Sequence record: PZ465523.1
DNA: 49,119 nt
DNA from: a phage
Direction: 5' to 3' (one strand)
In this document: positions 1-49,119 of the stretch, piece after piece
How positions within the stretch are numbered: position 1 is the first letter of the stretch
Layout: each line of letters begins with the position of its first letter
Notes under the pieces: model-generated
What the model saw: the letters and a program-made list of their open reading frames with translations, nothing else
The model's database searches: none
Told to the model about the DNA's origin: nothing
Made by a program: the position numbers and the translations under genes

Positions 1-121
1 CCGTTCCGCGTTGATGCTCGCGCAGGTGACTTTATTATCGTAAATAAGCCCGATGGCAAGCCCGCGAAGCGCACAATCTCAAGTGTTAGTGCGGATGGTA
101 AGACTATAGAGGTTAACATCG
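1..121. repeat. Terminal direct repeat, copy 1; identical to 48999..49119
   Basis: Exact 121-bp identity between window start and end, read directly. Confidence 0.9.
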
Positions 122-1884
122 GCTTTGGCTTTCCTGTGAAGCCTAACACGGTATTCGCAATCGATCGTACCGACATTGCGTTGCAGCAGTACGTCGTGAC
201 CAAAATCGACAAGGGTGATGATGATGAGGAATTTACCTACAAAATCACTGCAGTGGAGTACGATCCTAACAAGTACGATGAGATTGATTACGGAGTTAAC
301 ATCGACGACCGACCGACGAGCATCGTTGAGCCAGATCAGATCCCTAAACCGGAAAACGTGAAAGTGTCCTCAGAGTCGAGAATCGTTCAGGGGATGAGCG
401 TAGAAACGATGATTGTTAGCTGGGATAAAGTTCCGTACGCAGTTTTCTATGACGTCCAGTGGCGAAAGGATAATGGCAACTGGCAGAACGTCCCGCAGAC
501 GGCAAACAAGGAGGTTTATGTTGAAGGGATTTACGCTGGCAACTATCAGGTTCGCGTTCGATCTGTCGCTGGTTCCGGTACGACTTCAGGATGGTCAAAT
601 ATCGTAGCTGCGACGCTGACTGGTAAACAAGGTGAGCCGGGGCGACCGATTAACCTTACAGCTACGGATGATGTTGTTTTTGGTATCCGTACAAAATGGG
701 GGTTCTCTGATGGTTCTGGAGATACGGCCTATACAGAGTTGCAACAGTCACCGGATGGAACAGTGGATAACGCAAGTTTGCTTTCTTTGATTCCGTACCC
801 GCAGCATGAGTATTATCACTCACCGATGCCTGGAGGAAATATTGTGTGGTATCGGGTAAGGACCGTTGATAGGATCGGTAACGTGTCTCAGTGGACTGAT
901 TTTGTCAGAGGTATGGCATCAACAAACGTTGACGATATCATTGGAGAGATTTCTGTCGATATCGAAAACTCGCCGGGTTACGAGTGGCTTGTTGATAACG
1001 CAACCGACAACGCGGCGCAGAACGCAGCGAACGCAGAGGCAGCAATTGAGAACGCGCTAGCCAATGACAAAGACGCGATCTACATGAAGAAGGAGAACGG
1101 AAAGCGAAAAGCTGAGTACACGAAATCACTGAAACTTATTGCTGATGAGACGCAGGCGCGAGTGACGTCGATCGAGCAGTTGAAGGCAAGTTTTGACGAT
1201 CAGATTAGCGCAAGCAATAGCGAATTGCGTGAAGTTATAGCGACTGAGACTGGAGCGATATCGCGTGAAATTGACCAGCTAAAGGCTCAGATTGGTGACG
1301 ATATTCAGGCGAACTTGACAGATATCCGAGAGGCTATCGCAAACGAGACTGAGGCTAGAACTCAGGCCGACTTAACGTTAAGCGCGAGACTTGGAAATAA
1401 CGAGGCGGCACTTTCTCAAAAACTTGACTCTTGGAGTAATGCGAGTTCCACCGGGGTAATGCACGGAGTCAAGTTGGGTCTGAAATATAACGGTCAGGAA
1501 TACAGTGCAGGCATGGCTATGTCTCTTATTGGTTCAGGTGCTGCGGTTAAGGCGCAAATTCTATTCGAGGCGTCACGATTTGCAATCATGACAGGGATGA
1601 ACGGTCAGACTCAGTATCCTTTCGTTGTTGAAGGTAATCAGGTGATTCTTAATAGCGCCATCATTAAGAACGGATTCATCACGAATGCGATGATTGGAAA
1701 CTTCATTCAGTCGAATAACTATGTCTTTAACCAGTCCGGCTGGAGGCTTGACAAGGGTGGAACATTCGAAAACTACGGAAGTGACGGTGAGGGTGCAATG
1801 AAGCAAACTAATACCACAATATCTGTTAGGGATGCGAATGGTCGCCTGAGGGTTCAGATTGGCAGGTTGACTGGTTCATGGTAA
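1..1884 (+). CDS. Tail tip / host specificity protein (lambda J-like), C-terminal part; 5' partial here, continues from 47463..49119
   Basis: Frame at 121 matches frame of the open ORF running off the window end; ORF track 136..1884 is the same frame; long coiled and beta-rich C-terminus; stop at 1884. Confidence 0.8.
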   Translation, partial: PFRVDARAGDFIIVNKPDGKPAKRTISSVSADGKTIEVNIGFGFPVKPNTVFAIDRTDIALQQYVVTKIDKGDDDEEFTYKITAVEYDPNKYDEIDYGVNIDDRPTSIVEPDQIPKPENVKVSSESRIVQGMSVETMIVSWDKVPYAVFYDVQWRKDNGNWQNVPQTANKEVYVEGIYAGNYQVRVRSVAGSGTTSGWSNIVAATLTGKQGEPGRPINLTATDDVVFGIRTKWGFSDGSGDTAYTELQQSPDGTVDNASLLSLIPYPQHEYYHSPMPGGNIVWYRVRTVDRIGNVSQWTDFVRGMASTNVDDIIGEISVDIENSPGYEWLVDNATDNAAQNAANAEAAIENALANDKDAIYMKKENGKRKAEYTKSLKLIADETQARVTSIEQLKASFDDQISASNSELREVIATETGAISREIDQLKAQIGDDIQANLTDIREAIANETEARTQADLTLSARLGNNEAALSQKLDSWSNASSTGVMHGVKLGLKYNGQEYSAGMAMSLIGSGAAVKAQILFEASRFAIMTGMNGQTQYPFVVEGNQVILNSAIIKNGFITNAMIGNFIQSNNYVFNQSGWRLDKGGTFENYGSDGEGAMKQTNTTISVRDANGRLRVQIGRLTGSW

Positions 1885-1890
1885 TATCAA

Positions 1891-1919
1891 GGGCATCGAG
1901 AGATGCCCTTTTCTTTTTG
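1891..1919 (+). terminator. Rho-independent terminator after J-like gene
   Basis: GC stem GGGCATC-gaga-GATGCCC followed by T-run. Confidence 0.7.
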
Positions 1920-1929
1920 AGGATTTATT

Positions 1930-2235
1930 ATGGCGTATGGTATATCAACTTGGGACGCAAATGGCGTTTATAATAACTATGGAATTAAGCCTGTTACGGT
2001 TGTTGGTTGGAACTTTTTGTCAGCAGGACAGAATTCAGCATCGTTCAGCTATCAAGTTCCTCCTGGTATGCATGTGAACTACGTTATAAGCCTTGACGAT
2101 GGCGCCATTAGTGGGCCTGGCAGGAAAATTATTGCTAGCGGTAATACGATAACAGTAACGCCAACAAACTCACCTGGGCCAAACGTGTACCCATCATCAA
2201 ACTGCTACTTAATAGCATATCTGGAGAATGATTAA
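1930..2235 (+). CDS. Hypothetical tail-region protein, paralog of the next ORF
   Basis: ATG with RBS GAGGA; shares Y-G-x-x-x-W-D-A-x-G motif with 2235..2924. Confidence 0.55.
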   Translation: MAYGISTWDANGVYNNYGIKPVTVVGWNFLSAGQNSASFSYQVPPGMHVNYVISLDDGAISGPGRKIIASGNTITVTPTNSPGPNVYPSSNCYLIAYLEND

Positions 2236-2924
2236 TGTCATACGGTGCTTTTATAGATGTAAACGGAAACCCATTCATAACCCCGTTATCCACGCCATTC
2301 GCCTTATATGCGAGAGGGGAAATTCAATCAGTAAATGTTAGTGGTTCACAGGTTGCGGAGAGATATGTTCGGATACCTACAGGTGTTCCGGTTATAGCTT
2401 TTTGCAAAACAACAAACACGCAGCAGGGGACCGCGCTTTCAGCCTTTACTTTCAGAGATGGACCAAATGTTGGAACTGTTTACATAAGGGGGACAAATCC
2501 AGCAAACCAATCATACACGCTAACATATTACATATTTGCCATATTTGAGCAGTCACTACCGAGCTGGGGTATGGCAATATGGGATGCGTCAGGAAAGCTA
2601 GTGCTGACAAATGAGACAAAAGTCCTTAGTGATTTGGTTACAATCGGAACTCCTGGGTACGCTGGCGGTGGGCTAAACATAGACACAACACTCAGCGGAA
2701 GCTACGCAGTTGTCCCAACTATACTTGGCAACTATCAAATTGTTATCGGCAGATTGCCAACTGGGCAACCCATAATAGGAAACTCAACAGCAGGCAGTTC
2801 ATGCAGATACAACGGGAGCACAACGAGAATAAATGCAGCAGCAACCACTGCGGCAGGTCAGGTAATGAACACCACGAATAATGGAAATATTATAACAGCA
2901 ATAAAAACGGCAGCATACGACTAA
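2235..2924 (+). CDS. Hypothetical tail-region protein, possible receptor-binding accessory
   Basis: ATG overlaps upstream stop (TAATG); Gly/Thr/Asn-rich C-terminus. Confidence 0.55.
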   Translation: MSYGAFIDVNGNPFITPLSTPFALYARGEIQSVNVSGSQVAERYVRIPTGVPVIAFCKTTNTQQGTALSAFTFRDGPNVGTVYIRGTNPANQSYTLTYYIFAIFEQSLPSWGMAIWDASGKLVLTNETKVLSDLVTIGTPGYAGGGLNIDTTLSGSYAVVPTILGNYQIVIGRLPTGQPIIGNSTAGSSCRYNGSTTRINAAATTAAGQVMNTTNNGNIITAIKTAAYD

Positions 2925-2947
2925 GCCCCTTCCGGGGCTTTTCTTTT
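2924..2947. terminator. Hairpin terminator between convergent genes
   Basis: AGCCCCTTCCGGGGCT stem followed by T-run. Confidence 0.6.
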
Positions 2948-3173
2948 ACATCGAGCAATCGTGAGACTTGAAGTTATTCTCTGATACGTAGTTGAAGGAG
3001 AATGGGTATCCAGCACGTAACAGCATCTCATCACCGCGCATCTTAGATCCAAAAACGTAAACCGAGTAATCTTCACCGCCTGATTCATAAATTGCCGTAC
3101 AAGTGCGCTCAGGCATCGATGAACAACCAGTCAGGATGAATGCCGCAGTAATAATGGTGATTAACTTTTTCAT
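2946..3173 (-). CDS. cor: Cor-like superinfection-exclusion lipoprotein (75 aa)
   Basis: N-terminal signal peptide with lipobox (ILTGC); position after tail genes as in T1-like phages; RBS GAGGA before ATG at 3173. Confidence 0.6.
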   Translation of the reverse strand: MKKLITIITAAFILTGCSSMPERTCTAIYESGGEDYSVYVFGSKMRGDEMLLRAGYPFSFNYVSENNFKSHDCSM

Positions 3174-3698
3174 TTGTATGTCCTCGTCGTTAGTGTGATT
3201 GCATTGTATGTCGCATTTACTTTTATTGCAATAGCGCAATTACAATTTTTTTCGTGTAACGGGTGTCTATTTTTGTAACTGGAGATGGTGTTACAAAATC
3301 TACCACATCCGAACGCAGGTAGATATGATAAAAACTCTATATAATATATATAGATAGATAATATTTAATTTTAGCTTTATATATAATTATTGTTGTGTAA
3401 CAGTTGTCTATCGTGTAACAGGTGATTTTATTGATTCGTCAAATTTCTATCATATATGTTCAAAATTTAATCAATATTGATTCTATTCATGGATATCTGT
3501 GTATTTCTAAGAAAATGCTGTTACAAGTATTACACAATAGACACCACATAAAAACATTACTAAGATATTGATTGCGTTGACACTGGTTGTAACTTGAGCG
3601 ATATAGACACGCGGTTACACTCCAATTATATGTATTCTATTGACTAAACGCTGTTAATGGCTATAATTGACTCATCGTAAACGAAGGAGATAAACGCA
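3174..3698. promoter_or_regulatory. AT-rich divergent control region with GTTACA / TAGACA repeats and TA-repeat tract
   Basis: No plausible ORF; shares 13-mers GGTGTTACAAAAT (3287..3299) and AGATAGATAATAT (3352..3364) with region 22165..22856. Confidence 0.5.
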
Positions 3699-4763
3699 AT
3701 GTTCAAGGTATTCACATCAAGCCAGCTTTCCAACGAAGAGTACCATAGCAATGAAGGTTGGGCGGCAGAGTATGTAAGCGGATCGAGTCTTGCAGAAATT
3801 TATCAGACCTGCCCGGCTAACTGGAGATTCAAGAAGAACGAGACAACGAAAGCTCTTGAGTTTGGCACTCAGTCGCATACTAACTTTGAGAGTCGTGATC
3901 TGTTTACTGCAACGTATGCACGTTGTCCGGCTCCGTCAGAGTTCAAGGATCTGATTACGTCACAAGCCGCACTGGCTGCAAAATTAAAACCTTTCGGCCT
4001 GAAAGGTACATCCGGCAAGCAATACCCGGACCTCATCAAAATGATGATTGATTGCGGTGAAGAACTCAACGTTCAGTATCTGATCGAACTGATCGCAGAA
4101 GCTGAGGCGCGCGCTGAAGGAAAGCAACTGGTTGACGCTGACAAATACGACGCCTGCATGAAGATGAGGGCAATCCTTGAGCAGAATCCGGATCACGAAG
4201 CGTGCATCAATAGCGAGACGGCGCAGCGTGAGATCTCAATCTTCGGTGAGATATCCGGCGTCAAAGTTAAGGTTCGTCTTGACCATCTGGACTACAAAGA
4301 GAATGTTCCAGGTCGCGTGCTGACTGGTTATGATGAGAACGGCGATCCGGTATTTGAAGACGTTATTTTTCCTGAAGCTCTAATTATCACTGACTTCAAA
4401 ACCACGATGAGCGCCAACCCTTTAGAGTTCCCGAGACTGGCATACAATCACGGCTATTACCTGAAAATGGCATTGCAGCATGACCTGCTACGACGCGCAA
4501 TCCAGGCTGGCGCTTTTGAAGGAAACTTCCCAGAAGATATCCCGATCGTAGTTCGATTGCTTGCGCAGGAGAAAAAAGAGCCTTACATTGCACTTGCTTA
4601 CCGTATGACTATGGAGCAAATCAGGATCGGTCGTAGTCAGTATGTTAGCGTTGTCCACACTTACAAGGCTTGTTCTGAAATGGATGTTTGGCCTGGATAC
4701 GCTGGCGACGCAAGCGAGATTGAACTTGAAACGCCGTCATGGGTACGCTACCAAAATAAGTAA
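3699..4763 (+). CDS. RecE / lambda-exo-like PD-(D/E)XK exonuclease
   Basis: Motifs RLDHLD and LIITDFKTT resemble nuclease motifs II and III; RBS AAGGAGA; followed by ERF and SSB. Confidence 0.65.
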   Translation: MFKVFTSSQLSNEEYHSNEGWAAEYVSGSSLAEIYQTCPANWRFKKNETTKALEFGTQSHTNFESRDLFTATYARCPAPSEFKDLITSQAALAAKLKPFGLKGTSGKQYPDLIKMMIDCGEELNVQYLIELIAEAEARAEGKQLVDADKYDACMKMRAILEQNPDHEACINSETAQREISIFGEISGVKVKVRLDHLDYKENVPGRVLTGYDENGDPVFEDVIFPEALIITDFKTTMSANPLEFPRLAYNHGYYLKMALQHDLLRRAIQAGAFEGNFPEDIPIVVRLLAQEKKEPYIALAYRMTMEQIRIGRSQYVSVVHTYKACSEMDVWPGYAGDASEIELETPSWVRYQNK

Positions 4764-4837
4764 ACGGCACAAATAGCTAAACAAATAATTAATGAGGTGT
4801 TATAATGCACCTCACACACCAATCAGGAGAAGTTAAG

Positions 4838-5434
4838 ATGCAACTATCACCAGAAACCAACGAAATCCTTCCGGCTCTGTTCAATGCTCGCAACAAATTC
4901 GCGAAAGCAAAGAAGGATGCAAAAAACAATCACCTGAAAAACTCTTACGCAACGCTTGACGCAATGATGGCGGCAGTTAGCCCGGCGCTCACTGATAACG
5001 ATATTATGATCCTGCAATCAATGCTGGACACCAGCACGGAAACGACTTTCCATCTTGAGACGATGCTGATTCACAAATCCGGGCAGTGGGCTAAATTCTT
5101 CATGATGATGCCGATTGCAAAACGAGATCCGCAAGGAGTAGGTTCCGCAATGACGTATGCGCGACGTTACTCATTAGCCGCAGCGCTTGGAATTAGCCAA
5201 AGTGACGACGACGCGCAGCTTGCGGTGAAATCCGTCAAGGACTGGAAAAAAGAACTTGATGCGTGTGAAGATATCGAATCACTGAAAGAGGTATGGGCTA
5301 ACGCTTACCGCCAGACGGACACGGCGAGCAAGTCAATCATCCAGGATCACTACAACGCATTGAAGGCTAAGTTTGAGATCGGTAAAGCTCGCGGCATTCG
5401 CCCGGCGCAACCGGAACAGAAAAAAACAGGTTGA
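4838..5434 (+). CDS. erf: ERF-family single-strand annealing protein
   Basis: GSAMTYARRYSLAAALGI matches the ERF signature; start chosen at ATG after RBS CAGGAGA. Confidence 0.7.
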   Translation: MQLSPETNEILPALFNARNKFAKAKKDAKNNHLKNSYATLDAMMAAVSPALTDNDIMILQSMLDTSTETTFHLETMLIHKSGQWAKFFMMMPIAKRDPQGVGSAMTYARRYSLAAALGISQSDDDAQLAVKSVKDWKKELDACEDIESLKEVWANAYRQTDTASKSIIQDHYNALKAKFEIGKARGIRPAQPEQKKTG

Positions 5435-5533
5435 AGCAACGAGCGCGAAACCTGTACAATCTCAATCAATCACCAACTTTGAATAATCATTTCGGGCGGC
5501 TTCGGTCGCCCATAAATTTTAGGATAGAAAATC

Positions 5534-5947
5534 ATGCATATTATCACTGGCGAGATCCGCAAAGAACCGAAGATTCTTGAACGTAATGGCGGGAATACTT
5601 ATATAATCGAACTGGCAGAAAGCTACAAGCCTCGTGATGGCGATCGCGAATACACAAACTACACATTCTTTTTTAGCGATGGTGGAAAGCCTGGTCTTGC
5701 TGACTGGTATCGCGAAGCGTTTCAGGTTGGTCGGGTAATTTCAGTATCTTGCGAAACGTTGAAGATCTCATCCCGTGAGCATAACGGAACGACTTACAAT
5801 TCATTGCAGGCTGCTGATTTCCCTAAGTTGGTATTTAGTCAGCGAGGACAAAGCAATCAACAACGAGCACAGCAGCAACAACATCGAACGCAATCACAGC
5901 CACAGCCAAATCCTCAATCAACTTTCGATGATGATATCCCGTTCTAA
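5534..5947 (+). CDS. ssb: Single-stranded DNA-binding protein
   Basis: OB-fold-like N-terminus, Gln/Pro-rich linker and acidic C-terminal tail DDDIPF. Confidence 0.8.
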   Translation: MHIITGEIRKEPKILERNGGNTYIIELAESYKPRDGDREYTNYTFFFSDGGKPGLADWYREAFQVGRVISVSCETLKISSREHNGTTYNSLQAADFPKLVFSQRGQSNQQRAQQQQHRTQSQPQPNPQSTFDDDIPF

Positions 5948-5950
5948 CAA

Positions 5951-5977
5951 AAATCCCCGCAATGCGGGGATTTTATC
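5951..5977. terminator. Bidirectional rho-independent terminator
   Basis: ATCCCCGCAATGCGGGGAT stem flanked by A-run and T-run. Confidence 0.7.
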
Positions 5978-7481
5978 ATTTGGACTTCAATATTTTTATC
6001 TCTTCTTGTAACTCTTCAACTTTCTTTATTGTATCCTGTAAAGCTCTCATAGTGTCAAGCAATAAAGGAGTTGTATCAAGCTCAAGCCTTTCAACTTTTG
6101 GCCCGTTTAGCTCGTGGCTCTCATACACCCTTCTCTTAACATATAGATTGTCGATCTCTTCTATCTCCTGAGCTATAACACCTCGCCTTACCCTTTCTTG
6201 CTCATCATCGTTAAATATAAAGCTCCTAAATCTCATTGATTTTATATTGTTGTATGCAATGCTTGATTCATCATCCTTTATGCTGTGCTTTATATTTCTG
6301 TCAGATGCCGGAACTTGTTGGAAACTTCCAGCCCCTTGCGGTCCAGAGTAAGATATTTGCCCTGAAGCTATAAACCTGAAATGCATTTGCAGACCAATAT
6401 TGCCTGCTCCATCCCTATCTTGAACACCTACTGATATTTGTGCCCTGGGCCATTCAGCATTGCCAGTAGTCATCATGCCAAAAGCTACGCCGCCAACGTA
6501 TCCCTGACCTCTAGTGTCGCACGATCCAGCAATAAGTGATTGATAGTTTTCAACACCACTATTAGCGGTGTAAGCATTTCCTTGAAAGCATGAAGCGGAC
6601 CACATCTGGTTATAACCCATAGTTGTTTTCTGGCATAAAAACTGATTGGCCCTGAATCTATTGTTAGTCTCGAAGTAGTTTGCCCACTCATAAAATAATA
6701 AAGTCCCAGCATATCCATCACTGCTATTTTTTTTTCTGACGTAAATCCCTGGCTCAGACACTCCATCAGGTGACATAATCATCAATGATGACAATATGGA
6801 CTGACTACCCCAGTTAGAACCGTTCCATGAGTTCCTTCCTGCACCTATAGCACCAGTGGTGTTAATAGTAAGAAAGTTAACAGCATCATTTTCACCTAAC
6901 CCAATATTTTTTCTAGACTCTTTTTTGTTCATAAGACCAGAGAGATTACCATCCTTAGTTAAAAGATTATCGGCATTAATGCTATTAGCTGCGTCTTTAG
7001 CTTCTTGAGCGCTTACCGAAGCCGCATCTTTTGATCTTACGGCATCGTCACGCGCTAATTCAGCCTGATTTTGCGCAGCTTGAGAATCAGATTTCGCCTT
7101 ATTCACATCAGCAACTATTTGCTCAAGTTTATTCATATCAAGCTGATTTATCAGATCTATAGCTGCCGCGATCTCAGTCTCTTTGCTTTGATAGTATCGA
7201 AGCGTCTCGGCAACGTTTTGAGCTAAGCCGTTAACAGTTAACGAATCGTTAAGCAAGATCACATACTTTCCGTCAGATGCGGTCTGACCACCCGTAGAGA
7301 TAGCCTTTAGCTCTGTGTCGCTCACAATATCGCTAATCACCGCCAGCTTAATTGGTTGCTCCAGGAATACGATAGTTGCACCTACGCGAATCAAGGCAAG
7401 TTGATCTTTCCATTTTGTATCTGTTCCGTGAACCGTTCCGTCTGCATCCATTGATGCTGTACCGCGTCTATATAAAGCCAT
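5976..7481 (-). CDS. Tail fiber protein with C-terminal intramolecular-chaperone-like domain
   Basis: 501 aa; Ala/Gln-rich coiled region, Gly/Ser-rich distal part, C-terminal segment resembling self-cleaving chaperone domains; RBS AAGGAG. Confidence 0.7.
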   Translation of the reverse strand: MALYRRGTASMDADGTVHGTDTKWKDQLALIRVGATIVFLEQPIKLAVISDIVSDTELKAISTGGQTASDGKYVILLNDSLTVNGLAQNVAETLRYYQSKETEIAAAIDLINQLDMNKLEQIVADVNKAKSDSQAAQNQAELARDDAVRSKDAASVSAQEAKDAANSINADNLLTKDGNLSGLMNKKESRKNIGLGENDAVNFLTINTTGAIGAGRNSWNGSNWGSQSILSSLMIMSPDGVSEPGIYVRKKNSSDGYAGTLLFYEWANYFETNNRFRANQFLCQKTTMGYNQMWSASCFQGNAYTANSGVENYQSLIAGSCDTRGQGYVGGVAFGMMTTGNAEWPRAQISVGVQDRDGAGNIGLQMHFRFIASGQISYSGPQGAGSFQQVPASDRNIKHSIKDDESSIAYNNIKSMRFRSFIFNDDEQERVRRGVIAQEIEEIDNLYVKRRVYESHELNGPKVERLELDTTPLLLDTMRALQDTIKKVEELQEEIKILKSK

Positions 7482-7502
7482 AGTGTAAACTCCTTAAGTA
7501 AA

Positions 7503-7517
7503 TAGCACGAATTGCTA
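7503..7517. promoter_or_regulatory. Dyad box TAGCAcgaatTGCTA directly upstream of tail fiber RBS
   Basis: Palindromic core of the repeated box family; reversed relative to the tail fiber gene. Confidence 0.5.
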
Positions 7518-7561
7518 ATCACTGATTTTATCATTGTGTTACGAGTCTTGCAATGAGCAAC

Positions 7562-7582
7562 AAAAAACCGCCCGAGGGCGGT
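7562..7582 (-). terminator. Rho-independent terminator after primase gene
   Basis: CCGCCCGAGGGCGG stem with U-run on minus strand. Confidence 0.65.
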
Positions 7583-8517
7583 TAGAGTAGATCGCTTGCT
7601 GAGAATAATTTGGCTTGCATTCCTGAACGGTATCCTCCAGGGTTCGGGATTATTATTTTTAATTGTCTGTCGTCAGCCATGTATAAAGTCTCCTTATCTG
7701 AAGGCTCGCAAGCAACCCTTACCTCGCGATCACCCTTGTATCTGTACGCAACCATTTCGAGATTTTCAGGAGTGAAGCAGGACCATACCTCTTGCTTTGT
7801 GTGAAATGCAATATGCTGAGCATCAATCCAATTAAGGCATAAGTAGATCGCTTTTTCAGTTTTACCAGTCACGGCAACCGAGCAACTTGTGTATTTCTTC
7901 GCGTAGAATGACTCCCTTCCTTCCTCATCAATAATCAAAATATTGCAGAACTCATCATCAAGCCCGTCCTCGTGTACAAGTTGACAAGGTATAGTGTGAA
8001 ATACGCTCTCCCCTCCATCCTCGCGACGTTTTACGCCAACGTCGAATGATTCAGTAGGCAGTGACTCAAACATGCTTAATGGAGTGTTTACGCGCCTCTC
8101 TGTGCGACCCATGACTTTCATCACTGCTTCATGATCTGCCATCATGACATTGACACCAGACACCGGAGTCCGGCGCGCTTTCTTGTTTGCCTTGACGATG
8201 TATTCCTGCGGAACCTTTCCGAGAAATCTCCCCAGGATGTTTATACATTCACTGTACGGCATACCAGTTAATTTCATCAACCAACCTATCCCGGAGTCGT
8301 TACCGCATGAGTTGCAGATCGCACCGCCGTCGCCAGGAGTATTCAGGTTATCAGTCCAGCGAAAGCGGTCTTTACCCCCGCAGTTAGGGCAAGGTTGGTG
8401 CTTCTTATTAAAAATATCATTCGGCAATCCGCATATTGACTGGAAAGCCTCGCGCCATAACCCCTTCATGTACGGCAATACGTCCTCTTTCTGAAACATC
8501 ATAAATTCTTCGTTCAC
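7582..8517 (-). CDS. DNA primase-like protein with N-terminal Cys4 zinc ribbon
   Basis: CPNCGG...CNSCG zinc-binding motif and acidic IIDEEG stretch; GTG start with GGAG 8 nt upstream. Confidence 0.55.
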   Translation of the reverse strand: MNEEFMMFQKEDVLPYMKGLWREAFQSICGLPNDIFNKKHQPCPNCGGKDRFRWTDNLNTPGDGGAICNSCGNDSGIGWLMKLTGMPYSECINILGRFLGKVPQEYIVKANKKARRTPVSGVNVMMADHEAVMKVMGRTERRVNTPLSMFESLPTESFDVGVKRREDGGESVFHTIPCQLVHEDGLDDEFCNILIIDEEGRESFYAKKYTSCSVAVTGKTEKAIYLCLNWIDAQHIAFHTKQEVWSCFTPENLEMVAYRYKGDREVRVACEPSDKETLYMADDRQLKIIIPNPGGYRSGMQAKLFSASDLL

Positions 8518-8577
8518 TTCCAGATCTCCAAATAAAAAACGCGTAGAAGGATGTTAACCCGCTACGCGTCGTTTGTT

Positions 8578-9030
8578 TTAACTAAAAATGCTATTTGTCG
8601 TTCCGATATCTTCCTTCTTCACGACGCGCATAAATTTCTTGTTCTTGCATCGCTTCTCAAGGCACTTGCCGTTACCGTCAAACTTCAGATCGAATCGAAG
8701 CCATGCGGCCCGAAACCCTTTGCAACCCTGACGGCGGTAAGCGCGATGTGCAGATTCAGCACCTTGCCACGAAATCATATTGCGATCCTTCCAGCCTTGC
8801 ACGGTCTGATTGCTAACCTTCAGAGCTTTTGCGCAGGCCGCTGGTCCGCCGTAATATTCAATAAGAGCGTCAAGTCGCGCTCGCAGTCCCGCTCGTGTTT
8901 CTTCTTTATGAATATAGAAGCCGCAGCGCTGTCGAGGCTTTTTGTCTTTACCGCGTCGCGTTCCGTTGTTACCATTAATGTGACGTTTATCGATTTCACC
9001 AGTTGACTCTGCGATACGTTGTATATTCAT
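8578..9030 (-). CDS. Helix-turn-helix DNA-binding protein, candidate regulator
   Basis: Cro/YdaS-like HTH segment GGPAACAKALKVSNQTVQGWK; basic N-terminus; start set at ATG 9030 after RBS AGGAGAA. Confidence 0.6.
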   Translation of the reverse strand: MNIQRIAESTGEIDKRHINGNNGTRRGKDKKPRQRCGFYIHKEETRAGLRARLDALIEYYGGPAACAKALKVSNQTVQGWKDRNMISWQGAESAHRAYRRQGCKGFRAAWLRFDLKFDGNGKCLEKRCKNKKFMRVVKKEDIGTTNSIFS

Positions 9031-9043
9031 ATTAATTCTCCTG

Positions 9044-9086
9044 TAGCACTTTTTGCTAAAAACGTTTACTGTATGTCGTGTATTAT
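9044..9086 (+). promoter_or_regulatory. Box-type promoter: TAGCACTTTTTGCTAAAAA, 22 nt, TATTAT
   Basis: Box plus -10-like hexamer at fixed spacing, upstream of helicase gene. Confidence 0.55.
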
Positions 9087-9124
9087 AGCGTAAACGATAC
9101 AACGATTCAAAGGATTAAATAGCC

Positions 9125-11143
9125 GTGACAATTAACATCAAGAAGCAAATCGCATTACTTGGCGAGGACTATATAAAACGCACTCAAGAACGATTCACTG
9201 TCGGTGATGTCGTTCCTTATCCGTATCAGGTTGTTGCTTATGCCGAGATCGCAAAACGCCTGTCAAATTACGAGCATCCATTCTTTGTTAAAGCGTCAGT
9301 ATCTGCGGGTAAAACAATCATATTCGCTATGGTGGCAAAGCAGTGTCAAAAAATGGGCCTGAAAATGCTTGTGCTTGCCCGGCAGGGTGAGATTGTCGAT
9401 CAGGATAGTGAGGAGATCGACAACTTCGGGGTAACGAACTCCATCTTCTCAGCATCGCTTGGAATCAAGTCCTGCTACTTCCCGATCGTGGTTGGCTCTG
9501 AGGGTACGGTTGCAAATGGCCTCGACAATGAGTTGGCTGATTTTGTCCCGCATGTAATTGGGATCGACGAATGTCACCAGGTGGATTGGGAAGATCTTGC
9601 GCAAGCCATCGAAGGAAAGGAAACGATGGAGCAGATGAAGGGCGAGAAAGGGAAAGTTATTATGGACGGGGAGATTCCTCTGATTGGTAATGACGGGAAA
9701 CCTTTACTTGGAACTAAGCGAAGCCAGTACACGATCGTAATTATGGAGATGATGCGTCGCTGTAAAGAGATTCACGGGCATGACCTCAGAATATTTGGCA
9801 TGACAGGATCTGAATTTAGGGGCGTTGTTCCGATTCTAGTGGAGAATCCAAAGGCGTTAGGATTCTGGCGTGAGCGCGTAACTGATATCGATACAAACTA
9901 TCTGATTGAGTTCGGCTCTGTTGTGCCGACGATATTCGGCTCTACTGACGGCGTACACTACGATCTTGATAAGTTCAAGGCATCAAGCGAGGACGGCGTA
10001 CAGGACTTTACAGAGAAAGATATGAAGGCAATGGAAAATGAGATCCTTCATGATAAATCTCTTACTCAGCGAATAATGCAAATGGTCGCCAAAAAGGCTG
10101 AAGAACGTAACGCGGTTCTGATTACATGCGCTGGGGTGCGTCACTGTAAAGAGGCGGCGGCGGCACTGCCTCCAGGAAGCACCTATGCAATAATCACTGG
10201 CGACACAGACACCAAAACGCGCAAGAAGATTCTGGACGATGTGAGGGCTGGGAAAATTAAATACACCTTTCAGGTAATGGCGCTAACTACTGGCGTTAAC
10301 GTTCCAAATTGGGATTTCAGCGTAATACTTCGCAAGATAGGATCGCTCACTCTGTTGATTCAGCTTTTGGGTAGGGGGATGCGCCTGCTTAAATCATGGC
10401 AGGTTGCTGAAGGAATGGTTAAGCAAGACCATCTGGTATGGGATTTCGCTGGCACTATGGATGAGTTGGGCCAACTTTATTTCGATCCGATACTTGAGCA
10501 GGCTCAATTCCAGAAGCGATTCGAAAACGGCAAAGACCCGAAAACGTGCCCTAAGTGTGGCTGCGTTAATAGCTTCTACGCTCGCAGATGCGTTAACGTT
10601 ATCGACGGTGAACGTTGCGATTATTTCTGGACTTCTCAGATTTGCGAGGACCAGGTGGATGAGCGTACTGGTAAAATCCTTGTTAAAGGGTGTGGTGCTG
10701 AGAATGACGTTGTTGCCCGGGTATGTCGTTGTTGTGATGTTTCTCTTGTCGATCCGAACTTGAAGCTATCCGGGAAGGCGTACACTAAGAATGACTGGTA
10801 CGAGGTAAAGAATTTTGAGGTTACGCTAACCAAAAACCAAAAGGGCGTTATATACAAATACACGCTGATTGATGATGAAGGTGATGAGTTCAAGGCGTAT
10901 GAAAAATTCTTCCCTGAGTCAGACTCTAAGATTTGCGGTACGCTATGGAAAACAAAAGGTGTATTACCTCATGTGTCAGATCCTAAAATGCGCCGCTACT
11001 TTATCGGAATGAAGAACGCCATCAAGATTTTGCAATACTCACATCATATTGCTCACCCGGTGCGCGTAACTCATCGTCGCAACCAGAAGAAAGAAGATAT
11101 TATCTCACGCAAAGACTTCGGTATGGAGGATATCCCGGAATGA
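9125..11143 (+). CDS. SF2 (DExH-type) ATP-dependent helicase with C-terminal zinc ribbon
   Basis: Walker A-like SAGKT, motif II GIDECHQ, C-terminal CPKCGC...C cluster; GTG start. Confidence 0.7.
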   Translation: MTINIKKQIALLGEDYIKRTQERFTVGDVVPYPYQVVAYAEIAKRLSNYEHPFFVKASVSAGKTIIFAMVAKQCQKMGLKMLVLARQGEIVDQDSEEIDNFGVTNSIFSASLGIKSCYFPIVVGSEGTVANGLDNELADFVPHVIGIDECHQVDWEDLAQAIEGKETMEQMKGEKGKVIMDGEIPLIGNDGKPLLGTKRSQYTIVIMEMMRRCKEIHGHDLRIFGMTGSEFRGVVPILVENPKALGFWRERVTDIDTNYLIEFGSVVPTIFGSTDGVHYDLDKFKASSEDGVQDFTEKDMKAMENEILHDKSLTQRIMQMVAKKAEERNAVLITCAGVRHCKEAAAALPPGSTYAIITGDTDTKTRKKILDDVRAGKIKYTFQVMALTTGVNVPNWDFSVILRKIGSLTLLIQLLGRGMRLLKSWQVAEGMVKQDHLVWDFAGTMDELGQLYFDPILEQAQFQKRFENGKDPKTCPKCGCVNSFYARRCVNVIDGERCDYFWTSQICEDQVDERTGKILVKGCGAENDVVARVCRCCDVSLVDPNLKLSGKAYTKNDWYEVKNFEVTLTKNQKGVIYKYTLIDDEGDEFKAYEKFFPESDSKICGTLWKTKGVLPHVSDPKMRRYFIGMKNAIKILQYSHHIAHPVRVTHRRNQKKEDIISRKDFGMEDIPE

Positions 11144-11556
11144 TTACAGACAATGGTGATTATTTAGAGTTTTACGAGCGAGATCCTAGCGACACTCGAA
11201 AGGAGGACGCTCATCAGGTGGATTGCGTGTCCTGGCTGAAATACAATTTCCCTCACCTTCTATTTTGGCACACTGTCAATGAAGGTGAAAAAACAATCAC
11301 ATCGGCACTAAGGGATGAACAAGCTGGATTACTTAAAGGCGTGTCAGACTTCGTTATCCTGATTGGTGTCAACTCACGATACCCGTTTGCAGCAATAGAA
11401 CTCAAGCGGGTTAATAAGTCAGGCAAAGGAAAGGCGTCACCAGTCAGCGATAAGCAAAGGGAGTTTCTTCGAAAGGTCCGGGAGCGTGGAGGCTTCTCTG
11501 CCGTCGCATACGGATTCGCGCAATTCAAGATCTCAATTTACGAAATGATGAAATAG
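11140..11556 (+). CDS. VRR-NUC-like nuclease domain protein
   Basis: 138 aa with conserved D...E.K spacing typical of VRR-NUC; start overlaps helicase stop. Confidence 0.5.
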   Translation: MITDNGDYLEFYERDPSDTRKEDAHQVDCVSWLKYNFPHLLFWHTVNEGEKTITSALRDEQAGLLKGVSDFVILIGVNSRYPFAAIELKRVNKSGKGKASPVSDKQREFLRKVRERGGFSAVAYGFAQFKISIYEMMK

Positions 11557-11596
11557 CACTTTTTGTTAAAACTGCCGGAATGGAATCTGGCATTAT
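11552..11596 (+). promoter_or_regulatory. Box-type promoter: AATAGCACTTTTTGTTAAAA, 22 nt, CATTAT
   Basis: Upstream of Dam gene; box overlaps stop of VRR-NUC gene. Confidence 0.55.
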
Positions 11597-11623
11597 TATC
11601 TCACCAAAACGAGAGGACTAAAA

Positions 11624-12337
11624 ATGAAAGACTTCAATGATATTGAAACCATCGACTTTGCAGAGACTGGTTGCTCATTCACTCGCGAAGCAATAGCATC
11701 AGGCGGTTATTATCAGGCGCTAAAAACGCCAACCTGCAAAGAGATTTCAGGACGTCGATACAAGGGAACAAATACCCCTGACGCCGTTCGTGATTTATGG
11801 TCAACTCCGCGCGAGGTTATTTCATACCTTGAGGGGCGCTACGGAAAATATGATCTCGACGCTGCGGCAAGCGAAGAAAATAAAGTTTGCGAGAAGTTTT
11901 ATTCTCAGGAAACAAACTGCTTAAAACGTTGGTGGGGTAAAAATAAGCATGTGTGGTTAAATCCTCCTTATAGTCGACCTGATATATTCATCAAGAAGGC
12001 GATCGAGCAAATGGAGCACAACAATCAGATTGATATTCTGTTGCCTGCTGATAATTCTACAGCGTGGTTTACTGAGGCTCGACAGCACGCGGCTGAGATT
12101 ATCTGGATTGAAGCGGATTTGACTGAGGATATCGACGGGAACGAGTACGCACGATCCGGTCGCCTGGCGTTCATATCAGGTGAAACCGGGAAGGCCGTTG
12201 ATGGTAATAACAAAGGTTCTGTGATTTTCATTATGCGCGAACTGAAAGATGGTGAGGTTCAACAGACTCACTATATCCCAATCACAAGCATTTGCCCTTC
12301 AGTTAAAAACAAGCGCGCAAAATTAAGGAAAGTATGA
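11624..12337 (+). CDS. dam: DNA N6-adenine methyltransferase (phage Dam family)
   Basis: DLDAAAS and NPPYS motifs. Confidence 0.75.
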   Translation: MKDFNDIETIDFAETGCSFTREAIASGGYYQALKTPTCKEISGRRYKGTNTPDAVRDLWSTPREVISYLEGRYGKYDLDAAASEENKVCEKFYSQETNCLKRWWGKNKHVWLNPPYSRPDIFIKKAIEQMEHNNQIDILLPADNSTAWFTEARQHAAEIIWIEADLTEDIDGNEYARSGRLAFISGETGKAVDGNNKGSVIFIMRELKDGEVQQTHYIPITSICPSVKNKRAKLRKV

Positions 12338-12585
12338 TGAACGAGAAAATGATTCCTGTTAAGTTAACAGATCAAGGTTTATGGCTACTTTATCGAGCTA
12401 CGTGCTGCGAAATTATGGAGCGAAACGGATTGACTCAGGATGTTATTGGTTGCGATCTGTGGGAGTTCACTAGTTCTCTTGATATGTCTTTCGATGAGAT
12501 AAAAAATGAACATATAGAGAGTTGGCCTTCAATTATCCAGAAAGACGTAGAGGAACTTAAAGCAGATACGATCGCGCAGCACTAA
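12334..12585 (+). CDS. Hypothetical protein
   Basis: ATG overlapping Dam stop; stop codon lies inside the next box. Confidence 0.5.
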   Translation: MMNEKMIPVKLTDQGLWLLYRATCCEIMERNGLTQDVIGCDLWEFTSSLDMSFDEIKNEHIESWPSIIQKDVEELKADTIAQH

Positions 12586-12619
12586 TTGCTAAAAATACCC
12601 GGCGAAAGTCGGGTATAGT
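12578..12619 (+). promoter_or_regulatory. Box-type promoter: AGCACTAATTGCTAAAA, 22 nt, TATAGT
   Basis: Hairpin TACCCG-gcgaaagt-CGGGTA inside the spacer. Confidence 0.55.
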
Positions 12620-12651
12620 TATTTCATTGAGACGAAACGAGGAATCAAAAG

Positions 12652-12861
12652 ATGGCACGCATTAACGCAAACTTTTTCAATATCGCTCAACAGTCAGCAA
12701 AAATGGCTGTTCATATCACCAACAAGAAAGGCGGTAACTTTGATTGGGATATTGCTATGAACTTCCTTAAAATGGCTTATTACCTATGCTCAGTCAAAGA
12801 TGTTGAGTGTTTTATTGAAAGCGTGGAGAAACTAACCAATGCTGATAAAAAAACAAGGTAA
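12652..12861 (+). CDS. Hypothetical protein
   Basis: RBS GAGGAA; ORF-track ORF. Confidence 0.5.
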   Translation: MARINANFFNIAQQSAKMAVHITNKKGGNFDWDIAMNFLKMAYYLCSVKDVECFIESVEKLTNADKKTR

Positions 12862-13111
12862 ACGAGAGGTTTGGGAGCACGCGAAGGAATGCGGAATATC
12901 AGACGATATAGCACTAATAGCAAAATATTTCGATATAAAGGATGTTAGCATCATCTCAAACGGAAAGATTTCATTTATGGAAGATATGCCGAGAAAAATG
13001 CATAGAGTGCCAGCCACCCCATCACTTGAGTTTTATCGTGAAGAAGGAAAGAGAATTGAGCGAGAACGAAAAAACGCAAAGAACAACAAGCCTTCCAGGC
13101 TTAAATATTAA
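12839..13111 (+). CDS. Hypothetical basic protein
   Basis: Lys/Arg-rich C-terminus; overlaps frame of 12942..13343. Confidence 0.45.
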   Translation: MLIKKQGKREVWEHAKECGISDDIALIAKYFDIKDVSIISNGKISFMEDMPRKMHRVPATPSLEFYREEGKRIERERKNAKNNKPSRLKY

Positions 13112-13343
13112 CTCAGATGACTACCAGACAATATGGATTGGGAAAAAGCAGGTTAAGCAAATCCCTTTCTCTGACTGGTTGCCACCTGACTTTGTTAATG
13201 TGCTTTGCACTATCGGTATCGAGCAGGAGTTGCATATAGGTTACTACTCACCAGGCAGAAACAGTATGATGCTTGAGGTTGACGGAAAACTTGTTGAGTT
13301 TAAACATGCTGATCTAGGATTCTGGTTAAAGGCTGTGGCATGA
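12942..13343 (+). CDS. Hypothetical protein; only the part after 13111 looks protein-like, start unresolved
   Basis: Frame has no ATG after 13111; possible +1 frameshift fusion with 12839..13111. Confidence 0.35.
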   Translation: MLASSQTERFHLWKICREKCIECQPPHHLSFIVKKERELSENEKTQRTTSLPGLNINSDDYQTIWIGKKQVKQIPFSDWLPPDFVNVLCTIGIEQELHIGYYSPGRNSMMLEVDGKLVEFKHADLGFWLKAVA

Positions 13344-13421
13344 AACTTTATTTTGCTGTAGTATTAACACCGCTAATTTAATTTTCATTAATGTATTTCA
13401 TTATCATGTAAGGATTAAAAT

Positions 13422-14573
13422 ATGTCACAAGCTAAAATCACCACCGAGCAACTTATCGAAGAGCGCATGAACGGCCTCACACTTCGCGAGATCGCGGAAA
13501 AGTACGGTATGCACATTCGCACTGTTGAAGCGCGCCATGCCAAGCTGGCAAAAGAAGGTCATTTCCACGGTAACGAGCATGTTGCTAAAAACGTGCCCGA
13601 GGGATTCATGGTAAAAGGCACGTCGACGATGATTCGAGGTGATGGGACCGAGGTAGTGCGCTGGGTAAAAACCGATCAGGACCGTGAGAAGATTGCAGCA
13701 ATGATGGAAGCGGCGCGCATTGCATTCTGTGAAGACCTGCCGCGAGCAAAGCCAACCGAGTTACTAACCTCGCAAGGGCTTACTACAGCTATGGGTAAGC
13801 TGGCACTATATCCGGTATTCGACCTGCACATTGGCGCGCTTGCTCACAAGCATGAATGCGGAGAGAACTACTCTACCGACGTAGCTGAAAAAGTGCTTGG
13901 CGACTTCTTCAATTACGCGATCGATATTGCTCCTAAAGCAGAGAAAGCTGTTCTGTTAATCGGCGGTGACTTCCTTCACTCTGACGGTCTTGATGCTGTT
14001 ACCCCGGCAAGCGGTCACGTTCTGGATCAGGATTCACGATACGCAAAATTGGTGCATGTTGCGATCCGTTCGGTGCGTCGCGCTATCGACAAAATGCTTA
14101 TGAAACACAAAGAAGTCGAGGTTCAGATTATTGAAGGGAACCACGACCAGGCCGGGATGATTTGGCTACGCGCTGCAATGTCGGCATATTATGAAGACGA
14201 GCCGCGAGTATTCGTTGACGTTAGCCCTATGATTCTGCATAAGACTCGATGGGGAAACACCTTATTGGGATACACTCACGGGCACACTATGAAAAAGGCA
14301 GACACGCGACTTGCAGCGATGGCGGCAGACTTCCGTGCAGACTTCGGAGAGAGCAAGTATGTGTATACTCATAGCGGTCACTGGCATCATCAGACAATCA
14401 CTGAACACTCGTTAGGTATCGATGAGGTTCACGGTCAGTTAGGAGCGAAGGATGCATACGCAGCACGAGGCGGGTGGCGCTCATATCGTCAGGCGGCGGT
14501 AATCGTTTACGACAAGCAATTTGGTGAGATAGGTCGATTCATCTACCGTCCAGAAATGACAGGATCGCATTAA
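13422..14573 (+). CDS. Metallophosphoesterase (calcineurin-like) with N-terminal HTH-like segment
   Basis: GDFLHSD, GNHD and GHTH-like metal-binding motifs. Confidence 0.6.
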   Translation: MSQAKITTEQLIEERMNGLTLREIAEKYGMHIRTVEARHAKLAKEGHFHGNEHVAKNVPEGFMVKGTSTMIRGDGTEVVRWVKTDQDREKIAAMMEAARIAFCEDLPRAKPTELLTSQGLTTAMGKLALYPVFDLHIGALAHKHECGENYSTDVAEKVLGDFFNYAIDIAPKAEKAVLLIGGDFLHSDGLDAVTPASGHVLDQDSRYAKLVHVAIRSVRRAIDKMLMKHKEVEVQIIEGNHDQAGMIWLRAAMSAYYEDEPRVFVDVSPMILHKTRWGNTLLGYTHGHTMKKADTRLAAMAADFRADFGESKYVYTHSGHWHHQTITEHSLGIDEVHGQLGAKDAYAARGGWRSYRQAAVIVYDKQFGEIGRFIYRPEMTGSH

Positions 14574-14607
14574 TTGCTAAAAATGCCCGAACGGATTCGG
14601 GTATAGT
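14568..14607 (+). promoter_or_regulatory. Box-type promoter: GCATTAATTGCTAAAA, 22 nt, TATAGT
   Basis: Gene stop TAA embedded in box; hairpin CCCGAA-cgga-TTCGGG in spacer. Confidence 0.55.
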
Positions 14608-14638
14608 GACCACATCTAAAACAAAGAGGATGCATATC

Positions 14639-14815
14639 ATGAAACGAGTTAAGTGCATCCGAAATGACTCAAAAACACTTCCATTCCGCGTAAATCAGAT
14701 TTATAGTGTTGGTTATGATTTCGGTGGTGGATTGTTTGAGATTTACGACGGGCAAGGTTCAGTAATCCAAGCACCTCTGAAAGGTAGCTATCTGGAATTT
14801 ATTGCGATAGATTAA
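14639..14815 (+). CDS. Small protein of the Cys beta-hairpin repeat family
   Basis: ATG after RBS AAAGAGG; VKCIRNDSKTLPFRVNQIYSV motif. Confidence 0.55.
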   Translation: MKRVKCIRNDSKTLPFRVNQIYSVGYDFGGGLFEIYDGQGSVIQAPLKGSYLEFIAID

Positions 14816-14836
14816 CAATATCATTCATCACCTTAC

Positions 14837-14869
14837 AGGCTGGCATGATTTACATGCTGGCCTTTTTGC
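14837..14869 (+). terminator. Rho-independent terminator
   Basis: 11-bp stem with two G-U pairs, 5-nt loop, then UUUUU. Confidence 0.65.
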
Positions 14870-14933
14870 GTTGTATCAATTAAATTTGAAGGTTAAAATC
14901 GACTCACTTGTTCAAAAAATATATGGTGAGATT

Positions 14934-15149
14934 ATGAAAGAATTTTTAACAGCAGCTACGTCAAGCACGGGCGGTGCTTCGTTGGTAGGGGCAGCGACAG
15001 GTCAACTTTATATTGCTGGCGCTACATTCATTTGCTTTCTGCTTTTTGGCGCTTGGGGAGCGTACTGGAAGTATCGCGATAGCAAGGCAATTCAGGAAGC
15101 GTTAAACGATGGCGATCTAAATAAGGCGCTTAAGATCAGGGGGAGATAA
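14934..15149 (+). CDS. Holin, single-TMD, possibly pinholin-like
   Basis: 71 aa with hydrophobic helix [21 protein letters not shown]; immediately upstream of endolysin. Confidence 0.55.
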
Positions 15150-15637
15150 TGAGTTTAAAAAATAACGTTATAGGAGCATCGATCGGGGCAGCTTTGACGT
15201 TGACACCTACCCTACTGGAACGAATCGAAGGTATAGAATACGAGGTTTATTACGATATCGCCGGAGTCCCTACCGTATGCAGCGGAATAACCGGGCCGGA
15301 CGTCATACCTGGTAAGAAATACACTAAGCGAGAATGCGATGCTTTGTTGATAAAACACATCGGCGTTGCTCAGAGATACGTAGACAAAAAGGTGAATGTT
15401 GATATTCCGGTAACGATGCGCGCGTCATTGTATAGCTTTACTTTCAACGTTGGTACTGGCGCGTTCGGATCTTCTACAATGCTTAAGCTAATAAATCAGG
15501 GTAAGCACAGGGAAGCGTGCAATCAGTTATGGCGATGGGTATACTACTACAACCCAAAAACCAAAAAGCGCGAAGTGTCTAGAGGACTCAAGAACAGACG
15601 CTCTGAAGAATACGCGTATTGCGTTAAGGAATTATGA
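15149..15637 (+). CDS. Endolysin, GH24 lysozyme family, with SAR-like N-terminal signal-anchor
   Basis: [23 protein letters not shown] catalytic region; Gly/Ala/Ser-rich weakly hydrophobic N-terminus. Confidence 0.7.
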
Positions 15638-16038
15638 TGAAACTGAAGAAAACATGCATTGCGATTGTAGTGGCTGTTGGTGTTATTTCTCTATCCTGTT
15701 GCTCGACGGCATCTGCCCTGAGCGGTTTAATCGGATCTAAACCTGAAGTTACAGCACAGATTGGAGAGGAGAACACAAAGCAATTAGCAGGAGTGACCGC
15801 AAAATCCGAAGATAAGCGAGATGTTAAAGTTGAAAAGTCCAATGTAGGAAAGGTTGACTCTTCCGTGAAGAAGTCAATTGAAGTTTCAACCATTCAGGCC
15901 AACACGGTTAACGCTGAAAGCATCACTGTTACAAAACCTGGGAACTGGTACGACGCTATCGCTGGCTGGACCCTCGTTCTCATTGGTCTGTTGCTGGTTT
16001 ATTTTTCACTTCGCAAGGACGAAAAAAAGGAGGCATAA
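15634..16038 (+). CDS. Unimolecular spanin-like lysis protein
   Basis: N-terminal lipoprotein-like signal ending LSCC plus C-terminal TMD; last gene of lysis cassette. Confidence 0.55.
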
Positions 16039-16053
16039 GCCTCCTTTTCTTTT
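16029..16053. terminator. Bidirectional terminator between convergent operons
   Basis: GGAGGC-ataa-GCCTCC stem with flanking A- and T-runs; spanin stop codon sits in the loop. Confidence 0.65.
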
Positions 16054-16267
16054 ATGCATCAGCCCACATGTAACTTTCGTTCGTGAGTTTTGCGTATTCG
16101 CGAACTTCAATTTCACAGGTGTCTACGTACATCTCAGCGACCTTTTTCTCATTCGCTACCGCTGATTCCTCGGTCCATCCATCAGCTTTGCTGTAGAGGG
16201 TAGGAATTTCACTTCTAGTGCCGTTAGAGTGATTGTAAACGCGAACTACTAAAAATTTGTTAGCCAT
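16052..16267 (-). CDS. Hypothetical protein (72 aa)
   Basis: ATG after RBS GAAGGA; first gene downstream of box at 16330. Confidence 0.5.
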   Translation of the reverse strand: MANKFLVVRVYNHSNGTRSEIPTLYSKADGWTEESAVANEKKVAEMYVDTCEIEVREYAKLTNESYMWADA

Positions 16268-16304
16268 GATATTTTCCTTCAGGTCGTTTCGTTTCGATGA
16301 AACA

Positions 16305-16350
16305 AATATACCCGATACGAGATCGGGTGTTTTAACAAAAAGTGCTATTT
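16305..16350 (-). promoter_or_regulatory. Box-type promoter: AAATAGCACTTTTTGTTAAAA, 22 nt, TATATT
   Basis: Hairpin CCCGAT-ctcgt-ATCGGG in spacer. Confidence 0.55.
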
Positions 16351-16456
16351 GTATCTTTTTACGTGGAGAAGCAACTCCCCATCTTGGTCGCAAAGATCAT
16401 GCTCGCTGTCGCCGTTGGCTCTCATTGAAGTGAGTAGCAGGCTCAATAATCCTTGT

Positions 16457-16864
16457 TCAAATTCTTCTTTCGTAAGCTGGAGACTTGCGCACAATTCGAC
16501 GTTCCGATCTATCAACGTTTCTACGTTCGCCAAACAATTCCTCATCACTCATTTCTCCAATGTGCATCATTTCCCACGTATATCGATTGTTGTAGCCATC
16601 AATACACATCAGCTTCATCATTACCGGGCGCTTGATCTTTCCCTTGCACCAGTAAAATCCATCATTACGATCCAAGTAACCCTCAGTCACGCAGCGTGCG
16701 CAAAACTCCTTAGATAGCGCGCTTGTAAATTCACGGTGAGTCATCCCGGCGGCCTTAGCAAATCGCTCACTTTCCTTGTGGGCGTATATAAATTTCGCTA
16801 TGTGCTGCCGAGTGTATTTGTCGTAACCTTCGCAGAACCTGAACAGATCCAAAAGAAGAAGCAT
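16457..16864 (-). CDS. Hypothetical Cys-containing protein (135 aa)
   Basis: ORF-track ORF with ATG start 4 nt after upstream stop. Confidence 0.5.
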   Translation of the reverse strand: MLLLLDLFRFCEGYDKYTRQHIAKFIYAHKESERFAKAAGMTHREFTSALSKEFCARCVTEGYLDRNDGFYWCKGKIKRPVMMKLMCIDGYNNRYTWEMMHIGEMSDEELFGERRNVDRSERRIVRKSPAYERRI

Positions 16865-16868
16865 ATTT

Positions 16869-18437
16869 TTAACCCATCAGTCGAGGATTTATGAAAACAA
16901 TATCATCAATACGGCAAGTGTAATTCATCTCTTCTAGCGTGATTAGAAGACTGTCGATTCGCTCAGATACTTTCTGTTGACCGTTGAACGGAGTAACGTT
17001 CCGGCACTTTGCAACAATACTATGAATAGGTGCGCGGCCTTTGTTCTTCTTCGCGATCTCAGTGATAACATCAATCAGCTTACGAGATTCAGCCTCATCA
17101 CCAGCATACCCGGCAGCGCTGGCAGACGACAGATAAGTCCTGGAAAGCTCATTGAAGATCATGATCGCTTCCTGCATTGTTTCAAGGTCAATCTCACGGT
17201 TGGAACGGTTCGGTGATTCACCCTCCCAATTCTTGATCGTGTGGAGAACCGAAGCAATACGCAAAGCGTGCTTATCGAACTTGCCGAGATGACCGCGAAG
17301 CATTGAGTGAGAGTATTTCCCCCCGGCGGCGAAATCAGGCTCCATCGCCTGGCGCGCAAGGTTTAATTCACGCATAGCATTACGGCTCACAGAGAGAACA
17401 ACGTTGTCCTCCTTCATGATGTTGTGCACGAGTCTGTAATATTTGCTAACCAGTCCGCGATCGACTTCCTTATACAGCGCATCGCCATTTTCATCACAAA
17501 GAATACGAGTACCTAAAAGCGGCTCCTCGCGAACCAACAAGAAACGTTCGGATACACCTATACCGCGCTGGCCTGCATCCATGATGCCCTTGATTGTTTC
17601 ATCCTGCGCAATGACGCAGATCGAACCGACCGGGCAAAGAGATAAGTTGTTGTCCTGATTTGAACGCGCGACCTCCATATGGTTTTTATCCCACGCCTTA
17701 AGGATAAGCTCACTGTTAGATTTCTTATCTGAACCGCCATACGTAAGCCCGAGCAATGTATTGATTGCCGTTGCCTCGTCAGATATTACGGAAAAGTGAC
17801 CTTGCACTGCCGCCACTTTCGCAAGACCTTCAGGTGTAGGATCTGATACAGCGAAAACAATATCAGCCATCTTCTTGATCTTCTCTTCCAGCTTTTCTTT
17901 GTCCTCGTACAGAGCCGCCGTCGTGTTGCCTTTAGGATCGTTTTTTATTTCCTTCTCGACCTGACGTAGCTGACTGGTTAAACGGATACGTTCCTTTTTG
18001 CGCTCTTCATTCAGTCGCTGAATCTCCGCACGCATAGGTGTAATCGCCGCTGAGTTAATCGCTGATTTACCTGTTGATGGTGGCTGACTGATTACCATGT
18101 AAAGCGCTGTCGGCTGTTCTTCTCCATGATATTGCACCCAAAACTTCCCGAGCATCGCGGCTGATATGCAACCGATAAAATGAGCATACGCGGATGAAAC
18201 CGGGAACTGGACTGATTCAGCTTTTGCTTTTGCATATTCGAATACCAGGTTATCGCCACCTAACGAAATCAGAGGGAACTTATCGTTTCCGCTGTTGATA
18301 TCGATCGGATCTTGCCAAAAAGAAACTGAATCCCCGTAACTGTTTTCACGAATTGCGATCGCCACCGGATTCACTCCAGTGCTATTTGCGATCTCAATAA
18401 TTTGTTGGTAATTCAGTTTTGGCTTAATGTTAAACAT
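16869..18437 (-). CDS. Large early protein, possibly replication-associated; function unresolved
   Basis: 523 aa; start set at ATG 18437 after RBS AAGGAG; no clear Walker A. Confidence 0.6.
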   Translation of the reverse strand: MFNIKPKLNYQQIIEIANSTGVNPVAIAIRENSYGDSVSFWQDPIDINSGNDKFPLISLGGDNLVFEYAKAKAESVQFPVSSAYAHFIGCISAAMLGKFWVQYHGEEQPTALYMVISQPPSTGKSAINSAAITPMRAEIQRLNEERKKERIRLTSQLRQVEKEIKNDPKGNTTAALYEDKEKLEEKIKKMADIVFAVSDPTPEGLAKVAAVQGHFSVISDEATAINTLLGLTYGGSDKKSNSELILKAWDKNHMEVARSNQDNNLSLCPVGSICVIAQDETIKGIMDAGQRGIGVSERFLLVREEPLLGTRILCDENGDALYKEVDRGLVSKYYRLVHNIMKEDNVVLSVSRNAMRELNLARQAMEPDFAAGGKYSHSMLRGHLGKFDKHALRIASVLHTIKNWEGESPNRSNREIDLETMQEAIMIFNELSRTYLSSASAAGYAGDEAESRKLIDVITEIAKKNKGRAPIHSIVAKCRNVTPFNGQQKVSERIDSLLITLEEMNYTCRIDDIVFINPRLMG

Positions 18438-18466
18438 CACAATAAACTCCTTAGTTGACGGTGTGA

Positions 18467-18512
18467 ATGATACACCGCCAATGTTACACGCGTTTTGCAA
18501 AAAGTGCTATTG
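18467..18512 (-). promoter_or_regulatory. Box-type promoter: AATAGCACTTTTTGCAAAA, 22 nt, TATCAT
   Basis: Hairpin CGGTGT-atcattc-ACACCG downstream. Confidence 0.5.
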
Positions 18513-18513
18513 G

Positions 18514-18930
18514 TTATAAGTATTTGGCCTCAAAGGTTGTGCCGTCAGCAATACTAAAACCAATCTCTTCGCGGAATAATGTCCAGCGGCAACCGTCCTC
18601 ATCAAAGATGTAACCAGCCACTCCACCGAGAGCGCGACCGCTTTCCACCTGGTAACGCTTGCCAACTTTGAATGATTTTTTCATTGGGTTGCGATGGTCA
18701 AGCCCGGTACACTTGAGTGTTTTGGTTTTAAGTTCAGTGAATTTTGCGAAGAAGATTTCATCAGATCCGTGAATCTGTAATTCATCGTGCTTATCAAGTT
18801 TTAAATACTTACCGCACTTTAACTTAACCTCGCGAGTGCCATCGTAGCGTTCTCGACCTTTGTACATGTTGTTAACTTCAAATCCTGTGATTTTGTCTGC
18901 TGAAGTGCATTTAAGTTTGATGGATTTCAT
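18514..18930 (-). CDS. Cys beta-hairpin repeat family protein (2-3 repeats)
   Basis: Repeats IKLKCTSADKITGFEV / VKLKCGKY / LKCTGLDHRNPMKKSFKVGKRYQV; start at ATG 18930 after CAGGAG. Confidence 0.6.
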   Translation of the reverse strand: MKSIKLKCTSADKITGFEVNNMYKGRERYDGTREVKLKCGKYLKLDKHDELQIHGSDEIFFAKFTELKTKTLKCTGLDHRNPMKKSFKVGKRYQVESGRALGGVAGYIFDEDGCRWTLFREEIGFSIADGTTFEAKYL

Positions 18931-18966
18931 TGCGTTCACTCCTGATTGGTTATCTTGAATAAGGCC

Positions 18967-19013
18967 ACTTTATCAAATGACATTACGTCAATATTAACAA
19001 ATCGTGCTATTTA
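18967..19013 (-). promoter_or_regulatory. Box-type promoter: AAATAGCACGATTTGTTAA, 22 nt, TAAAGT
   Basis: Read on minus strand. Confidence 0.5.
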
Positions 19014-19223
19014 CCAGGGAATATAATCGTCGTCGTCATTATCAACAATATCATCGCCGGGCATCTCGAAGTCGGGATTATATTCACTTTCTGCGTCCAT
19101 ATCCATATTCCCTAGCGCGTCGTCAAGCGTAATTTCTTTATATGCAACCTTGATACACCATTCCGCACTAAGCCCGGCATCGAGCGCGGCAAAATAACGA
19201 GTCCAGAAATTATCCTGTTCCAT
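19011..19223 (-). CDS. Small acidic protein (70 aa)
   Basis: C-terminus DDIVDNDDDDYIPW. Confidence 0.5.
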   Translation of the reverse strand: MEQDNFWTRYFAALDAGLSAEWCIKVAYKEITLDDALGNMDMDAESEYNPDFEMPGDDIVDNDDDDYIPW

Positions 19224-19226
19224 TAA

Positions 19227-19451
19227 TTAGCTCCATGAATTAATGTAAATCGAGTTAGCCTCAAGCGTTGCGCGAACATCCGCATCTGTTGCATTTACTA
19301 AGCGCGATCCTGGTGTGCTGCCAATAACGTTATTACCGTTCCGAGCCTTAGTTACCGTCATTGAAACAAAACCGGAAGGCTTATCCATTTTGATAACTAC
19401 ACGTCCTTTCGCGTTCAGATGCTTGATGATATTCTCAACTTTAATACTCAT
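19227..19451 (-). CDS. Hypothetical protein (74 aa)
   Basis: ORF-track ORF with ATG start. Confidence 0.5.
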   Translation of the reverse strand: MSIKVENIIKHLNAKGRVVIKMDKPSGFVSMTVTKARNGNNVIGSTPGSRLVNATDADVRATLEANSIYINSWS

Positions 19452-19484
19452 TTTTAATTCCTTTATTTCGCTTGGTGTGGGAGT

Positions 19485-19530
19485 AATATACCTTACTCCC
19501 TATTTATTGTCTTTAGCAATTAGTGCTATC
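19485..19530 (-). promoter_or_regulatory. Box-type promoter: GATAGCACTAATTGCTAAA, 23 nt, TATATT
   Basis: Hairpin GGGAGTAA-ggtatat-TTACTCCC. Confidence 0.55.
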
Positions 19531-19672
19531 AGTACTCGGAAATTACTTTGCACTCTTTGATTGTTCCACCTAGAACTACTTTCTGCATCATTGCTTTTTG
19601 GTGACTATCGTAAACGCGAACATTTTTTACGCTGTTAAATTTGCCAGTATAGAAAGTGTGAATATAAATCAT
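19529..19672 (-). CDS. Small protein (47 aa) not in ORF track
   Basis: ATG overlaps upstream stop as ATGA; its own TGA abuts the box TAGCAC. Confidence 0.4.
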   Translation of the reverse strand: MIYIHTFYTGKFNSVKNVRVYDSHQKAMMQKVVLGGTIKECKVISEY

Positions 19673-19989
19673 TTTTTACCGTCCCATGTTTGATACGCCG
19701 TCACAAGGTTAATGCTATGGTCGAACTCGTCAATGCTAAGCGATCCGATTCGAACCAGTTCTTTATCATGCTTAATATCGATCATCCGGCTATATGGATG
19801 ACCTGGCACGTATTTGAACAGTCGCTTACTGTCGGCAATATCAGCGTTGATTCCATAGAATCGGCCCACTGCCGCCTTCACGCGCTCCATGATGTTTTTT
19901 TCGTGGATTGCCGCCGCGTTATTCAATGCCGCGACCGTGCTTCCGTTAATCTTCGGTGATTTAGTTGTGATTTTATAAGTGTGGTTCAT
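19669..19989 (-). CDS. Hypothetical protein (106 aa)
   Basis: Start at ATG 19989 after RBS AGGGGGAA. Confidence 0.55.
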   Translation of the reverse strand: MNHTYKITTKSPKINGSTVAALNNAAAIHEKNIMERVKAAVGRFYGINADIADSKRLFKYVPGHPYSRMIDIKHDKELVRIGSLSIDEFDHSINLVTAYQTWDGKK

Positions 19990-20005
19990 TATTCCCCCTA
20001 ACCAG

Positions 20006-20569
20006 TCAGGATAGCTTTCGCGCTTCATCAATGATAACAGGTTCGAGACGCTCAAGTCGAACGCGGAACGTGTTCATAAATCCTTCGTTATTCTTCAATA
20101 GCTCGAAGGCGTCTGTTGCCTCAATGGCGCTATTTCCCATGTAGGCAACTACGCTCTTTTGCGTCTTGCGTGAGATCGCCACCACGCGGTAAATATTATC
20201 ACTCATACAATGCCTCCTTAACACGGTGCGCAATGCAGGAATTGACGGTGATTGAGTAGTTTGCCACGCCCATAATGCAATATTGCCAAGCTCGGTACGC
20301 ATTGATGGATTGTTAAGCTGGATTATCGTCTCTCCAGTATCTTTATCTACGAAGCGAGACACGCCCAAATGGTCAACCACGCGCGTTACGCGGTTCACGC
20401 ACTCCATTGCATCACTTACGCCGTAATAAGCGCTCAGAGCGGCTCTCACGGCCTTCTCTTGCTTGTTGTAAATCTTGCGCGCTATGTTCTCGATCGCAAT
20501 CTGCTCTTTTTCGTCAGTCTGTATTGCCGTGCTTGCTGAGAAGTCCAAGTCAATGAACTGCTTAAACAT
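20006..20569 (-). CDS. Hypothetical protein (187 aa)
   Basis: Start at ATG 20569 after RBS GAGGAAAG, downstream of box promoter at 20601..20645. Confidence 0.55.
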   Translation of the reverse strand: MFKQFIDLDFSASTAIQTDEKEQIAIENIARKIYNKQEKAVRAALSAYYGVSDAMECVNRVTRVVDHLGVSRFVDKDTGETIIQLNNPSMRTELGNIALWAWQTTQSPSIPALRTVLRRHCMSDNIYRVVAISRKTQKSVVAYMGNSAIEATDAFELLKNNEGFMNTFRVRLERLEPVIIDEARKLS

Positions 20570-20600
20570 GATTCTTTCCTCGTTTGCTGTTGATGGGATG

Positions 20601-20645
20601 ACTATACCAGCCATCCCGGATGCGCGTTTAGCAAAAAGTGCTATC
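20601..20645 (-). promoter_or_regulatory. Box-type promoter: GATAGCACTTTTTGCTAAA, 22 nt, TATAGT
   Basis: Hairpin GGGATG...CATCCC overlapping the -10. Confidence 0.55.
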
Positions 20646-20646
20646 C

Positions 20647-20751
20647 TCAGCGACCAACTGCATCCATAATGATTAAGAACATGATCGCGACCAGGCATCC
20701 TGACAGAGAGAAAAGCACCGATCCAATTGCATAATTAAAAAACTTTGCCAT
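20647..20751 (-). CDS. Small membrane peptide (34 aa)
   Basis: MAKFFNYAIGSVLFSLSGCLVAIMFLIIMDAVGR; RBS GAGGG; stop abuts box. Confidence 0.45.
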   Translation of the reverse strand: MAKFFNYAIGSVLFSLSGCLVAIMFLIIMDAVGR

Positions 20752-20756
20752 AATTA

Positions 20757-20984
20757 CCCTCTGAAACTATCAATTGTGTCGTTGATGTATTTCACTTGAG
20801 CCTCTACGTCAGACGTTGCGATATACTGGAATGTATCGTAATCATCCCACAAGTCGACAAGCTCAACCTTTGTATGATGCTATTTTAAGCCGCCCATGTG
20901 ACCGTAATGTGTGCGGTAGACGATGAATCCCTCATCATTGGCGCGCTGAATTGCTTTCTTTAATCCGGGGTGTTTAATTGCCAC
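20757..20984 (-). pseudogene. Reading frame interrupted by a single in-frame TAG; possible pseudogene or readthrough gene
   Basis: GTG start, 34 codons, TAG at 20880..20882, then 41 more in-frame codons to TAA at 20754..20756. Confidence 0.3.
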
Positions 20985-21015
20985 TTGGTCATTTCTCTGA
21001 TTGGTTGATGTTTTA

Positions 21016-21060
21016 AATATACCCCGATCACCTTCGGGGCGTTTAGCAATTCGTGCTATT
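21016..21060 (-). promoter_or_regulatory. Box-type promoter: AATAGCACGAATTGCTAAA, 22 nt, TATATT
   Basis: Hairpin CCCCGA-aggtga-TCGGGG in spacer. Confidence 0.55.
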
Positions 21061-21394
21061 AATCAATATCGAACTCAGCGGCATACGCTTTCTTGAAGCC
21101 AGCTTCACGCATGGTGCGCTTGCTGATTTTGCGCGGGAATTTGTACTGGCTGTTAGGCATAACCCACCAGAAGCAAGCAGTTTCACGAACGATTTCATAT
21201 TTACCGTAACGGGTGAAGGTGTCACGTTCCGCGTCCGGCTGGTTAACACAGGTCAGGAATTTAGCCGCTTTGTCTTCAGTTTTGATTTCTTCCCATACGA
21301 AGGAATCCATACCGTTAACATTGCAAGCTACCATGATGTACTCAACGCCGTTTTCGATTTTGATGATTTCGTTACCGCGATTTTCGTATTTCAT
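21059..21394 (-). CDS. Hypothetical protein (111 aa)
   Basis: ATG with RBS AGGAGCAGGAAA; C-terminus reads through the box. Confidence 0.5.
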   Translation of the reverse strand: MKYENRGNEIIKIENGVEYIMVACNVNGMDSFVWEEIKTEDKAAKFLTCVNQPDAERDTFTRYGKYEIVRETACFWWVMPNSQYKFPRKISKRTMREAGFKKAYAAEFDID

Positions 21395-21432
21395 TTTCCT
21401 GCTCCTGATGTGTATCTCGTTTCGATGAGGTA

Positions 21433-21478
21433 ATTATGCCAAACTACCCCGATCGAGTTTTAACAAAAAGTGCTATTT
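21433..21478 (-). promoter_or_regulatory. Box-type promoter: AAATAGCACTTTTTGTTAAAA, 22 nt, CATAAT
   Basis: Box encodes the Dcm C-terminus NSTFC and its stop. Confidence 0.55.
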
Positions 21479-22164
21479 GCGATCGCTTTGAAAAATCCAC
21501 GCGGCGACAGGGATCGTATCAGTTTGGTCTTTGCCGACTTGCCGCCCAACTTGCTATGCTGCGCAGAGTACCCTTCAGGAAGGCTTACAGGTTTTCTCTC
21601 CGGCATGACAAAATCGTCCGAGGTCCAAAGACACGTCTTTTTCGGATAAGCATCGCGCGGCGCAATATACATCGGGAACCAGGGATGCGAGTCATTCTCA
21701 GGAAGATAGCCGCCATACTCCCAGGGATTGAATGAGTGATCTGGTTTTCTCCAGGCAGATGACAGAACGCTAACCGGATTCTCAATGATGTAAGTCACGC
21801 CCAGGGCGTCGCCAATATTCGCAGCAATCCGGGCGGTGGCAACGGCCTTCTCCTGGAATAAGGGATTGCGCTTACGCTTACTTGCAAAGTGACGAGCACC
21901 ACTAACAGCCAGGTCAGTGCATGGAGGAAAGGCCATAATGAAATCCGGCTTACCATACACACCCGCAATCGCATCACGTTCGAACGTCTCATCAATGAAG
22001 ACGTTCACATACTCAATGTTCGGATGCTGTACCCGAGCATTGTACTTTGCATAATCTCCGTGATCGGCCCCGTCAAAGTTGAAGCACATCACCTTATGAC
22101 CTTGCTTAGCCAGTTCATGACCAGCAAGGCCGGAACCGTCGAATAGTGACCAAATTAGTTTCAT
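21460..22164 (-). CDS. dcm: DNA cytosine-5 methyltransferase
   Basis: LFDGSGLAG (motif I-like), FPPCTDLAVSG (motif IV PC), IIENP (motif VI ENV); start at ATG 22164 after AGGAGA. Confidence 0.7.
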   Translation of the reverse strand: MKLIWSLFDGSGLAGHELAKQGHKVMCFNFDGADHGDYAKYNARVQHPNIEYVNVFIDETFERDAIAGVYGKPDFIMAFPPCTDLAVSGARHFASKRKRNPLFQEKAVATARIAANIGDALGVTYIIENPVSVLSSAWRKPDHSFNPWEYGGYLPENDSHPWFPMYIAPRDAYPKKTCLWTSDDFVMPERKPVSLPEGYSAQHSKLGGKSAKTKLIRSLSPRGFFKAIANSTFC

Positions 22165-22197
22165 TGCAAATCTCCTGCTGATTGGTTGATGTGATGA

Positions 22198-22242
22198 ATC
22201 ATACCCTGCCAACATAGCTAAGTCGTTAGCAAAAAATGCTAT
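22198..22242 (-). promoter_or_regulatory. Box-type promoter variant: AATAGCATTTTTTGCTAAC, 23 nt, TATGAT
   Basis: Immediately upstream of Dcm leader CAACCAATCAGCAGGAG. Confidence 0.5.
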
Positions 22243-22427
22243 TCCAATAGTTGCTCATTATTCCATCAATAGTGGAATAGTTGGAATAATTTTGATTGTG
22301 ATTGATTGCGAATGATTAAACGTGATTATTGCATTGTGTGCAACAGTTGGTTGATTTGTTGATGAGAATGCAATGATTGTGAGAGGGAGGATTTAGTGTT
22401 ACCCGGTTCGCTTGGTAGTCACCTCCA

Positions 22428-22447
22428 TTTTTAGCAAAAAGTGCTAT
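22428..22447 (-). promoter_or_regulatory. Box GATAGCACTTTTTGCTAAAA without a matching -10 at the usual spacing
   Basis: Distal-most box of the leftward arm, followed by hairpin GGAGG...CCTCC. Confidence 0.45.
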
Positions 22448-22856
22448 CCGTCTATATCTTCGTTGTAATTGTCGTAATAGTTGTATACTATCGGGGGTGT
22501 TACAAAATGGCCCCGAAGGGATGGGCCTATATATACTAAAATATCTATATATAATAATAAGATAGATAATATATATATATTTATTTATTATATTATATAT
22601 TGGTATGTAATCGGCGTAATAGGTGCAACCGCATTTTTGGAAGGTGGCATATATTTCAGGGTGCATAGTATAAAAAACATACTATTCCGCGCGTCGAAAT
22701 GGATGTGTGTGCTTTTATAGAAAAAGTCGGTTGCATCGGTTGCACTGGTTACAAAAATAAAAAATGCAGCTATAGACATTGACGCGCCTAGCCAGGTTGC
22801 TGTAACATGTTTTTCGGGGCGGCAAGTTACGCCCGTAGACAACGAGGTATAGACAA

Positions 22857-23432
22857 ATGAAAACTCAGCTTAAAGAAGTAACGGAATTCGAACTCAACTT
22901 GCCGGACTACATTCGCAAGGCGATTGAAAATCACCGTTCAGGGAGTGAGTTCTCAATCACCGGAAAGCAAATGGTAGCTATCTACGTGCATGAGCAAGCC
23001 GAGATCGTAAAGATCACTCAGGATGTTGAGCTAACCGAGGACCAGATTGATGAGGCTATCATTAACGAGTACACGTCGCGCTCAGCCTGGTTGCTCGAAC
23101 GACTCACCGCTTCGTATGTTTCCAATATCATCAAGCGCCACATGCTCAAGGTGCATAACAAGGCCGTGTCGGTTCGAATCAATCGCGATCAGGTGGATGG
23201 CGTGACGATATTCATCACTGAACTGGAAGGTGAGGAAGCAGAAAAGGTCATAGGCGAAGCGAAACAGGGAAAGAGAGGACGGAAGCGTAAGAGCGTAGCC
23301 GATGTGTTCAATGCGAAGGTTGAGGCGTTCAGAATCGATCTGAGAGAGTTTGAAGGAAGCAACATCTCGGTATCGGATCTCAATAAACTGGTGGAGCAAT
23401 TCCGCGCACATTTACTGGGTGAGGAGAAGTAA
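22857..23432 (+). CDS. Hypothetical early protein (191 aa)
   Basis: First gene of rightward early operon; acidic protein with Lys/Arg cluster KQGKRGRKRK. Confidence 0.55.
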   Translation: MKTQLKEVTEFELNLPDYIRKAIENHRSGSEFSITGKQMVAIYVHEQAEIVKITQDVELTEDQIDEAIINEYTSRSAWLLERLTASYVSNIIKRHMLKVHNKAVSVRINRDQVDGVTIFITELEGEEAEKVIGEAKQGKRGRKRKSVADVFNAKVEAFRIDLREFEGSNISVSDLNKLVEQFRAHLLGEEK

Positions 23433-23434
23433 TC

Positions 23435-23590
23435 ATGAACAAGAAGAATGAAGGCAAAAAGAGCATTAGCCGTCACTTGGACACGTTCAAGCTGGATACT
23501 AAAAAACTGAGCGCGAACCGCATTCAACTTAGTAGCATCAATGAGATCGTGCGCCAGATGAAAGCGCATATCGAAAAGTGTGGACTGTGA
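23435..23590 (+). CDS. Small basic protein (51 aa) not in ORF track
   Basis: Strong RBS GAGGAGAAG; ATG 2 nt after upstream stop. Confidence 0.45.
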   Translation: MNKKNEGKKSISRHLDTFKLDTKKLSANRIQLSSINEIVRQMKAHIEKCGL

Positions 23591-23603
23591 GCACTGAACG
23601 GTA

Positions 23604-23648
23604 AATAGCACTTTTTGTTAAAACCGGATCGGAATAACCTGGTATAGT
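23604..23648 (+). promoter_or_regulatory. Box-type promoter: AATAGCACTTTTTGTTAAAA, 22 nt, TATAGT
   Basis: Read directly; upstream of gene 23680..24168. Confidence 0.55.
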
Positions 23649-23679
23649 AACCCCATCGACAACGAACGAGGACGCAAAC

Positions 23680-24168
23680 ATAAAAATCAAATTACTTTGC
23701 ACTGGCGGTTACAAGGGATTCACCCGCAACCTGGAAGCAGACCCTATCGTGGTTGATGCGGTTAAGTGCGATTCCAGCACTGGAGGCTACCGCGTTAAGG
23801 TTGACGATCTGGTTAAAGCTGGCGTGTACGATCTTGACTATGGACTTTCGGTTAGCCCTGTATTTGGTACGGCTGACTTTAACGAGAATGACGGAACGAT
23901 GTTCTTCTTCGAATGGGAAGTTCAAGCAAATCCTAAGCCGCGCAAGGTTCGACTTCTCAGTAATGGCGGCTACCCGCTGCGACAAGGCTATGAGAACCGC
24001 ACATTCCCAGTTATCGTGGACTTTGAAGAAATTACTAGCAATCTGGCATACGTTAACGATGAGCAGTTGCGAGCCGTTGGATTTGTCGGCGGGATGAATA
24101 AAGAGACGCTTTGCTTCTTCCACTGTAACGCCGAGCCGTTCGATATTGAGTGCGAGTTAGTTTACTAA
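23680..24168 (+). CDS. Cys beta-hairpin repeat family protein; apparent ATA start (ORF-track GTG at 23749 is the alternative)
   Basis: Frame open from 23638; RBS CGAGGA + 7 nt + ATA aligns with leaders of neighbouring genes; repeats IKLLCTGGYKGF and VKCDSSTGGYRVKV. Confidence 0.5.
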   Translation: MKIKLLCTGGYKGFTRNLEADPIVVDAVKCDSSTGGYRVKVDDLVKAGVYDLDYGLSVSPVFGTADFNENDGTMFFFEWEVQANPKPRKVRLLSNGGYPLRQGYENRTFPVIVDFEEITSNLAYVNDEQLRAVGFVGGMNKETLCFFHCNAEPFDIECELVY

Positions 24169-24209
24169 GCACGAATTGTTAAAAGGGGATTTGTCCTGAC
24201 TGGTATAAT
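24166..24209 (+). promoter_or_regulatory. Box-type promoter: TAAGCACGAATTGTTAAAA, 22 nt, TATAAT
   Basis: Gene stop TAA is the first triplet of the box; hairpin GGGGATT...AATCCCC. Confidence 0.55.
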
Positions 24210-24239
24210 CCCCAAGTAAACCACTAAGAGGAAAGAGTT

Positions 24240-24737
24240 ATGTTGAAATTAAACGAGATTAAATTCCCTGTAGTTTTTAACACTATTAGCTGCGGAAAAA
24301 TAACCTGCCATAGCAAAGACCGTGCAACAGATTCGTCATTCAATGAGTGCCATCCGTCTATTGTTGGTAATCTCATTGAGCTTCATAACAAGCACAACCC
24401 TGATAACATCCCGTCTCTTCCATATTATGTTGAGTATGTTGGACCCGGCTGGAAGGCTGGTTGGAAAGTTGGTAGAGCAATCTTTCATTCGTCAAAGCCA
24501 GAAATCAAGCCATCGCTACAGTGCACTCAGATCGAGAACATGCCATTGAGCGCGACGCTAAAGGGAGTCCAGCTTGATAGCGAATCCTGGACCGAGATTA
24601 CCGCCACACCTAAAACTATTGAGGTGCACGATGATGTGGTGATTCTCCTGTTGCATTACGGCGGCTTTAAGCACAAGACTGTATCAGGTGAAATCAGCAT
24701 TAAGCGCGGAACGCTTGTACGCTACGAGGTGAAATAA
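24240..24737 (+). CDS. Hypothetical protein (165 aa)
   Basis: RBS AAGAGGAAAGAG; ATG start. Confidence 0.55.
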   Translation: MLKLNEIKFPVVFNTISCGKITCHSKDRATDSSFNECHPSIVGNLIELHNKHNPDNIPSLPYYVEYVGPGWKAGWKVGRAIFHSSKPEIKPSLQCTQIENMPLSATLKGVQLDSESWTEITATPKTIEVHDDVVILLLHYGGFKHKTVSGEISIKRGTLVRYEVK

Positions 24738-24886
24738 TGGCTGCATGGGTTTTGATTATCTTAATGAGCACCGGGCCGGATCACGTATACATGGAAAGTC
24801 AGCAATCATGCAACAAGGCTCGGGAAGTAATTGCAGAGAACAAGCCGTTCGGGTACGAAGTTAAAACAATGTGCGTTAAACGATAG
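24737..24886 (+). CDS. Small membrane protein (49 aa) not in ORF track
   Basis: ATG overlaps upstream stop; hydrophobic N-terminus; TAG stop is part of box. Confidence 0.45.
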   Translation: MAAWVLIILMSTGPDHVYMESQQSCNKAREVIAENKPFGYEVKTMCVKR

Positions 24887-24926
24887 CACTAATTGCTAAA
24901 CCTTCCGCAAGGCCATTTGATATAGT
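24883..24926 (+). promoter_or_regulatory. Box-type promoter: ATAGCACTAATTGCTAAA, 22 nt, TATAGT
   Basis: Hairpin AAGGCCA...TGGCCTT spanning the -10. Confidence 0.55.
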
Positions 24927-24966
24927 GGCCTTATTGAAGCAAGGCAACCAATCAGAGGAATCAGCT

Positions 24967-25173
24967 ATGGCTACACGACTAACTCAGTGGCAGATTTACG
25001 ACAAGGCATCACGCCTTCGTGAATCGCTTCGCGGACTGACGCCGAATGACCGAATGGAGATTATCGGGCACGCATTGCACGAACTCACGCCTCAGGACGT
25101 AATCTATCATTCATGCGGCAATAAATTCTGGAACGTAACATTCGAGGTAAAGAAAGATGAGCAAAACTCATAA
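24967..25173 (+). CDS. Hypothetical protein (68 aa)
   Basis: ATG after conserved leader CAACCAATCAGAGGAATCA. Confidence 0.5.
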   Translation: MATRLTQWQIYDKASRLRESLRGLTPNDRMEIIGHALHELTPQDVIYHSCGNKFWNVTFEVKKDEQNS

Positions 25174-25444
25174 GTTAAAAATTACCCCGGTCCATTTCAT
25201 CGGTGTAATGAACGGCACAAAAACGGCAGAGTTCCGCATTAATGACCGCAACTTCCAGCTTGGCGATATCCTGGAGCTATGCGAGTTCGATCGGGATGAG
25301 TTTACCGGGTGGGAAGTGCATGCCAGGGTATCCGATGTTACAGACGTGACTCCTTACATCAATCGCGGGTATGACGATCAAGGATGCGACTTCACGCAAT
25401 ACGTGATGTTGTCAATCAAGCCTTACAGGAAGGTTAGACCATGA
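25157..25444 (+). CDS. ASCH-domain-like protein
   Basis: GTKTAEFR matches the ASCH G-x-K-x-x-E-x-R signature. Confidence 0.5.
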   Translation: MSKTHKLKITPVHFIGVMNGTKTAEFRINDRNFQLGDILELCEFDRDEFTGWEVHARVSDVTDVTPYINRGYDDQGCDFTQYVMLSIKPYRKVRP

Positions 25445-26097
25445 AATTTGAGTGCGTATCAAGTAGCGGATCTGGTTTTAAGTGGGGAAAAACTTACAAA
25501 GGTGTTCGCGTAAATGATGACAGCTTCATCATTACTGATGAGAACGGTTGCAACGTGAACGTTGTACGGCGTCACGAATACCAGGAAATTTTCCTGCCTT
25601 ATGGCGGTAGCTCAAAATATATCTTCCATCGAATCGTGGATGGTGTTAAATTTAACGACGTAATCGAAGCAATCAACCAACTGCATAATAAAGAGGTAAA
25701 ATTTATGAAATTCGAATGTATCAGTGATAACACCAAAAAATTTACCGTTGGCAAAATCTACGACGTTCCTACTGAGCACGCAAAGCACACTGTAGCGCTG
25801 ACCGACGACGCGGGCCGCCACCGCATTGCAACCGTAACTCACAATGGCGAAGGTCTTCGCTGGAATAGCGGCGGCACTAAGTTCGCAACGTTCGGCAAGA
25901 AGAAGCAGAAATTTAATACCAGTCGAATCAAGGGCGGTTTCCGCATCGAACATGGTAAGATTCACAGCGTTCATCCAAGCGAAGTTGATGGTAAAGTCAA
26001 GCCTAAGCTGACCAACAAGGATATTGATAATCTGGCGAATCTGGCTATGGCTACCGTGCTTCTTATTTCTCTTATCGTGCTGTTTTTCGTAGTTTAA
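25441..26097 (+). CDS. Membrane-anchored protein with two tandem Cys beta-hairpin repeats
   Basis: Repeats MKFECVSSSGSGFKWGKTYKGV and MKFECISDNTKKFTVGKIYDV; C-terminal TMD. Confidence 0.6.
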   Translation: MKFECVSSSGSGFKWGKTYKGVRVNDDSFIITDENGCNVNVVRRHEYQEIFLPYGGSSKYIFHRIVDGVKFNDVIEAINQLHNKEVKFMKFECISDNTKKFTVGKIYDVPTEHAKHTVALTDDAGRHRIATVTHNGEGLRWNSGGTKFATFGKKKQKFNTSRIKGGFRIEHGKIHSVHPSEVDGKVKPKLTNKDIDNLANLAMATVLLISLIVLFFVV

Positions 26098-26254
26098 CTT
26101 AAAGTGGGAATCGTTCCTGAGCGGTTCCCTATTTTTATGAGGTGAATATAAATAGCTTTATGCCTGACTTTAAGAACTGGAAAAACGAACCTCCATCATT
26201 TCATGAGTTGTTATTCTGCCTGCTGGTTTTGACGCTATCTCTTAAGGGTGTTTT

Positions 26255-26473
26255 ATGGCTACTATCATGACAGCAGAAGATGCAGCACGCGACGCAGTGG
26301 AAGGGATGCGCCCAAATAGCTCCAGAATCGCCCACTACTACAAATCTGATGTGTCGGCAGTGCAATTGGTCCATGAGATTTTAAGGCTACCACAAGTCGA
26401 TTCAGCGCGCGTGGTGACGTGCTTAAAAAATTATTTTTGCATCACTATTAAAACGAATAGCACGAATTGCTAA
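26255..26473 (+). CDS. Hypothetical protein (72 aa)
   Basis: ATG start; C-terminus NSTNC encoded by the box. Confidence 0.45.
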   Translation: MATIMTAEDAARDAVEGMRPNSSRIAHYYKSDVSAVQLVHEILRLPQVDSARVVTCLKNYFCITIKTNSTNC

Positions 26474-26500
26474 AACCTATCAAGGGGAATGCGCTATGAT
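26456..26500 (+). promoter_or_regulatory. Box-type promoter: AATAGCACGAATTGCTAAAA, 22 nt, TATGAT
   Basis: Hairpin GGGGAAT-gcgctatg-ATTCCCC. Confidence 0.55.
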
Positions 26501-26530
26501 TCCCCTACACCAACAAACGAGGAATCACTA

Positions 26531-26890
26531 ATGAAACACTTAATTTGCATTGAAACGCCTAACGATGAATACACTCTTCACGGTATCGGAATGTTCAAAG
26601 GTCACTACATGACAGCAAGCATTCATGATGCGCGACTATGCGATGGCGATCTGATGATTATATCAAAAGAAGTAAATCCGTACATTATGCAGAATCTTGG
26701 CAATAACGAATATATGGCATACGGCTGCAACGCCGTGTACAAGCATATCAAGATCCGCAAGCGTGTCGTGCGTGCATTCAAGAAGATTGCAATGAAATAC
26801 TGGAAGATGAGCAAGAAGGACGCCGGACGCTGGCGCGCAATGTTGCTGACTCGTACTTCTATCGTAACGGTGAGTCCCGCTACTTCCTGA
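26531..26890 (+). CDS. Hypothetical protein; C-terminal region may continue in another frame
   Basis: RBS CGAGGAA; alternative frame 26707..26976 encodes a more protein-like tail ending SCW. Confidence 0.45.
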   Translation: MKHLICIETPNDEYTLHGIGMFKGHYMTASIHDARLCDGDLMIISKEVNPYIMQNLGNNEYMAYGCNAVYKHIKIRKRVVRAFKKIAMKYWKMSKKDAGRWRAMLLTRTSIVTVSPATS

Positions 26891-26974
26891 TCGATGAAAT
26901 TATGGAAAGCTACGGCGGCGACTTCAGCCAGTGTAGCTTTGACGATTGGGCTGATTATGAGATCAGTTGCTGGT

Positions 26975-27019
26975 AATAGCACGAATTGCTAAAACTTGCT
27001 CAAGGGCATTTGTTAGAAT
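26975..27019 (+). promoter_or_regulatory. Box-type promoter: AATAGCACGAATTGCTAAAA, 22 nt, TAGAAT
   Basis: Hairpin AAGGGCATT...AATGCCCTT. Confidence 0.55.
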
Positions 27020-27058
27020 GCCCTTCGTTGAGTTAAGCAACCAATCAGAGGAATCAAT

Positions 27059-27262
27059 ATGAAAACTATTACCGGAATGAGCAACGAAACGAGAACGCAG
27101 AACGTTAACATGCTAATCGGGATGGCTGACGATATTCAGAATAGCCATGTCGTTATTGATTCATGCAATCAGACTCGTGAGAGTAAATTTGAATCATCCG
27201 GCTACAAAATTGTTGAAGAAGAATTAACCATCAAAATCATTCGCGTACAGGAGAAAGCATAA
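27059..27262 (+). CDS. Hypothetical protein (67 aa)
   Basis: ATG after leader CAACCAATCAGAGGAATCA. Confidence 0.5.
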   Translation: MKTITGMSNETRTQNVNMLIGMADDIQNSHVVIDSCNQTRESKFESSGYKIVEEELTIKIIRVQEKA

Positions 27263-27795
27263 TGGATAAAATCACAATTTGGGGTCAGACAATCAACCTG
27301 TTTCTCGGCACTCGCCGCGTGGCAATCTTTGACTTCGACGGAACACTGAGTGACGGCTCAAAACGTCTTCACCTGCTACCGACGAAAGATTTGCACTTAA
27401 CGGAAAGCTGGTCTGAGTTCAACCGCGCGGCAATATTTGACAATCCTATCCGTAGTACGATTGATGTGATGAACTCTATGTTTGCCGCTGGGTATCATGT
27501 GATTATTTTAACCGGGCGAAGCGATGAGGTGCGTTACGCATCTGAGTTATGGCTTAAGCATCACGGCGCTCGATATGATTACTTAGTCATGAGGCCGCAT
27601 ACCGACAACCGCAAAGACACGGTAATGAAAGAAGAGGCTGTGCGCGCGATCGGCATTGATAACATTCTGGCGGCCTGGGATGACTCACCGCAAATTATTC
27701 CATTATTCCGATCGCTTGGAATAACCACGTATGCCGTAGTTGACTATGGCGATAACGTTCACGACCATTTAAAATCTCACGGGGTGGATGAGTGA
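27262..27795 (+). CDS. HAD-superfamily phosphatase (polynucleotide 3'-phosphatase-like)
   Basis: DxDGT motif FDFDGTL near N-terminus; later TGR and DD motifs; start overlaps upstream stop. Confidence 0.65.
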   Translation: MDKITIWGQTINLFLGTRRVAIFDFDGTLSDGSKRLHLLPTKDLHLTESWSEFNRAAIFDNPIRSTIDVMNSMFAAGYHVIILTGRSDEVRYASELWLKHHGARYDYLVMRPHTDNRKDTVMKEEAVRAIGIDNILAAWDDSPQIIPLFRSLGITTYAVVDYGDNVHDHLKSHGVDE

Positions 27796-27907
27796 ACCTA
27801 TACGAATTTATTGCAGCACATCCTGTATTGACGGTTATCATCCTGTTAATCATCAATCACACTATCATCAATGTGGCAAAATTATTTTTAGGGAGATACT
27901 AACATGA
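27788..27907 (+). CDS. Cys/His-rich 39-aa peptide between phosphatase and kinase
   Basis: ATG overlaps phosphatase 3' end; stop TGA overlaps kinase ATG (ATGA); sequence MSEPIRIYCSTSCIDGYHPVNHQSHYHQCGKIIFREILT. Confidence 0.4.
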   Translation: MSEPIRIYCSTSCIDGYHPVNHQSHYHQCGKIIFREILT

Positions 27908-28476
27908 AAACAGCTATCATTTTAAACGGCGCACCTAGAGCGGGAAAAGACACTATCGGATGCATCCTGGCTGACACTTACGATCACGTAGCGCTCCGCA
28001 GCTTCAAGGCTCCAATGTTTGAGATTGCCCGGGCAATCCTGGGTGAAGCTAACTACGAGTATTTCATGTTCTTGTATGATGACCGTCGATATAAAGAAGA
28101 GCCAGCATCAATCCTGAACGGTAAAAGCCCGCGCCAGTTTATGATCTGGATTAGCGAGGAAGTCATCAAGCCGCAGTTCGGAAATCGCTTCTTCGGTATG
28201 CGAGCGGAAAGCGAGGTGAAAGAGTCGAACTCCCTTTCGGTATTTACTGATGGTGGATTCAAAGACGAAATCTTGCAGATGATTGAAGGTGATATCCAAG
28301 TCAAGCTATGCCGCATACATCGCAACGGCTGCAACTTCGATAACGACAGTCGAGATTATATCTACTTGGATGATATGATCGGTGTCAACGGTTATCAGGA
28401 ATGTGATTTCTTCTCTGTCGAAGGTCATCCAGAAATTACCGCTCAGCACATAGCCGCCACGTTCATCAATAAATAG
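27904..28476 (+). CDS. P-loop nucleotide or polynucleotide kinase
   Basis: Walker A NGAPRAGKDT near N-terminus; stop TAG inside box. Confidence 0.6.
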   Translation: MKTAIILNGAPRAGKDTIGCILADTYDHVALRSFKAPMFEIARAILGEANYEYFMFLYDDRRYKEEPASILNGKSPRQFMIWISEEVIKPQFGNRFFGMRAESEVKESNSLSVFTDGGFKDEILQMIEGDIQVKLCRIHRNGCNFDNDSRDYIYLDDMIGVNGYQECDFFSVEGHPEITAQHIAATFINK

Positions 28477-28516
28477 CACGAATTGCTAAAACGTCGATGG
28501 GGTGATTTGATATAGT
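28472..28516 (+). promoter_or_regulatory. Box-type promoter: AATAGCACGAATTGCTAAAA, 22 nt, TATAGT
   Basis: Read directly; kinase stop embedded. Confidence 0.55.
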
Positions 28517-28549
28517 TACCTCATCGACAACCAAGAGAGACAAATCGAA

Positions 28550-28759
28550 ATGATGGTATCAACTGATAAGTTTTTCACTTGCACTAAAACTTCTGAAGTA
28601 TTCGAACTGGTTCATACTGATAATGGTGATTTCATGCATGACGGTTGCGACGTTTTTATCGAAGTGAAAGAAAGCGACTATGACGACGGAGTTTATTATA
28701 ACCCGGCAGTGAACACTCAGTTTTTTACCCCGATCGAAGAGGAAGGAGAAGAGGCATGA
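28550..28759 (+). CDS. Small acidic protein (69 aa)
   Basis: C-terminus PIEEEGEEA; ATG after RBS AGAGAGA. Confidence 0.5.
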   Translation: MMVSTDKFFTCTKTSEVFELVHTDNGDFMHDGCDVFIEVKESDYDDGVYYNPAVNTQFFTPIEEEGEEA

Positions 28760-29100
28760 TCACGATTAACCTGTCAGAGAAGCAAGCTCGTGAAATCCTG
28801 GACACGATCGGCAACCAGTTACACATCAAAGGCGCTACCGCCGAACTTCTTAATCAGATCGAAAGGCAGCTCACTCCGGTGTCAACGAATCAATCTGAGT
28901 TCGCAGCATGGAAGAGTGAGCGCATCTTGCCAAATATCATCAAGACATGGAAGCGCAAGCATAAAAAAGAAATCAACGTTGAGGATTTATTTACCGATGA
29001 ATTAAGTCCTTCAAAGGTTGCTCAATATCAGTTGCGATACATGGAATCAGTTTGCAATCAGGTTTTAGGTGTTAATTTTTCATTCGGGAGAGGCAAATAA
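28756..29100 (+). CDS. Hypothetical protein (114 aa)
   Basis: Overlapping start/stop with neighbours. Confidence 0.5.
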   Translation: MITINLSEKQAREILDTIGNQLHIKGATAELLNQIERQLTPVSTNQSEFAAWKSERILPNIIKTWKRKHKKEINVEDLFTDELSPSKVAQYQLRYMESVCNQVLGVNFSFGRGK

Positions 29101-29330
29101 TGTTCGGTTTAAGTGAAGCGGAATGGAATGTTGTAAAGCGAGCAGCAAAGGAATTAAATAAATTCGTCAGTGGCATGAAGAAAGAAGATCGGAAAAACGA
29201 CAAGATCATGATTGACGTTATTTCTACTCACCACAAAAAGGTCGAATTACTCATAGATCGCTACAAATTTGTCTGGACTGCCGGGTATATTGCCGGGCGC
29301 GTAGGTAACAAAGAAGGGGATTACGAATAA
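29100..29330 (+). CDS. Hypothetical protein (76 aa)
   Basis: ATG overlaps upstream stop. Confidence 0.5.
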   Translation: MFGLSEAEWNVVKRAAKELNKFVSGMKKEDRKNDKIMIDVISTHHKKVELLIDRYKFVWTAGYIAGRVGNKEGDYE

Positions 29331-29533
29331 TGGCTAATTTACCAAAGAGAGGAGAGCAGGTTCGATGTGTCACTTCACGCAATAGCGACGCTTTCTCAGC
29401 CGGGTGCGCGTACGACGTAGAAAAGGTTAGTAAATCAAAGAGGCTTGTATTCGTGTACGGCGACGATGGAAACTTGCATGAGATTGATTACCCGCAGGAT
29501 ATGACTAAGGGACAATTCGAAATTAATGATTGA
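29330..29533 (+). CDS. Small protein of the Cys beta-hairpin family
   Basis: VRCVTSRNSDAFSAGCAYDV motif. Confidence 0.5.
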   Translation: MANLPKRGEQVRCVTSRNSDAFSAGCAYDVEKVSKSKRLVFVYGDDGNLHEIDYPQDMTKGQFEIND

Positions 29534-29697
29534 CCTACGTCACTGAGCGGTGATAGTATTAATCCCGTAGACAGACGAGGCGCAATTAGGCGCAACGCGT
29601 GAGACGATTCTCACTCTTCCAGCTAACAAGCTCGGTTGCATAGTGGTTAAGCAACGCCGCAGACCCGTAAGCGGCAAAAATTCAAGAGGATTGCATA
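29530..29697 (+). promoter_or_regulatory. Sigma70-like promoter (TTGACC ... TAGTAT) plus a highly structured ~130-nt leader
   Basis: Hairpins GAGA-cgat-TCTC, GTTGC...GCAAC, GCCGC...GCGGC; motif CCCGTAGACAGACGAGG shared with 22832..22847. Confidence 0.45.
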
Positions 29698-29859
29698 ATG
29701 CAAAACACTAAAGATGAATCAGTCAAAATTGAAATTAAAGTAACTCGCAACGGTGAAACCACTCGTTATAAAAAACGATTAAATCCTGGCGAGGCTGTTA
29801 TTGGTCGAATTGCTGGCGTTATGATTAAGGCGCAGGAAGATGAAGCGATTCAAAGTTAA
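29698..29859 (+). CDS. Small protein (53 aa) not in ORF track
   Basis: ATG after RBS AAGAGGA. Confidence 0.4.
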   Translation: MQNTKDESVKIEIKVTRNGETTRYKKRLNPGEAVIGRIAGVMIKAQEDEAIQS

Positions 29860-30025
29860 ATTAATCATTCGAAAGATGGGAATGTTTTGCCAGTCGTGCA
29901 AGCAATCTTTCGAAACTGAATTATCAGCAACCAGTCAGGCAGAAGCCATCACGAAAGCAAAAAAACTTTCCGGCGCTAACCTTGACACTCACAAAATAAA
30001 TATTGAATTAATCAAGGAGATTTAA
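29840..30025 (+). CDS. Small CxxC-containing protein; start uncertain
   Basis: ORF-track ORF overlapping the previous one; contains CQSC. Confidence 0.35.
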   Translation: MKRFKVKLIIRKMGMFCQSCKQSFETELSATSQAEAITKAKKLSGANLDTHKINIELIKEI

Positions 30026-30026
30026 C

Positions 30027-30254
30027 ATGACAATTTTTTTATTGATTATCGCTGGTGTTGTTATTTTTGGTGCTGGTTTGTTTGCTGGCTTCGCACTTGT
30101 TGCGGCAGCAATTGCGATGGACGCGAAGGATAAAACTGTTGTATGGCTGACCTACTCACCTAAGAAGGACCAATGGGAAATGACTGGCGACCTTGCTCAC
30201 TGCTATTCCAAAGCTAAGACCCACCCTAAAGGCATTAAACGACTATTGTCGTGA
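30027..30254 (+). CDS. Small membrane protein (75 aa)
   Basis: N-terminal hydrophobic helix IFLLIIAGVVIFGAGLFAGFALVAAAIA. Confidence 0.55.
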   Translation: MTIFLLIIAGVVIFGAGLFAGFALVAAAIAMDAKDKTVVWLTYSPKKDQWEMTGDLAHCYSKAKTHPKGIKRLLS

Positions 30255-30264
30255 TAAACACTAA

Positions 30265-30286
30265 CCCGCTCCGGCGGGTTTTTTTA
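30265..30286 (+). terminator. Rho-independent terminator ending the rightward early operon
   Basis: CCCGC-tcc-GGCGGG stem followed by TTTTTTT. Confidence 0.7.
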
Positions 30287-30303
30287 TGCCTGCAATATGG
30301 TAA

Positions 30304-30322
30304 AATAGCACTAAATGTTAAA
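30304..30322 (+). promoter_or_regulatory. Degenerate box AATAGCACTAAATGTTAAA upstream of terminase small subunit
   Basis: TATGGT hexamer just upstream; RBS AAAGAGG downstream. Confidence 0.4.
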
Positions 30323-30338
30323 CAAAGAGGATGGATTT

Positions 30339-30863
30339 ATGAGTGAACCTAAGAACGCTCCCGTTGTTCAGGGAGGTAATTTCAAAGAGCTATACAAGAA
30401 AAAGTTCGGCACTGTTCTTGCGAAGAACCGGGCAATGACTCCTGAGCAACTATTCGATCTGTCAGTGAAGTATTTTGAGTGGGCCGAGGACAATGCGATC
30501 AAGGCGTCAGAATCAGCCAGCTTTCAGGGTGGCGTTTATGAATCTCTTGTTCATAAGCCGCGCGTCTTCACCTGGACCGGATACCGACTATTTATCGGTG
30601 CAAGCGAGGCCGCAATCATTAAGTGGAAGCGAGAGGAAGAATACAGTGAGGTTATGGAGTTTGTGGAATCGGTAATCAACGAGCAAAAATTCCAGCTTGC
30701 CGCCAACGGTGTTATTAATGCCTCCTTTATCGGCAAGGATCTCGGAATCGATAAGCCAGCCTCAATAAATATCGAAAACTCGTCAGCCTCCGCATCGACA
30801 GTAGTCGCCACTACTGAGGATGCAATGAAAGAGGCAGTAAACAGCATTCTTGATATGCTTTAA
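30339..30863 (+). CDS. Terminase small subunit
   Basis: Position directly before large terminase; ATG 30339 after RBS AAAGAGGA. Confidence 0.6.
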   Translation: MSEPKNAPVVQGGNFKELYKKKFGTVLAKNRAMTPEQLFDLSVKYFEWAEDNAIKASESASFQGGVYESLVHKPRVFTWTGYRLFIGASEAAIIKWKREEEYSEVMEFVESVINEQKFQLAANGVINASFIGKDLGIDKPASINIENSSASASTVVATTEDAMKEAVNSILDML

Positions 30864-30902
30864 CGTTACGGGCGCGCGAGCGCCCACATGGGAGACTTAA
30901 TC

Positions 30903-32471
30903 ATGATTCAATGGGAAGACCTTAACGCAACGCAGAAGTTAGCGATCAAGAAAATGAGCGAGGCCAATTTCGAAAAAATGATTCGGATCTGGTTCCAGCT
31001 TATGCAGGCGCAGCAGTTCCAGCCTAACTGGCATCACCTTTACCTATGTCACGAAGTGGAGGAAATTATTGCAGGGCGGCGAGGGAATACAATCTTTAAC
31101 GTCACGCCAGGTTCCGGTAAAACTGAAGTGTTCTCAATTCACCTTCCGGTGTACGCAATGCTCAAGTGTAAGAAGGTGCGAAACCTTAACGTGTCGTTTG
31201 CCGACAGCTTGGTTAAGCGTAACAGTAAGCGTGTCCGTGAGATTATCAGCAGCAACGAATTTCAAGAGCTATGGCCTTGCAAATTCGGTACATCGAAAGA
31301 TGAGGAGATGCAGGTTCTTAACGAAGATGGAAAGGTTTGGTTTGAGCTAATCTCCGCTGCGGCTGGCGGTCGTATTACTGGTTCGCGTGGTGGGTACATG
31401 ACGCCTGGATTCTCCGGGATGGTAATGCTCGACGATATCGATAAGCCTGATGATATGTTCTCAAAGGTTAAGCGTGAGCGTACGCACATGCTATTGAAAA
31501 ACACCATTCGATCCCGTCGTATGCACAACGAGACGCCGATTATTGCGATTCAGCAGCGACTACATGCCCAGGACTCAACCTGGTTCATGATGAATGGCGG
31601 CATGGGTATTGAGTTTGACCAAATCTCAATTCCGGCGCTGGTGACGGAAGAATACGGGAAGACACTTCCTGATTGGTTGCAGCCTTACTTTGAGCGTGAT
31701 GTTTTATCGTCTGATTATGTAGAATTGGATGGCGTTAAGCATTACTCTTTTTGGCCCAGCAAGGAAAGTGTTCACGACCTGTTAGCCTTGCGAGAAGCTG
31801 ACCAGTACACCTTTGACTCTCAGTATCAGCAGAAGCCGATCGCGCTTGGTGGCTCCGTGTTTAACTCGGAGTGGTGGACTTATTACGGCAGCAGCCTTGA
31901 CGCTGACGAGCCAGATCCTGGCAAATATGATTACCGTTTTATCACAGCCGATACTGCTCAGAAGACAGGCGAGCTAAACGACTACACGGTATTTTGTTTG
32001 TGGGGCAAGAAGAATGATAAGGTTTACTTTATCGACGGCATTCGCGGAAAGTGGGAAGCGCCGGATATGGAGAGGCAATTTACAGCTTTCGTCAATCAGG
32101 CATGGAGGCACAATAAATCAATGGGGGTACTTCGTAAAATCTATGTGGAAGATAAGGCGAGCGGTACGGGCTTAATCCAGAACCTAAGGAAAAAGACTCC
32201 GATCTCTATCACTCCATTGCAGCGTAACAAGGATAAAGTTACCCGAGCGATGGATGCTCAGCCAGTCATTAAGGCTGGTCGCGTGGTTCTGCCAGAAGAG
32301 CACCCCATGCTTGCGGAAATTATCGCGGAACATAGCGCATTCACTTACGATGACACTCACCCGCATGATGATATCGTCGATAACTTCATGGATGCGGCGA
32401 ATATCGAATTACTGACAATTGACGATCCTATCGAGCGAATGAAGCGACTCGCCGGGATGGTTAAGCGGTAA
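30903..32471 (+). CDS. Terminase large subunit
   Basis: Walker A VTPGSGKT; C-terminal nuclease-like acidic residues; start at ATG after GGGAGA. Confidence 0.8.
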   Translation: MIQWEDLNATQKLAIKKMSEANFEKMIRIWFQLMQAQQFQPNWHHLYLCHEVEEIIAGRRGNTIFNVTPGSGKTEVFSIHLPVYAMLKCKKVRNLNVSFADSLVKRNSKRVREIISSNEFQELWPCKFGTSKDEEMQVLNEDGKVWFELISAAAGGRITGSRGGYMTPGFSGMVMLDDIDKPDDMFSKVKRERTHMLLKNTIRSRRMHNETPIIAIQQRLHAQDSTWFMMNGGMGIEFDQISIPALVTEEYGKTLPDWLQPYFERDVLSSDYVELDGVKHYSFWPSKESVHDLLALREADQYTFDSQYQQKPIALGGSVFNSEWWTYYGSSLDADEPDPGKYDYRFITADTAQKTGELNDYTVFCLWGKKNDKVYFIDGIRGKWEAPDMERQFTAFVNQAWRHNKSMGVLRKIYVEDKASGTGLIQNLRKKTPISITPLQRNKDKVTRAMDAQPVIKAGRVVLPEEHPMLAEIIAEHSAFTYDDTHPHDDIVDNFMDAANIELLTIDDPIERMKRLAGMVKR

Positions 32472-32525
32472 TAAATGAGATATAATCAGGGCTGTCAATT
32501 GACGGCCCTTTTTATTGGAGGAAAC

Positions 32526-33809
32526 ATGAAAATTGTTAAACATGATGGATATAACGATATTTTTAACGGCGGTGCAGATGGATCGCCTAAGCCATTCTTT
32601 ATGTCTGATGCATCATATCACGTCGGTTCTTTCTACAACGACAACGCAACCGCGAAGCGAATTGTGGATGTTATCCCGGAAGAGATGGTGACGGCTGGCT
32701 TTAAAATGTCAGGTGTTAAGGATGAAAAAGAGTTCAAGTCTTTATGGGATAGCTACAAACTTGATTCAAGTCTGGTGGATCTTCTTTGTTGGGCGAGACT
32801 TTACGGTGGCGCGGCGATGGTGGCAATCATCAAAGACAACCGGATGTTAACCAGTCAGGCAAAGCCTGGAGCTAAACTTGAAGGCGTCCGAGTTTACGAT
32901 CGATTTGCTATCACTGTTGAAAAGCGAGTCACCAATGCAAGATCCCCTCGCTATGGTGAGCCTGAAATCTACAAGGTATCCCCTGGCGACAATATGCAGC
33001 CGTATCTGATTCATCACTCAAGAGTCTTTATTGCTGATGGTGAGCGAGTAACGCAACAGGCAAGAAAACAGAATCAAGGATGGGGAGCATCGGTATTGAA
33101 CAAGTCACTGATTGATGCAATCTGTGACTATGATTACTGTGAATCTCTGGCTACTCAGATCTTGAGACGTAAGCAACAGGCTGTATGGAAGGTCAAAGGT
33201 CTTGCCGAAATGTGTGATGATGATGATGCTCAGTACGCCGCGCGCCTGCGACTTGCTCAGGTTGATGATAACTCCGGCGTGGGCCGTGCGATCGGTATCG
33301 ATGCTGAGACTGAGGAATATGACGTTCTCAACTCTGATATCAGCGGAGTTCCTGAGTTCTTATCAAGCAAGATGGACCGCATCGTCTCCCTGTCAGGTAT
33401 TCATGAGATTATCATCAAGAATAAGAACGTAGGCGGCGTATCAGCGAGCCAAAACACAGCGCTTGAGACTTTCTATAAGCTAGTCGATCGCAAACGCGAG
33501 GAAGATTACAGGCCGCTTCTTGAGTTCTTGTTGCCGTTCATTGTTGATGAGGAAGAGTGGTCGATCGAGTTTGAGCCTTTGTCTGTTCCGAGTAAGAAAG
33601 AGGAATCAGAGATCACGAAGAATAACGTTGAGTCGGTTACGAAAGCTATCACTGAGCAAATCATCGATCTGGAAGAAGCTCGCGACACGTTGCGATCCAT
33701 TGCCCCTGAGTTCAAACTCAAGGATGGTAATAACATCAACATTCGCGAACCGGAAGAAACAACCGAACCGGAACCGGGATTAGGGGAGAAGTTAGAAGAT
33801 GAAAATTAA
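32526..33809 (+). CDS. Portal protein
   Basis: Size and position after terminase; start after RBS GGAGGAAAC. Confidence 0.7.
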   Translation: MKIVKHDGYNDIFNGGADGSPKPFFMSDASYHVGSFYNDNATAKRIVDVIPEEMVTAGFKMSGVKDEKEFKSLWDSYKLDSSLVDLLCWARLYGGAAMVAIIKDNRMLTSQAKPGAKLEGVRVYDRFAITVEKRVTNARSPRYGEPEIYKVSPGDNMQPYLIHHSRVFIADGERVTQQARKQNQGWGASVLNKSLIDAICDYDYCESLATQILRRKQQAVWKVKGLAEMCDDDDAQYAARLRLAQVDDNSGVGRAIGIDAETEEYDVLNSDISGVPEFLSSKMDRIVSLSGIHEIIIKNKNVGGVSASQNTALETFYKLVDRKREEDYRPLLEFLLPFIVDEEEWSIEFEPLSVPSKKEESEITKNNVESVTKAITEQIIDLEEARDTLRSIAPEFKLKDGNNINIREPEETTEPEPGLGEKLEDEN

Positions 33810-34551
33810 TGGCGTTGCAACACAGTGGCGCTATCCTGAAATGAGCGAGCGCGCAATGTCGCGCTCCCTACAGGATGTTGCAGCCAAACTAACTGAGAAA
33901 ATGCGTGACGAATTAAAACCGATGAAATTTGACGCTACTGACGAAGAGATAGATCAGACAGAAAGGTCATTGCTTGATTACGTCGAATCACTCATCGCTC
34001 CGATTATTGGTTCTCTATCATCCGTTGCGCTCACGATCTATAAATTCAACTCTAAGCAGTGGCTGCGCATCGCTCGAAATTCTGGAGGTAAGAAGAATCA
34101 AGCCGTGATGCTACTTGCCCTGATTGGTCCTACCGCTGCCGAAAGCTGGTACTCAGGACAATATAATCTATGGCGATCGCAGGTGACTACTTCTATCAGG
34201 AAATTTGCTGCCAACATGGTTACTGATTTCACTGATAAACTTCGTGCTGCATCCGGTCAGGGTAAAAGCAAGGATTTTGTTGTTGAACTTGCTAATGAGC
34301 GATTTGGTGTTTACCGGAATTGGGCCAAAAATAGAGCGTCGGGAATTGTTGGAACCTGGAACAGTAGACTAATGCGTCAGCGCATAAAAGACGCTGGAGT
34401 CTCTTACTATTTCTGGCGCGGGGTGATGGATTTACGCGAACGTGAAAAACATGTAAGATGGGAAGGTAAGCGCATAGCGGTAGATTCCGATCACGTATTC
34501 CCAGGTGAGGAATACAATTGCCGCTGTTGGGCTGTTCCATCGTTCACATAA
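33799..34551 (+). CDS. Head morphogenesis / minor capsid protein
   Basis: Position after portal; start overlaps portal stop. Confidence 0.55.
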   Translation: MKINGVATQWRYPEMSERAMSRSLQDVAAKLTEKMRDELKPMKFDATDEEIDQTERSLLDYVESLIAPIIGSLSSVALTIYKFNSKQWLRIARNSGGKKNQAVMLLALIGPTAAESWYSGQYNLWRSQVTTSIRKFAANMVTDFTDKLRAASGQGKSKDFVVELANERFGVYRNWAKNRASGIVGTWNSRLMRQRIKDAGVSYYFWRGVMDLREREKHVRWEGKRIAVDSDHVFPGEEYNCRCWAVPSFT

Positions 34552-34566
34552 AGGAGGTGCTGAATA

Positions 34567-35049
34567 GTGAATTTTAATGATTTGTTTTACCATGAAGGAA
34601 AGGATCTCATATGAAAGGTTAGCACATCAAGAAGGGTAAAGGTTGGTGATGTAGCAGGATGGAAGGATGAGCTAGGGTATGTTTATGTAAGAGTTAACGG
34701 TAAGCTAATTCCTGCTCATAGGATAATATGGGAGATGCACTACGGAAAAATTCCAGAAGGTATGGAGATAGACCACATAAATCATATAACCGACGATAAC
34801 AGGATTGAAAACTTAAGGCTGGTAACGAGGAAAGATAACTGCAAAAACGTATCCATGAGCAAATCTAACAAGAGCGGAGTGGTTGGAGTTAGCTGGTGCA
34901 AAAGGACTTGCAAATGGTTTGCATCAATTAGAGTTGATAGAAAGGAAAAGTTTTTGGGTAGATATGATAAAATTGAGGATGCAGCAGCAGCAAGAAAGGC
35001 GGCTGAGTTAAAATACAATTTTCACAAAAATCACGGGAGTAAAAAATGA
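34567..35049 (+). pseudogene. HNH homing endonuclease with AP2-like domain, interrupted by in-frame TGA at 34612..34614
   Basis: Strong RBS AAGGAGGTG + GTG 34567; TGA at codon 16; downstream EIDHINHITDDNRIENLRL...DNCKN and AP2-like WCKRTCKWFASIRVDRK. Confidence 0.55.
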
Positions 35050-36158
35050 AGGCAAAGCAAAGATTCGATTCAGTAAAAATCAAGGCGCACTTTGATGATA
35101 ACGGTTTTTTAGTTGACCGCCCAATCGTGGCGCGAATCGGCGCTCAGGTTTACAAAACTCCTCACGGCGATCGGGTTGAGTTCCGTCCGGCGTCCGAAGT
35201 TTTCAAGCAAGATTCCTTGCAAAGTTTTGCAGGCAAGCCGATCACAGTCGGTCACGTAACGGTGACTCCCCAAAATGCTAAGGACGTTGTTGTCGGATCG
35301 TGTGCTGGCGCTGGTATTGCTTCAGGGGTTGGCGTTGAAGTTCCTTTGAGTATTTACAGCGACTACGCGATCAGCAAAGCTAAAGCAAAAGAAGCGGGTG
35401 AATTATCTGTTGGCTACACGTCAGTAGATATTGATAAGCCTGGATGGGGTTCTAACGAGACTGGGGAATATATCTTCGAAGAGGATATGAAGCAGGATGA
35501 AGCACCGCCGGAAGGCTGGGTTAAATTTGACGCGGTACAGACTAATATCAAGGTCAACCATATCGCACTAGTTTTCAAGGGTCGTGCTGGAATTGCTAAA
35601 TTAAACCTTGATGCTGAACAGGAATTTCCGTATGATAATAACGTTCAATTAACTAACGAGGACAAGCAAATGAAAAAAATCAAGATCGACTCCGTTGATG
35701 TGGAAGTAACCGAAGACGTTGCTAACCATATCGAAAAATTAACCGCACAGATTGCCACCATTCAGGGGAAAGCTGATGGCTTCGAAGCTGAGCGCGACGC
35801 TCTTAAGGTTAAGGTTGATTCTATTCCTGAACTTGTAAAAGCAGAAGTAGAGAAGCAGAAAGCTGACGCCGCAGCACGTGCAGAAGTTACCGCAGTAGCA
35901 GAAACCGCAGGCGTCAAACATGATGGTCTTGATATCAAAGACGTCAAGATTGCCGTAGTTAAAGCCATGCTTGATAAAGATGTTAGTGAAAAATCAGACG
36001 CATATATCGACGCTATGTTTGATGTTGCTAAAGATTCTGATATCATGGCTATTCAGCGTAAAGCAGTAAAAGGCGACTCTATCGAAGATGGCAAGCAGGA
36101 AGAGAAAAACGACGCCGCACCTGTTACGCCAAATTCACGTTTAAGCAAAGTAATGTAA
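35046..36158 (+). CDS. Head scaffolding-like protein
   Basis: Position before capsid genes; C-terminal coiled-coil rich in A/E/K. Confidence 0.5.
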   Translation: MKAKQRFDSVKIKAHFDDNGFLVDRPIVARIGAQVYKTPHGDRVEFRPASEVFKQDSLQSFAGKPITVGHVTVTPQNAKDVVVGSCAGAGIASGVGVEVPLSIYSDYAISKAKAKEAGELSVGYTSVDIDKPGWGSNETGEYIFEEDMKQDEAPPEGWVKFDAVQTNIKVNHIALVFKGRAGIAKLNLDAEQEFPYDNNVQLTNEDKQMKKIKIDSVDVEVTEDVANHIEKLTAQIATIQGKADGFEAERDALKVKVDSIPELVKAEVEKQKADAAARAEVTAVAETAGVKHDGLDIKDVKIAVVKAMLDKDVSEKSDAYIDAMFDVAKDSDIMAIQRKAVKGDSIEDGKQEEKNDAAPVTPNSRLSKVM

Positions 36159-36170
36159 GGAGAAAAAATC

Positions 36171-36647
36171 ATGGCACAGATTAACGCATCTTATCAGCGC
36201 GATATGGCGATCGCCCTTCCGGGTATGGTTGCAGACACTTCCAAGTACAACATTGACGGCGCTTGTGTCGTTAACGAAGGTGATGTTTTCGTCGGTGCTG
36301 CCGTCCAGGTTGTCCAGGCTCAGGCGGTTGACGGTCATAAACTGGTTAAAGCTATGGAGGCATCTAAAGTGCCTTATGGTGTAGCCATTCGATCTCACTG
36401 GCAGACTGTGAACTCTAAAAACCAAATGGTTTATGAAGAAGGCGGCGCAATCAACGTCATGACCTCCGGTCGAGTCTGGATGCTTTCAAAATCAGAAGAA
36501 GCACCAACTTTCGGAACCGCCGTAAAACTTGACGTTGACGGTCAAGAGAAATCTGATGGCGAGATCGAAACTAACTGGACTTACGCTGGCGGCTGGACTA
36601 AATACAAAGACGTTAAGCTTGTAGAGGTTCAGTTGCATCAACTGTAA
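36171..36647 (+). CDS. Capsid-associated protein, possible decoration protein; paralog of next ORF
   Basis: Shares YNIDG-x-CV, FGAAVQVV, PYG-x-A-x-RS and WT-x-AGG blocks with 36708..37472. Confidence 0.55.
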   Translation: MAQINASYQRDMAIALPGMVADTSKYNIDGACVVNEGDVFVGAAVQVVQAQAVDGHKLVKAMEASKVPYGVAIRSHWQTVNSKNQMVYEEGGAINVMTSGRVWMLSKSEEAPTFGTAVKLDVDGQEKSDGEIETNWTYAGGWTKYKDVKLVEVQLHQL

Positions 36648-36663
36648 TTAGCGTTTAATATGG

Positions 36664-36693
36664 GGACTATCCTTTTTGGATAGTCCTTTTTTT
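36664..36693 (+). terminator. Rho-independent terminator
   Basis: GGACTATCC-ttttt-GGATAGTCC stem followed by TTTTTTT. Confidence 0.7.
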
Positions 36694-36707
36694 ATGGAGA
36701 AATTATT

Positions 36708-37472
36708 ATGGCTTACGAAAATTTAATGTTGCGACCAGCGTGTCCTGGCAATCTTTCTGATACTTCAACCTACAATATTGATGGATCTTGTGTTGCTCAG
36801 GGTGATATTGAGTTCGGCGCTGCGGTTCAGGTTGTCGGGATCGTTGATGGAGTGAAGGTTGTAAAGGCGCTTGCTGATGGTGGTACTCCTTACGGTATCG
36901 CTTTCCGTTCACAATACGAAAACCTGAGCGGTAAAATCTTAGACGGTGAAGTTTGCAACGTCGTTTCTCATGGTCGCATGTGGACCCTCACTTCTCTTGA
37001 TGAATCTCCGGCCTTATTCTCAAAGTTACAATTTGGATCTGGCGGTGTTGTTACTGGTAGCTCTGGTTCCGTAGGTTGGACATTTGCTGGCGGGTTTGTT
37101 AAGCACGATGAAGGGTACATTATTGAGGTGCAGGTGAAGCAAAATACTTTCATTACTCCACCTCCACCCACTCCTGTTGTTCTTGTTGAGTCTGCGACGA
37201 TTACCACTAACAAGGAGAGTCCGCAGCCAAACAATGCGCCTGTGCAATTTAACGTTGCCGTAAAACCTGACAACGCCACCAATAAAACTGGCGTGTGGTC
37301 TGTTGATGCTGAAAATGTTGCGACAATAGATCCAAAATCTGGCGTTCTTACTCCAATTGGTGGAGATTCAGCAGGTAGCGTAAACGTAAATTGGACGGCT
37401 AACGATGCCAGCAAAACTAAAGAATCGATCACTTATGTCTTTGATGCTACGCCAGCCGAAGAAGACTCATAA
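36708..37472 (+). CDS. Capsid-associated protein with C-terminal Ig-like extension
   Basis: N-terminal domain paralogous to 36171..36647; Pro-rich linker then beta-rich C-terminus. Confidence 0.55.
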   Translation: MAYENLMLRPACPGNLSDTSTYNIDGSCVAQGDIEFGAAVQVVGIVDGVKVVKALADGGTPYGIAFRSQYENLSGKILDGEVCNVVSHGRMWTLTSLDESPALFSKLQFGSGGVVTGSSGSVGWTFAGGFVKHDEGYIIEVQVKQNTFITPPPPTPVVLVESATITTNKESPQPNNAPVQFNVAVKPDNATNKTGVWSVDAENVATIDPKSGVLTPIGGDSAGSVNVNWTANDASKTKESITYVFDATPAEEDS

Positions 37473-37484
37473 CATAAAAATACT

Positions 37485-37512
37485 TTGACGCTTTAACAAA
37501 AAGTGCTATTAT
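37485..37512 (+). promoter_or_regulatory. Sigma70-like promoter (TTGACG, 16 nt, TATTAT) with reversed box in the spacer
   Basis: Read directly; upstream of major capsid gene. Confidence 0.55.
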
Positions 37513-37516
37513 TGAA

Positions 37517-37543
37517 GCCGTGAACATAATCACGGCTTTTTTA
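37517..37543 (+). terminator. Terminator hairpin immediately downstream of capsid promoter
   Basis: GCCGTGA-acataa-TCACGGC followed by TTTTTT; probable start site lies inside the left arm. Confidence 0.6.
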
Positions 37544-37563
37544 TTAACTAAGGAGAAGTAATC

Positions 37564-38523
37564 ATGACTACTAAAAAATTTGATGAAGCAGATAAGAGCA
37601 ATGTTGAAATGTATCTGATCCAGGCTGGCGTAAAACAGGATGCAGCCGCAACGATGGGTATCTGGACCGCTCAGGAACTACACCGCATCAAGAGCCAGTC
37701 CTATGAAGAAGACTACCCGGTAGGCTCCGCACTTCGAGTATTCCCGGTCACTACCGATCTTTCTCCGACCGACAAGACGTTTGAGTATATGACCTTTGAT
37801 AAGGTTGGCACTGCGCAGATTATCGCTGACTATACAGATGACCTGCCGCTTGTTGATGCCCTGGGTACTTCTGAGTTCGGCAAGGTATTTCGTTTGGGTA
37901 ACGCGTATCTGGTCTCAATTGATGAAATCAAAGCAGGTCAGGCAACTGGTCGACCACTGTCAACTCGCAAGGCAAGCGCATGTCAGTTAGCACACGACCA
38001 ACTGGTTAACCGCCTGGTGTTCAAAGGTTCCGTTCCGCACAAGATCGTGTCCGTGTTCAATCATCCGAACATCACCAAAATTACCTCCGGTAAGTGGATG
38101 AATGTCTCAACTCCGAAGCCGGAAACGGCTGAAGCGGAATTGACTCAGGCGATTGAAACAATCGAGACGATTACTCGCGGCCAGCACCGAGCTACCAATA
38201 TTCTGATCCCGCCGTCTATGCGTAAGGTTCTGGCGATCCGTATGCCTGAAACTACCATGTCTTACCTGGACTATTTCAAGTCTCAGAATGCGGGTATCGA
38301 AATCGACTCTATCGCAGAGCTTGAAGATATCGACGGTGCGGGTACTAAAGGCGTGCTGGTGTACGAAAAAAATCCGATGAATATGTCCATCGAGATCCCG
38401 GAAGCATTTAACATGCTGCCAGCGCAGCCGAAAGACTTGCACTTTAAAGTGCCTTGCACCTCTAAGTGTACTGGTCTTACAATTTATCGCCCGATGACTA
38501 TTGTCTTAATCACTGGCGTGTAA
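37564..38523 (+). CDS. Major capsid protein
   Basis: 319 aa; strong RBS AAGGAGAAG; promoter upstream and strong terminator downstream; position in head module. Confidence 0.7.
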   Translation: MTTKKFDEADKSNVEMYLIQAGVKQDAAATMGIWTAQELHRIKSQSYEEDYPVGSALRVFPVTTDLSPTDKTFEYMTFDKVGTAQIIADYTDDLPLVDALGTSEFGKVFRLGNAYLVSIDEIKAGQATGRPLSTRKASACQLAHDQLVNRLVFKGSVPHKIVSVFNHPNITKITSGKWMNVSTPKPETAEAELTQAIETIETITRGQHRATNILIPPSMRKVLAIRMPETTMSYLDYFKSQNAGIEIDSIAELEDIDGAGTKGVLVYEKNPMNMSIEIPEAFNMLPAQPKDLHFKVPCTSKCTGLTIYRPMTIVLITGV

Positions 38524-38530
38524 TATTATA

Positions 38531-38558
38531 GGGGCTAACTTAGTTAGTCCCTTTTTTA
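38531..38558 (+). terminator. Rho-independent terminator after capsid gene
   Basis: GGGGCTAAC-tta-GTTAGTCCC stem followed by TTTTTT. Confidence 0.7.
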
Positions 38559-38572
38559 TTGGAGAAATCAAA

Positions 38573-38860
38573 ATGGCTAAAGAAAAAACTGTTGTTATCG
38601 TAAACGTTGGTGTAGCTCTTCAGATGTTCCGTCTTGAAGATGGTTCCTTTGCTAAAGTTCTTCCAGATGAAGAGGTCACGCTTCCGGCTTCCGTTCTTGA
38701 TTTACCTGGCCTGCGTTGCTTAATTGCTCGCGAAGAAATCGAAGTTAAAGACGACAGTGCAACCAACCGCAAAATCCGCGATGAAATGGCAAAGATCACG
38801 AAGCCAGATCCGTGGGATAGCAAAAGCGTTAAAGAGCTTGAGGACGGCGGCGAATATTAA
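38573..38860 (+). CDS. Hypothetical head-tail region protein (95 aa)
   Basis: RBS GGAGAAA; flanked by terminators. Confidence 0.5.
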   Translation: MAKEKTVVIVNVGVALQMFRLEDGSFAKVLPDEEVTLPASVLDLPGLRCLIAREEIEVKDDSATNRKIRDEMAKITKPDPWDSKSVKELEDGGEY

Positions 38861-38904
38861 TCATCAAGGCGCTCACGTAGCGCCTTTTTTTATGGGGGTG
38901 AATT

Positions 38905-39315
38905 ATGAATCAAGAAACTTTAATTGCAGTTATCGAGCAAATGCGAAAGCTGGTTCCGGCACTTCGCAAGGTTCCAGACGAAACGCTTTATGCTTGGGTA
39001 GAAATGGCTGAGCTATTTGTATGCCAGAAGACCTTTAAAGATGCATACGTCAAGGCGCTTGCTCTTTATGCATTGCACCTTGCTTTCCTTGATGGGGCGC
39101 TAAAAGGTGAAGATGAGGATCTTGAATCGTACTCACGACGCGTTACGTCATTCTCCCTGAGCGGTGAATTTAGCCAGACTTTCGGAGAGGTGACGAAGAA
39201 CCAGTCAGGAAACATGATGCTATCGACGCCGTGGGGTAAGATGTTCGAACAGCTTAAAGCACGACGCCGTGGTCGATTCGCATTAATGACAGGACTCCGT
39301 GGAGGATGCCGCTAA
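38905..39315 (+). CDS. Head-tail connector / adaptor-like protein
   Basis: Position and size in the head-tail joining block. Confidence 0.45.
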   Translation: MNQETLIAVIEQMRKLVPALRKVPDETLYAWVEMAELFVCQKTFKDAYVKALALYALHLAFLDGALKGEDEDLESYSRRVTSFSLSGEFSQTFGEVTKNQSGNMMLSTPWGKMFEQLKARRRGRFALMTGLRGGCR

Positions 39316-39686
39316 TGAACTACTCACAGATTGAAAGGATGGCTCGTAAAGGCGTAGCTTTCTTCACCGATCCGTCAAGACCTATGAACCTGATAAAGCA
39401 AGGTGAATACGGATATGATGAAAACGGATTCGAGATCCCACCTATGGAAAAGGTTATTCCAATATCCGGCACGATGCGAAGACCGAACGCGCGTGAAATT
39501 GACGGGGAAACTATCCGCGCCTCAGACATTTTGGGGATCTTCAATAATGATCATGAAATAAACGAAGGTGACTATATAGAGATTGATGGCATTCGTCATG
39601 TTGTCGTTGATGCTCGCCCGGTTCAGGCGTCACTGAAACCAGTCGCCTATCGTCCAGTATTGCGGAGGGTATCAGTCGGTGGCTAA
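39315..39686 (+). CDS. Head-tail joining protein candidate
   Basis: ATG overlapping upstream stop (TAATG) with GGAGG 9 nt upstream. Confidence 0.45.
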   Translation: MNYSQIERMARKGVAFFTDPSRPMNLIKQGEYGYDENGFEIPPMEKVIPISGTMRRPNAREIDGETIRASDILGIFNNDHEINEGDYIEIDGIRHVVVDARPVQASLKPVAYRPVLRRVSVGG

Positions 39687-40122
39687 TTATCAGATTCGTA
39701 GATTTCAAGGTGAGATTGATGCGTGGATTAAGGCCGCTGAAAGCACGTTAGAACATTCCATTGAGATATTTGTAAGGGATGTTCACGATGCGCTCGTTAG
39801 TCGCTCTCCTGTCGACACAGGGCGCTTTAAGGGTAACTGGCAGATAACTTTTAACGAAATCCCTAACTACGCATTAAATCGATACGATAAAACTGGCGGC
39901 GTCGTCCGTAGTGAGGAGCAAGCCAAAACTTATGGCATGTTCAGCCGTGGAGGCGCGATAACATCCGTTCACTTCTCAAACATGTTGATTTATGCGAACT
40001 CTCTTGAGTACGGTCATTCACAACAAGCACCAAACGGCGTCGTCGGACTGGTTGCATTGAGATTGAGATCGTATATGTCAGGCGCAATAAAGCAAGCAAG
40101 GAGACAACAAAATGCACTATGA
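39679..40122 (+). CDS. Tail component, HK97 gp10-like
   Basis: GRFKGNWQ motif; GTG start with RBS GGAGGG. Confidence 0.5.
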   Translation: MANYQIRRFQGEIDAWIKAAESTLEHSIEIFVRDVHDALVSRSPVDTGRFKGNWQITFNEIPNYALNRYDKTGGVVRSEEQAKTYGMFSRGGAITSVHFSNMLIYANSLEYGHSQQAPNGVVGLVALRLRSYMSGAIKQARRQQNAL

Positions 40123-40510
40123 GTTATCAGCGGCGGCGCGAGCCGCCTTTCTGTCGAAGTATAGAGACTTTCCTCACTACATGGAAAACAGGAACTTTAC
40201 ACCGCCGAAGGATGGCGGAATGTGGCTAAGGTTCAACTACATTGAAGGGGATACGCTTTATCTATCAATTGACAGAAAGTGTAAATCTTACATCGCAATC
40301 GTTCAGATCGGCGTAGTGTTCCCTCCAGGCTCCGGCGTTGATGAGGCAAGATTGAAAGCAAAAGAGATTGCCGATTTTTTCAAAGATGGTAAAATGCTTA
40401 ACGTTGGTTATATTTTTGAGGGTGCAATCGTGCATCAAATTGTTAAACATGAAAGCGGATGGATGATTCCAGTTCGTTTCACGGTACGAGTAGACACAAA
40501 GGAGACTTAA
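40112..40510 (+). CDS. Tail completion-like protein
   Basis: Position immediately before major tail protein. Confidence 0.45.
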   Translation: MHYELSAAARAAFLSKYRDFPHYMENRNFTPPKDGGMWLRFNYIEGDTLYLSIDRKCKSYIAIVQIGVVFPPGSGVDEARLKAKEIADFFKDGKMLNVGYIFEGAIVHQIVKHESGWMIPVRFTVRVDTKET

Positions 40511-40512
40511 TT

Positions 40513-41181
40513 ATGCACTTACCAAATGGCGCGCAAATTTTCGTGGAAACCTCTCGCGGAGAAGAGATTGAGGCGACCGCTGTCACTAACGCAAAAAATC
40601 CTGTTGCTACAGTTGCATCTAAGGGCGACATGGCAAAAGGTGATTACGTTATTGTAACTCAGTCAACTTGGGCTAAGATGGTTAGTCGGGTATTGATTGT
40701 TACTGACGCTCAGGGAACAAGAATTACTCTTGCTGGAATTGACACTACTGATACTCTTGTTTTCCCGGCTGGCGGTAAGATGAGCTTTGCAAAAGTTACT
40801 GGCTGGACTGAGATTCCTTGCGTACAGGAGATTGGTCAGGACGGCGGCGAACAGCAGTACTACACTTATCAGTGTTTGTCCGACGATAAGGAGCAGCAGA
40901 TCCCGACATTTAAATCTGCGATCTCACTAACTTACACCTTCGCGCACGAATTTGATAACCCGATCTATCCAATTCTGCGTAAGCTAGATTCTTCTGGTCA
41001 GGTAACTGCGGTTCGTATGTATGTTCCAAAAGCGAACGAGATGCGCATGTGGGCTGGAATCTTGTCTTTTAACGACATTCCATCTACGCAAGTAAACGAA
41101 ATGGAAACAGTACAACTCGCCGTATCCCTGAAAGGTGATTTTACTTTCGTCTCATCCACTCTGGCATCTCCAGGAGCCTAA
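40513..41181 (+). CDS. Major tail protein
   Basis: 222 aa; RBS AGGAGA; followed by terminator and tail chaperone genes. Confidence 0.65.
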   Translation: MHLPNGAQIFVETSRGEEIEATAVTNAKNPVATVASKGDMAKGDYVIVTQSTWAKMVSRVLIVTDAQGTRITLAGIDTTDTLVFPAGGKMSFAKVTGWTEIPCVQEIGQDGGEQQYYTYQCLSDDKEQQIPTFKSAISLTYTFAHEFDNPIYPILRKLDSSGQVTAVRMYVPKANEMRMWAGILSFNDIPSTQVNEMETVQLAVSLKGDFTFVSSTLASPGA

Positions 41182-41193
41182 ATCACATCCATA

Positions 41194-41220
41194 GGGGGCT
41201 TGCGCCCCCTTCTTCATTTC
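41194..41220 (+). terminator. Terminator after major tail gene
   Basis: GGGGGC-ttgc-GCCCCC stem followed by T-rich tract. Confidence 0.6.
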
Positions 41221-41254
41221 TGTAGAATCATCGTATCAACTTTATTCACTTCAC

Positions 41255-41274
41255 TTTTAACAAAAAGTGCTATC
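41255..41274. promoter_or_regulatory. Reversed box TTTTAACAAAAAGTGCTATC directly before tail chaperone leader
   Basis: Followed by CAACCAATCAGGAGAA and ATG. Confidence 0.5.
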
Positions 41275-41293
41275 AACCAATCAGGAGAACATC

Positions 41294-41611
41294 ATGGCTA
41301 AATTCAATTTTGTGCTGGGCCAGCTTCCAGACTTCAAACTTCCGGTTACTTTCACCATGCCAAACGGTGAAGATGCTACGATTATTTTTACCGTACGCCA
41401 CCTTTCCAGCAAAGAAGTACAGGATATGTACACTAAGCAGGGAGAAATGAATGATAGCGATTTTATCACCAAGATCGCGTCCGGTTGGAATATTGAAGAA
41501 GAATTTAACGAAGAGAACGCGCGAAAACTGGTCCAGTATTACCCTTCCGCAGCGTACAATCTGACAGCCACTTATATTAAGGCTCTCGCCGGACACCGCG
41601 CAAAAAACTAA
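41294..41611 (+). CDS. Tail assembly chaperone (lambda G-like)
   Basis: Position between major tail and tape measure genes; acidic protein; ends just after slippery heptamer. Confidence 0.65.
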   Translation: MAKFNFVLGQLPDFKLPVTFTMPNGEDATIIFTVRHLSSKEVQDMYTKQGEMNDSDFITKIASGWNIEEEFNEENARKLVQYYPSAAYNLTATYIKALAGHRAKN

Positions 41612-41928
41612 AAAGGGCGGTTTATCTGTTATATCAGAAACCGCCGACAGAAGAGCAATTACGATCGGTTGGCCTTAGTCTTTCTGACTATGAGGACGAA
41701 GAACCGGAGACGATAATCGGCGACGCTGAGATGGTTAAGTCGTGGAATGTTTTTACGTCAATGCTAACTCAGTGGAGAAGTTCAGGCGCTGGCGCTTATG
41801 GTCTTGATTATAATGTTTTGCCTATGTTGTTCAAAATCTATAAAATAGATGATGAAGAACTGGCATTGCAGGACGTTAGAATCATGGAAGCGAAAGCGCT
41901 TGAAATGATTGCTAAGCAGAATAACTAA
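41294..41928 (+). CDS. Tail assembly chaperone frameshift product (GT-like), via -1 shift at A_AAA_AAC 41602..41608
   Basis: -1 frame is open from slippery site to stop at 41928; hairpin GGCGG...CCGCC starts 8 nt downstream. Confidence 0.55.
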
Positions 41929-41950
41929 GCCGCCGTTTGGCGGTTTTTTC
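41929..41950 (+). terminator. Terminator-like hairpin before tape measure gene
   Basis: GCCGCC-gtttg-GCGG followed by TTTTTT. Confidence 0.5.
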
Positions 41951-41966
41951 GTATATAGGGGACTAT

Positions 41967-44840
41967 ATGATTGATAAAGTAGCAGGTTTGTCTCTTGACG
42001 TTGACGTGTCAACAGTACAGCGCGCAGTCAAGTCACTGAAGGAGTTTTCAAGGGCCAACGACCAGGCCGCTGACTCTATGGGATCTTTGATCAATGAGGC
42101 AGAAGTAGCGAAGCAGAAGGCTAAAGAACACGCAGAACAACTCAAGCGACAGAGAAAAGAGTACGAAGCGGTAGAGAAAGCAATCGATCCTACAGTTGCA
42201 AAAATGGAGAGGTTAAAAGTTGCTTCCCAGCAGCTTGATAAACTCTGGCAGCAAGGCGTCGTTCCAGATGACACGTTTTTCCGTTTAGGTGAAATGCTGG
42301 ATATGCAAAACGCAAAACTTGCTCGCAGTCGGGCGATGCTGACGGAAGAGGGTCAGGCTGCATTGCAGGAAGCGAAAGCAAAAGAGCAGGCGGCAGCACG
42401 AAGCAAGGCATTCATGGATGCCCTGAATGGTCAAGTTAACGCGATCGGCAAGACTCACGCTGAATTGATGGAACTGAAAGCGGCTGAGCTTGGCTTATCG
42501 AAAGAAGCAGCGCCACTAATCGCAAAACTGAAAGATCAGGGTCGGGCAATGAATGCCGCAGGTATTAGCGCAGGGCAATATAGGCAGGCAATGCGAATGC
42601 TTCCTGCACAGATTACAGACGTCGTTACATCTCTTGCGTCCGGTATGCCAGTTTGGATGGTTGCCATCCAGCAAGGCGGCCAAATCAAGGATTCTTTCGG
42701 CGGGATCGGCAACACGTTTAAGGTATTGCTCAGTTATATTAATCCGGTCACAGCAGGTATTGGTGTTCTTGTCGGCTCTTTAGGTCTTCTTGCGAAAGCT
42801 GGTTATGACTCTTACAAGTCAATCACTGATATGCAAAACGCCCTCATTGAGACTGGCGGTTATGCAGGCGTTACGGCTGATGACCTTGATTCTGTTGCCA
42901 AAAAGATCGCACAGACAAGCAACTCAACCGTTGGAAGTGTTCGTGATATTGTAACGGAGTTGGCGAGTTCTGGTAAGTACACCCGCGAGCAGATCAAGAA
43001 CATCACTAAGGCGACGGCTGAGTGGTCGTCAGCAACTGGAAAATCAGCAAGCCAAATCATTGCTGAGTTCGACAAAATCGCAAGCGATCCGGTTAAAGGT
43101 CTGGAGAAGTTAAACGAACAATATAACTTCCTGGAGAAAGGACAACTGACATATATCGACACGCTAAGCCGCACTAAGGGTGAGACTGAGGCGGTGTCTG
43201 AAGCCACGAAATTATTCGCAGAAGTTATGGAGAAGCGAATGAAGTCGATCGCAGACAATGCCACACCTCTTGAAAAAATGTGGAACGATATTAAGCAGTG
43301 GGCATCTGATGCGTGGGGATGGGTAGGGGATCATACTCTCGGGGCGCTTAACCTGATTATTGATGTGGTTCAGGGTACAGTGATTCAGGTAAAAATGATT
43401 CTTGCGAAAGGTGATGAGTACATCTCAAACTTTATCGCATCTGCAATCAAGGCCACGCAATCCCTGCCTGGCATGAGTGATTTTGGTGCCGATGTGCTGA
43501 AGGAGCAGGAGAACATCGTAAAAAGTTCTCGCGACAACTACGACCAGTTGGCATCCGAGCTTGACGCTATTAACGCTCGTGTAGAAAAAGGAGAGATGGG
43601 ATACGTTGAAGCGATGAAGCAGCGCCGCACTCTTGAAAAGCAGTACAGTGAGGAAACTAAGGAAGCAATAAGGAAAGAAGCTGAAGAGATCGAGAAGCGA
43701 AACCGAGAGCGAAATAAGCAGTCGAAAATTGTACGTTCACCGACAGAGCAATTCGACAAGGAGTTAATTTCACTCAAAGCGCAGCTTAAGGTTTTGCAGG
43801 AGCACAAGGGGATCGGGCAAAAACTTTCCGCACAGAGAAAGGCGCTTTTTACAACCGAGGCTACGATTGCTGTTCTTCGTGAAGCCAGTTCTAAGCGTCA
43901 GTTGTCTACGGAAGAAAAAGCACTACTTGCAAACCAGGAGAAAGTTTTAGAGCTTGCGAAACAGAAGGCTGAGATTGGCGATCAGATTGTTAAGCAGCAG
44001 CAGTTGAACGCTCTTACCGATAAATCACTGAAATTTGTCAATGATTTGACGGCAGCTACAGAGCAGCTAAACGCGTCTCGCGGGATGAGCACCCGAGAAA
44101 TGGAGCGACAAGCTGAGTTGGCTAAGATCACCACTGATTATATTAATGCAGGTGGCAGCGAAGGAGATGAGAAACTCCAGAACATGATCAAGGCACAAAA
44201 TGATTACTATGCCGCTGAAGATGCCAAGCGTGCTGACTGGTTGGCAGGTGCTGAAAGCGCATTTGCAGATTACGGCGATTCTGCAATGGATATGTATGGT
44301 AACGTATATGATATCGCGTCAAGTTCACTTAACGGAATGAGTGATATGATGACCCAATTCCTGACTACAGGTAAGGCAAACTTTGAGGACTTTGCGAAAA
44401 ACATCATTAGCATGATTATAAAGATGATTGCTCAGATGGTAATCTTCAATACGATCTCAGGCATGATGGGCGGTAAGACGTGGAGCTTTGCTGGAGTGGC
44501 GTCGTCTGGTGCTTCTGTGGCATCACAGGCAACTCCTACGCCTGCCGCCTCCGGTTTTAGGTCTTTATCATCTGGCGTTGCTGTTACCTCGCTTGCTGCC
44601 GCAGCTGGTAGTGTGGCAACATCTGGATTTAACGCATCTAAAGCAGCGCCGAAGGCAGTAAACCAATCAGCAGGTGGGACGGTCGTTGACGTTAGGGGTA
44701 TGGAGGTTAAAGTTGACAACGGTTCAGATCCGAGAGGCATTTCTCAGGGTGTAGAAATGATGTTCAAAAAAATGATTCGTGAGTCTTGTTCTCAGGGCGG
44801 CGAGGTTTATAATTACATTCAGGAAAAAACAGGAGGTTAA
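41967..44840 (+). CDS. Tail tape measure protein
   Basis: 958 aa; long coiled-coil region and Gly/Ser/Ala-rich C-terminal part. Confidence 0.8.
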
Positions 44841-44842
44841 TA

Positions 44843-45196
44843 ATGGCGACACTTGACACTTTCGGTTGGTGTACGCAGGTTCAAGGGGGCGGTGGCTCCC
44901 TTACCACTACCAATAACGACCGCTCCATCCAGTTTGGTAATGGCTACATGCAGCTTGCATTGTCTGGATTTAACACCACTCGACGCGAGTATTCAGTTGT
45001 CTATGCCGGGGAAGATTTCATGGATGTTTACGACTTCTGCGATTCTCACCGCATTAAGCCGTTCGCATGGATGCCGCCGGACGGGAAGATCGGGATATGG
45101 GTTGTCAAGCCTAACAGCCTGGGAGCGAAGCCAGTATCACGCGACGTGATGGAGATTAACGTAACGTTTATTGAGCAGTTTACATCTATGAAATAG
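44843..45196 (+). CDS. Minor tail protein (lambda M-like)
   Basis: Size and position after tape measure; RBS AGGAGG. Confidence 0.65.
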   Translation: MATLDTFGWCTQVQGGGGSLTTTNNDRSIQFGNGYMQLALSGFNTTRREYSVVYAGEDFMDVYDFCDSHRIKPFAWMPPDGKIGIWVVKPNSLGAKPVSRDVMEINVTFIEQFTSMK

Positions 45197-45212
45197 CGCC
45201 ACATAACAAAAG

Positions 45213-45234
45213 CCCGCCTTGCGCGGGTTTTTTT
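45213..45234 (+). terminator. Rho-independent terminator (cassette copy 1)
   Basis: CCCGCCTTGCGCGGG followed by TTTTTTT, then TAGAAT. Confidence 0.7.
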
Positions 45235-45275
45235 GTAGCTGTAGAATGGTTGCTGGTAAACAAGAGGAAAAATCA

Positions 45276-46058
45276 ATGAGCGAAAACAAAAAACTTTATG
45301 ATGAAGAAAGCGGGAGAAGCCTGTTTCACAACTGCCTACAATCACTGTATCCTGGCGAGATAATCACCCTTATTGAAGTTGATGGTAGTAAGTTCGGTGC
45401 TCAGGTGTACAGATTCCACGGGGAGAATATCCAGTACACTCCAGAAGAAATCATGCAGGCCCAGCAAACAGGAACGCTGCCGCCGAAAGAAATTACCTTC
45501 CGTGGCGAGCAATACGGCGCAAGACCTTTTGGTATATCAGGGATCTCGTTCGACAGTTCAGGCAAGGCTACAAAACCACAATTAACGGTAGCAAACATTG
45601 ATAGTAGAGTGTCTGCGATGATTCGCGCGTATAACGGATTGATGCAGGCGAAGGTGACAATCTGGATCACTCAAAAGGACTTAATTAAACCTGATGGCTC
45701 AATCGCTGACGGTGCTTATCGGAAGCTGGTATACTATATCGAACGCCCGAGCTATGTCGATAAGAGCGTTGCAAGATTCGATCTCACGTCGCCGTATGAT
45801 ATGGATGGAATCATGATACCGTCACGACTCACGCAAAGCGTTTGCTATTGGGCGCAGCGTGGCTGGTATAAAACCGGGAAAGGTTGCGGATACAACGGGC
45901 AAAACGGTTACTTTGACAAAGACAATAATCCTGTAGATGATCCCGCGCTCGACTTCTGCCCGGGAACGGTAACTGCCTGCCGCCTTCGGTTCGGTGCAAA
46001 CAATGAATTGGATTTTGGCGGCTGTGCTGTCGCTTCACTACAGAGGAAAAATCAATGA
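45276..46058 (+). CDS. Minor tail protein (lambda L-like)
   Basis: Cys cluster near C-terminus; start after RBS AAGAGGAAA. Confidence 0.65.
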   Translation: MSENKKLYDEESGRSLFHNCLQSLYPGEIITLIEVDGSKFGAQVYRFHGENIQYTPEEIMQAQQTGTLPPKEITFRGEQYGARPFGISGISFDSSGKATKPQLTVANIDSRVSAMIRAYNGLMQAKVTIWITQKDLIKPDGSIADGAYRKLVYYIERPSYVDKSVARFDLTSPYDMDGIMIPSRLTQSVCYWAQRGWYKTGKGCGYNGQNGYFDKDNNPVDDPALDFCPGTVTACRLRFGANNELDFGGCAVASLQRKNQ

Positions 46059-46789
46059 TTAGTGCAAAAATTAAACTTGAAATCATGACCCACGCTCAAG
46101 AAGAATACCCCCGCGAATGCTGCGGGGTAGTTACCCAAAAGGGCCGGGTGCAAAAATACCATAGAGTCGATAATGTGCATCGTGATCCTGAAAATCATTT
46201 CATGATGGATGCTGTGCAGTACGCATGTATTGAGGACGACGCGGAATCAACCACGATCGCAATTGTTCATAGTCATACCGGGGACGGAGCTACAACTCTT
46301 CCAAGCGCTCACGATACGTGCATGTGTAATGAGATGGAGGTGACCTGGGTTATTGTTAGCGTACCGGAAGGAGATATGCGATTTGTGAAGCCTGAGAAAT
46401 TACCTCTGATTGGTCGTCCGTGGTCGTTAGGCTCATTTGACTGTTACGGTCTTGTTATGGCTTGGCACAAAGAGCACGGCGTAGAATTGCGCGATCGAAG
46501 GTTGAATTTTGAATGGTGGAAACCGGAATATGGAATTAATCTCTATCAGGATTATTACAAGCAAGATGGATTCGTTGAGATTCCAGATCAGAATAATCCG
46601 TCGCTCGGTGATATGGTAATCATGCAGATAGGGCAAAATGTTCCGGTGTGGAACCATGCAGGGATTTACCTGGGTGATAATCAGATCTTGCATCACGCAT
46701 TCGGAAAGCTATCACGTCGTGATATTTATTCCGGCTGGTATCAGGATCACACGGTTTTAATTGTTCGCCATAAGGATCTTAAATTATGA
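46055..46789 (+). CDS. Tail assembly protein (lambda K-like), MPN/JAB plus NlpC/P60-like
   Basis: JAMM-like HSHTGD motif and Cys/His-containing C-terminal domain. Confidence 0.7.
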   Translation: MISAKIKLEIMTHAQEEYPRECCGVVTQKGRVQKYHRVDNVHRDPENHFMMDAVQYACIEDDAESTTIAIVHSHTGDGATTLPSAHDTCMCNEMEVTWVIVSVPEGDMRFVKPEKLPLIGRPWSLGSFDCYGLVMAWHKEHGVELRDRRLNFEWWKPEYGINLYQDYYKQDGFVEIPDQNNPSLGDMVIMQIGQNVPVWNHAGIYLGDNQILHHAFGKLSRRDIYSGWYQDHTVLIVRHKDLKL

Positions 46790-47385
46790 ATGATGTAAAA
46801 GTAATCAAATTATCCGGTTCGCTTGGTAGGCGCTTCGGGGTCTTTCACCGCTTTGCTGTTGACTCTTACCCGGAAGCCATTCGTGCACTATCCAGTCAGG
46901 TAGATGGATTTAAAGAATACATGCAGAGCGAGGTGGGATCACGTAGCAAGTTTGCAATATTTGTAGATGGCGTTAACGTTGGACACCATGAAGAGGAAAA
47001 ATTCAAGTGCGCCAAAGAGATAAGGATTGTCCCGATCCCGACTGGTTCTAAGTCCGGCGGTCTATTCCAGGTTGTATTGGGTGCGGCAATAATGGTTGCG
47101 GCATTCTATACTGGCGGCGCATCTCTGGCGTTAATGGGCGCAATGTCCTCATCACTGTTTATGATGGGCGGCGCTATGGTGCTGGGAGGCGTGATGCAGA
47201 TGATTTCACCGCAGCCCGGAGGGGCAAACTTTGAAGTTCAATCAAGCAAGAATAAACCTTCGTACGCGTTCGGTGGTGCTGTCAATACGACTGCGGCGGG
47301 ATACCCTCTCCCGGTCCCGTATGGATATCGCGCCGGAGGTGGCGCAACTTTCTCAGCAGGTTCTTATGCTGAGGATATGAGTTAA
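46786..47385 (+). CDS. Tail assembly protein (lambda I-like)
   Basis: Gly/Ala/Met-rich hydrophobic C-terminal half. Confidence 0.65.
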   Translation: MNDVKVIKLSGSLGRRFGVFHRFAVDSYPEAIRALSSQVDGFKEYMQSEVGSRSKFAIFVDGVNVGHHEEEKFKCAKEIRIVPIPTGSKSGGLFQVVLGAAIMVAAFYTGGASLALMGAMSSSLFMMGGAMVLGGVMQMISPQPGGANFEVQSSKNKPSYAFGGAVNTTAAGYPLPVPYGYRAGGGATFSAGSYAEDMS

Positions 47386-47391
47386 AATATA

Positions 47392-47414
47392 CCCGCCTTG
47401 CGCGGGTTTTTTTT
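47392..47414 (+). terminator. Rho-independent terminator (cassette copy 2)
   Basis: Same stem CCCGCCTTGCGCGGG followed by TTTTTTTT. Confidence 0.7.
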
Positions 47415-47420
47415 CGCCTG

Positions 47421-47447
47421 TATAATGGGTTCACAGATAAATAGCAC
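47421..47447 (+). promoter_or_regulatory. Promoter before J-like gene: TATAAT followed by AATAGCAC half-box
   Basis: Read directly. Confidence 0.5.
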
Positions 47448-47462
47448 AAAAAGGTAAACACC

Positions 47463-49119
47463 ATGATTCAAAAAGTGATAAGCGGATCGAAAGGCGGTTC
47501 ATCTAAGCCGCATAAGCCAGTTGAGATGGAAGATAATCTAATCTCAATCAACAAAATCAAGATCCTGTTAGCTGTGTCTGATGGCGAGATTGACGAAACA
47601 TTCAGCCTAAAGCAGTTGATGTTTAACTCAGTCCCTGTGCAAAACGAGGATGGCTCATTTAACTTCGAGGGAGTAAATGCAGAGTTTAGGCCGGGGACGC
47701 AGACTCAGGAATATATCAAGGGGATGGAAGATAGCTCTAGTGAGGTAACTGTAAGCCGTGAGGTTACTACAGATAACCCATACACGATCTCAGTAACCAA
47801 CAAAACGCTTTCGGCAATCCGTATCAAAATGTTTATGCCTCGCGGCGTACGAATTGAAAGCAACGGTGATAAAAACGGCGTAAGAGTTGAGTATGAGGTG
47901 CAACAAGCTGTTGATGGCGGCTCGTTTGAGACGGTGCTCACCGATGTAATCGAAGGCAAAACAATGTCAGGTTATGATCGAAGCAGACGCATAAACCTTC
48001 CGAGCTTTAACAATCAGGTGATATTCAGAGTCGTTCGCAAAACTCCAGACTCTAACGATTCGAACGTGGTCGATGCTATTCAAGTGAAAAGCTACGCCGA
48101 GGTGATTGATGCAAAATTCCGTTACCCTCTGACTGGTCTTCTTTTCGTCGAGTTCGATTCGAAGATGTTCCCAAATCAGTTACCTACGATCTCAATTCGT
48201 AAGCGCTGGAAGATTGTAAACGTTCCGTCAAACTATGATCCAGAATCACGAACTTATAACGGAAATTGGGATGGAACTTTTAAGAAGGCGTGGACTAATA
48301 ATCCGGCTTGGGTGCTTTATGACCTGATGATTAATCAGCGTTATGGGCTGGATCAGAAAGAGCTTGGAATATCTGTCGATAAATGGGCGCTATATGAGGC
48401 GGCGCAATATTGCGACCAGATGGTTCCTGACGGAAAAGGCGGTACTGAGCCTCGCTACCTTTGCGACGTGATAATTCAGTCACAGACTGATGCGTACAAG
48501 GTGATTCGAGATATTTGCTCAATCTTCCGTGGAATGAGCTTTTGGAATGGTGAAAGCATTTCGGTAATCATCGACAGGCCGCGTGAACCTGCGTACATCT
48601 TCACTAACGACAACGTTGTTAACGGTGACTTCTCCTATACTTTCGCAAGCGAGAAAAGTATGTACACGACGTGCAACGTGATGTTTGATGATGAACAAAA
48701 CATGTATCAGCAGGACGTTGAGCCAGTATTCGATCGAGAAGCCACTCTACGGTTCGGGAATAACGTAACAAGCATTACAGCGATCGGGTGCACACGTCGA
48801 AGTGAAGCTAACCGTCGCGGACGATGGATTCTGAAAACAAACCTTCGCAGCACTACGGTAAACTTTGCTACCGGGCTTGAGGGTATGATTCCGACAATTG
48901 GAGATGTTGTAGCGATAGCTGATAACTTCTGGTCAAGTAACTTGACTATGAACCTGTCAGGGCGTTTGCTCGAAGTGTCTGGAAGTCAGATTTTCCTGCC
49001 GTTCCGCGTTGATGCTCGCGCAGGTGACTTTATTATCGTAAATAAGCCCGATGGCAAGCCCGCGAAGCGCACAATCTCAAGTGTTAGTGCGGATGGTAAG
49101 ACTATAGAGGTTAACATCG
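47463..49119 (+). CDS. Tail tip / host specificity protein (lambda J-like), N-terminal part; runs off window end and continues at 1..1884
   Basis: No stop before window end; frame continuous with 1..1884 through the repeat; about 1139 aa in total. Confidence 0.8.
   Translation, partial: MIQKVISGSKGGSSKPHKPVEMEDNLISINKIKILLAVSDGEIDETFSLKQLMFNSVPVQNEDGSFNFEGVNAEFRPGTQTQEYIKGMEDSSSEVTVSREVTTDNPYTISVTNKTLSAIRIKMFMPRGVRIESNGDKNGVRVEYEVQQAVDGGSFETVLTDVIEGKTMSGYDRSRRINLPSFNNQVIFRVVRKTPDSNDSNVVDAIQVKSYAEVIDAKFRYPLTGLLFVEFDSKMFPNQLPTISIRKRWKIVNVPSNYDPESRTYNGNWDGTFKKAWTNNPAWVLYDLMINQRYGLDQKELGISVDKWALYEAAQYCDQMVPDGKGGTEPRYLCDVIIQSQTDAYKVIRDICSIFRGMSFWNGESISVIIDRPREPAYIFTNDNVVNGDFSYTFASEKSMYTTCNVMFDDEQNMYQQDVEPVFDREATLRFGNNVTSITAIGCTRRSEANRRGRWILKTNLRSTTVNFATGLEGMIPTIGDVVAIADNFWSSNLTMNLSGRLLEVSGSQIFLPFRVDARAGDFIIVNKPDGKPAKRTISSVSADGKTIEVNI
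48999..49119. repeat. Terminal direct repeat, copy 2; identical to 1..121
   Basis: Exact identity read directly. Confidence 0.9.

Follow-up and report, generated by a model that had tools for sequence, protein, structure and literature searches.

In bacteriophage lambda, the element bound by Q lies between the −35 and −10 hexamers of pR′. Enterobacterial Hfq-dependent small RNAs (sRNAs) share a layout in which a 5′ seed is followed by hairpins and a terminator. T1 is a classic coliphage, and Drexlerviridae are common both in phage collections and as contaminants in laboratories. A 2024 re-annotation of phage TLS recognized only three sigma-70 promoters in the whole genome and left transcription of the terminator-punctuated late region unexplained (PMC11447400). 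According to work cited in PMC11447400, the late genes of T1 form separate ‘transcriptons’. In phage HK022, putL is a promoter-proximal nascent RNA with stem-loops that starts at +3; its effect reaches beyond 10 kb without the help of a dedicated phage protein (PMC9378689).

The DNA analyzed here, referred to as the window, is a T1-like phage genome (Tunavirus; PZ465523.1) of 49,119 nt. It carries a promoter and leader that open the last small transcription unit ahead of the packaging and morphogenesis genes. The unit runs from the promoter through the leader to either a tRNA or Orf57/56/55-like genes, and then to a strong intrinsic terminator and terS. In the window, the protein-coding parts and the terminator are as follows.

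29330..29533, + strand: Orf58-like gene; its TGA stop at 29531-29533 is embedded in the −35 hexamer
29698-29859, + strand: Orf57-like gene, the first small gene of the unit 29698..30254
29840-30025, + strand: Orf56-like gene with CxxC, the second small gene of the unit
30027-30254, + strand: Orf55-like gene with a TM segment, the third small gene of the unit
30263..30287, + strand: intrinsic terminator (−12.8 kcal/mol), annotated in T1, which closes the unit and adjoins terS on its upstream side
30339..30863, + strand: terS (small terminase subunit), start as in the T1 annotation; the longest ORF starts at 30315

The Orf57-, Orf56- and Orf55-like proteins matched only PHROGs of unknown function, and no Pfam family scored above its cut-off. 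No antiterminator-like domain was found in the neighboring proteins, nor any N, Q or other antiterminator homologue among them. The late region holds about ten strong terminators on the + strand. Repeats of 21 nt with the form ATAGCAC...TAAAA occur in the genome, one of them between the terminator and terS.

Conservation among relatives strongly supports reading 29530-29697 as a host-type (sigma-70) promoter with an extended −10, genuine-looking in its architecture, followed by a leader with the parts listed here.

29530..29535, + strand: −35 hexamer TTGACC, with the TGA stop of the upstream ORF (29531-29533) inside it
29551..29559, + strand: extended −10 TGaTAGTAT, 18 nt after the −35 (TG at 29551-29552, TAGTAT at 29554-29559)
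29566..29579, + strand: conserved 5′ motif CGTAGACAGACGAG (family consensus CGTnnACAnAAGAG), starting at the predicted +1
29580..29593, + strand: hairpin H1 (GCGC, loop AATTAG, GCGC); stem kept, loop hypervariable
29599..29614, + strand: hairpin H2 (GTGAGA, loop CGAT, TCTCAC), with the conserved AACGC of 29594-29598 just 5′
29635..29655, + strand: hairpin H3 (GTTGC, loop ATAGTGGTTAA, GCAAC), lineage-variable
29656..29675, + strand: terminal hairpin H4 (GCCGC, loop AGACCCGTAA, GCGGC), with a conserved YCGTAA loop motif
29676..29697, + strand: tail AAAAATTC and the Shine-Dalgarno sequence AAGAGGA (29684-29690) of the Orf57-like gene, with no U-tract

The preliminary description had placed a promoter here from TTGACC, with the stop codon inside it, and TAGTAT. 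Both elements are present, and the architecture is conserved across many Drexlerviridae genera. TTGACn is retained in most aligned lineages (TTGCAT in Rtp), and the stop of the upstream ORF always falls within the −35. Across genera the −10 varies only as TAnnnT (TAGTAT, TATCAT, TAACAT, TACATT, TAAATT, TAGATT, TAACCT, TAATAT), at a spacing of 17-18 nt. The window thus combines TTGACC, an 18-nt spacing and TG-a-TAGTAT, the features of a sigma-70 extended −10 promoter, and it is the spacer and the middle of the −10 that vary across genera. The spacer carries a conserved CTGAnnGG. In many lineages a gap of 5-6 nt from the −10 to a conserved CGT stays fixed while the surrounding bases drift. The predicted transcription start is C29566/G29567.

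From this start to the ATG at 29698 the leader measures about 131 nt, with a folded non-coding domain of about 120 bases. The 14-nt 5′ motif begins 5-6 nt past the −10 in all lineages, and only one of its 14 columns is variable among 18 Tunavirus variants. Between genera, positions 4, 5, 9 and 11 differ, whereas the CGT and the ACA-N3-GAG spacing are invariant throughout the family. All four pairs of H1 are compensated (GCGC/GCGC, GCTC/GAGC, CGGC/GCCG, TGTG/CACA, GGCGG/CCGC), and four of the six columns of its loop vary within Tunavirus. RNAalifold, run on an alignment that had not been fitted to the model, recovers H1 and H2, with compensatory changes in nine of nine pairs. H3 covaries as GTTGC/GCAAC, GGGC/GCCC, GTGC/GCAC and GTTGG/CCAAC; it has no variable column out of 21 within Tunavirus and is missing from Webervirus. 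H4 covaries as GCCGC/GCGGC, GCCGT/ACGGC, GGGGG/CCCCC, GAGGG/CCCTC and GCGGG/CCCGC.

In the stems, 91.7% of cells are paired, compared with 61.5% in shuffles and 28-55% when the pairing partners are slid, and double changes number 152 cells against 47 in shuffles. G-U pairs read on the + strand (such as GCCC/GGGT and GCCGT/GCGGC) fit an RNA of + sense. The folding energy of the leader is unremarkable (MFE −36.0 kcal/mol, z = −0.88, not below shuffles), so the structure is accepted because covariation supports it and not on energy. A domain composed of a 14-nt single-stranded 5′ motif, universally conserved H1 and H2, and lineage-variable H3 and H4 is strongly supported by these comparisons. Of the three-hairpin leader of roughly 130 nt proposed earlier, the leader and its length hold, and the hairpin count rises to four with comparative support.

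The leader is also under stronger constraint than the genes on either side: 14 of 118 columns are variable, against 66 of 199 in orf58 and 27 of 162 in orf57. No reading frame is kept across the leader variants on either strand.

The breadth of this element was seen only after loci were anchored on terS and searched with a covariance model built here. By this model the window has a single copy, as do at least 70 of the 71 terS-anchored loci. Matches reach E < 0.01 in 54 of the 71, and 16 of the 17 loci missed at this level carry a short form. All copies share the orientation of terS and are found 0.35-0.9 kb upstream of that gene. Searches of other kinds saw less: anchoring on Orf58 reached close genera only, and both exact-motif scans of IMG/VR with AGACCCGTAAGCGGC and CGTAGACNNANGAGGCGC and a metagenome scan with a longer pattern returned mostly the same few genera plus chance matches. 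The leader has no match in E. coli genomes or prophages, and a host origin was rejected.

Rfam 15 has no match in the window at gathering thresholds; a search of 29480-29760 at E up to 10 gave only a spurious hsp17 fragment outside the leader, and six other genera gave tRNAs only. The leader is not listed in the published T1 or TLS annotations, and a literature search returned nothing relevant on T1 or Drexlerviridae transcriptomes or sRNAs. We regard the leader as a candidate RNA family absent from Rfam. A single-copy, family-wide RNA element between the early and the packaging genes is a small candidate for the control that is missing from current accounts.

Our best guess for its function, a tentative one to which we give somewhat less than even weight, is that the leader acts in cis and controls transcriptional read-through into the late genes; antitermination as the mechanism is what we infer from the arrangement. 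The sigma-70 promoter would start a transcript at about 29566/29567 with the conserved non-coding domain at its 5′ end, and this domain would be a cis-acting loading or modification site of the nut, qut or put type. The RNA, perhaps together with conserved promoter-spacer DNA, would render the polymerase that starts there resistant to termination, either alone or with a host or phage factor. Such a polymerase would pass the leader’s own terminator where there is one, then the terminator before terS, and then the ten or so late terminators.

Several observations speak for antitermination. The 5′ core is constant while the downstream content varies and terminators lie at variable distances. A terminator ends no more than 130 nt upstream of the start of the terS match in 72 of 74 family loci, and many terminators follow on the + strand in the late region. 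Sigma-70 promoters are few in TLS, and putL offers a precedent for promoter-proximal RNA with long-range action. On the other side stand the absence of an antiterminator homologue among the neighboring genes, of a boxA-like sequence in the leader of any lineage, and of a −10-like pause element in the initial transcribed region. H1 and H2 are also short (4-6 bp), unlike the long put stems. The H1 loop is not a specific protein-binding loop, because it is free to vary in Tunavirus. The ATAGCAC...TAAAA repeats could be real late promoters; if they are, or if the T1 transcriptons are separate, antitermination becomes unnecessary. A free-standing sRNA would, furthermore, show the same anatomy: a promoter, a conserved 5′ end and a hairpin with a U-tail, the last of these being present in many genera.

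Like HK022 putL and putR, the leader would place a functional structure with stem-loops at the very 5′ end of a transcript, at the head of a long operon that contains terminators. However, put, about 70 nt long, has a triplex and two long stems with bulges, whereas the core of the leader is a 14-nt single strand with two hairpins of 4-6 bp. The model found no match, and no sequence similarity, in HK022 22000-30000, a stretch that may not include the put sites. Cis antitermination by put depends on the β′ zinc-binding domain of RNA polymerase.

The resemblance to lambda pR′-qut-6S RNA-tR′ lies in a strong, constitutive-looking sigma-70 promoter just upstream of packaging and late genes, in a short untranslated transcript that ends at a terminator in several genera, in conserved DNA between −35 and −10, and in the many terminators downstream. 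Unlike in lambda, CGTnnACAnAAGAG has no conserved nAnnnT hexamer and there is no −10-like pause-inducing element; a Q homologue was not found among the neighboring genes, and in the window the leader is separated from the first terminator by three genes.

Like the lambda nut sites and rrn leaders, the element has a linear motif followed by a hairpin of changing sequence but kept pairing, near the start of an operon, and it resembles rrn-type antitermination in also preceding untranslated tRNA genes. In contrast to nut and rrn, the boxA consensus (CGCUCUUA, UGCUCUUUAACAA or GCUCUUUAACAA) is absent from the leaders. Unlike in boxB, the loop of H1 is unconstrained; each genome has only one site, and an N-like protein was not found. 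By eye, the hammerhead core (CUGAnGA), ops/RfaH (GGCGGTAG), boxA, a −10-like pause and CsrA/ARN motifs do not fit the family consensus.

In a bolder form of the antitermination reading, the element would be the early-to-late switch point of all T1-like phages, a previously unrecognized loading site for processive antitermination. We consider this possible but on the doubtful side. Such a site could take either of two forms, an RNA that works by itself, as put does, or a site of RNA and DNA recognized by a host or phage factor. Polymerase from one strong promoter would then pass both the terminator before terS and those of the late region, and if true this would explain the scarcity of sigma-70 promoters in T1-like genomes.

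The 3′ side of the leader bears on a different possibility, that it is an autonomous or leader-derived sRNA acting in trans through its single-stranded 5′ end, by pairing with host or phage RNA or by protein titration. We hold this to be unproven and on balance improbable, though almost as likely as the cis-acting leader. In Webervirus a terminator follows directly after H2 (H2 + UUUUAUU). Henu7 and loci L135, L133 and L145 have a terminal hairpin with U4-U8 (for Henu7-like and related loci, energies range from −12 to −21 kcal/mol), and in many genera the element ends in a hairpin and U-tract. The RNA could be released by this intrinsic termination in Webervirus and Henu7-like phages; where a tRNA adjoins the leader RNase P could do it, and in Tunavirus RNase E could cut at the conserved A-rich ATTC tail. 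The conserved promoter of its own, conservation that starts exactly at +1, tRNA genes placed directly after the ATTC (NBD2, LF82-10, Rtp and others), and the retention of the element whatever gene comes next all favor an sRNA.

The likeness to Hfq-dependent sRNAs such as RybB and OmrA/B is one of layout: an own promoter, a single-stranded conserved 5′ end at +1 and internal hairpins, to which Webervirus and Henu7-like phages add a terminal hairpin with a U-tail. Against this, H4 in the window (−9.0 kcal/mol) is followed by AAAAAUUC, without the U-tract of an intrinsic terminator or attenuator. No 3′-end signal is found in the window, nor in Tunavirus, Tlsvirus or Eclunavirus; the RNA meets a Shine-Dalgarno sequence 8 nt on, and in the window some 700 nt separate the leader from the first terminator after it. 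The four positions that differ between genera fall within the would-be seed, which is unusual for a seed directed at a conserved host target. The element is also strictly syntenic and co-oriented with the downstream genes, and its orientation and position relative to terS never vary.

The downstream neighbor of the element differs among lineages (a tRNA in some, an Orf57- or Orf56-like gene in others) while the 5′ core stays constant. This touches on a plainer explanation, that the leader does no more than serve as the 5′ UTR of an insulated early cassette made up of promoter, Orf57-56-55 and terminator. Its hairpins would then adjust how stable the mRNA of the small genes is, or how it is processed or translated, and leave the late genes unaffected. 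The unit does have its own promoter and terminator at either end, and the Shine-Dalgarno sequence lies 8 nt after the leader in the window. In Eclunavirus, Webervirus, L162 and L194 the gene directly 3′ of the leader is Orf56-like; in most other lineages where an ORF follows, it is Orf57-like. We nevertheless find an ordinary UTR unlikely. The leader is unchanged before a tRNA, which requires no translation control, and the ATTC of its tail is retained whether a Shine-Dalgarno sequence or a tRNA comes next. With 14 nt ahead of it, H1 is too distant from the 5′ end to give classic 5′-hairpin protection, and conservation is far higher in the leader than in the small genes it is supposed to control.

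The 5′ motif had also been linked to a second site, at the head of the rightward early operon.

22832..22847, + strand: site 1 motif CCCGTAGACAACGAGG, overlapping the Shine-Dalgarno sequence of the first rightward gene and ending 9 nt before its ATG at 22857; outside the element

The proposal was that CCCGTAGACA(N)ACGAGG marks a shared regulatory or RNA-processing site. Both copies are where they had been placed, the leader copy reading CCCGTAGACAGACGAGG at 29564-29580, and the motif occurs exactly twice, on the same strand and in promoter-proximal untranslated positions. A second 10-mer, TCGGTTGCAT, is common to both regions, and CCGTAGAC-like boxes recur within H4. Searched as the specific pattern, two hits occurred in 0 of 100 shuffles, a circular null in that the pattern was read off the sequence itself. 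With a proper null (a same-strand 16-nt match with one 1-nt indel), 7.5 chance pairs are expected per dinucleotide-shuffled genome, and therefore the repeat alone is not above chance. Both copies are intergenic, in a few per cent of the genome, which lowers the expectation to about 0.02-0.05 by arithmetic and is suggestive only.

Relatives keep the motif at the homologous leader position in all cases, whereas at the site 1 position it is absent or altered. T1 has the leader and unrelated sequence at site 1, and AV106, Chapo and DELF2 read CCCATAGACAACGAGG there, with the family-invariant CGT changed to CAT. In site 1 of the window the ACA-N3-GAG spacing is cut to 2 nt, so the internal spacing is not the family-invariant one, and no H1 or H2 follows. 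Under the covariance model, site 1 does not rise above noise (7.0 bits, E = 2.9). The positions are not equivalent either, the motif lying about 17 nt into the site 1 transcript as against +1 in the leader, and the ACGAGG half, with its GAGG, is the Shine-Dalgarno sequence of the first gene. A shared site is thus highly unlikely; the 16-nt resemblance to 22832-22847 probably reflects no common signal and stands outside the antitermination mechanism proposed above.

BLAST matches to the leader fall on features annotated as tRNA-Ser, and the H3 loop ATAGTGGTTAAGC resembles a D-arm, as if the leader were a degenerate tRNA or tRNA-like remnant. A related thought is that the conserved unit is DNA only (an operator, origin or pac) with incidental hairpins, and the CTGAnnGG of the promoter spacer does suggest some recognition at the DNA level. 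We give these readings almost no credence. The homology proved to be with the region 5′ of tRNA-Ser in NBD2 and LF82-10, upstream of the tRNA and not within it, and tRNA identity was rejected; the Rtp tRNA likewise lies 3′ of the leader. ARAGORN and the Rfam tRNA model (RF00005) are negative in the window, and Webervirus dispenses with H3 altogether. The compensatory changes and G-U pairs suggest that selection acts on an RNA of + sense, and the TLS authors put pac inside terS (PMC11447400). The leader may explain the placement of tRNA genes in NBD2, LF82-10, Rtp and related loci, and the promoter and leader together may serve as a compact, strong module for phage engineering.

The gap upstream of the ATG at 29698 holds a promoter and a structured leader that we consider a new, family-wide candidate RNA. 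The preliminary description of this region is confirmed as an observation; its reading as a promoter plus leader stands and gains considerably in scope. The T1 record shows this stretch as a 165-nt gap between Orf58 (CPTT1_020) and Orf57 (CPTT1_021), which lacks any annotation there and in the Chapo record; the 2024 re-annotation of TLS gives no promoter at the equivalent position (PMC11447400). The element is absent from Rfam 15 and from the T1, Chapo and TLS annotations and was not found in the literature searched, while promoter-proximal structured leaders and small RNAs are in principle a known kind of element. The window holds a complete T1-like genome in permuted form, with its first ~120 bases recurring at the end (1-120 and 49000-49119 are identical, an overlap from a circularly permuted or circular assembly), and about 60 Tunavirus genomes match region 29000-30300 at 93-96% identity, T1 at 94.2%.

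The sigma70-like promoter, described earlier as having a stop codon inside TTGACC, is present in the window and kept across the family. Its -35 (TTGACC, 29530-29535) embeds the TGA stop of the upstream ORF and is followed by an 18-nt spacer, a TG at 29551-29552 and the -10 TAGTAT at 29554-29559. Alignment of 22 distinct sequences gives a family plan of TTGACn, 17-18 nt, TGnTAnnnT, 5-6 nt, an invariant CGTAGAC..A.GAGG and four hairpins, with paired substitutions in their stems. The -35 is TTGACn with the exception of TTGCAT in Rtp and always contains the upstream stop codon, and the -10 fits TAnnnT, its middle positions being free to vary. The predicted first base of the RNA is the C or the G of CGTnnACAnAAGAG. 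The spacer also conserves CTGAnnGG(T), at 29543-29550 in the window and at homologous positions family-wide, an uncommon property in a sigma-70 spacer. Read as the reverse complement, this sequence is similar to ACCAATCAG, which adjoins ribosome-binding sites elsewhere in the genome (e.g. 24944, 27037).

Comparison bears out the structure claimed for the leader before ATG 29698, with four hairpins (H1-H4) rather than the three first proposed.

Features of the leader in the window
29566-29579, +, 5' motif
29580-29593, +, hairpin H1
29599-29614, +, hairpin H2
29635-29655, +, hairpin H3
29656-29675, +, hairpin H4
29676-29683, +, tail
29684-29690, +, Shine-Dalgarno (SD)
29698, +, ATG

The 14-nt single strand CGTnnACAnAAGAG is nearly invariant in the family and H1 lies directly 3' of it. 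The H1 stem is free in sequence (GCGC/GCGC, GCTC/GAGC, GCCC/GGGT, TGTG/CACA, CGGC/GCCG, GGCGG/CCGC, GCCAC/GTGGC), and its loop is hypervariable within Tunavirus. H2 is preceded by (C/G)AACG, usually has a GCGAUA loop and has a freely covarying stem. The Webervirus leader ends at H2, followed by UUUUAUU and the SD of the next gene; in most other lineages H2 is followed by a linker, a variable H3 and then a terminal hairpin with YCGUAA at the end of its loop. This hairpin is followed by CAACCAUUC or AAAAAUUC and an SD in Tunavirus, Tlsvirus and Eclunavirus, and by a U-tract in Henu7-like and related loci, forming an intrinsic terminator (-12 to -21 kcal/mol). CCGTAGAC-like boxes recur in this part of the element, as CCGCAGAC CCGTAAGC in window H4 (29657-29672), CCGTAGAC CCGTAAGC in NBD2 (L004, ~1510-1530) and CCGTAAGAC in the terminal loops of Henu7-like loci.

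In 54 sequences (44 distinct), 91.7% of helix cells hold standard pairs, compared with 61.5% after shuffling and 28-55% when partners were slid, and double (compensatory) changes occupy 152 cells versus 47 in the shuffled control. Because this alignment was fitted to the covariance model, RNAalifold was also run on a plain MAFFT alignment of the first ~60 nt; the structure that it predicts consists of exactly H1 and H2, and 9 of 9 of their pairs show compensatory changes across 18 lineages. Among 18 Tunavirus variants, 14 of 118 leader columns vary, compared with 66 of 199 in orf58 and 27 of 162 in orf57. H3 is invariant, H2 and H4 have one variable column each, and the H1 loop accounts for 4 of the 14. 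This loop (29584-29589) is the sole hypervariable spot in a nearly invariant leader, with the variants AATTAG, AACTAA, AAAGAA, AATGAA, AAATAA, AGTTAG and AATGAG.

G-U pairs on the given strand, such as those in GCCC/GGGT and GCCGT/GCGGC, become C-A mismatches on the opposite strand, which points to a + sense RNA. The leader has no conserved reading frame on either strand, the fold of the single sequence gains no stability over shuffles (z = -0.88), no lineage checked has an Rfam match, the window has no tRNA and E. coli genomes hold nothing similar. That the element is a tRNA remnant, or acts only as DNA, seems to us barely credible.

Judged by sequence comparison, conservation of the promoter and leader extends well outside Tunavirus. 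The 5' part of the leader is common to Eclunavirus phages, and a sensitive BLAST of the gap found matches in IME347 and beside annotated tRNA-Ser genes in NBD2 (Vilniusvirus), LF82-10 and a Klebsiella phage. These matches are not tRNA homology: in the loci read, the homologous region is 5' of the tRNA. A covariance model built from 14 sequences was searched against 80 loci anchored on small terminase relatives plus GenBank representatives of other genera. It gave one match each in 54 of 71 loci at E < 0.01, including Sertoctavirus, Tlsvirus, Henuseptimavirus, Rtpvirus and Webervirus, and a single copy in the window. Every match is on the strand of terS (the small terminase subunit gene), 0.35-0.9 kb upstream of it, and 16 of the 17 missed loci have the short Webervirus form and score just below threshold.

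Some lineages have a tRNA gene after the terminal hairpin: Ser-GCU as called by ARAGORN in NBD2 and LF82-10, a tRNA in Rtp confirmed by Rfam, and others that, read by eye, look like Arg-UCU, Arg-CCU and Trp. Such forms fit poorly with a plain 5' UTR, an explanation we regard as improbable. In several Drexlerviridae lineages the tRNA gene lies immediately 3' of the leader's ATTC tail.

tRNA genes just 3' of the leader in comparison loci
L004 (NBD2), 1545-1632
L005, 1551-1638
L113, 851-924
L147, L149, L151 and L154

The Orf57 SD region of Tunavirus (AAGAGGATTGCA) aligns with the first 12 nt of the NBD2 tRNA-Ser (GGAAGGATGGCA), which hints that one may have been replaced by the other.

The motif said to be shared with the start of the rightward early operon does occur twice, as CCCGTAGACAGACGAGG at 29564-29580 and as CCCGTAGACAACGAGG at 22832-22847 (site 1), before the first rightward early gene. 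A pattern-specific shuffle test gave zero chance matches but is circular, the pattern being derived from the sequence; therefore we counted all same-strand 16-nt matches that contain one single-base indel. Clusters of this kind number 32 in the real genome, where many are members of true repeat families, and average 7.5 in dinucleotide shuffles. The repeat by itself is unremarkable. If both copies must also be intergenic, the expectation drops to a few per cent by our arithmetic; this is a hint only, and the decision falls to comparison.

In related phages the motif is found at the leader, T1 included, whereas at site 1 it is absent or altered: T1 has unrelated sequence upstream of its first gene, and AV106, Chapo and DELF2 have CCCATAGACAACGAGG, which changes a base invariant in the leader family. 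Few genomes share the site-1 leader of the window, and of these only phiL carries the motif in exact form. The GAGG of site 1 is a Shine-Dalgarno 9 nt upstream of ATG 22857, the motif there lies ~17 nt into the transcript predicted from the 22779-22808 promoter and not at +1, the ACA-GAG spacing is 2 nt versus the family-invariant 3, and no hairpins follow. In an unfiltered model search of the whole window, site 1 scored 7.0 bits (E = 2.9), twelfth among noise matches. A shared regulatory or processing site is thus not supported by the T1, relative and model results, and we hold it to be very unlikely.

Several minor features surround site 1. The CCGTAGAC-like boxes recur here too, as TAGACAA twice (22836, 22850), flanking the SD, and Chapo has ATAGACAA twice. 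A second 10-mer, TCGGTTGCAT, is common to 29632-29641 (5' strand of H3) and an upstream repeat at 22728-22737; it stands on opposite sides of CCCGTAGACA in the two regions. T1 retains H3 but lacks the site-1 repeat, so the two copies do not co-vary. The repeat belongs to a 9-nt tandem, CGGTTGCAT CGGTTGCAC TGGTTACAA (22728-22754), which precedes the first early promoter by 30-55 nt and adjoins a ~100-bp block of almost pure A+T (22530-22620). At this position T1 carries another 9-nt tandem (L002, 400-430), GATTAACAC three times, one unit of which, TTAACCACA, resembles a DnaA box. The tandems may serve lineage-specific protein binding, or may belong to an origin or to a region close to pac.

In T1, Orf57 is followed by Orf56, Orf55, an annotated rho-independent terminator and the small and large terminase subunits. 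The three corresponding window genes all belong to PHROGs of unknown function, and a strong + strand terminator (30263-30287) ends the unit; 72 of 74 distinct family loci have a terminator just upstream of terS. The late region contains about ten more strong + strand terminators, and sigma-70-like promoter matches in 30263-47410 (+) do not clearly exceed shuffle expectation. For TLS, eleven plus-strand terminators are listed in the late region and three sigma-70 promoters in the whole genome (PMC11447400).

Strong intrinsic terminators in the structural-gene region (30263-47410)
30263, 32488, 36662, 37514, 38530, 38866, 40132, 41193, 41927 and 47391, +

We tentatively rank first a cis-acting element, by which the leader would modify the polymerase transcribing from its promoter, because this covers all the features to be explained: a strong host-type promoter, conservation from +1, a constant 5' core, indifference to ORF versus tRNA, variable terminator distances and a fixed position at the late-gene entrance. 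The logic would be that of nut, qut and put sites. For putL the start is at +3 of the transcript and the effect reaches over 10 kb (PMC9378689), and the leader would likewise be conserved RNA from the very start of the transcript. Our confidence is modest because a search for features of known antitermination systems found no boxA, sigma-dependent pause element, long put stems or N or Q homologue, because the H1 loop is unconstrained, because the 21-nt repeats described below may be late promoters, and because we infer both start and mechanism. The main rival, a free or leader-derived small RNA acting through its 5' end, is only a little less likely: in other genera the forms that end in a terminator have exactly the look of such an RNA, but the window leader has no 3'-end signal.

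The window carries, far above chance, a 21-nt repeat family, AAATAGCAC-(GAA/TTT)-TTG(C/T)TAAAAC, which is the 'DR' element of TLS, T1, Rtp and Rogue1, of unknown function (PMC11447400).

DR repeats in the window
7499, 11551, 23603, 26456, 26975, 28470 and 30302, +
16329, 18493, 20627, 21457, 22430, 37492 and 41255, reverse-complement orientation

These ATAGCAC...TAAAA repeats may be the true late promoters. Folding of the unit as UAGCA-N5-UG(C/U)UA is possible (the TTT variant would include a G-U pair), so DR may act as an RNA hairpin resembling boxB. A DR-like copy, AAAATAGCACTAAATGTTAAAC (30302-30323), lies between the 30263-30287 terminator and the terS Shine-Dalgarno; the longest terS ORF (ATG 30315) begins inside it, and the T1 annotation implies 30339 as the real start. 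The window TerS (30339-30863) shows detectable similarity (~36% over ~100 aa) to P22 gp3-type TerS proteins, which agrees with the suggestion by the TLS authors of a P22-like pac site within terS (PMC11447400).

Follow-up and report, generated by a model that had tools for sequence, protein, structure and literature searches.

The stretch of DNA analysed here (sequence record PZ465523.1, 49,119 nt, referred to below as the window) carries a 160-codon homing endonuclease gene (HEG), free-standing and of HNH-AP2 type, in which the TGG of a conserved tryptophan has become an opal stop codon, TGA, at codon 16. The locus is probably a young null or leaky allele of this gene, at an early stage of degeneration. 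The initial annotation had identified an HNH-AP2 homing endonuclease at this position, and this was right, given the HNH_3 domain, the I-HmuI-like fold, the AP2-like tail and the presence/absence polymorphism of the insert described below.

The window is the genome of a Tunavirus (T1-like, Drexlerviridae), with approximately 92-95% identity to phages phiL, Shfl1, Eco_BIFF and T1. An exact repeat of 121 nt was present at its two ends, and it therefore represents a circularly closed assembly of approximately 48,998 bp, which opens inside a large tail protein gene. On the 5' side of the endonuclease gene are the portal gene and the gene for a Mu-F-like head morphogenesis protein, and a DUF2213 prohead protease/scaffold gene lies 3' of it. 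The location between head morphogenesis and scaffold genes, as first described, was confirmed by the Pfam matches on the two sides. The components of the locus, other than the endonuclease frame itself, are:

33799..34551, + strand: Mu F-like head morphogenesis gene, 250 aa (Pfam Phage_Mu_F; 97.6% amino acid identity to T1 ST51)
34540..35045, + strand: inserted segment of 506 nt, a mobile element (from comparison of the junctions in the window, T1 and ESCO41)
35035..35039, + strand: Shine-Dalgarno sequence GGGAG of the protease gene, 6 nt before its ATG at 35046 and within the 3' end of the endonuclease gene (from the sequence; the same 3' end, CACGGGAGTAAAAAATGA, is found in ESCO41)
35046..36158, + strand: prohead protease/scaffold gene (Pfam DUF2213; 98.9% amino acid identity to T1 ST50)

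The ATG of the protease gene overlaps the stop codon of the endonuclease gene (ATGA). As the protease gene has its own Shine-Dalgarno sequence, it should not need translation of the endonuclease gene. A tblastn search of the window for paralogues of the endonuclease gene returned only the locus itself. The T1 genes ST63, ST15 and ST8 are all absent from the window, and when used as queries they matched the endonuclease locus only; one of these three HNH genes of T1 survives in the window solely as a 3' remnant of 25 residues.

The reading frame of the endonuclease gene was divided as follows:

34551..34559, + strand: Shine-Dalgarno sequence AAGGAGGTG of the endonuclease gene, 7 nt before the GTG (from the sequence; the same start is annotated in phage vB_EcoS_ULIM2)
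34567..34614, + strand: GTG start, 15 sense codons (NFNDLFYHEGKDLI) and premature TGA (from translation)
34612..34614, + strand: premature opal TGA, followed by A, in place of the Trp16 codon TGG (from alignments with ULIM2 and four other contigs)
34615..35049, + strand: remaining endonuclease frame, codons 17-160 and the TGA stop, undamaged (from translation; one synonymous difference from ULIM2)
34735..35049, + strand: open reading frame from an internal ATG, 104 aa, Met57 to the end (from the sequence; 104-aa equivalents are called on two contigs with other disrupted alleles, SRR32903161_56529 and ERZ15185608 NODE_80)

The strong ribosome-binding site and GTG start that had been proposed were both found, and translation of 34567-35049 likewise agreed with the earlier description of a TGA after 15 codons with the same frame continuing beyond it. 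Past this TGA the frame is open for 145 further codons, to the TGA at 35047-35049, and the two other forward frames across the locus are full of stops. No in-frame ATG, GTG or TTG was found between the premature TGA and the ATG at 34735. No uninterrupted frame at the locus is able to yield the whole HNH domain: one is broken by the TGA at codon 16, and the next in-frame start, Met57, lies past the invariant His51. Reinitiation immediately after the stop was considered and rejected, as the ATG that overlaps the TGA (ATATGA) belongs to another frame, which encodes only MKG*. The 104-aa open reading frame is what a gene caller would report for this locus.

With the TGA read as tryptophan, the 160-aa product matched Pfam HNH_3 (PF13392) over residues 50-91 with E = 5.5e-23 and 80.8 bits (cut-off 24.8). 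A profile was built from an alignment of 63 homologues, in which D69, H70, N82 and N94 are invariant. This family profile matched the homing endonuclease I-HmuI (1U3E) over residues 1-98 (E = 1.2e-7) and, over the tail, the plant AP2 protein WRI1 (E = 2.4e-4). The AlphaFold model of the 160-aa protein had a pLDDT of 89.6. A Foldseek search with this model ranked I-HmuI first (probability 1.0), followed by the AP2 domains of TEM1, WRI1 and AtERF1 (approximately 1.0). Three domains were delimited:

34567..34713, + strand: N-terminal beta-sheet domain (residues 1-49) that resembles the N-terminal domain with which I-HmuI contacts DNA (AlphaFold model; profile and fold matches to 1U3E)
34762..34848, + strand: HNH beta-beta-alpha metal core, residues 66-94, EIDHINH...NLRLVTRKDN (Pfam HNH_3; invariant columns; model)
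34873..35013, + strand: AP2-like DNA-binding domain, residues 103-149, three strands and a helix (subthreshold Pfam AP2; WRI1 profile match; Foldseek)

In the model, the N-terminal domain has strands at residues 7-10, 13-16, 39-43 and 46-49 and is followed by a helix at 50-59. The HNH core is formed by strands 66-70 and 83-87 and helix 88-92, and the AP2-like fold by strands 108-111, 116-123 and 126-133 and helix 136-149, and this part resembles AP2 domains of known structure. The HNH core that had been read from the sequence was thus borne out by both the Pfam match and the fold. The AP2-like tail also held up, through the WRI1 profile match and Foldseek, though the AP2 profile (PF00847) itself remained below the Pfam threshold (19.7 bits against 33.3, E = 1e-3); some of the homologues have a precomputed PF00847 hit. 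Judged from the HNH_3 match and from the identity at 481 of 483 nt to the annotated intact gene of ULIM2, the endonuclease frame is not a chance open reading frame.

The 506-nt insert replaces 23 nt (GACTTTTCTACAGGAGATTAAAA) found in T1-like phages that lack the HEG. In T1, these 23 nt encode the C-terminal end of the Mu-F-like protein and contain the Shine-Dalgarno sequence of the protease gene. From the insert, the upstream gene gains a different C-terminus and stop codon; the insert also has a strong Shine-Dalgarno sequence of its own and brings the GGGAG sequence for the protease gene. The Mu-F-like protein of the window accordingly ends in ..AVPSFT*, with the final codons and the stop (TAA, 34549-34551) contributed by the insert, and the T1 version ends in ..AVPDFSTGD*. 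No promoter or terminator of its own was found within the insert, with the counts for the region equal to the expectation from shuffled sequence.

The initial annotation had suggested comparison with related phages for the presence or absence of the insert. Among 63 phage records with flanks at least 90% identical to those of the window, only one, vB_EcoS_ULIM2, contains the insert. It alone covered the whole of a 1.6-kb query, and the other records aligned as two pieces with a net gap of 483 nt. An 83%-identical homologue at the same junction and with the same 3' end is present in ESCO41, and many drexlerviruses of Klebsiella and E. coli have approximately 80%-identical homologues directly 5' of their head maturation protease gene. 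In IMG/VR, nothing closer than the ESCO41-type homologue (83%) was detected. The HEG is 97.5-99.6% identical between carriers, compared with 92-96% for the flanking genes; this higher similarity could in principle also reflect local constraint. The GC content is 38.3% in the insert versus 45.3% in the genome, and the C content of the insert is the lowest of any 483-nt stretch in the genome. The claim that this is a typical homing site is supported by the homologous genes that fill the same site in other drexlerviruses and by the precision of the presence/absence polymorphism. Precise polymorphism, discordant history and a recurrent site are characteristic of free-standing homing endonuclease genes, and, as far as these comparisons of sequence indicate, the intact enzyme would be expected to cleave and to home.

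The gene of ULIM2 (WPJ70019.1, OQ850291) is intact, being annotated as a 160-aa coding sequence with TGG at codon 16. The window and ULIM2 genes differ at 2 of 483 nt, namely codon 16 (TGA/TGG) and one synonymous site (AGA/AGG). Trp16 is conserved in at least 90% of the 63 homologues. Approximately 27 distinct intact alleles that are at least 97% identical are public, and in those that were read Trp16 is present and the HNH core invariant. Every other allele read at codon 16 has TGG, and the changed base, 34614, is G in all of them. Alignment with intact HNH-AP2 genes had been proposed as a check, and this is its outcome. Given the conservation of Trp16 and the TGG of ULIM2, the TGA is a private G>A transition and not a case of recoding or programmed readthrough. 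As the rest of the gene is intact, the lesion would be very recent.

Three further disruptions of the same gene, each independent, were found in public assemblies. In Logan contig SRR32903161_56529, Trp32 is changed from TGG to TGA; in ENA contig ERZ15185608 NODE_80 (49.4 kb), Gly31 is changed from GGA to TGA; and in ENA contigs ERZ27280763 and ERZ28620279, a 1-nt deletion in a GGG run shifts the frame at codon 23/24 and leads to TAA at codon 24. Disrupted alleles thus make up approximately 4 of 31 distinct natural alleles. Decay of a homing endonuclease, the first of the alternatives offered in the initial annotation, is the best supported of them. The exact TGA allele was found nowhere else, and a 32-mer of either allele was absent from JGI metagenomes, IMG/VR and GTDB genomes. 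Neither the 104-aa open reading frame of the window nor its Mu-F-like protein nor its protease has an exact match on record.

Reassignment of TGA to tryptophan, as in a code 4-like genetic code, was rejected, as TGA terminates 13 of 41 long open reading frames in the window, the endonuclease gene included. Approximately 70 homologues of T1 genes in the window have no in-frame stop. Expression by opal readthrough, which had also been proposed, was not supported in a conserved or programmed form, as the stop is private to the window and conserved in no homologue. Passive leakiness is still plausible. The stop is followed by A, and in E. coli it is UGA-A that tRNA-Trp is reported to misread most readily (PMC5289835, citing Engelberg-Kulka 1981). 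Readthrough of UGA by Trp-tRNA is approximately 2-4% in E. coli K-12 (PMC10570021). As tryptophan would be the residue inserted, readthrough would restore exactly the wild-type enzyme in small amounts, and the mutation may thus leave a little activity (a weak hypomorph) instead of none.

A sequencing or assembly error at 34614 was weighed against a real mutation. If the phage truly had TGG at 34612-34614, the gene would be an ordinary intact one encoding a protein identical to that of ULIM2. This is unlikely, and the G>A change is very probably a real mutation. An error would account for a single-base lesion in a gene that otherwise matches the intact allele save at one synonymous site, for the position of the change (GGAA>GAAA) at a homopolymer boundary, and for the failure to find the exact TGA allele elsewhere in the databases searched. 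It is also in keeping with two other private one-base homopolymer frameshifts of the window, in genes that are intact in all the relatives compared: A6>A7 near the end of an Erf-like recombinase gene (5420-5426) and GGG>GG in the ST65 homologue (26832). The three private lesions are, however, all in dispensable-looking genes, with the packaging, head and tail genes clean, as expected of real mutations under selection. In comparisons with T1, phiL and Shfl1, the window had 6 private one-base indels, of which these two are real frameshifts in conserved genes; the others are intergenic, in sequence that has diverged, or at the boundary of the insert. For T1 itself the count was 18, most of them apparently close to annotated terminators or in diverged stretches, where they may be compensated. 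The two private frameshifts could indicate a somewhat error-prone consensus. The 121-nt terminal repeat is typical of short-read de Bruijn-graph assembly, in which substitutions in the consensus should be rare. The disrupted fraction of the natural alleles places the prior for a real lesion near 10%, compared with below approximately 1% for a random stop-creating error in a gene of 483 nt, even for a poor assembly (76 of 1449 substitutions are nonsense).

A real lesion could still be more than simple decay, as the four independent lesions all lie in codons 16-32 of the 160 and all leave the 104-codon open reading frame and the ATGA overlap with the essential protease gene intact. With equal mutational opportunity, the probability that all four fall in the first 56 codons is ~0.016; for the first 32 codons it is ~0.002, a threshold set after the fact. 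The bias towards discovery of early lesions seems small, as later truncations also leave detectable open reading frames; the sample is four. There is a slight chance that the clustering stems from selection that favours attenuating the nuclease, early or in a leaky way, with translation of the 3' two-thirds kept. If this were true, the 3' translation might serve coupling to the protease gene, or yield a DNA-binding HNH-AP2 remnant that protects the site. It is similarly improbable that the early opal codon is itself favoured as a leaky down-regulator, with a few per cent of wild-type enzyme retaining some homing or immunity at a lower cost or toxicity. This idea would fit the UGA-A context with insertion of the wild-type residue, the absence of further damage elsewhere in the gene, and the second independent allele in which a tryptophan codon is changed from TGG to TGA followed by A (SRR32903161_56529, with the same ATGGAAGG context). 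It would also fit the use of TGA in three of three nonsense alleles (P ~0.03 under equal opportunity). Against it, the TGA at Gly31 is followed by T, and readthrough there would give Gly31Trp at a nearly invariant glycine. The fourth allele is a frameshift, and the set of lesions resembles knock-outs. All ten of the possible transition-type nonsense changes fall at tryptophan codons, and changes from tryptophan to stop are thus expected from mutation bias, which would explain part of the lesion pattern. The stop is conserved in no homologue, and the pattern was noticed after the fact among only four lesions. The Gly31 and frameshift alleles argue, from their sequences, for plain knock-outs over selected leakiness. 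Even less probable, to the point of being very doubtful, is initiation at the internal ATG 34735, raised in the initial annotation, to give a functional 104-aa HNH and AP2-like protein, either active or acting as a DNA-binding regulator. The 104-codon frame is intact here and in all the other disrupted alleles, all four lesions are 5' of this ATG (at the probability given above for the first 56 codons), and the product would retain an HNH_3 match (E = 5.5e-17) and the AP2-like domain. In addition, an internal in-frame product (ST63A) was proposed by the T1 annotators for a homologous HNH gene. Missing from this product would nevertheless be two invariant residues (Tyr38 and His51) and seven nearly invariant ones (Trp16, Gly31, Gly37, Arg52, Ile53, Trp55 and Glu56), together with the entire N-terminal sheet and the greater part of helix 50-59; in I-HmuI, this sheet and helix belong to the module for DNA binding and catalysis. 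There is no well-spaced Shine-Dalgarno sequence, as GGGAG is directly adjacent to the ATG and AGGA is 11 nt upstream, and Met57 is an ordinary conserved residue of the family core and is no evidence of a start. An active product from this ATG is therefore unlikely.

For the preferred explanation, a decaying homing endonuclease gene, the following course of events is suggested. The intact enzyme would cut or nick the HEG-less junction of a related phage during co-infection, and the recipient would acquire the 506-nt insert, along with part of its flanks, through repair templated by the HEG-carrying genome. The insert would give the upstream gene a new end, and the downstream gene a Shine-Dalgarno sequence and an overlapping start context, and because of this it should cost the phage little. 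A single G>A transition at 34614 would then have converted the conserved Trp16 codon to the opal codon. Translation would end after 15 residues, making the allele effectively null, and the HEG would be entering the degeneration phase of its life cycle. Readthrough of the UGA-A, by possibly a few per cent of ribosomes, would give the exact wild-type protein.

This is an ordinary, well-understood element at a recurrent homing site of drexlerviruses, and the clustering of early lesions is only a mildly interesting point; no long-standing question is opened by the finding. The locus provides a natural snapshot of the invasion, degeneration and loss of a HEG, as an otherwise perfect copy with one nonsense change, with the three other early lesions of this gene occurring in environmental relatives and the three HNH genes of T1 missing from the same genome. 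An annotation should describe the locus as a disrupted gene of 160 codons and should not list the 104-aa open reading frame that starts at ATG 34735 as a working HNH endonuclease.

Among known systems, programmed opal readthrough has a UGA followed by A and low-frequency decoding by Trp-tRNA in common with this locus; in the coat/A1 gene of phage Q-beta, the UGA is read by tRNA-Trp. The stop described here differs in being private to one genome and located at a conserved tryptophan inside a domain, rather than being conserved and placed between two functional products. The closest solved structure is that of I-HmuI of Bacillus phage SPO1 (PDB 1U3E), a nicking enzyme, whose N-terminal sheet and HNH core align over residues 1-98. 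I-HmuI has only approximately 23% identity, is intron-encoded, and has a C-terminal DNA-binding part that is not AP2. No biochemically tested HNH-AP2 enzyme close to the window protein was found in the literature and databases searched. Phage HEGs that combine HNH with AP2 at the C-terminus have been described as a family (PMC10448857, citing Magnani 2004), and gp115-gp116 of ICP1 is a frameshift-inactivated HNH-AP2 HEG (PMC10448857). The members of this type (IPA-HNH of ICP1; ST63, ST15 and ST8 of T1; phiYeO3-12 gp1.45-like) have the same architecture of N-terminal HNH and C-terminal AP2. They are likewise free-standing, small and overlapping with the start of the downstream gene, and inactivated copies are known. 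The three T1 proteins have 39-52% amino acid identity to the window protein but are encoded at sites other than the Mu-F/protease junction. The HNH gene of ULIM2 shares the site, the GTG start, the 160-codon length and the protease overlap, and differs only in the TGG at codon 16 and the one synonymous change, although its flanking genes are only 94.6-96.3% identical to those of the window. ULIM2, with the intact gene, and the window phage, with the TGA, therefore form a convenient pair for the study of homing and of UGA leakiness in T1-like phages.

The endonuclease gene at 34567-35049, which carries Trp16>TGA (34612-34614) in the window, was found in public assemblies with three more independent lesions:

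Logan contig SRR32903161_56529, 1643-2125: endonuclease gene with Trp32>TGA
ENA contig ERZ15185608 NODE_80, 2833-3315: endonuclease gene with Gly31>TGA
ENA contigs ERZ27280763 and ERZ28620279: endonuclease gene with a 1-nt deletion leading to TAA at codon 24

With that of the window included, all four lesions fall within codons 16-32. The nonsense changes, present in the window and in the Logan and NODE_80 contigs, are all opal, and the two Trp>TGA changes (window and Logan contig) share a common context, ATGGAAGG>ATGAAAGG. Among the public proteins that are near-identical to the endonuclease and lack the lesion, one member of 142 aa (P0014, from a 628-nt ENA contig) has the C-terminus ..KIGRASCRERV. 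This tail looks like a translated Illumina adapter, and would thus reflect adapter sequence left at the end of the contig, not variation in the gene.

The flanks of the insert were compared with those of phage vB_EcoS_ULIM2, which carries the intact gene at the same site. No identity gradient was seen between the window and ULIM2 to the left of the insert. The first ~300 nt of the prohead protease gene, adjoining the insert on the right (35050-35350), are 98% identical between the two phages, and identity falls to 85-96% past this point. The high-identity stretch could be a co-conversion tract from homing.

Two one-base frameshifts private to the window are located elsewhere:

4805-5483: Erf-like recombinase gene, lesion in the A-run at 5420-5426
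26531-26973: homologue of T1 ST65, lesion at 26832

The A-run of the Erf-like gene has seven A in the window and six in T1, UP30, CLB_P3 and Shfl1, and the frameshift replaces the final ~20 residues of the protein with a 2-residue out-of-frame tail (..PEQKKTG*). The extra A reflects either a genuine mutation or an error in the homopolymer. In the ST65 homologue, GG at 26832 replaces the GGG of T1, Shfl1 and SA32RD, shifting the frame past codon 101. This lesion is recent, or an error, because the 47 residues beyond it are still 89% conserved when read in the other frame.

Nucleotides 1-121 of the window are an exact direct repeat of 48999-49119, and both copies belong to the gene for the large tail protein (T1 ST33 homologue), which is divided between the window ends. 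The window is an assembly closed as a circle of ~48,998 bp, probably made by a de Bruijn-graph assembler (k = 121). The repeat does not mark a physical end of the genome. The homologue of the T1 tail fibre protein ST26 (6897-7534, minus strand) is conserved over its first ~190 residues only (72%), and its receptor-binding part is different from T1's. The region ~20570-23425 is without counterpart among T1's annotated proteins; ST72-ST76 are missing, and ST77 has only a weak partial match.

None of the three HNH endonuclease genes of T1 (ST63, ST15 and ST8) was present at its T1 site in the window. The stretches concerned are 18440-18514 (minus strand), 27789-27904 and 14558-14639. Their sole leftover is a 25-residue remnant of the ST8 3' end, 84% identical, which adjoins the helicase gene, directly upstream. 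This leaves the disrupted gene at 34567 as the genome's single HNH-AP2 gene.

Follow-up and report, generated by a model that had tools for sequence, protein, structure and literature searches.

The two adjacent open reading frames that precede the major capsid gene in the phage DNA analyzed here (sequence record PZ465523.1, a stretch of 49,119 nucleotides referred to below as the window) raise the question of what two related proteins do at the capsid and what sets their relative amounts. The initial annotation, made from the letters alone, had taken them for a decoration protein and a surface-displayed variant whose ratio may be regulated by a strong terminator between the genes. The explanation that we favor, with a probability of roughly 0.9, is that the two products, here called A and B, are both capsid cement proteins and that B is a paralogue present in low amounts that displays an Ig-like domain.

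The window is approximately a complete genome of a Tunavirus, a T1-like siphophage of the Drexlerviridae, and the DNA of the region is 96% identical to that of Shigella phage phiL and 95.5% identical to that of Shfl1. The locus is collinear with ORFs 50, 49, 48, and 47 of phage T1, and both phages have the gene order protease, A, terminator, B, promoter/hairpin, major capsid protein (MCP). Two genes upstream, an HNH endonuclease gene is inserted in the window phage, unlike in T1. The features of the locus are as follows.

35046..36158, + strand: head maturation protease/scaffold gene (PF09979, phrog_530), syntenic with T1 gp50 and directly upstream of A
36171..36647, + strand: ORF A, cement/decoration protein of 158 aa (PF22758), orthologue of T1 gp49
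36662..36693, + strand: intrinsic-terminator-like hairpin (11-bp stem, 5-nt loop) and 7-T tract between A and B
36708..37472, + strand: ORF B, 254 aa, orthologue of T1 gp48 and FCWL1 gp29 ('IgG-domain-containing decoration protein')
36708..37166, + strand: cement (beta-tulip) domain of B, aa 1-153 (PF22758), orthologous to the N-terminal domain of T1 gp48
37152..37181, + strand: Pro-rich linker of B, ITPPPPTPVV, about aa 149-158, read from the translation
37194..37421, + strand: Big_2 Ig-like domain of B, aa 163-238 (PF02368)
37485..37512, + strand: sigma-70-type promoter-like site TTGACG-N16-TGcTATTAT, upstream of the capsid gene
37514..37542, + strand: second hairpin and T-tract, beginning 2 nt past the -10 box
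37564..38523, + strand: MCP with the HK97 fold (PF09950, E 5.5e-61), 98% identical to T1 gp47

The gap between the protease/scaffold gene and A is short and free of sites resembling promoters or terminators, so the two genes may be transcribed together.

Both reading frames were confirmed on the + strand with exactly these limits, and BLASTP between their products gave 58/144 identities (40%, E 2e-31), which establishes them as true tandem paralogues. The conserved blocks are more numerous than the four claimed initially: PGxxxDTSxYNIDGxCV, GDxxxGAAVQVV, VDGxKxVKA, PYGxAxRS, NVxxxGRxWxL, WTxAGGxxK, and EVQxxQ. Both proteins exceeded the gathering score of 27 bits of the Phage_cement family PF22758, which is built around E217 gp24 and Pam3 gp6. 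A matched over profile positions 1-145 of 146 (107.5 bits, E 8e-31) and B over positions 9-145 of 146 (64.3 bits, E 1.7e-17). Each also matched PF23982 (XM1 gp53), more weakly than PF22758. A has the same length as T1 gp49 (158 aa) and is 89% identical to it, with a small divergent patch at aa 54-84, and a PDB sequence search with A retrieved 9kmg_a/9kzj, named 'Decoration protein' and 'cement protein II', with an E value of 1.6e-93. Given the 89% identity to the solved T1 gp49 chain, A probably adopts a beta-tulip fold.

B as a whole is 77% identical to T1 gp48 (254 versus 255 aa), and its residues 1-153 are 89% identical to residues 1-153 of gp48. In the PDB its orthologues 9kzj_H (E 2.4e-132) and 9kmh_ak (E 4.8e-132) carry the names 'BIG2 domain-containing protein' and 'Decoration protein gp29'. 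The extension of B had been described as a Pro-rich linker followed by a beta-rich C-terminal domain, and this description held: the linker reads ITPPPPTPVV, the C-terminal domain scored 29.1 bits against PF02368 Big_2 at aa 163-238 (gathering cut-off 22.8 bits), and an AlphaFold2 model of B built from a 26-sequence alignment was all-beta. The mean pLDDT of this model was 85.5, dipping to 72-76 in the residue blocks 141-160 that contain the linker and exceeding 90 in the Ig domain. The modeled cement domain superposed on 9kzj_H and 9kmh_ak with target-normalised TM scores of 0.88-0.89, and the model also matched the Pam3 cement protein 8hdt_G (E 7.6e-5). In Foldseek comparisons the Ig domain aligned with that of T5 pb6 (rmsd 1.8 Å over 93 columns) and with the Big_2-CBM56 structure 7quz (rmsd 2.5 Å), as well as with the DT57C tail tube protein and the C-terminal Ig domain of lambda gpV. 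The model thus predicts that B combines a Phage_cement beta-tulip domain with a Big_2 Ig-like beta-sandwich.

The orthologues of the pair are the capsid cement proteins gp49 and gp48 of T1, named 'capsid decoration protein' and 'IgG-domain-containing decoration protein' in GenBank record AY216660, in agreement with the decoration protein and displayed variant proposed initially. In the cryo-EM structure of T1 (Chen et al., 2025, Viruses 17:351; PDB 9KZJ; PMC11945409), the head consists of 415 copies of gp47 in a T=7 lattice, held by 80 gp49 homotrimers and 60 heterotrimers of two gp49 and one gp48. Counted as subunits, this amounts to 360 of the A type and 60 of the B type (6:1); the supplementary material of Chen et al. 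includes no copy-number table. Both T1 proteins have a beta-tulip fold like that of TW1 gp56 and lambda gpD, and the N-terminus of gp49 is embedded in the inner capsid surface whereas gp48 is found on the outside only (PMC11945409). The C-terminus of gp48 (residues 154-255) appears as weak protruding density and was modeled by AlphaFold3 (PMC11945409). Absence of both proteins from purified virions, which the initial annotation had given as grounds for abandoning its reading, does not hold for the orthologues in phage SH6. LC-MS/MS of CsCl-purified SH6 virions detected ORF32 (17 kDa, 55% coverage, 7 unique peptides) and ORF33 (26 kDa, 23% coverage, 5 unique peptides; PMC5238451, Table 2), which are the orthologues of A (89% identity) and B (79% identity), respectively.

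As has been shown for orthologues, the beta-tulip domains of A and B would form trimers on the outer capsid that occupy the 140 threefold and quasi-threefold sites of a T=7 lattice and clamp three capsomers together. Both proteins would bind to the platform of the MCP; the N-terminal arm of A would thread to the inner surface, while B would stay outside and present its C-terminal Ig-like domain outward on the flexible Pro-rich linker. More speculatively, the Ig domain would give weak, reversible adhesion to host-surface or environmental glycans. The T1 authors suggest that the C-terminus of gp48 aids adsorption, and the Hoc-like adhesion role of its Ig domain is a suggestion of those authors only (PMC11945409).

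We then considered what could set the amount of B. The terminator reported between the two genes was found in the 60-nt spacer, as a hairpin at 36662..36688 with an 11-bp stem containing 5 GC pairs, followed by 7 T, a sequence with the hallmarks of an intrinsic terminator. The spacer folds at -17.5 kcal/mol (z = -3.7 versus dinucleotide shuffles), and a rho-independent terminator is annotated at the equivalent site in T1 (AY216660) and Chapo. Among 80 related loci taken from IMG/VR with an alignment of A proteins, 48 were usable with the order A-B-MCP and 30 had a single cement gene. A hairpin with a T-tract lies directly 3' of A in all 48 paired loci, in 27 distinct sequences that by eye fall into several unrelated stem families (GGGGACTATCC..., AAGGCGCTC..., AAGGCCGGA..., AAAGGCTCC..., and others). 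Structure and position have therefore been maintained through complete sequence turnover. Between the window and T1, the A/B spacer is 97-98% identical (both intergenic spacers, 93-98%), compared with 80-90% for the flanking coding DNA.

No promoter-like site was found between A and B, so the B message must come from read-through of the hairpin. We propose from these sequence features that the hairpin may act as a partial terminator/attenuator or as a 3' stabiliser of the A message. B would then be made in lower amounts than A through hairpin read-through together with a weaker Shine-Dalgarno sequence (GGAG, -6.4 kcal/mol, versus the strong AAGGAG of A, -9.2 kcal/mol), and the final stoichiometry would be set by which lattice sites accept B. 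The Shine-Dalgarno sequence of B was weaker than that of A in 25 of 35 distinct contexts and stronger in the other 10, a mild trend that is not decisive. Attenuation agrees with the unequal 360:60 stoichiometry of T1 and with the conservation of the hairpin, and these observations fit, short of proof, the regulation of the A:B ratio by a hairpin that may lower the dosage of B. A literature search for T1-group transcriptomics returned nothing relevant.

The same hairpin could instead serve as generic punctuation of the operon or as a 3' stabiliser of mRNA, the ratio being set purely by the lattice sites and excess protein discarded. We take this alternative seriously, although we judge it somewhat improbable. 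Ten terminators are annotated between ORFs 53 and 31 of T1 and four lie within 2.3 kb in the window; since terminators of this kind are numerous in the late region of T1, the one between A and B need not be specially tuned, and assembly geometry alone can explain 60 copies. The product of the portal gene, which is situated upstream and oriented the same way, is present in 12 copies per virion; this shows that transcription alone does not set stoichiometry. On the other hand, a hairpin that terminates transcription or stabilises the upstream RNA lowers the B message relative to that of A either way, and B has no promoter of its own. The presence of the hairpin in every paired locus despite sequence turnover, in a spacer more conserved than the nearby coding DNA, likewise speaks against mere punctuation and for attenuation.

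The pair had also been placed just before the major capsid gene. The MCP gene is indeed the next gene, but B does not directly adjoin it: a 91-nt spacer intervenes that contains a promoter-like site with 10/12 matches and an extended -10, followed by the second hairpin. The equivalent promoter site is annotated in T1 (AY216660) and Chapo and is conserved across the Tunavirinae and Tempevirinae; the T1 record annotates both a promoter and a terminator before the capsid gene. From its sequence, the hairpin at 37514..37542 would end transcripts arriving from B, and transcription starting about 7 nt beyond the -10 would begin within the 5' arm of this hairpin. By eye, every sequence displayed except one shows a pre-capsid hairpin, the exception being a stretch that ends short of it, and a strong T-tract is present in 27 of 48 loci.

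The position of B on the capsid can be approached through lattice geometry. Of the 140 local threefold sites in a T=7 lattice, 20 lie on strict axes and the others form two orbits of 60, and each hexon touches one strict, three hexon-only general, and two penton-adjacent sites. According to the legend to Fig. 2A of the T1 study, a hexon is surrounded by four homotrimers and two heterotrimers (PMC11945409). Two per hexon is the number expected for the penton-adjacent orbit of 60 sites and for no other, which assigns the heterotrimers to these sites. From this geometry we infer that each fivefold vertex would be encircled by heterotrimers and so by five Ig domains.

The decoration proteins of phage FCWL1 are reportedly treated in a structure study by Cai et al. 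(2025, Structure 33:663), and the publications citing that study contained nothing further on cement proteins. The PDB holds an FCWL1 capsid entry (9KMG) and the entry 'Portal Vertex of Bacteriophage FCWL1' (9KMH). Five chains of gp29, the B-type protein, are present in 9kmh and in no other FCWL1 entry, a number that fits the vertex-ring picture. The occurrence of gp29 in this entry alone would also be expected if B were a portal-vertex-specific cement subunit with about 5 copies per virion, in which case the terminator would enforce a much steeper A:B ratio. The 158-aa protein is represented by 43 chains over 9kmg, 9kmh, and 9kzj, which by inferred arithmetic partition as 7 + 30 + 6 and thereby fit an all-A FCWL1 asymmetric unit. 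This suggests that the icosahedral asymmetric unit of FCWL1 was modeled with seven A, versus six A and one B in T1, and that 9kmg has the 158-aa protein as its sole cement chain, which would be at odds with 60 copies of B; the T1 and FCWL1 deposits thus seem to disagree on the position of B. Nevertheless, restriction of B to the portal vertex is distinctly unlikely. Residues 2-153 of gp48 were built into the icosahedrally averaged 3.5 Å map of T1, with 60 heterotrimers (PMC11945409), which one-twelfth occupancy would not permit, and the 5 versus 7 peptides of the SH6 proteins are hard to square with 5 versus about 415 copies. Given the conflict between T1 and FCWL1, the occupancy of B could differ between ordinary and portal vertices.

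The further idea that A and/or B are scaffolding proteins or a Zot-like toxin derives from GenBank product names only ('SbcC-like scaffolding protein', 'putative zonula occludens toxin', 'tail fiber protein', 'HtjA') and has a negligible probability, as neither protein has a Pfam match to Zot, SbcC, or fibre families, the scaffold/protease function belongs to the upstream gene, and the T1 structure contradicts it: orthologues are seen on the surface of the mature capsid, and purified virions contain them.

To place the cement pair in a wider context, we searched with A using tblastn and obtained 1146 places in 841 phage records. The pair is present in the Tunavirinae, the Tempevirinae, and a Klebsiella K50 group. 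A single cement gene is present in Webervirus and in Rogunavirus, the latter having in addition an unrelated collagen-repeat ORF in the slot of B. We considered this ORF as a diverged cement paralogue and rejected it (hhalign probability 0.1%, collagen repeats only). The extension of B varies: it contains one Big_2 domain in T1 and the window phage and two in AV106 and tinuso (337-338 aa), and it is missing in Tlsvirus (143-173 aa). In the Klebsiella K50 group (268 aa) the extension has no Pfam domain and shows weak similarity to the window Ig domain by phmmer and tblastn. A neighbor-joining tree of cement domains placed all A together and B in two deep groups, and is too weak to distinguish one ancient duplication from several.

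Between the window and T1, dS is 0.49 in the cement domain of B and 2.2 in the linker and Ig part, where amino acid identity is 59%; dN/dS is low (0.13-0.14). The divergent stretch has sharp limits at about 37200..37470 and a nucleotide identity to T1 of 52-70%, and the Ig allele of the window is common to Chapo, phiL, and Sfin-5 at >90% identity. From this pattern, the Ig module looks to have been exchanged by recombination within Tunavirus, and the window allele looks recombinant relative to T1. At about 40% identity, the Ig domain of B resembles the C-terminal Ig domains found in tail tube proteins of the T5-like type. [quoted passage not shown] Tentatively, and as a proposition that we regard as rather doubtful, the second cement gene of the Drexlerviridae might be an exchangeable display slot, that is, a low-dosage, attenuator-limited paralogue in vertex-adjacent trimers that carries a swappable outward module, be it zero to two Ig domains or an extension of unrecognised type.

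Altogether, the pair is identified as T1-type capsid cement proteins. The finding is correct but not new: two cryo-EM structures, virion proteomics, and curated reference annotation had already described the system. Virion proteomics of SH6, structure prediction for B, and comparison with decoration proteins of related phages, the kinds of check suggested at the outset, support it, and as a sequence-only reading that correctly predicted a decoration protein and a displayed paralogue it serves as a clean positive control. What this analysis adds is modest: the A/B hairpin is universal among the 48 paired loci, the display domain is modular and looks recombined, the heterotrimers would ring the vertices, and the T1 and FCWL1 deposits seem to differ. 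In practical terms, the many GenBank homologues that are still labelled 'hypothetical', 'zonula occludens toxin', or 'scaffolding protein' can be re-annotated. The linker and Ig domain of B form a natural site that tolerates module swaps; with as many as 60 copies on each head of a phage renowned for its robustness, this site is attractive for phage display or engineering. The conserved terminator, in turn, is a simple case in which the tuning of stoichiometry between paralogous structural genes could be tested.

In comparison with known systems, the window pair has the gene order, protein lengths, and Pfam domains of the T1 and FCWL1 pairs, and the model of B superposes on their solved chains. 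It differs from T1 in the Ig domain of B, which is a different allele with saturated synonymous divergence. Pseudomonas phage E217 gp24, cyanophage Pam3 gp6, and XM1 gp53 belong with the pair in the Pfam cement families PF22758/PF23982, and TW1 gp56 and lambda gpD are structurally similar beta-tulip trimers. Whereas Vibrio phage XM1 has one cement protein that forms homotrimers, the T1 group has two paralogues in homo- and heterotrimers, and the N-terminus of its A protein extends to the inner capsid surface. T4 Hoc, lambda gpV, and the tail tube proteins T5 pb6 and DT57C likewise display Ig domains, and B shares with them a Big_2-type Ig domain attached to a structural protein via a flexible linker. 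The carrier is what sets B apart: Hoc is a separate monomeric decoration protein, whereas B is a cement paralogue in one position of a heterotrimer, and in contrast to lambda gpV and T5 pb6 its Ig domain is carried on a capsid cement protein and not on the tail tube.

Between the gene for the Ig-bearing cement paralogue (B; 254 aa, orthologue of T1 gp48 and FCWL1 gp29) and the major capsid gene (37564..38523, + strand), the window carries a putative transcription signal, and two further hairpins follow the capsid gene:

37485..37542, + strand: sigma-70-like promoter (TTGACG-N16-TGcTATTAT), then a hairpin and T-tract, directly upstream of the capsid gene
38530..38552: terminator-like hairpin after the capsid gene
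38866..38886: terminator-like hairpin after the small DUF7444 gene (38573..38860)

The promoter and the hairpin of the first element are separated by a gap of 2 nt. The promoter is kept throughout Tunavirinae and Tempevirinae; the hairpin varies in sequence among loci and is followed by a strong T-tract in only 27 of the 48 related IMG/VR loci with the same gene arrangement. If transcription starts about 7 nt past the -10 element, the start site would lie inside the 5' arm of the hairpin. The terminator would then halt read-through from B while sparing promoter-initiated capsid transcripts. The two downstream hairpins are part of the close succession of terminators that characterises the T1 late region.

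We compared the cement genes with those of related phages. Nucleotide identity to T1 drops to 60-70% at 36330..36420, which encodes residues 54-84 of the 158-aa cement protein (A, orthologue of T1 gp49), and to 52-70% at 37200..37470, a patch that spans the outward-facing Ig domain of B. Both patches are sharp-edged and lie in DNA that is 80-98% identical to T1, which suggests mosaic exchange. Beyond the T1-like phages, Weberviruses (locus L002, Webervirus NJS2) have only one cement gene, of 173 aa, and B is absent from Rogunaviruses (locus L003, Rogunavirus AHS24, 3072..3957). In the latter its slot is taken by two overlapping ORFs: the first, of 150 aa, contains collagen triple-helix repeats and is wrongly annotated as 'DNA polymerase', and the second has 148 aa. 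The two may be one frameshifted capsid-fibre gene.

Misleading product names are also attached to homologues of A and B in GenBank relatives, namely 'putative zonula occludens toxin', 'HtjA', 'SbcC-like scaffolding protein', 'tail fiber protein' and 'putative scaffolding protein'. Tlsvirus records place the start of B at an upstream TTG, so that the gene overlaps A and takes in the intervening terminator. The start codon is also at issue in two ORFs of the window itself:

32475..33809: portal ORF as listed, 444 aa
34552..35049: HNH endonuclease ORF (HNH_3 and AP2-like), an insertion that separates the head-morphogenesis gene from the protease/scaffold gene

The likely true portal start (MKIVKHDG…) lies 17 codons downstream of the listed one; counted from there, the protein has 427 aa and is exactly as long as its T1 counterpart. 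The HNH ORF overlaps the start of the protease gene, and the insertion is covered by only three of 62 related records (ULIM2, 99.3%; ESCO41, two records, 78%). The HNH motif (…AHRIIWEM…) has its first His upstream of the called ATG (34735), so either the ORF has lost part of its N-terminus or its start codon is non-canonical.

Regarding the position of B in the virion, PDB chain counts for the FCWL1 capsid (9KMG) and portal vertex (9KMH) imply an icosahedral asymmetric unit with seven copies of the 158-aa protein, and an Ig-bearing paralogue confined to the portal vertex. The 158-aa proteins of FCWL1 and T1 are identical in sequence. In contrast to the FCWL1 chain counts, the model of the T1 capsid (9KZJ) has six copies of the 158-aa protein plus one of the paralogue, at every vertex.

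Follow-up and report, generated by a model that had tools for sequence, protein, structure and literature searches.

The segment between positions 41602 and 41645 of the window, by which we mean the whole 49,119-nt stretch of phage DNA that was analysed, very probably constitutes the programmed -1 frameshift signal of a T1-type tail assembly chaperone gene. Several lines of sequence evidence favour the frameshift reading: the anatomy of the site, its synteny, purifying selection in the -1 frame, conservation of both the slippery heptamer and the stop codon adjacent to it, and the stability of a hairpin located downstream. A preliminary description of the locus had proposed a programmed -1 frameshift of the G/GT type; every sequence-level feature of such a signal was found, with a predicted fusion protein as its product.

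The phage is a Tunavirus, and exhibited ~94% identity over 25 kb to the Shigella phages phiL and Shfl1; T1, when compared with positions 41200-42000, was 91.5% identical over 801 nt. The genes are arranged in the order tail tube gene, chaperone, -1 ORF, tape measure gene, which is the position characteristic of G/GT-type pairs. The major tail (tube) protein gene (40513..41181, + strand), a homologue of T1 CPTT1_037, matched Pfam Phage_tail_3 (E = 2.2e-69), and the tape measure protein gene (41967..44840, + strand) matched Pfam TMP_2 (E = 1.1e-74) and Tape_meas_lam_C (E = 7e-25). A terminator-like hairpin with a T-run after it (41927..41946, + strand) separates the -1 ORF from the tape measure gene, and the T1 record carries an annotated rho-independent terminator at the homologous site. 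A second terminator-like hairpin with a T-run was observed 3' of the tail tube gene, at 41193-41210; the occurrence of such hairpins on both sides of the chaperone pair suggests a stepwise attenuation of transcription along the tail operon. The ORF list places the starts of the chaperone, tube and tape measure ORFs at 41267, 40459 and 41937, respectively, upstream codons that are GTG, ATG or TTG, whereas the likelier starts are 41294, 40513 and 41967; these downstream ATGs are favoured for all three genes by homology to the T1 annotation and by Shine-Dalgarno sites.

The upstream ORF, the analogue of G (41294..41611, + strand), encodes a tail assembly (tape measure) chaperone of 105 aa. Its product matched Pfam Phage_TAC_4 (PF08748) over the full length (E = 6.8e-37; 126.9 bits, cut-off 21.1), matched phrog_569 and phrog_17368 as well, and is a homologue of T1 CPTT1_038. 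A Shine-Dalgarno-like AGGAG, read from the sequence at 41283..41287 (+ strand), is positioned 6 nt 5' of the chaperone ATG; on the strength of this motif and of T1 homology, ATG 41294, and not the GTG at 41267 chosen by the ORF finder, is taken as the real start. In the T1 record the homologous ribosome binding site is annotated for the short and the joined CDS alike. Among 15 Tunavirus relatives, variable sites within the chaperone ORF numbered 3, 0 and 26 at codon positions 1, 2 and 3, respectively.

At its 3' end the zero frame reads ...GGA CAC CGC GCA AAA AAC TAA, which sets AAAAAAC (41602..41608, + strand) in X_XXY_YYZ phase (GCA AAA AAC). The zero-frame stop TAA (41609..41611, + strand) adjoins the heptamer directly, and falls within the 7-nt spacer (41609-41615) that precedes the hairpin. 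The preliminary description had ended the G-like ORF at 41611, placed A_AAA_AAC just before that stop, described the -1 frame as open to 41928 and noted that the ORF track contains two separate pieces only; all of this was borne out when read from the sequence, the -1 frame being open from 41581 to a TAA at 41926-41928 and the two listed pieces spanning 41267..41611 and 41731..41928. The string AAAAAAC is not in itself rare, with 24 copies on both strands of the window against 14.4 expected, whereas in-phase X_XXY_YYZ heptamers (Y = A or T) are rare, numbering 4 in 2,940 structural-gene codon positions; the chance of finding an in-phase heptamer within an overlap of ~10 codons is ~1.4%. An upstream Shine-Dalgarno-like stimulator of the dnaX type was not evident in 41585-41601.

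Conservation of the site, which the preliminary description had named as a check, was assessed in 185 related loci (L001-L093 and L095-L186), taken from phages deposited in GenBank and from IMG/VR and gathered with an 8-sequence alignment of the T part and with single proteins. The tally was based on the 128 loci that were unique around the site and possessed a clear upstream zero-frame ORF; it took the -1 configuration only, and a few GC-rich loci lacking a zero-frame stop near the start of the match were left out. The site motif was A_AAA_AAC in 93 of these loci, G_GGA_AAC in 28 and a one-codon motif only in 7, in a sample biased to A-rich sites by the collecting patterns KKLKRAV. and KKLIEAAR, which overlap the slip site; the other collecting patterns and a tblastn search were free of this bias. 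An in-phase slippery sequence was kept in 121 of 128 unique loci, the conservation that is characteristic of G/GT signals; the refuting condition named in the preliminary description, a heptamer not conserved among related phages, was thus clearly contradicted. Throughout the TAC_4/DUF1799 family, the stop adjoined the heptamer (0 nt) in 120 of the 121 unique heptamer loci; the heptamer-to-stop distance in other tail-chaperone data sets averages 26-36 nt (PMC10885494). JL1-like phages carry a -1-frame stop immediately 5' of the heptamer, which restricts the shift window to the heptamer alone.

The codon that contributes position 1 of the heptamer specified V, E, A, T, R, Q or K before AAA_AAC and L, R or T before GGA_AAC. 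Position 1 nevertheless always matched X, being A before AAA_AAC and G before GGA_AAC, whatever the amino acid. Because this position is synonymous in the zero frame and untranslated in the -1 frame, yet constant, its conservation is best explained by re-pairing of the P-site tRNA; in this comparison of sequences, such strict conservation is best explained as the signature of tandem (two-tRNA) slippage.

The one-codon motifs of the remaining 7 unique loci were GCA AAG GTC, GCA AAA GTT/GTC and CAA AAG CCT, each followed by TAA. The second half of the heptamer was lost in L014, L015 and L083-L087 (Rogunavirinae), in L007 and L008 (Webervirus) and in L012 (Klebsiella phage P61_2), where the sites lie at locus positions ~699-710 or 599-610; with that half gone, a slip of one tRNA on A_AAG or A_AAA is the only one possible in these lineages. 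They possess no downstream hairpin, and the conserved -1 peptide is kept. Close kin of the one-codon lineages (L082, L089 and L090) still carry A_AAA_AAC.

These lineages bear on the question of whether the fusion might arise from the slip of a single tRNA, rather than from a tandem slip in the P and A sites, which we regard as unlikely. Either peptidyl-tRNA-Lys would slip on A_AAA while the A site is empty, or peptidyl-tRNA-Asn would slip on A_AAC with the stop waiting (a 'shifty stop'). A one-tRNA slip must suffice in Rogunavirinae, Webervirus and P61_2, which keep only A_AAG or A_AAA, one codon and the stop; A_AAG tetramers are shift-prone in E. coli (PMC4066793), and the near-universal abutment of stop and heptamer points in the same direction. 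Tandem slippage and a slip of tRNA-Lys would also differ by one residue in their products. Simultaneous slippage would generate ...HRAKN-LKRAVYL..., a protein of 211 aa with Asn at residue 105 and CTA 41608-41610 as the next codon, whereas, were only tRNA-Lys to slip with AAC not yet decoded, the product would be ...HRAKK-LKRAV, with Lys at residue 105. The T1 fusion as deposited (AAP50000.2) reads ...HRAKK-LKRAV, with Lys at residue 105, and thus corresponds to the latter, but this junction is the choice of an annotator and not protein data. Also set against the single-tRNA slip is position 1 of the heptamer, which a two-tRNA re-pairing would hold constant irrespective of the amino acid encoded, as was found.

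A further possibility is transcriptional slippage, in which RNA polymerase would add one A within the A6 homopolymer at 41602-41607 to yield an mRNA that joins G and T in frame. Four related assemblies differ in carrying A5 rather than A6, which shows, at the least, that some polymerase or sequencer makes errors on this run. These are the IMG/VR T1-like contigs L035, L046, L088 and L091, in which, at ~596-607, the chaperone ORF continues in the +1 frame (...QRVKTKTGGLPVL...) and a TAA stands in the T frame just 5' of KLKRAV; L035 contains a second 1-nt deletion nearby. Homopolymer sequencing errors are the most likely source of the A5 runs, real run-length variants being possible. E. coli RNA polymerase slips appreciably only on runs of ~8-9 or more. 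Transcriptional slippage is very improbable, since the 28 unique relatives with G_GGA_AAC and the 7 with A_AAG or A_AAA motifs contain runs of only 3-4 A, far too short for the polymerase to slip, and yet maintain the same arrangement; moreover, a polymerase would be indifferent to how the motif is phased, to its conserved C in position 7 and to a hairpin placed 6-7 nt 3' of it, all of which belong to a ribosomal shift.

An RNA hairpin of 11 bp was predicted at 41616..41645 (+ strand), its stem divided into 7 bp (GGCGGUU/AACCGCC) and 4 bp (UCUG/CAGA), with a 2-nt bulge and a 6-nt loop. The preliminary description had reported a GC-rich stem at about these coordinates that began 8 nt downstream; the stem itself proved to be real, while its spacing required correction, as a 7-nt spacer follows the heptamer and the stem starts from the 8th nt. 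This spacer places the structure within the 5-9 nt after the heptamer at which a stable structure is located in the 3' stem-loop architecture (dnaX / IS3-type). The hairpin had a predicted energy of -16.1 kcal/mol (ViennaRNA; z = -3.8), 0 of 200 dinucleotide shuffles were as stable, and it was kept in a 161-nt fold in the MFE and centroid structures alike. Since such a hairpin might in principle follow simply from the codons for R-A-V...K-P-P, the -1-frame peptide was recoded synonymously 3,000 times as a control, with codons drawn from the window's own usage. The stability of the hairpin exceeds what the coding sequence requires; only 0.13% of the 3,000 recodings folded as stably, and their mean was -5.5 ± 2.8 kcal/mol. 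A scan of 41200-42000 against Rfam returned no family. A pseudoknot was considered and rejected, as the sequence downstream showed nothing complementary to the loop UUAUAU.

In related loci, a hairpin at 6-7 nt spacing was present in every Tunavirus and in most Tempevirinae (-13 to -20 kcal/mol), and these hairpins outdid almost all of their synonymous recodings. Hairpins of different sequence were located at exactly 7 nt in Dhillonvirus JL1 (-22.1 kcal/mol), Vibrio phage Marilyn (-20.1), a Ralstonia phage (-14.1) and the environmental contig L092 (-19.9), and many more environmental contigs likewise had different-sequence hairpins at 7-nt spacing. No structure above background was detected in Rtp-like phages, Rogunavirinae, Vilniusvirus, Webervirus-like phages, a few Tempevirinae or Synechococcus S-CBS3. 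When 45 Drexlerviridae sequences were inspected for covariation, 77% of cells were paired and double changes were few; a control on the same sequences, in which the 3' partners were slid by one column, gave an equal covariation score. Because the formal covariation is weak, we relied on the synonymous-recoding test and on the non-homologous hairpins at the same spacing. Absence from several clades, along with the scarcity of compensatory changes, implies that the hairpin cannot be essential family-wide. We conclude that it is a real, selected element in this phage, that it is a probable stimulator of the frameshift, and that, as judged from its distribution among the loci, it is a clade-level accessory and not a family-defining part of the signal.

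We would more tentatively raise a broader reading, in which the Phage_TAC_4/DUF1799 signal is a fixed unit composed of X_XXA_AAC, an abutting stop and, for many lineages, a hairpin whose distance from the heptamer is exactly 6-7 nt, with the stop acting as a functional stimulator ('shifty stop'); this we hold to be doubtful. Were it true, termination would compete with slippage at the abutting stop, and the G:GT ratio would not be constant but would track release-factor activity or growth state. The lineages without the second half of the heptamer (A_AAG GTC TAA) would then represent a distinct, one-tRNA solution.

Under the reading that we prefer, a programmed shift on the heptamer, the -1 frame beyond the slip site is protein-coding. 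This extension, the analogue of T (41608..41928, + strand), has CTA 41608-41610 as its first codon. Residues 26-103 of the -1 peptide, read from 41602, matched DUF1799 (PF08809; E = 9.1e-12, 45.5 bits, cut-off 26), and since the match starts at residue 26 the domain begins before the first Met (41731). The profile phrog_17368 describes a fused protein of 213 positions; the upstream ORF aligned on 1-107 and the -1 peptide on 107-212. The locus thereby shows the pattern of the T1-type chaperone family, with both profiles present, G before T, in two frames. No ATG, GTG or TTG occurs in the -1 frame between 41581 and 41730; the first ATG in that frame is at 41731, and is preceded by ~40-43 conserved codons that include no start codon. 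Within the 120 nt after the stop, variable sites among the 15 Tunavirus relatives numbered 3, 2 and 19 at -1-frame positions 1, 2 and 3, respectively, a pattern like that of the chaperone ORF. By this substitution pattern, the stretch before ATG 41731 evolves as coding sequence under purifying selection in the -1 frame.

A tblastn search with the -1 peptide matched 1,159 phage records, 1,145 of which covered at least 80% of the query. In a sample of 60 tblastn rows nearly all began at residue 1 or 2, and among the rows sampled identity extended down to ~32% in Vibrio, Ralstonia and Synechococcus phages. When 18 such peptides were aligned, a conserved block, K-(K)-L-x-x-A, began exactly at the slip site. 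A sequence search of the PDB with the 211-aa fusion produced only noise (E ~0.09 to proteasome subunits), with no solved homologue detectable. Like the second partner of a G/GT pair, the -1 ORF is a coding sequence that lacks its own initiation site, and by these sequence signals it is translated only after the shift.

That the downstream ORF is instead an independent gene of 65 aa, initiated at ATG 41731 without any fusion, is extremely improbable: a Met codon is present at 41731, and the ORF finder and most deposited annotations give a separate small ORF, but the coding signal upstream of 41731 contradicts independent initiation, in that both the selected codons without a start and the beginning of the DUF1799 match lie ahead of that Met, no Shine-Dalgarno is evident before it, and the starts assigned to the second ORF vary between locus positions 719 and 929 whereas the conserved peptide always begins from the slip site.

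Under the frameshift reading, most ribosomes would stop at TAA 41609-41611 after synthesizing the chaperone of 105 aa (41294-41608). A minority would slip back by 1 nt on A_AAA_AAC (41602-41608), with the hairpin at 41616-41645 located at the mRNA entrance, and would read CTA AAA AGG ... in the -1 frame to 41928. The predicted product is a fusion of 211 aa, in which the chaperone domain is joined to the DUF1799 'T' domain. If the two proteins work as gpG and gpGT do in lambda, the N-terminal part that they share would form a coat on the tape measure protein, and tail tube protein would be recruited by the rare C-terminal extension; the proportion of one protein to the other would, on this analogy, be fixed by the low frequency of the shift. 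In E. coli, A_AAA_AAC is far less shift-prone than A_AAA_AAG (review PMC5009743). Given that A_AAA_AAC is a weak site, and one of low efficiency in IS1, a low G:GT ratio is expected and the efficiency of the shift is probably low. In the accessible literature we found no experimental detection of the fusion protein in T1-type phages, the annotations being inferences.

The T1 record contains a joined CDS, CPTT1_039 ('tape measure chaperone, frameshift product'), over an identical site, and Klebsiella phage Sin4 also has a joined CDS; the published genome descriptions of Stevie and U136B, both T1-like, refer to the frameshift (PMC4319613, PMC8104045), and the feature is, therefore, already known. 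In phiL and Shfl1, the closest genomes, the join is not annotated. Among GenBank/RefSeq relatives, and in PHROGs 569, 680 and 17368, the pair widely goes under the name 'tail length tape measure protein' or 'hypothetical protein'; arbitrary internal starts are assigned to the second ORF, and joined CDSs (T1, Sin4) occur in a minority of records. The scatter of second-gene starts is what gene callers return where no real start exists.

The gene model for this phage is corrected accordingly in its predicted form, to a chaperone fusion of 211 aa in place of a chaperone and an orphan ORF of 65 aa; most GenBank relatives, the two closest genomes included, still split or mislabel the pair. Biologically, the result contributes little: since lambda G/GT, tail-chaperone frameshifting has served as a textbook example of recoding, and the present case is already annotated in T1. 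What is mildly new is comparative only: two near-exclusive heptamers, a stop fused to the heptamer, a hairpin that depends on clade, and a few one-codon lineages. The heptamer pair, the fused stop (120/121) and the clade-wise hairpin may be modestly useful to those who build frameshift predictors.

The nearest known system is that of T1, a phage of the same genus, in which CPTT1_038 and CPTT1_039 (AAP49960.1; fusion AAP50000.2) form the homologous gene pair. The sequence from the heptamer through the hairpin (GCAAAAAACTAAAAAGGGCGGTTTATCTGTTATATCAGAAACCGCC) is identical in the two phages, as are the lengths of the G protein (105 aa) and of the fusion (211 aa), and a terminator 3' of the -1 ORF is common to both; T1 differs by a few amino-acid substitutions only. 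The fusion sequence of the present phage itself is not in the public protein collection.

Xu, Hendrix and Duda are said to have described, in 2004, G/GT-type tail assembly chaperones with a conserved programmed frameshift. In systems of this type the fusion is produced in a low, constant proportion to the short protein, and the two are both required to assemble the tail and are both absent from the virion; for the T1-type pair, support for this is at the level of annotation. In lambda, gpG and gpGT are produced through a programmed -1 frameshift at G_GGA_AAG (Levin et al. 1993; Xu, Hendrix and Duda 2004, 2013, 2014; via PMC5009743), at a G:GT ratio of ~30:1 (PMC5009743). The lambda pair, like that of this phage, has the major tail protein gene on one side and the tape measure gene on the other. 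The lambda proteins match Phage_TAC_2 and Phage_tail_T, whereas those of this phage match Phage_TAC_4 and DUF1799; in Pfam the phage chaperone proteins gave no match to either lambda family, and hhalign of the T parts of lambda and this phage returned a probability of 0.6%. Lambda is a functional and positional analogue and, on these profile comparisons, not a detectable homologue. In lambda the heptamer has G as its last letter, with 15 nt between it and the stop, whereas in this phage it ends in C and adjoins the stop. The lambda shift is reported to proceed without need for a downstream structure; the present phage, by comparison, has a stable predicted hairpin 7 nt downstream.

The insA-insB' overlap of IS1 shares with this phage both the heptamer A_AAA_AAC and an E. 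coli host. Its -1 frameshift is proven and of low efficiency, sets a low level of the fusion protein, and has no established stimulator (PMC4066793). IS1 makes a transposase rather than a factor for virion assembly, and there is no relation between the proteins. Finally, the g-t slip sites of the haloarchaeal viruses HCTV-1, -2 and -5 include both of the heptamers found in the T1-type chaperone family; their hosts, unlike that of this phage, are archaeal, and the likeness is known at the level of the slip site.

Follow-up and report, generated by a model that had tools for sequence, protein, structure and literature searches.

Gene context and layout of the two cassettes

The window, that is, the whole stretch of 49,119 nucleotides that was analysed, belongs to the genus Tunavirus and is about 91% identical to phage T1 over the queried tail region. 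The part of the tail operon considered here contains the following features, in which P(L) and P(J) denote the putative promoters of L and J.

44843 to 45196, + strand: minor tail protein M gene (Pfam PF05939, E 1.5e-23), last gene of the H-M unit, 5' of cassette A
45213 to 45227, + strand: terminator hairpin of cassette A, CCCGC-cttgc-GCGGG, extendable from 45208 by A/U pairs; T1 RefSeq terminator 22793-22816
45219 to 45224, + strand: TTGCGC, putative -35 of P(L), formed by bases of the loop and 3' arm of the hairpin, 17 nt from TAGAAT
45228 to 45234, + strand: T-run of cassette A, 7 T, which also lies within the 17-nt spacer of the putative promoter
45242 to 45247, + strand: putative -10 of P(L), TAGAAT, with a predicted start near 45254
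45276 to 47385, + strand: L-K-I tail-tip gene block
45276 to 46058, + strand: L (Pfam PF05100)
46055 to 46789, + strand: K (Pfam PF14464 and PF00877)
46786 to 47385, + strand: I (Pfam PF06805)
47392 to 47406, + strand: terminator hairpin of cassette B, identical in sequence to that of A; T1 RefSeq terminator 24972-24994
47398 to 47403, + strand: TTGCGC, putative -35 of P(J), likewise formed by bases of the loop and 3' arm, with a 17-nt spacer to TATAAT
47407 to 47414, + strand: T-run of cassette B, 8 T, also within the promoter spacer
47421 to 47426, + strand: putative -10 of P(J), TATAAT, with a predicted start near 47433
47439 to 47459, + strand: degenerate copy of aaATAGCACnnnTTGnTAAAA, a repeat that recurs throughout the phage (repeat family D8); it lies in the leader of J, where it overlaps the ribosome-binding site of that gene
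47463 to 49119, + strand: tail-tip gene J, 5' portion, cut off by the end of the window (Pfam PF24801 and PF13550)

The sequence CCCGCCTTGCGCGGG followed by a T-run was found on the + strand at 45213-45227 (A) and 47392-47406 (B) only, and even with 2 mismatches it occurred at no third position of the window (chance expectation, about 0.08). Cassette A follows the stop codon of M (45196, with the hairpin from 45213) and cassette B that of I (47385, with the hairpin from 47392), both co-oriented with the genes. The occurrence at two sites of an identical stem plus T-run and then a -10-like hexamer, as proposed in the first-pass annotation, was thus confirmed, with TAGAAT at 45242-45247 and TATAAT at 47421-47426. 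The hexamer begins 7 nt after the T-run in A and 6 nt after it in B, so that it lies 14 nt from the end of the stem in both. The repeat is larger than the stem, since positions 45204-45249 and 47383-47428 share 80% identity over 46 nt (family D10). A search of the whole window against Rfam at the gathering threshold returned 0 matches.

Other terminators with or without a hexamer were found elsewhere in the window:

41193 to 41228, + strand: third module built like A and B, 3' of the tail-tube gene, with hairpin AGGGGGCTTGCGCCCCCT; T1 terminator 18770-18796
41927 to 41946, + strand: terminator without a promoter at the junction of the chaperone genes and the tape-measure gene, running directly into the ribosome-binding site; T1 terminator 19508-19527
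30263 to 30306, + strand: weaker relative of the cassettes, 5' of the gene for the small terminase, composed of hairpin AACCCGCTCCGGCGGGTT, a T-run and TGgTAAAAT; T1 terminator 8322-8344

The module at the V-G junction combines TTGCGC (41200-41205), a 17-nt spacer and TAGAAT (41223-41228) with a stem different from that of A and B, and its geometry is kept in relatives. In the module 5' of the small terminase gene the extended -10-like sequence TGgTAAAAT occupies 30298-30306, while similarity to family D10 spans 30255-30300. At most other late junctions in the window the terminator is followed at once by the ribosome-binding site; thus, the additional ∼25 nt are retained only where a hexamer is present.

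Both hairpins have the features of intrinsic terminators

Both A and B consist of an all-GC stem of 5 to 6 bp, a 5-nt loop and a run of 7 or 8 T. Short segments comprising them gave folding energies of -13.7 and -10.1 kcal/mol, respectively, with z values of about -2.6 to -2.7 against shuffled sequences. In a simple consensus scan, B came out as terminator-like on the + strand and A on the - strand only; a separate hairpin scan placed both on the + strand.

Terminators are annotated at the corresponding coordinates in T1 and SA30RD, and in TLS as T46 and T49. T1 (NC_005833) has the same genes, positions and hairpins, its 22793-22816 and 24972-24994 corresponding to window positions 45213-45236 and 47392-47414; its database record lists terminators and no promoters. 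In TLS, T46 (gccgccattgtgcggc) and T49 (cccgccgttgcgcggg) are the orthologous M-L and I-J terminators, and an ATAGCAC repeat (DR8), to which the repeat at 47439-47459 is equivalent, follows T49 (PMC11447400, Table S1). The two TLS hairpins are unlike each other, and their sequences were present in loci L019 and L025 of our set.

Among 80 relatives, 11 distinct hairpin sequences were found per site, and every stem was perfect. Swaps from C-G to G-C occurred at stem pairs 1, 4 and 5, in agreement with conservation of structure over sequence. For this count the pairs were numbered from the T-run by a script, given that loop lengths vary and the MAFFT alignment of the hairpins is out of structural register. 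Taken together, the sequence comparisons support A and B as genuine, conserved intrinsic terminators, and the terminator half of the first-pass annotation is borne out by these conserved hairpins and their annotation in T1 and SA30RD. Termination efficiency at the two sites is here a matter of prediction; a literature search on T1-like phages and Drexlerviridae found no Term-seq, 5'-end or 3'-end transcript mapping.

A -10-like hexamer is conserved downstream of the terminators

In about 80 related Drexlerviridae loci, a hairpin, a T-run and a TAnAAT hexamer were present at both the M-L and the I-J junctions, the exceptions being L047 and L052, in which the M-L junction keeps the terminator and lacks the hexamer. 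An information profile anchored on the hexamer has positions 2 and 6 of that hexamer forced by the choice of anchor, and was replaced by a MAFFT alignment anchored on the hairpin together with a test of variability within the genus. In this otherwise free alignment, TAGAAT, TATAAT, TACAAT, GATAAT and TATGAT lined up as a conserved block between variable flanks. At the I-J junction, TATAAT or TACAAT was found in all relatives with sequence recovered there, save the disordered pair L041/L043. The automatic B-site match in L052 was discarded as a hairpin within a gene, the true site lying at 4091 of that locus.

The variation within the hexamer follows the pattern of a sigma70 -10 element, with A2, A5 and T6 fixed and position 3 free. 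TAGAAT agrees with the consensus at 5 of 6 positions and TATAAT at all 6, and both have the form TAnnnT. Most lineages carry TTGCGC, TTGTGC, TTGCGG, TTTACG or TTTCGG, and do so at a distance of exactly 17 nt 5' of the hexamer. The 17-nt spacer was found in 10 of 14 architectures, while the T-run varied from 5 to 9 nt and the remainder from 5 to 10 nt in a compensating manner. In the window, TTGCGC has the TTG and matches 3 of 6 positions of the -35 consensus at exactly 17 bp; the threshold of the consensus scan is 4 of 6, and for this reason neither cassette was listed as promoter-like. In the Rtp-like group the -35 candidates at the I-J site are poor (TAGCCT).

Within Tunavirus, none of the 35 columns of the A core (45213-45247) was variable, compared with a variability of ∼0.5 at third codon positions and 0.29 to 0.44 in the adjacent intergenic sequence. 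The B core had 9 variable columns, 8 of which were due to a single genome. As a control, the identical hairpin plus T-run was examined in about 45 unrelated phage contexts, and only about 2 of them contained a hexamer with at least 5 of 6 matches at an offset of 10 to 18. Thus, a hexamer does not simply come with the terminator. An antiterminator or other alternative RNA fold involving the hexamer was considered and rejected, the z values of the whole intergenic regions being unremarkable (-0.94 and 0.08) and their secondary hairpins weak and rich in G-U pairs.

T1-like phages encode neither an RNA polymerase nor a sigma factor (PMC11447400), and the published promoters in this family are all in silico predictions. 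By the sequence pattern described above, we infer promoter activity at A and B, that is, at the putative P(L) and P(J). The terminator-promoter cassette of the first-pass annotation is therefore the preferred interpretation, given that the hexamer is a conserved block in divergent relatives and has a TTG 17 nt upstream. Ordinary sigma70 promoters ahead of the tail genes are not enough to account for late timing.

Origin of the identity between A and B

The first-pass annotation treated the two cassettes as a duplication. The identity of the A and B hairpins was confined to the genus Tunavirus, the other genera having different hairpins at the two sites, and a hairpin identical to A and B was also found in unrelated phages, so that a shared sequence by itself says little in favour of duplication. 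When the Tunavirus A cassette was compared with those of other genera, its seven nearest neighbours were all of the B type (0.79 to 0.89), the best A-type cassette reaching 0.75, in a comparison of strongly constrained sequences of only ∼37 nt. The Tunavirus M-L cassette thus groups with those that other genera have at I-J, and it is for this reason that the two copies look duplicated. Similarly, the flank of the L038 B cassette, GTAGCTGTATAATG, is almost identical to the flank of A in Tunavirus. The I-J-type cassette at the M-L junction could have arisen by replacement, by conversion or by convergence on the same optimum.

Proposed function and alternative explanations

Each cassette is probably best read as a compact, dual-purpose element, in which a terminator is combined with a sigma70-type promoter for the host RNA polymerase. 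At the RNA level, the GC hairpin with its tail of 7 or 8 U would act as a rho-independent terminator and stop the transcript of the upstream tail genes at least in part. At the DNA level, the loop and 3' arm of the same hairpin would provide the -35 (TTGCGC) of a sigma70-type promoter, the 17-bp spacer would be made up of the remaining stem bases, the T-run and 6 to 7 bases beyond it, and TAGAAT or TATAAT would serve as the -10. Transcription would then begin anew about 7 nt past the hexamer, at around 45254 and 47433, and the leader of 22 to 31 nt would contain the ribosome-binding site for L or J. In this manner the lambda-like tail operon would be split by the modules and the promoter-less terminators into V, G-T, H-M, L-K-I and J.

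It is also conceivable, if somewhat unlikely, that A and B are terminators and nothing else, acting as leaky attenuators in one long late transcript from which L-K-I and J would be expressed purely by read-through. The TAnAAT hexamer would then be kept for a role other than initiation, for example in the tuning of termination or as an element of the leader RNA. The records of T1, SA30RD and TLS, which annotate terminators alone, are in agreement with this, as are the ability of L047 and L052 to cope without the M-L hexamer, the prevalence elsewhere of late junctions with a terminator and an immediate ribosome-binding site, and the weak -35 missed by the consensus scan. Within Tunavirus all the bases that separate the T-run from the hexamer are likewise invariant, and a similar motif, G(C/T)C(C/T), lies 3' of the hairpin in unrelated phages, which hints at a constraint on termination downstream of the stem. 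However, this explanation is hard to reconcile with the sigma70 -10 signature in the conservation within the hexamer, with a TTG held at 17 nt through compensating changes in length, and with a hexamer that is missing from unrelated contexts of the same terminator and takes part in no alternative RNA structure. At the M-L junction of L047 and L052, for its part, the promoter is evidently dispensable, and read-through alone can supply L-K-I.

Quite improbable, in our judgement, is a coupled mode in which RNA polymerase left on the DNA after termination re-initiates at the built-in promoter, giving separate mRNAs from units that depend on upstream transcription. Such retention of E. coli RNA polymerase and re-initiation at the nearest promoter, known as recycling termination or facilitated re-initiation, is described for bacterial genomes at terminator-promoter distances of up to ∼1 kb, as outlined in PMC11347151 (Kang et al. 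2020; Harden et al. 2020). At A and B, the terminator and the putative promoter physically overlap instead. The putative start lies just ∼20 to 25 nt from the release site, a weak -35 would suit a promoter in need of locally delivered polymerase, and the design is kept at three tail junctions; on the other hand, for these sequences the scheme is entirely inferential, sigma70 would have to rebind, and an ordinary independent promoter fits the same data. It is likewise unlikely that the fusion is deliberate, with the -35 placed in the loop and the T-run used as spacer for on-the-spot re-initiation, so as to yield a chain of mRNAs coupled to upstream transcription without a phage late activator or antiterminator. 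A use of the cassettes as recombination linkers, that is, as boundaries for homologous exchange of L-K-I or J tail modules, is highly improbable. The cassettes are indeed better conserved than the flanking coding DNA, and that of A in Tunavirus resembles the B cassettes of other genera, but direct repeats around essential genes would favour lethal deletions and the identity shared by A and B covers only ∼23 nt. This idea was rejected when 14 Tunavirus genomes showed no step in identity at either cassette, with ∼88 to 94% on both sides.

Under the preferred reading of a combined terminator and promoter, A and B delimit L-K-I, as had been proposed in the first-pass annotation. The attribution of this partition to a private duplication has to be revised, since the design is found throughout the family and again at 41193, and promoter-less terminators such as that at 41927 make the partition finer. 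The cassettes may have an effect on protein ratios; the suggested role in setting the stoichiometry between units is partly undercut by L047 and L052, in which the M-L junction has a terminator without a promoter.

Comparison with known systems

The late region of T1 has been described as a series of 'transcriptons', bounded by terminators and provided with RpoD promoters (Roberts et al. 2004, as related in PMC11447400). In silico, L-K-I would qualify as such a unit, with terminators at 45213 and 47392 and the putative P(L) at 45219-45247. A stringent re-annotation of TLS predicted no promoter at the equivalent sites and did not confirm the transcriptons (PMC11447400). The terminator-promoter finding is real and probably functional, and is largely already known from the T1 annotation and the published transcripton view. 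To our knowledge, the hexamer pattern, the 17-nt spacing and the control contexts provide the first cross-genus evidence for selection on the promoter half. The overlap of a putative promoter with the terminator at three tail junctions bears on the question, left by the 2024 re-annotation of TLS, of whether transcriptons are real. Should the promoters be confirmed, phage engineering would gain compact natural insulator-plus-promoter parts from the cassettes, and tests of polymerase recycling after termination would gain a handy natural substrate.

The late operon of lambda has the same order of tail genes (V-G-T-H-M-L-K-I-J) and the same protein families. Lambda late genes are expressed as a single transcript from PR' under Q antitermination, and the ratios of their proteins are set mainly by translation. 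In contrast, the tail operon of the window is punctuated by terminators, three of which have an overlapping promoter-like element, and we know of no Q-type antiterminator in T1-like phages. A comparable economy is found in the overlap of the E. coli frd terminator and the ampC attenuator, where the same DNA forms a terminator hairpin and contributes to the neighbouring promoter region. There the promoter precedes the hairpin, an arrangement closer to that at window positions 37485-37539 than to that of A and B.

The paired cassettes around the L, K, and I genes

The window is the complete genome of a T1-like phage of the genus Tunavirus, family Drexlerviridae, and the part of its tail region queried (44800-47600) showed 98% identity to vB_EcoS_SA30RD and 91% to T1. 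A perfect 121-nt terminal direct repeat (window 1-121 and 48999-49119) is probably an assembler overlap from a circularly permuted, terminally redundant genome and not a biological repeat. The tail gene names used in the first-pass annotation were borne out by Pfam.

Tail genes of the window, assigned with Pfam
40459-41181, tail tube (V)
41267-41611, chaperone (G)
41937-44840, tape measure (H)
44843-45196, M
45276-46058, L
46055-46789, K (JAB plus NlpC/P60)
46786-47385, I
from 47463, J

The 15-mer CCCGCCTTGCGCGGG lies on the + strand at 45213-45227, in the M-L junction (cassette A), and at 47392-47406, in the I-J junction (cassette B); no further copies were found in the window with up to 2 mismatches allowed (∼0.08 matches expected by chance). 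After each copy comes a T-run (7 T in A, 8 T in B), with a hexamer 14 nt past the stem, TAGAAT at 45242-45247 in A and TATAAT at 47421-47426 in B. The identical stem, T-run, and -10-like hexamer previously described at both sites were thus correct. The likeness exceeds the stem, with 80% identity over 46 nt between 45204-45249 and 47383-47428, and a third, weaker copy of the repeat is found at 30255-30300. The folding energies of the A and B hairpins were -13.7 and -10.1 kcal/mol, respectively, with z values of about -2.6 to -2.7 versus shuffled sequences.

Conservation of the terminators

As terminators, the two elements are already known: both are annotated in T1, SA30RD, and TLS. The rho-independent terminators at 22793-22816 and 24972-24994 of the T1 RefSeq record correspond exactly to window 45213-45236 and 47392-47414, the SA30RD record carries the same two, and the TLS re-annotation includes their orthologues, T46 and T49, the latter followed by an ATAGCAC repeat named DR8 (PMC11447400).

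Eighty Drexlerviridae loci around gpL homologues (64 to 100% protein identity) were compared by a strict scan, in which stems had to be perfect, 5 bp or longer, and immediately followed by TTTT. Of the 80 loci, 71 gave a hairpin at the M-L junction and 72 at the I-J junction. Most junctions that were missed nevertheless bear a hairpin and failed for minor reasons: the T-run is interrupted in seven M-L junctions, of the type seen in locus L036, and among the I-J junctions four Rtp-like ones have a C ahead of the T-run and the stem of one contains a single mismatch. The remaining cases were incomplete loci, together with L015, where the junction is truncated, L051, where the sequence context differs, and L013, where the hairpin is destroyed. 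Eleven distinct hairpin sequences were present per site (e.g., CCCGC/GCGGG, GCCGC/GCGGC, GCGCCC/GGGTGC, and GCCTGGGGGC/GCCTCCGGGC), with C-G to G-C swaps at stem pairs 1, 4, and 5. Hairpin structure, not sequence, is what the relatives keep, which supports these being real terminators.

Natural variants occur. In L013 (∼5100-5150) the I-J hairpin is destroyed (CCCGCTCCGCATTCA), with T8, CGCCTG, and TATAAT intact. The M-L junction of L015 (∼2930-3000) has no T-run or hexamer and is missing roughly 40 codons from the start of L, a possible deletion or assembly error. In L017, the T-runs at both junctions are 2 nt longer than in close relatives, giving 19-nt spacers, likely a homopolymer sequencing error.

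A promoter-like element on the terminator

For the promoter half, the stem's 3' end was the only anchor, and the sequences were otherwise aligned freely with MAFFT. TAGAAT, TATAAT, TACAAT, GATAAT, and TATGAT aligned as a conserved block with variable flanking bases; hexamer positions 2, 5, and 6 were fixed and position 3 was free, as in the known sigma70 -10 pattern (a hexamer-anchored information profile forces positions 2 and 6 by its anchoring). The -35 candidate of most lineages, TTGCGC, TTGTGC, TTGCGG, TTTACG, or TTTCGG, is exactly 17 nt upstream of the hexamer and lies within the hairpin loop and 3' arm. The T-run (5 to 9 nt) and the next segment (5 to 10 nt) vary in compensating pairs (5+10, 6+8, 7+7, 8+6, and 9+5), and 10 of the 14 architectures have a spacer of 17 nt between TTGnnn and the hexamer.

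Within Tunavirus, none of the 35 columns of the A core, from hairpin through hexamer, was variable, compared with ∼0.5 for third codon positions and 0.29 to 0.44 for adjacent intergenic bases; of 9 variable columns in the B core, 8 are due to a single genome, in which the hairpin is destroyed. As a control, the exact hairpin plus T6 was retrieved from 103 IMG/VR stretches, many of them unrelated contigs. In ∼45 unrelated contexts a hexamer (at least 5/6 match, offset 10 to 18) appeared only about twice, while at Drexlerviridae A and B sites with the exact hairpin it was always at offset 14. A third site, at 41193-41228 after the tail-tube gene, likewise has TTGCGC, 17 nt, and TAGAAT with CTG ahead, conserved in relatives. 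The other late terminators (32488, 36662, 38530, 38866, and 41927) run straight into a ribosome-binding site, leaving no room for a promoter.

Among the viral stretches with the exact hairpin plus T6 (loci L084 to L185), roughly half of the unrelated contexts have, 1 to 3 nt after the T-run, G(C/T)C(C/T), as in acGCCCg, gtGCCTa, and atGCCTg; the same occurs at window sites A, B, and C.

Several observations argue against a promoter. The -35 agrees with only 3 of 6 consensus positions and is poor at the Rtp-like I-J site, and a consensus scan listed neither promoter. In L047 (∼2945-3000) and L052 (∼1490-1550), the M-L terminator GCCTCC..GGGGGC leads directly into the L ribosome-binding site and start codon with no hexamer, so that read-through can suffice there; these two lineages show the promoter half to be dispensable at this junction. 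Late timing is also left unexplained by a plain sigma70 promoter.

No promoter is annotated at either junction in T1 or in the 40 phage records sampled, no transcript mapping for T1-like phages was found in the literature, and the published promoters of relatives are software predictions; the promoter half is thus a published idea, unconfirmed. Taking together the alignment, hexamer pattern, spacing, constraint, control, third site, and junction types, a putative sigma70-type promoter overlapping the terminator is the best reading.

The feature is real, probably functional, and conserved family-wide. The comparison shows conservation of an intrinsic-terminator structure and, on the same bases, of a promoter-like geometry. 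Upstream transcripts would end in the T-run, and host sigma70 holoenzyme would start new ones near 45254 and 47433, whose short leaders would carry the ribosome-binding sites. A terminator placed right over the promoter would guard it from occlusion by read-through polymerases. Since Escherichia coli polymerase can stay on the DNA once a hairpin has terminated transcription and start again at the nearest promoter (PMC11347151), the overlap could, more speculatively, couple downstream units to upstream transcription. Such working is compatible with the role in setting transcript stoichiometry proposed in the first-pass annotation. The main content, terminators and modular late transcription, was already known, and the comparative support for a promoter overlapping the terminator adds modestly to it.

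Relationship between the two cassettes

The cassettes had been regarded as a duplication. A and B share their sequence only in Tunavirus, and in other genera the two sites differ (A-versus-B identity, 89% in the window and 49 to 76% elsewhere). All seven cassettes closest to Tunavirus A were of the I-J type, with B of locus L038 at 0.87, and the best M-L-type match to A reached only 0.75. Tunavirus A also has four B-type features: the outer C-G pair, the CTTGC loop, no ATTG past the T-run, and CTG before the hexamer. These neighbours and features favour an I-J-type cassette having replaced or converted the M-L cassette in the Tunavirus ancestor. Convergence is also possible, given how short and constrained the cassette sequences are and that unrelated phages have the same hairpin too.

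A role of the cassettes as recombination linkers found no support, with no identity step at either cassette among 14 genomes.

Phage-wide repeat and other overlaps

The repeat ATAGCAC-N5-TG(C/T)TAAA, already described for TLS, has 22 copies (+ strand, 7502-30305; - strand, 16348-22447). In the early and middle regions it is fixed ∼22 nt upstream of TGnTATAGT-type extended -10 elements, a constant distance that suggests a candidate upstream promoter or activator element. A degenerate aaATAGCACnnnTTGnTAAAA copy at 47439-47459, corresponding to DR8 of TLS and at the same position in most genera, lies 12 nt past the -10 of the putative J promoter and overlaps the J ribosome-binding site; unlike the other copies, it would be downstream of the transcription start.

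Two inverted copies fall within the late (+ strand) region, one at 41256-41274, between the promoter of the site after V and the G ribosome-binding site and conserved in relatives, and one at 37492-37510, ahead of the major capsid gene. On the - strand, an extended -10-like element lies 22 nt downstream of each copy, so antisense promoters directed toward the tail-tube gene and the upstream head genes are possible.

Just upstream of the major capsid gene, 37485-37539 holds a promoter-like TTGACG, 16 nt, and TATTAT with an extended -10 TG, directly followed by a terminator-like hairpin (37514-37539), the opposite order to cassettes A and B. Another form of overlap occurs at 12596-12615 and 14584-14603, where early-promoter spacers contain a GC hairpin directly before the -10 (e.g., TACCCGGCGAAAGTCGGGTA and then TAGT), and the opposite strand reads as hairpin plus T-run terminators.

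Follow-up and report, generated by a model that had tools for sequence, protein, structure and literature searches.

An exact 121-bp terminal repeat in a T1-like phage record, best explained as an overlap left when a circular assembly was opened within the tail-tip gene

Our analysis has shown that the two ends of the phage record PZ465523.1, the whole of which (49,119 nucleotides) is referred to here as the window, carry the same 121 bp, and that the tail-tip gene interrupted by these ends is restored to one intact reading frame when the repeated segment is counted once. Based on these observations and on comparisons with related phages, we consider the repeat to be a linearisation artefact of a circular assembly that was opened within the tail-tip gene, a reading to which we assign a probability of about 93%. 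The map of the unit genome is circular and measures 48,998 bp, and the phage itself is T1-like (Drexlerviridae, Tunavirus). The features discussed below are collected in Table 1.

The terminal repeat was examined first as a property of the sequence. Window positions 1..121 and 48999..49119 are identical at 121 of 121 positions, with no mismatches, and 121 is the sole length at which the prefix of the record equals its suffix. A 40-nt probe taken from the repeat (up to three mismatches allowed) found exactly two copies in the window and no third, and repeat finding returned a two-copy family with a spacing of 48,998 nt. When the probe search was run on dinucleotide-preserving shuffles, none of 100 gave two matches. 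The terminal identity far exceeds chance. A first-pass annotation of the window had reported an exact 121-bp repeat at the record ends, and this was confirmed base for base, at a unique length.

The J-like tail-tip gene behaves differently according to how the repeat is counted. With one copy dropped, the window closes into a 48,998-bp circle in which 47463..48998 and 1..1884 join into a 3420-nt frame of 1139 codons and a stop, beginning with the ATG at 47463 and containing no internal stops. The literal join of 47463..49119 with 1..1884 is 3541 nt long, which is not a multiple of 3, and it reaches a stop at codon 556. It falls out of frame because 121 leaves a remainder of 1 on division by 3; since a doubled repeat shifts the frame, the ORF is open through the junction only with the repeat counted once. 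The first-pass annotation had described the J-like ORF as continuous through 47463..49119 and then 1..1884, which stands for a single repeat copy but fails for the join as written. Three domains were found in the collapsed ORF, all above the Pfam cut-offs: FNIII-A_GpJ at 92-217 (E = 1e-38), Phage-tail_3 at 340-488 (E = 3.4e-24) and Phage_Tail_Tip at 983-1118 (E = 2e-45). This is the domain order of lambda gpJ, and the gene follows gpL-, gpK- and gpI-like genes, as it does in relatives. The collapsed ORF is thus predicted to be a complete lambda-J-like tail-tip protein with its three domains in order. At 1139 aa, it is 33 aa shorter than the J of T1 (1172 aa), and the BLAST pieces overlap at 1228..1355, which suggests that the two genes differ by a repeat unit of 99 nt in their FN3-like middle part.

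Table 1. Positions in the window of the repeat copies, the two parts of the tail-tip gene, the predicted packaging region and other genes discussed in the text.
Feature	Position	Strand	Remarks
Left repeat copy	1..121	+	Inside J-like gene, codons 513-553 of collapsed ORF
J-like gene, 3' part	1..1884	+	Codons 513-1139 plus stop; C-terminal Phage_Tail_Tip
Side tail fibre	5976..7481	-	501 aa; C-terminal Peptidase_S74 chaperone domain
DNA methyltransferase	21460..22215	-	PHROG 757; labelled methylase in many relatives
T1 record-end homologue, predicted packaging-initiation region	22185..22448	+	Intergenic; from T1 BLAST
TGATT/TGATTG cluster	22293..22378	+	Densest of the genome; straddles T1-start homologue 22328
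TerS (small terminase subunit)	30315..30863	+	P22 gp3-like; Pfam GP3_package; PHROG 606
TerL (large terminase subunit)	30888..32471	+	526/527 aa identical to T1 TerL (99.8%)
Portal protein	32475..33809	+	Pfam Phage_portal_3
J-like gene, 5' part	47463..48998	+	Codons 1-512; FNIII-A_GpJ, Phage-tail_3
Right repeat copy	48999..49119	+	Redundant; trimming gives the 48,998-bp unit genome

Related phages show how this gene looks when it is not divided by the ends of a record. With the two halves of J as queries, matches at 91-97% identity were obtained in about 60 records of Escherichia and Shigella phages, and always within one gene labelled as tail fiber or tail tip J; the J genes of other Tunavirus members are 91-95% identical to that of the window at the nucleotide level. 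In these related records of about 50 kb, J varies widely in position and is found on either strand, and the starts of records in this group are therefore arbitrary. In phage Lg3, the two query halves matched 19330..20986 and 17567..19450, overlapping by exactly 121 nt, and in T1 the overlap was 119 nt. Eight further loci were retrieved from GenBank, ENA and Logan by means of an identical 101-aa protein encoded downstream of J. All eight have an uninterrupted J of 1139 aa, the same form as in the window, with gpL-, gpK- and gpI-like genes ahead of it. Each aligned to the collapsed ORF over its full 3420 nt with no gaps, and the repeated segment falls at nucleotides 1537-1657 of the gene. Together with T1 and Shfl1, this makes ten relatives, and in 10 of 10 the 121-nt segment is present as a single copy within an uninterrupted J. 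The earlier suggestion that the record was a circularised or terminally redundant assembly opened inside the J-like gene is supported by this single copy in the intact J of relatives.

We also looked for other sequences of this particular phage. A 40-mer spanning the right boundary of the left repeat copy matched only Shfl1; a second 40-mer, placed across the left boundary of the right copy, matched nothing exactly in IMG/VR or in metagenome contigs. Exact-protein look-ups returned no record for the gpI-like and gpM-like proteins, the collapsed J, TerL, the portal, the major capsid protein or the tail fibre; the sole hit was the 101-aa protein encoded downstream of J. A second assembly of the same phage with a contiguous junction was not found in the collections searched. 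Continuity across the junction is supported by the intact reading frame and by relatives at 91-97% identity.

How such an overlap may have arisen can be outlined. Reads from a circularly permuted, terminally redundant phage population (or from concatemers) would have formed a cycle in the assembly graph. On output, this cycle would have become a linear contig with its break at an arbitrary point, which happened to fall within the tail-tip gene, and a de Bruijn assembler would have left an overlap of the size of its k-mer at both contig ends. We infer that the overlap is of this origin and that k was 121. This number is odd, is a permitted value of k and is below the SPAdes maximum of 127, and an odd overlap length of no more than 127 is typical of a k-mer overlap. 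A literature search on the use of k = 121 returned nothing specific. The closest likeness is to SPAdes contigs, the ends of which have been reported to carry artificial k-sized overlaps of 127 bp that need to be removed (PMC5923482). The present case is similar in its exact agreement of prefix and suffix, in its odd length within 127, in the arbitrary break within a gene, and in the intact colinear genome that results when one copy is trimmed; it differs in that the overlap is 121 bp rather than the SPAdes default of 127.

An overlap of the same kind could have come from another step, such as manual circularisation, long-read overlap-layout assembly or padding by the submitter. The sequence names no software, and exact overlaps can result from circle closure of any kind. 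Nevertheless, overlaps from long-read assembly are rarely exact and are usually far longer, and both the length of the repeat and the published 127-bp case point to a k-mer overlap, so we regard these other origins as improbable. The biology would be the same with any of them: a circular map, arbitrarily opened.

If the repeat were a genuine short direct terminal repeat (DTR), as in T7 and T3, the virion would contain a 49,119-bp molecule with fixed ends lying inside J, and infection would be followed by recombination or concatemer formation across the repeat, which would make J whole again. An exact prefix-suffix match is indeed the pattern expected of a DTR genome, and pipelines that seek DTRs would flag this record. 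The likeness to the T7 and T3 repeats (~150-500 bp) is only formal, in that the record begins and ends with an exact direct repeat. The physical termini of a genome with true DTRs are fixed, and its terminase is of another lineage, whereas the repeat described here falls within the reading frame of an essential gene and occurs once, internally, in each of ten relatives. In addition, the relatives do not carry the repeat at their genome ends, and none of the J-matching and pac-region-matching records examined opens at the position of the window's junction. With the terminase and pac evidence that follows, we judge a true DTR to be highly improbable. A still slimmer chance is given to the idea that a Tunavirus switched to fixed ends with a 121-bp DTR in its tail-tip gene despite retaining the terminase of T1; if true, such a switch would be a change in packaging mode without a change of enzyme.

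The terminase genes argue against a DTR-generating lineage. TerS is identical to that of T1 at 174 of 174 residues and TerL is nearly so (Table 1), and T1 packages by the pac-headful mechanism. The agreement extends to the surrounding DNA, where T1 5959..12596 and window 27901..34539 share 95.3% nucleotide identity. A phmmer search with TerL against PDB sequences gave no match. The terS ORF taken from 30315 is eight codons longer at its 5' end than terS as annotated in T1, and the alignment with the T1 protein begins at residue 9; the true start of terS is therefore probably the ATG at 30339. Previous research on T1 and TLS described pac-mediated headful packaging, in which the chromosome takes three or four variant forms that are terminally redundant and partially permuted (PMC11447400), and pac-initiated headful packaging of T1 is also given in PMC5238451. 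T1-like phages lack fixed ends, PhageTerm detects none, and their genomes have been oriented on T1 (PMC13164509, PMC7718038). The RefSeq record of T1 is annotated with a terminal repeat_region at 1..2800 (~2.8 kb, ~6%). Based upon these comparisons, we predict that the phage packages its DNA in the manner of T1, by pac-initiated headfuls. The circular assembly agrees with this mode of packaging, although it is not specific to it. The first-pass annotation had likewise expected pac-generated ends as in T1-like phages, which agrees with the near-identity of both terminase subunits to those of T1.

A counterpart of the T1 packaging region is conserved in the window, well away from the record ends. 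Whole-genome BLAST aligned T1 48694..48836 with window 22185..22327 and T1 2..121 with window 22329..22448, at 85-90% identity and in colinear order. Since these flanking alignments are colinear, position 1 of T1 corresponds to about 22328 in the window, on the same strand. This point is intergenic. It lies ~8.0 kb upstream of terS (30315/30339), and its distance from the ends of the record is 26.7 kb. The records of phages Chapo, JMPW1, JMPW2, phi2457T and FCWL1 start or end exactly at the homologue of ~22328, and others do so within ~90 bp. By homology with T1, we infer that pac lies at ~22328. The true physical ends had been expected elsewhere than at the record ends, probably near the terminase genes; the first part of this expectation is consistent with the T1 pac homologue, and the second holds only roughly, given the distance to terS. 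The same region contains a cluster of short TGATT and TGATTG motifs, with TGATT occurring 7 times per 120 bp against 0.34 expected and TGATTG 4 times against 0.09 expected. The densest TGATTG cluster of T1 likewise straddles the ends of its record. The cluster is a candidate recognition array that the small terminase might bind.

With this in mind, we can sketch how the chromosomes of this phage would be packaged. Terminase would recognise pac near 22328 and cut there, and packaging would proceed in the + direction for three to four successive headfuls of ~51.6 kb per head. This headful size is taken from T1 (48,836 + 2,800 = ~51.6 kb) and would give a terminal redundancy here of ~2.6-2.8 kb, with successive chromosomes starting near 22.3, 25.0, 27.6 and 30.2 kb. 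The headful ends would therefore spread from ~22328 towards the terminase genes. The ends of the record are 26.7 kb downstream of pac, and packaging would not arrive there until about the eleventh headful, as against the three to four reported for T1. We also considered whether the 121 bp could itself be the terminal redundancy of a headful and rejected this, as such redundancy should be ~2.6-2.8 kb long and situated beside pac rather than within J. The repeat is not the physical redundancy, because it amounts to 0.25% of the genome compared with ~6% in T1.

If the whole untrimmed window were circularised, the map would be 49,119 bp long and would contain two copies of the 121 bp side by side, as in a real tandem duplication within J. 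We reject such a duplication as having a negligible chance of being correct. It would put J out of frame, with a stop at codon 556, so that the C-terminal half would be lost entirely, and with it the Phage_Tail_Tip domain for receptor binding, and it would therefore be lethal. In addition, no duplicated 121-nt segment was found in the J of any of the ten relatives.

The reading as an assembly overlap has practical consequences for the record. The repeat is a record-keeping artefact and not a biological feature, and in itself it adds nothing new to the biology. We recommend that the record be cut back to 48,998 bp and preferably opened instead at ~22328, the homologue of the T1 start. An untrimmed record splits the annotation of the tail-tip gene in two and makes the genome appear 121 bp too long, and it may lead automated tools to call the phage 'DTR' and assign it the wrong packaging strategy.

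Apart from the place at which the record is opened (in J here, at pac in T1), the phage is colinear with Escherichia phage T1 at ~84-95% nucleotide identity over most of its length, and the unit genomes are of similar size (48,998 and 48,836 bp). The window contains two stretches that T1 lacks. One is a segment of ~1.5 kb (20645..22184) directly to the left of the pac-region homologue, and with it comes the DNA methyltransferase gene of Table 1. The other is an HNH_3 homing-endonuclease gene (34735..35049, + strand) in an insert at 34540..35032, between the head-morphogenesis and protease genes, where T1 is contiguous (T1 12596/12606). The closest T1 match to this insert belongs to another HNH gene (ST8), of which it forms a part, with 79% identity and on the opposite strand. 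The side tail fibre is divergent. At 501 aa, it is much shorter than that of T1 (728 aa), and lengths in relatives run from 594 to 690 aa; its DNA is almost unrelated to that of T1, with a match of only 99 nt, and the gene is probably a host-range hot spot.

Finally, the intergenic regions contain a dispersed repeat, AATAGCACnnnTTGCTAAAA, followed ~17 nt on by a hexamer resembling TATAGT or TATGAT. It occurs on the + strand at 7501, 11552, 12579, 14567, 24882, 26456, 26975 and 28472, and in the reverse orientation at 16324, 20620, 21452, 22218, 22423 and 41249, in each case pointing in the direction of local transcription. Judged by its sequence and placement, the repeat and its hexamer together have the look of a conserved promoter that includes an upstream box. 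Similar intergenic repeats, 21 bases in length, have been reported for phage TLS (PMC11447400).
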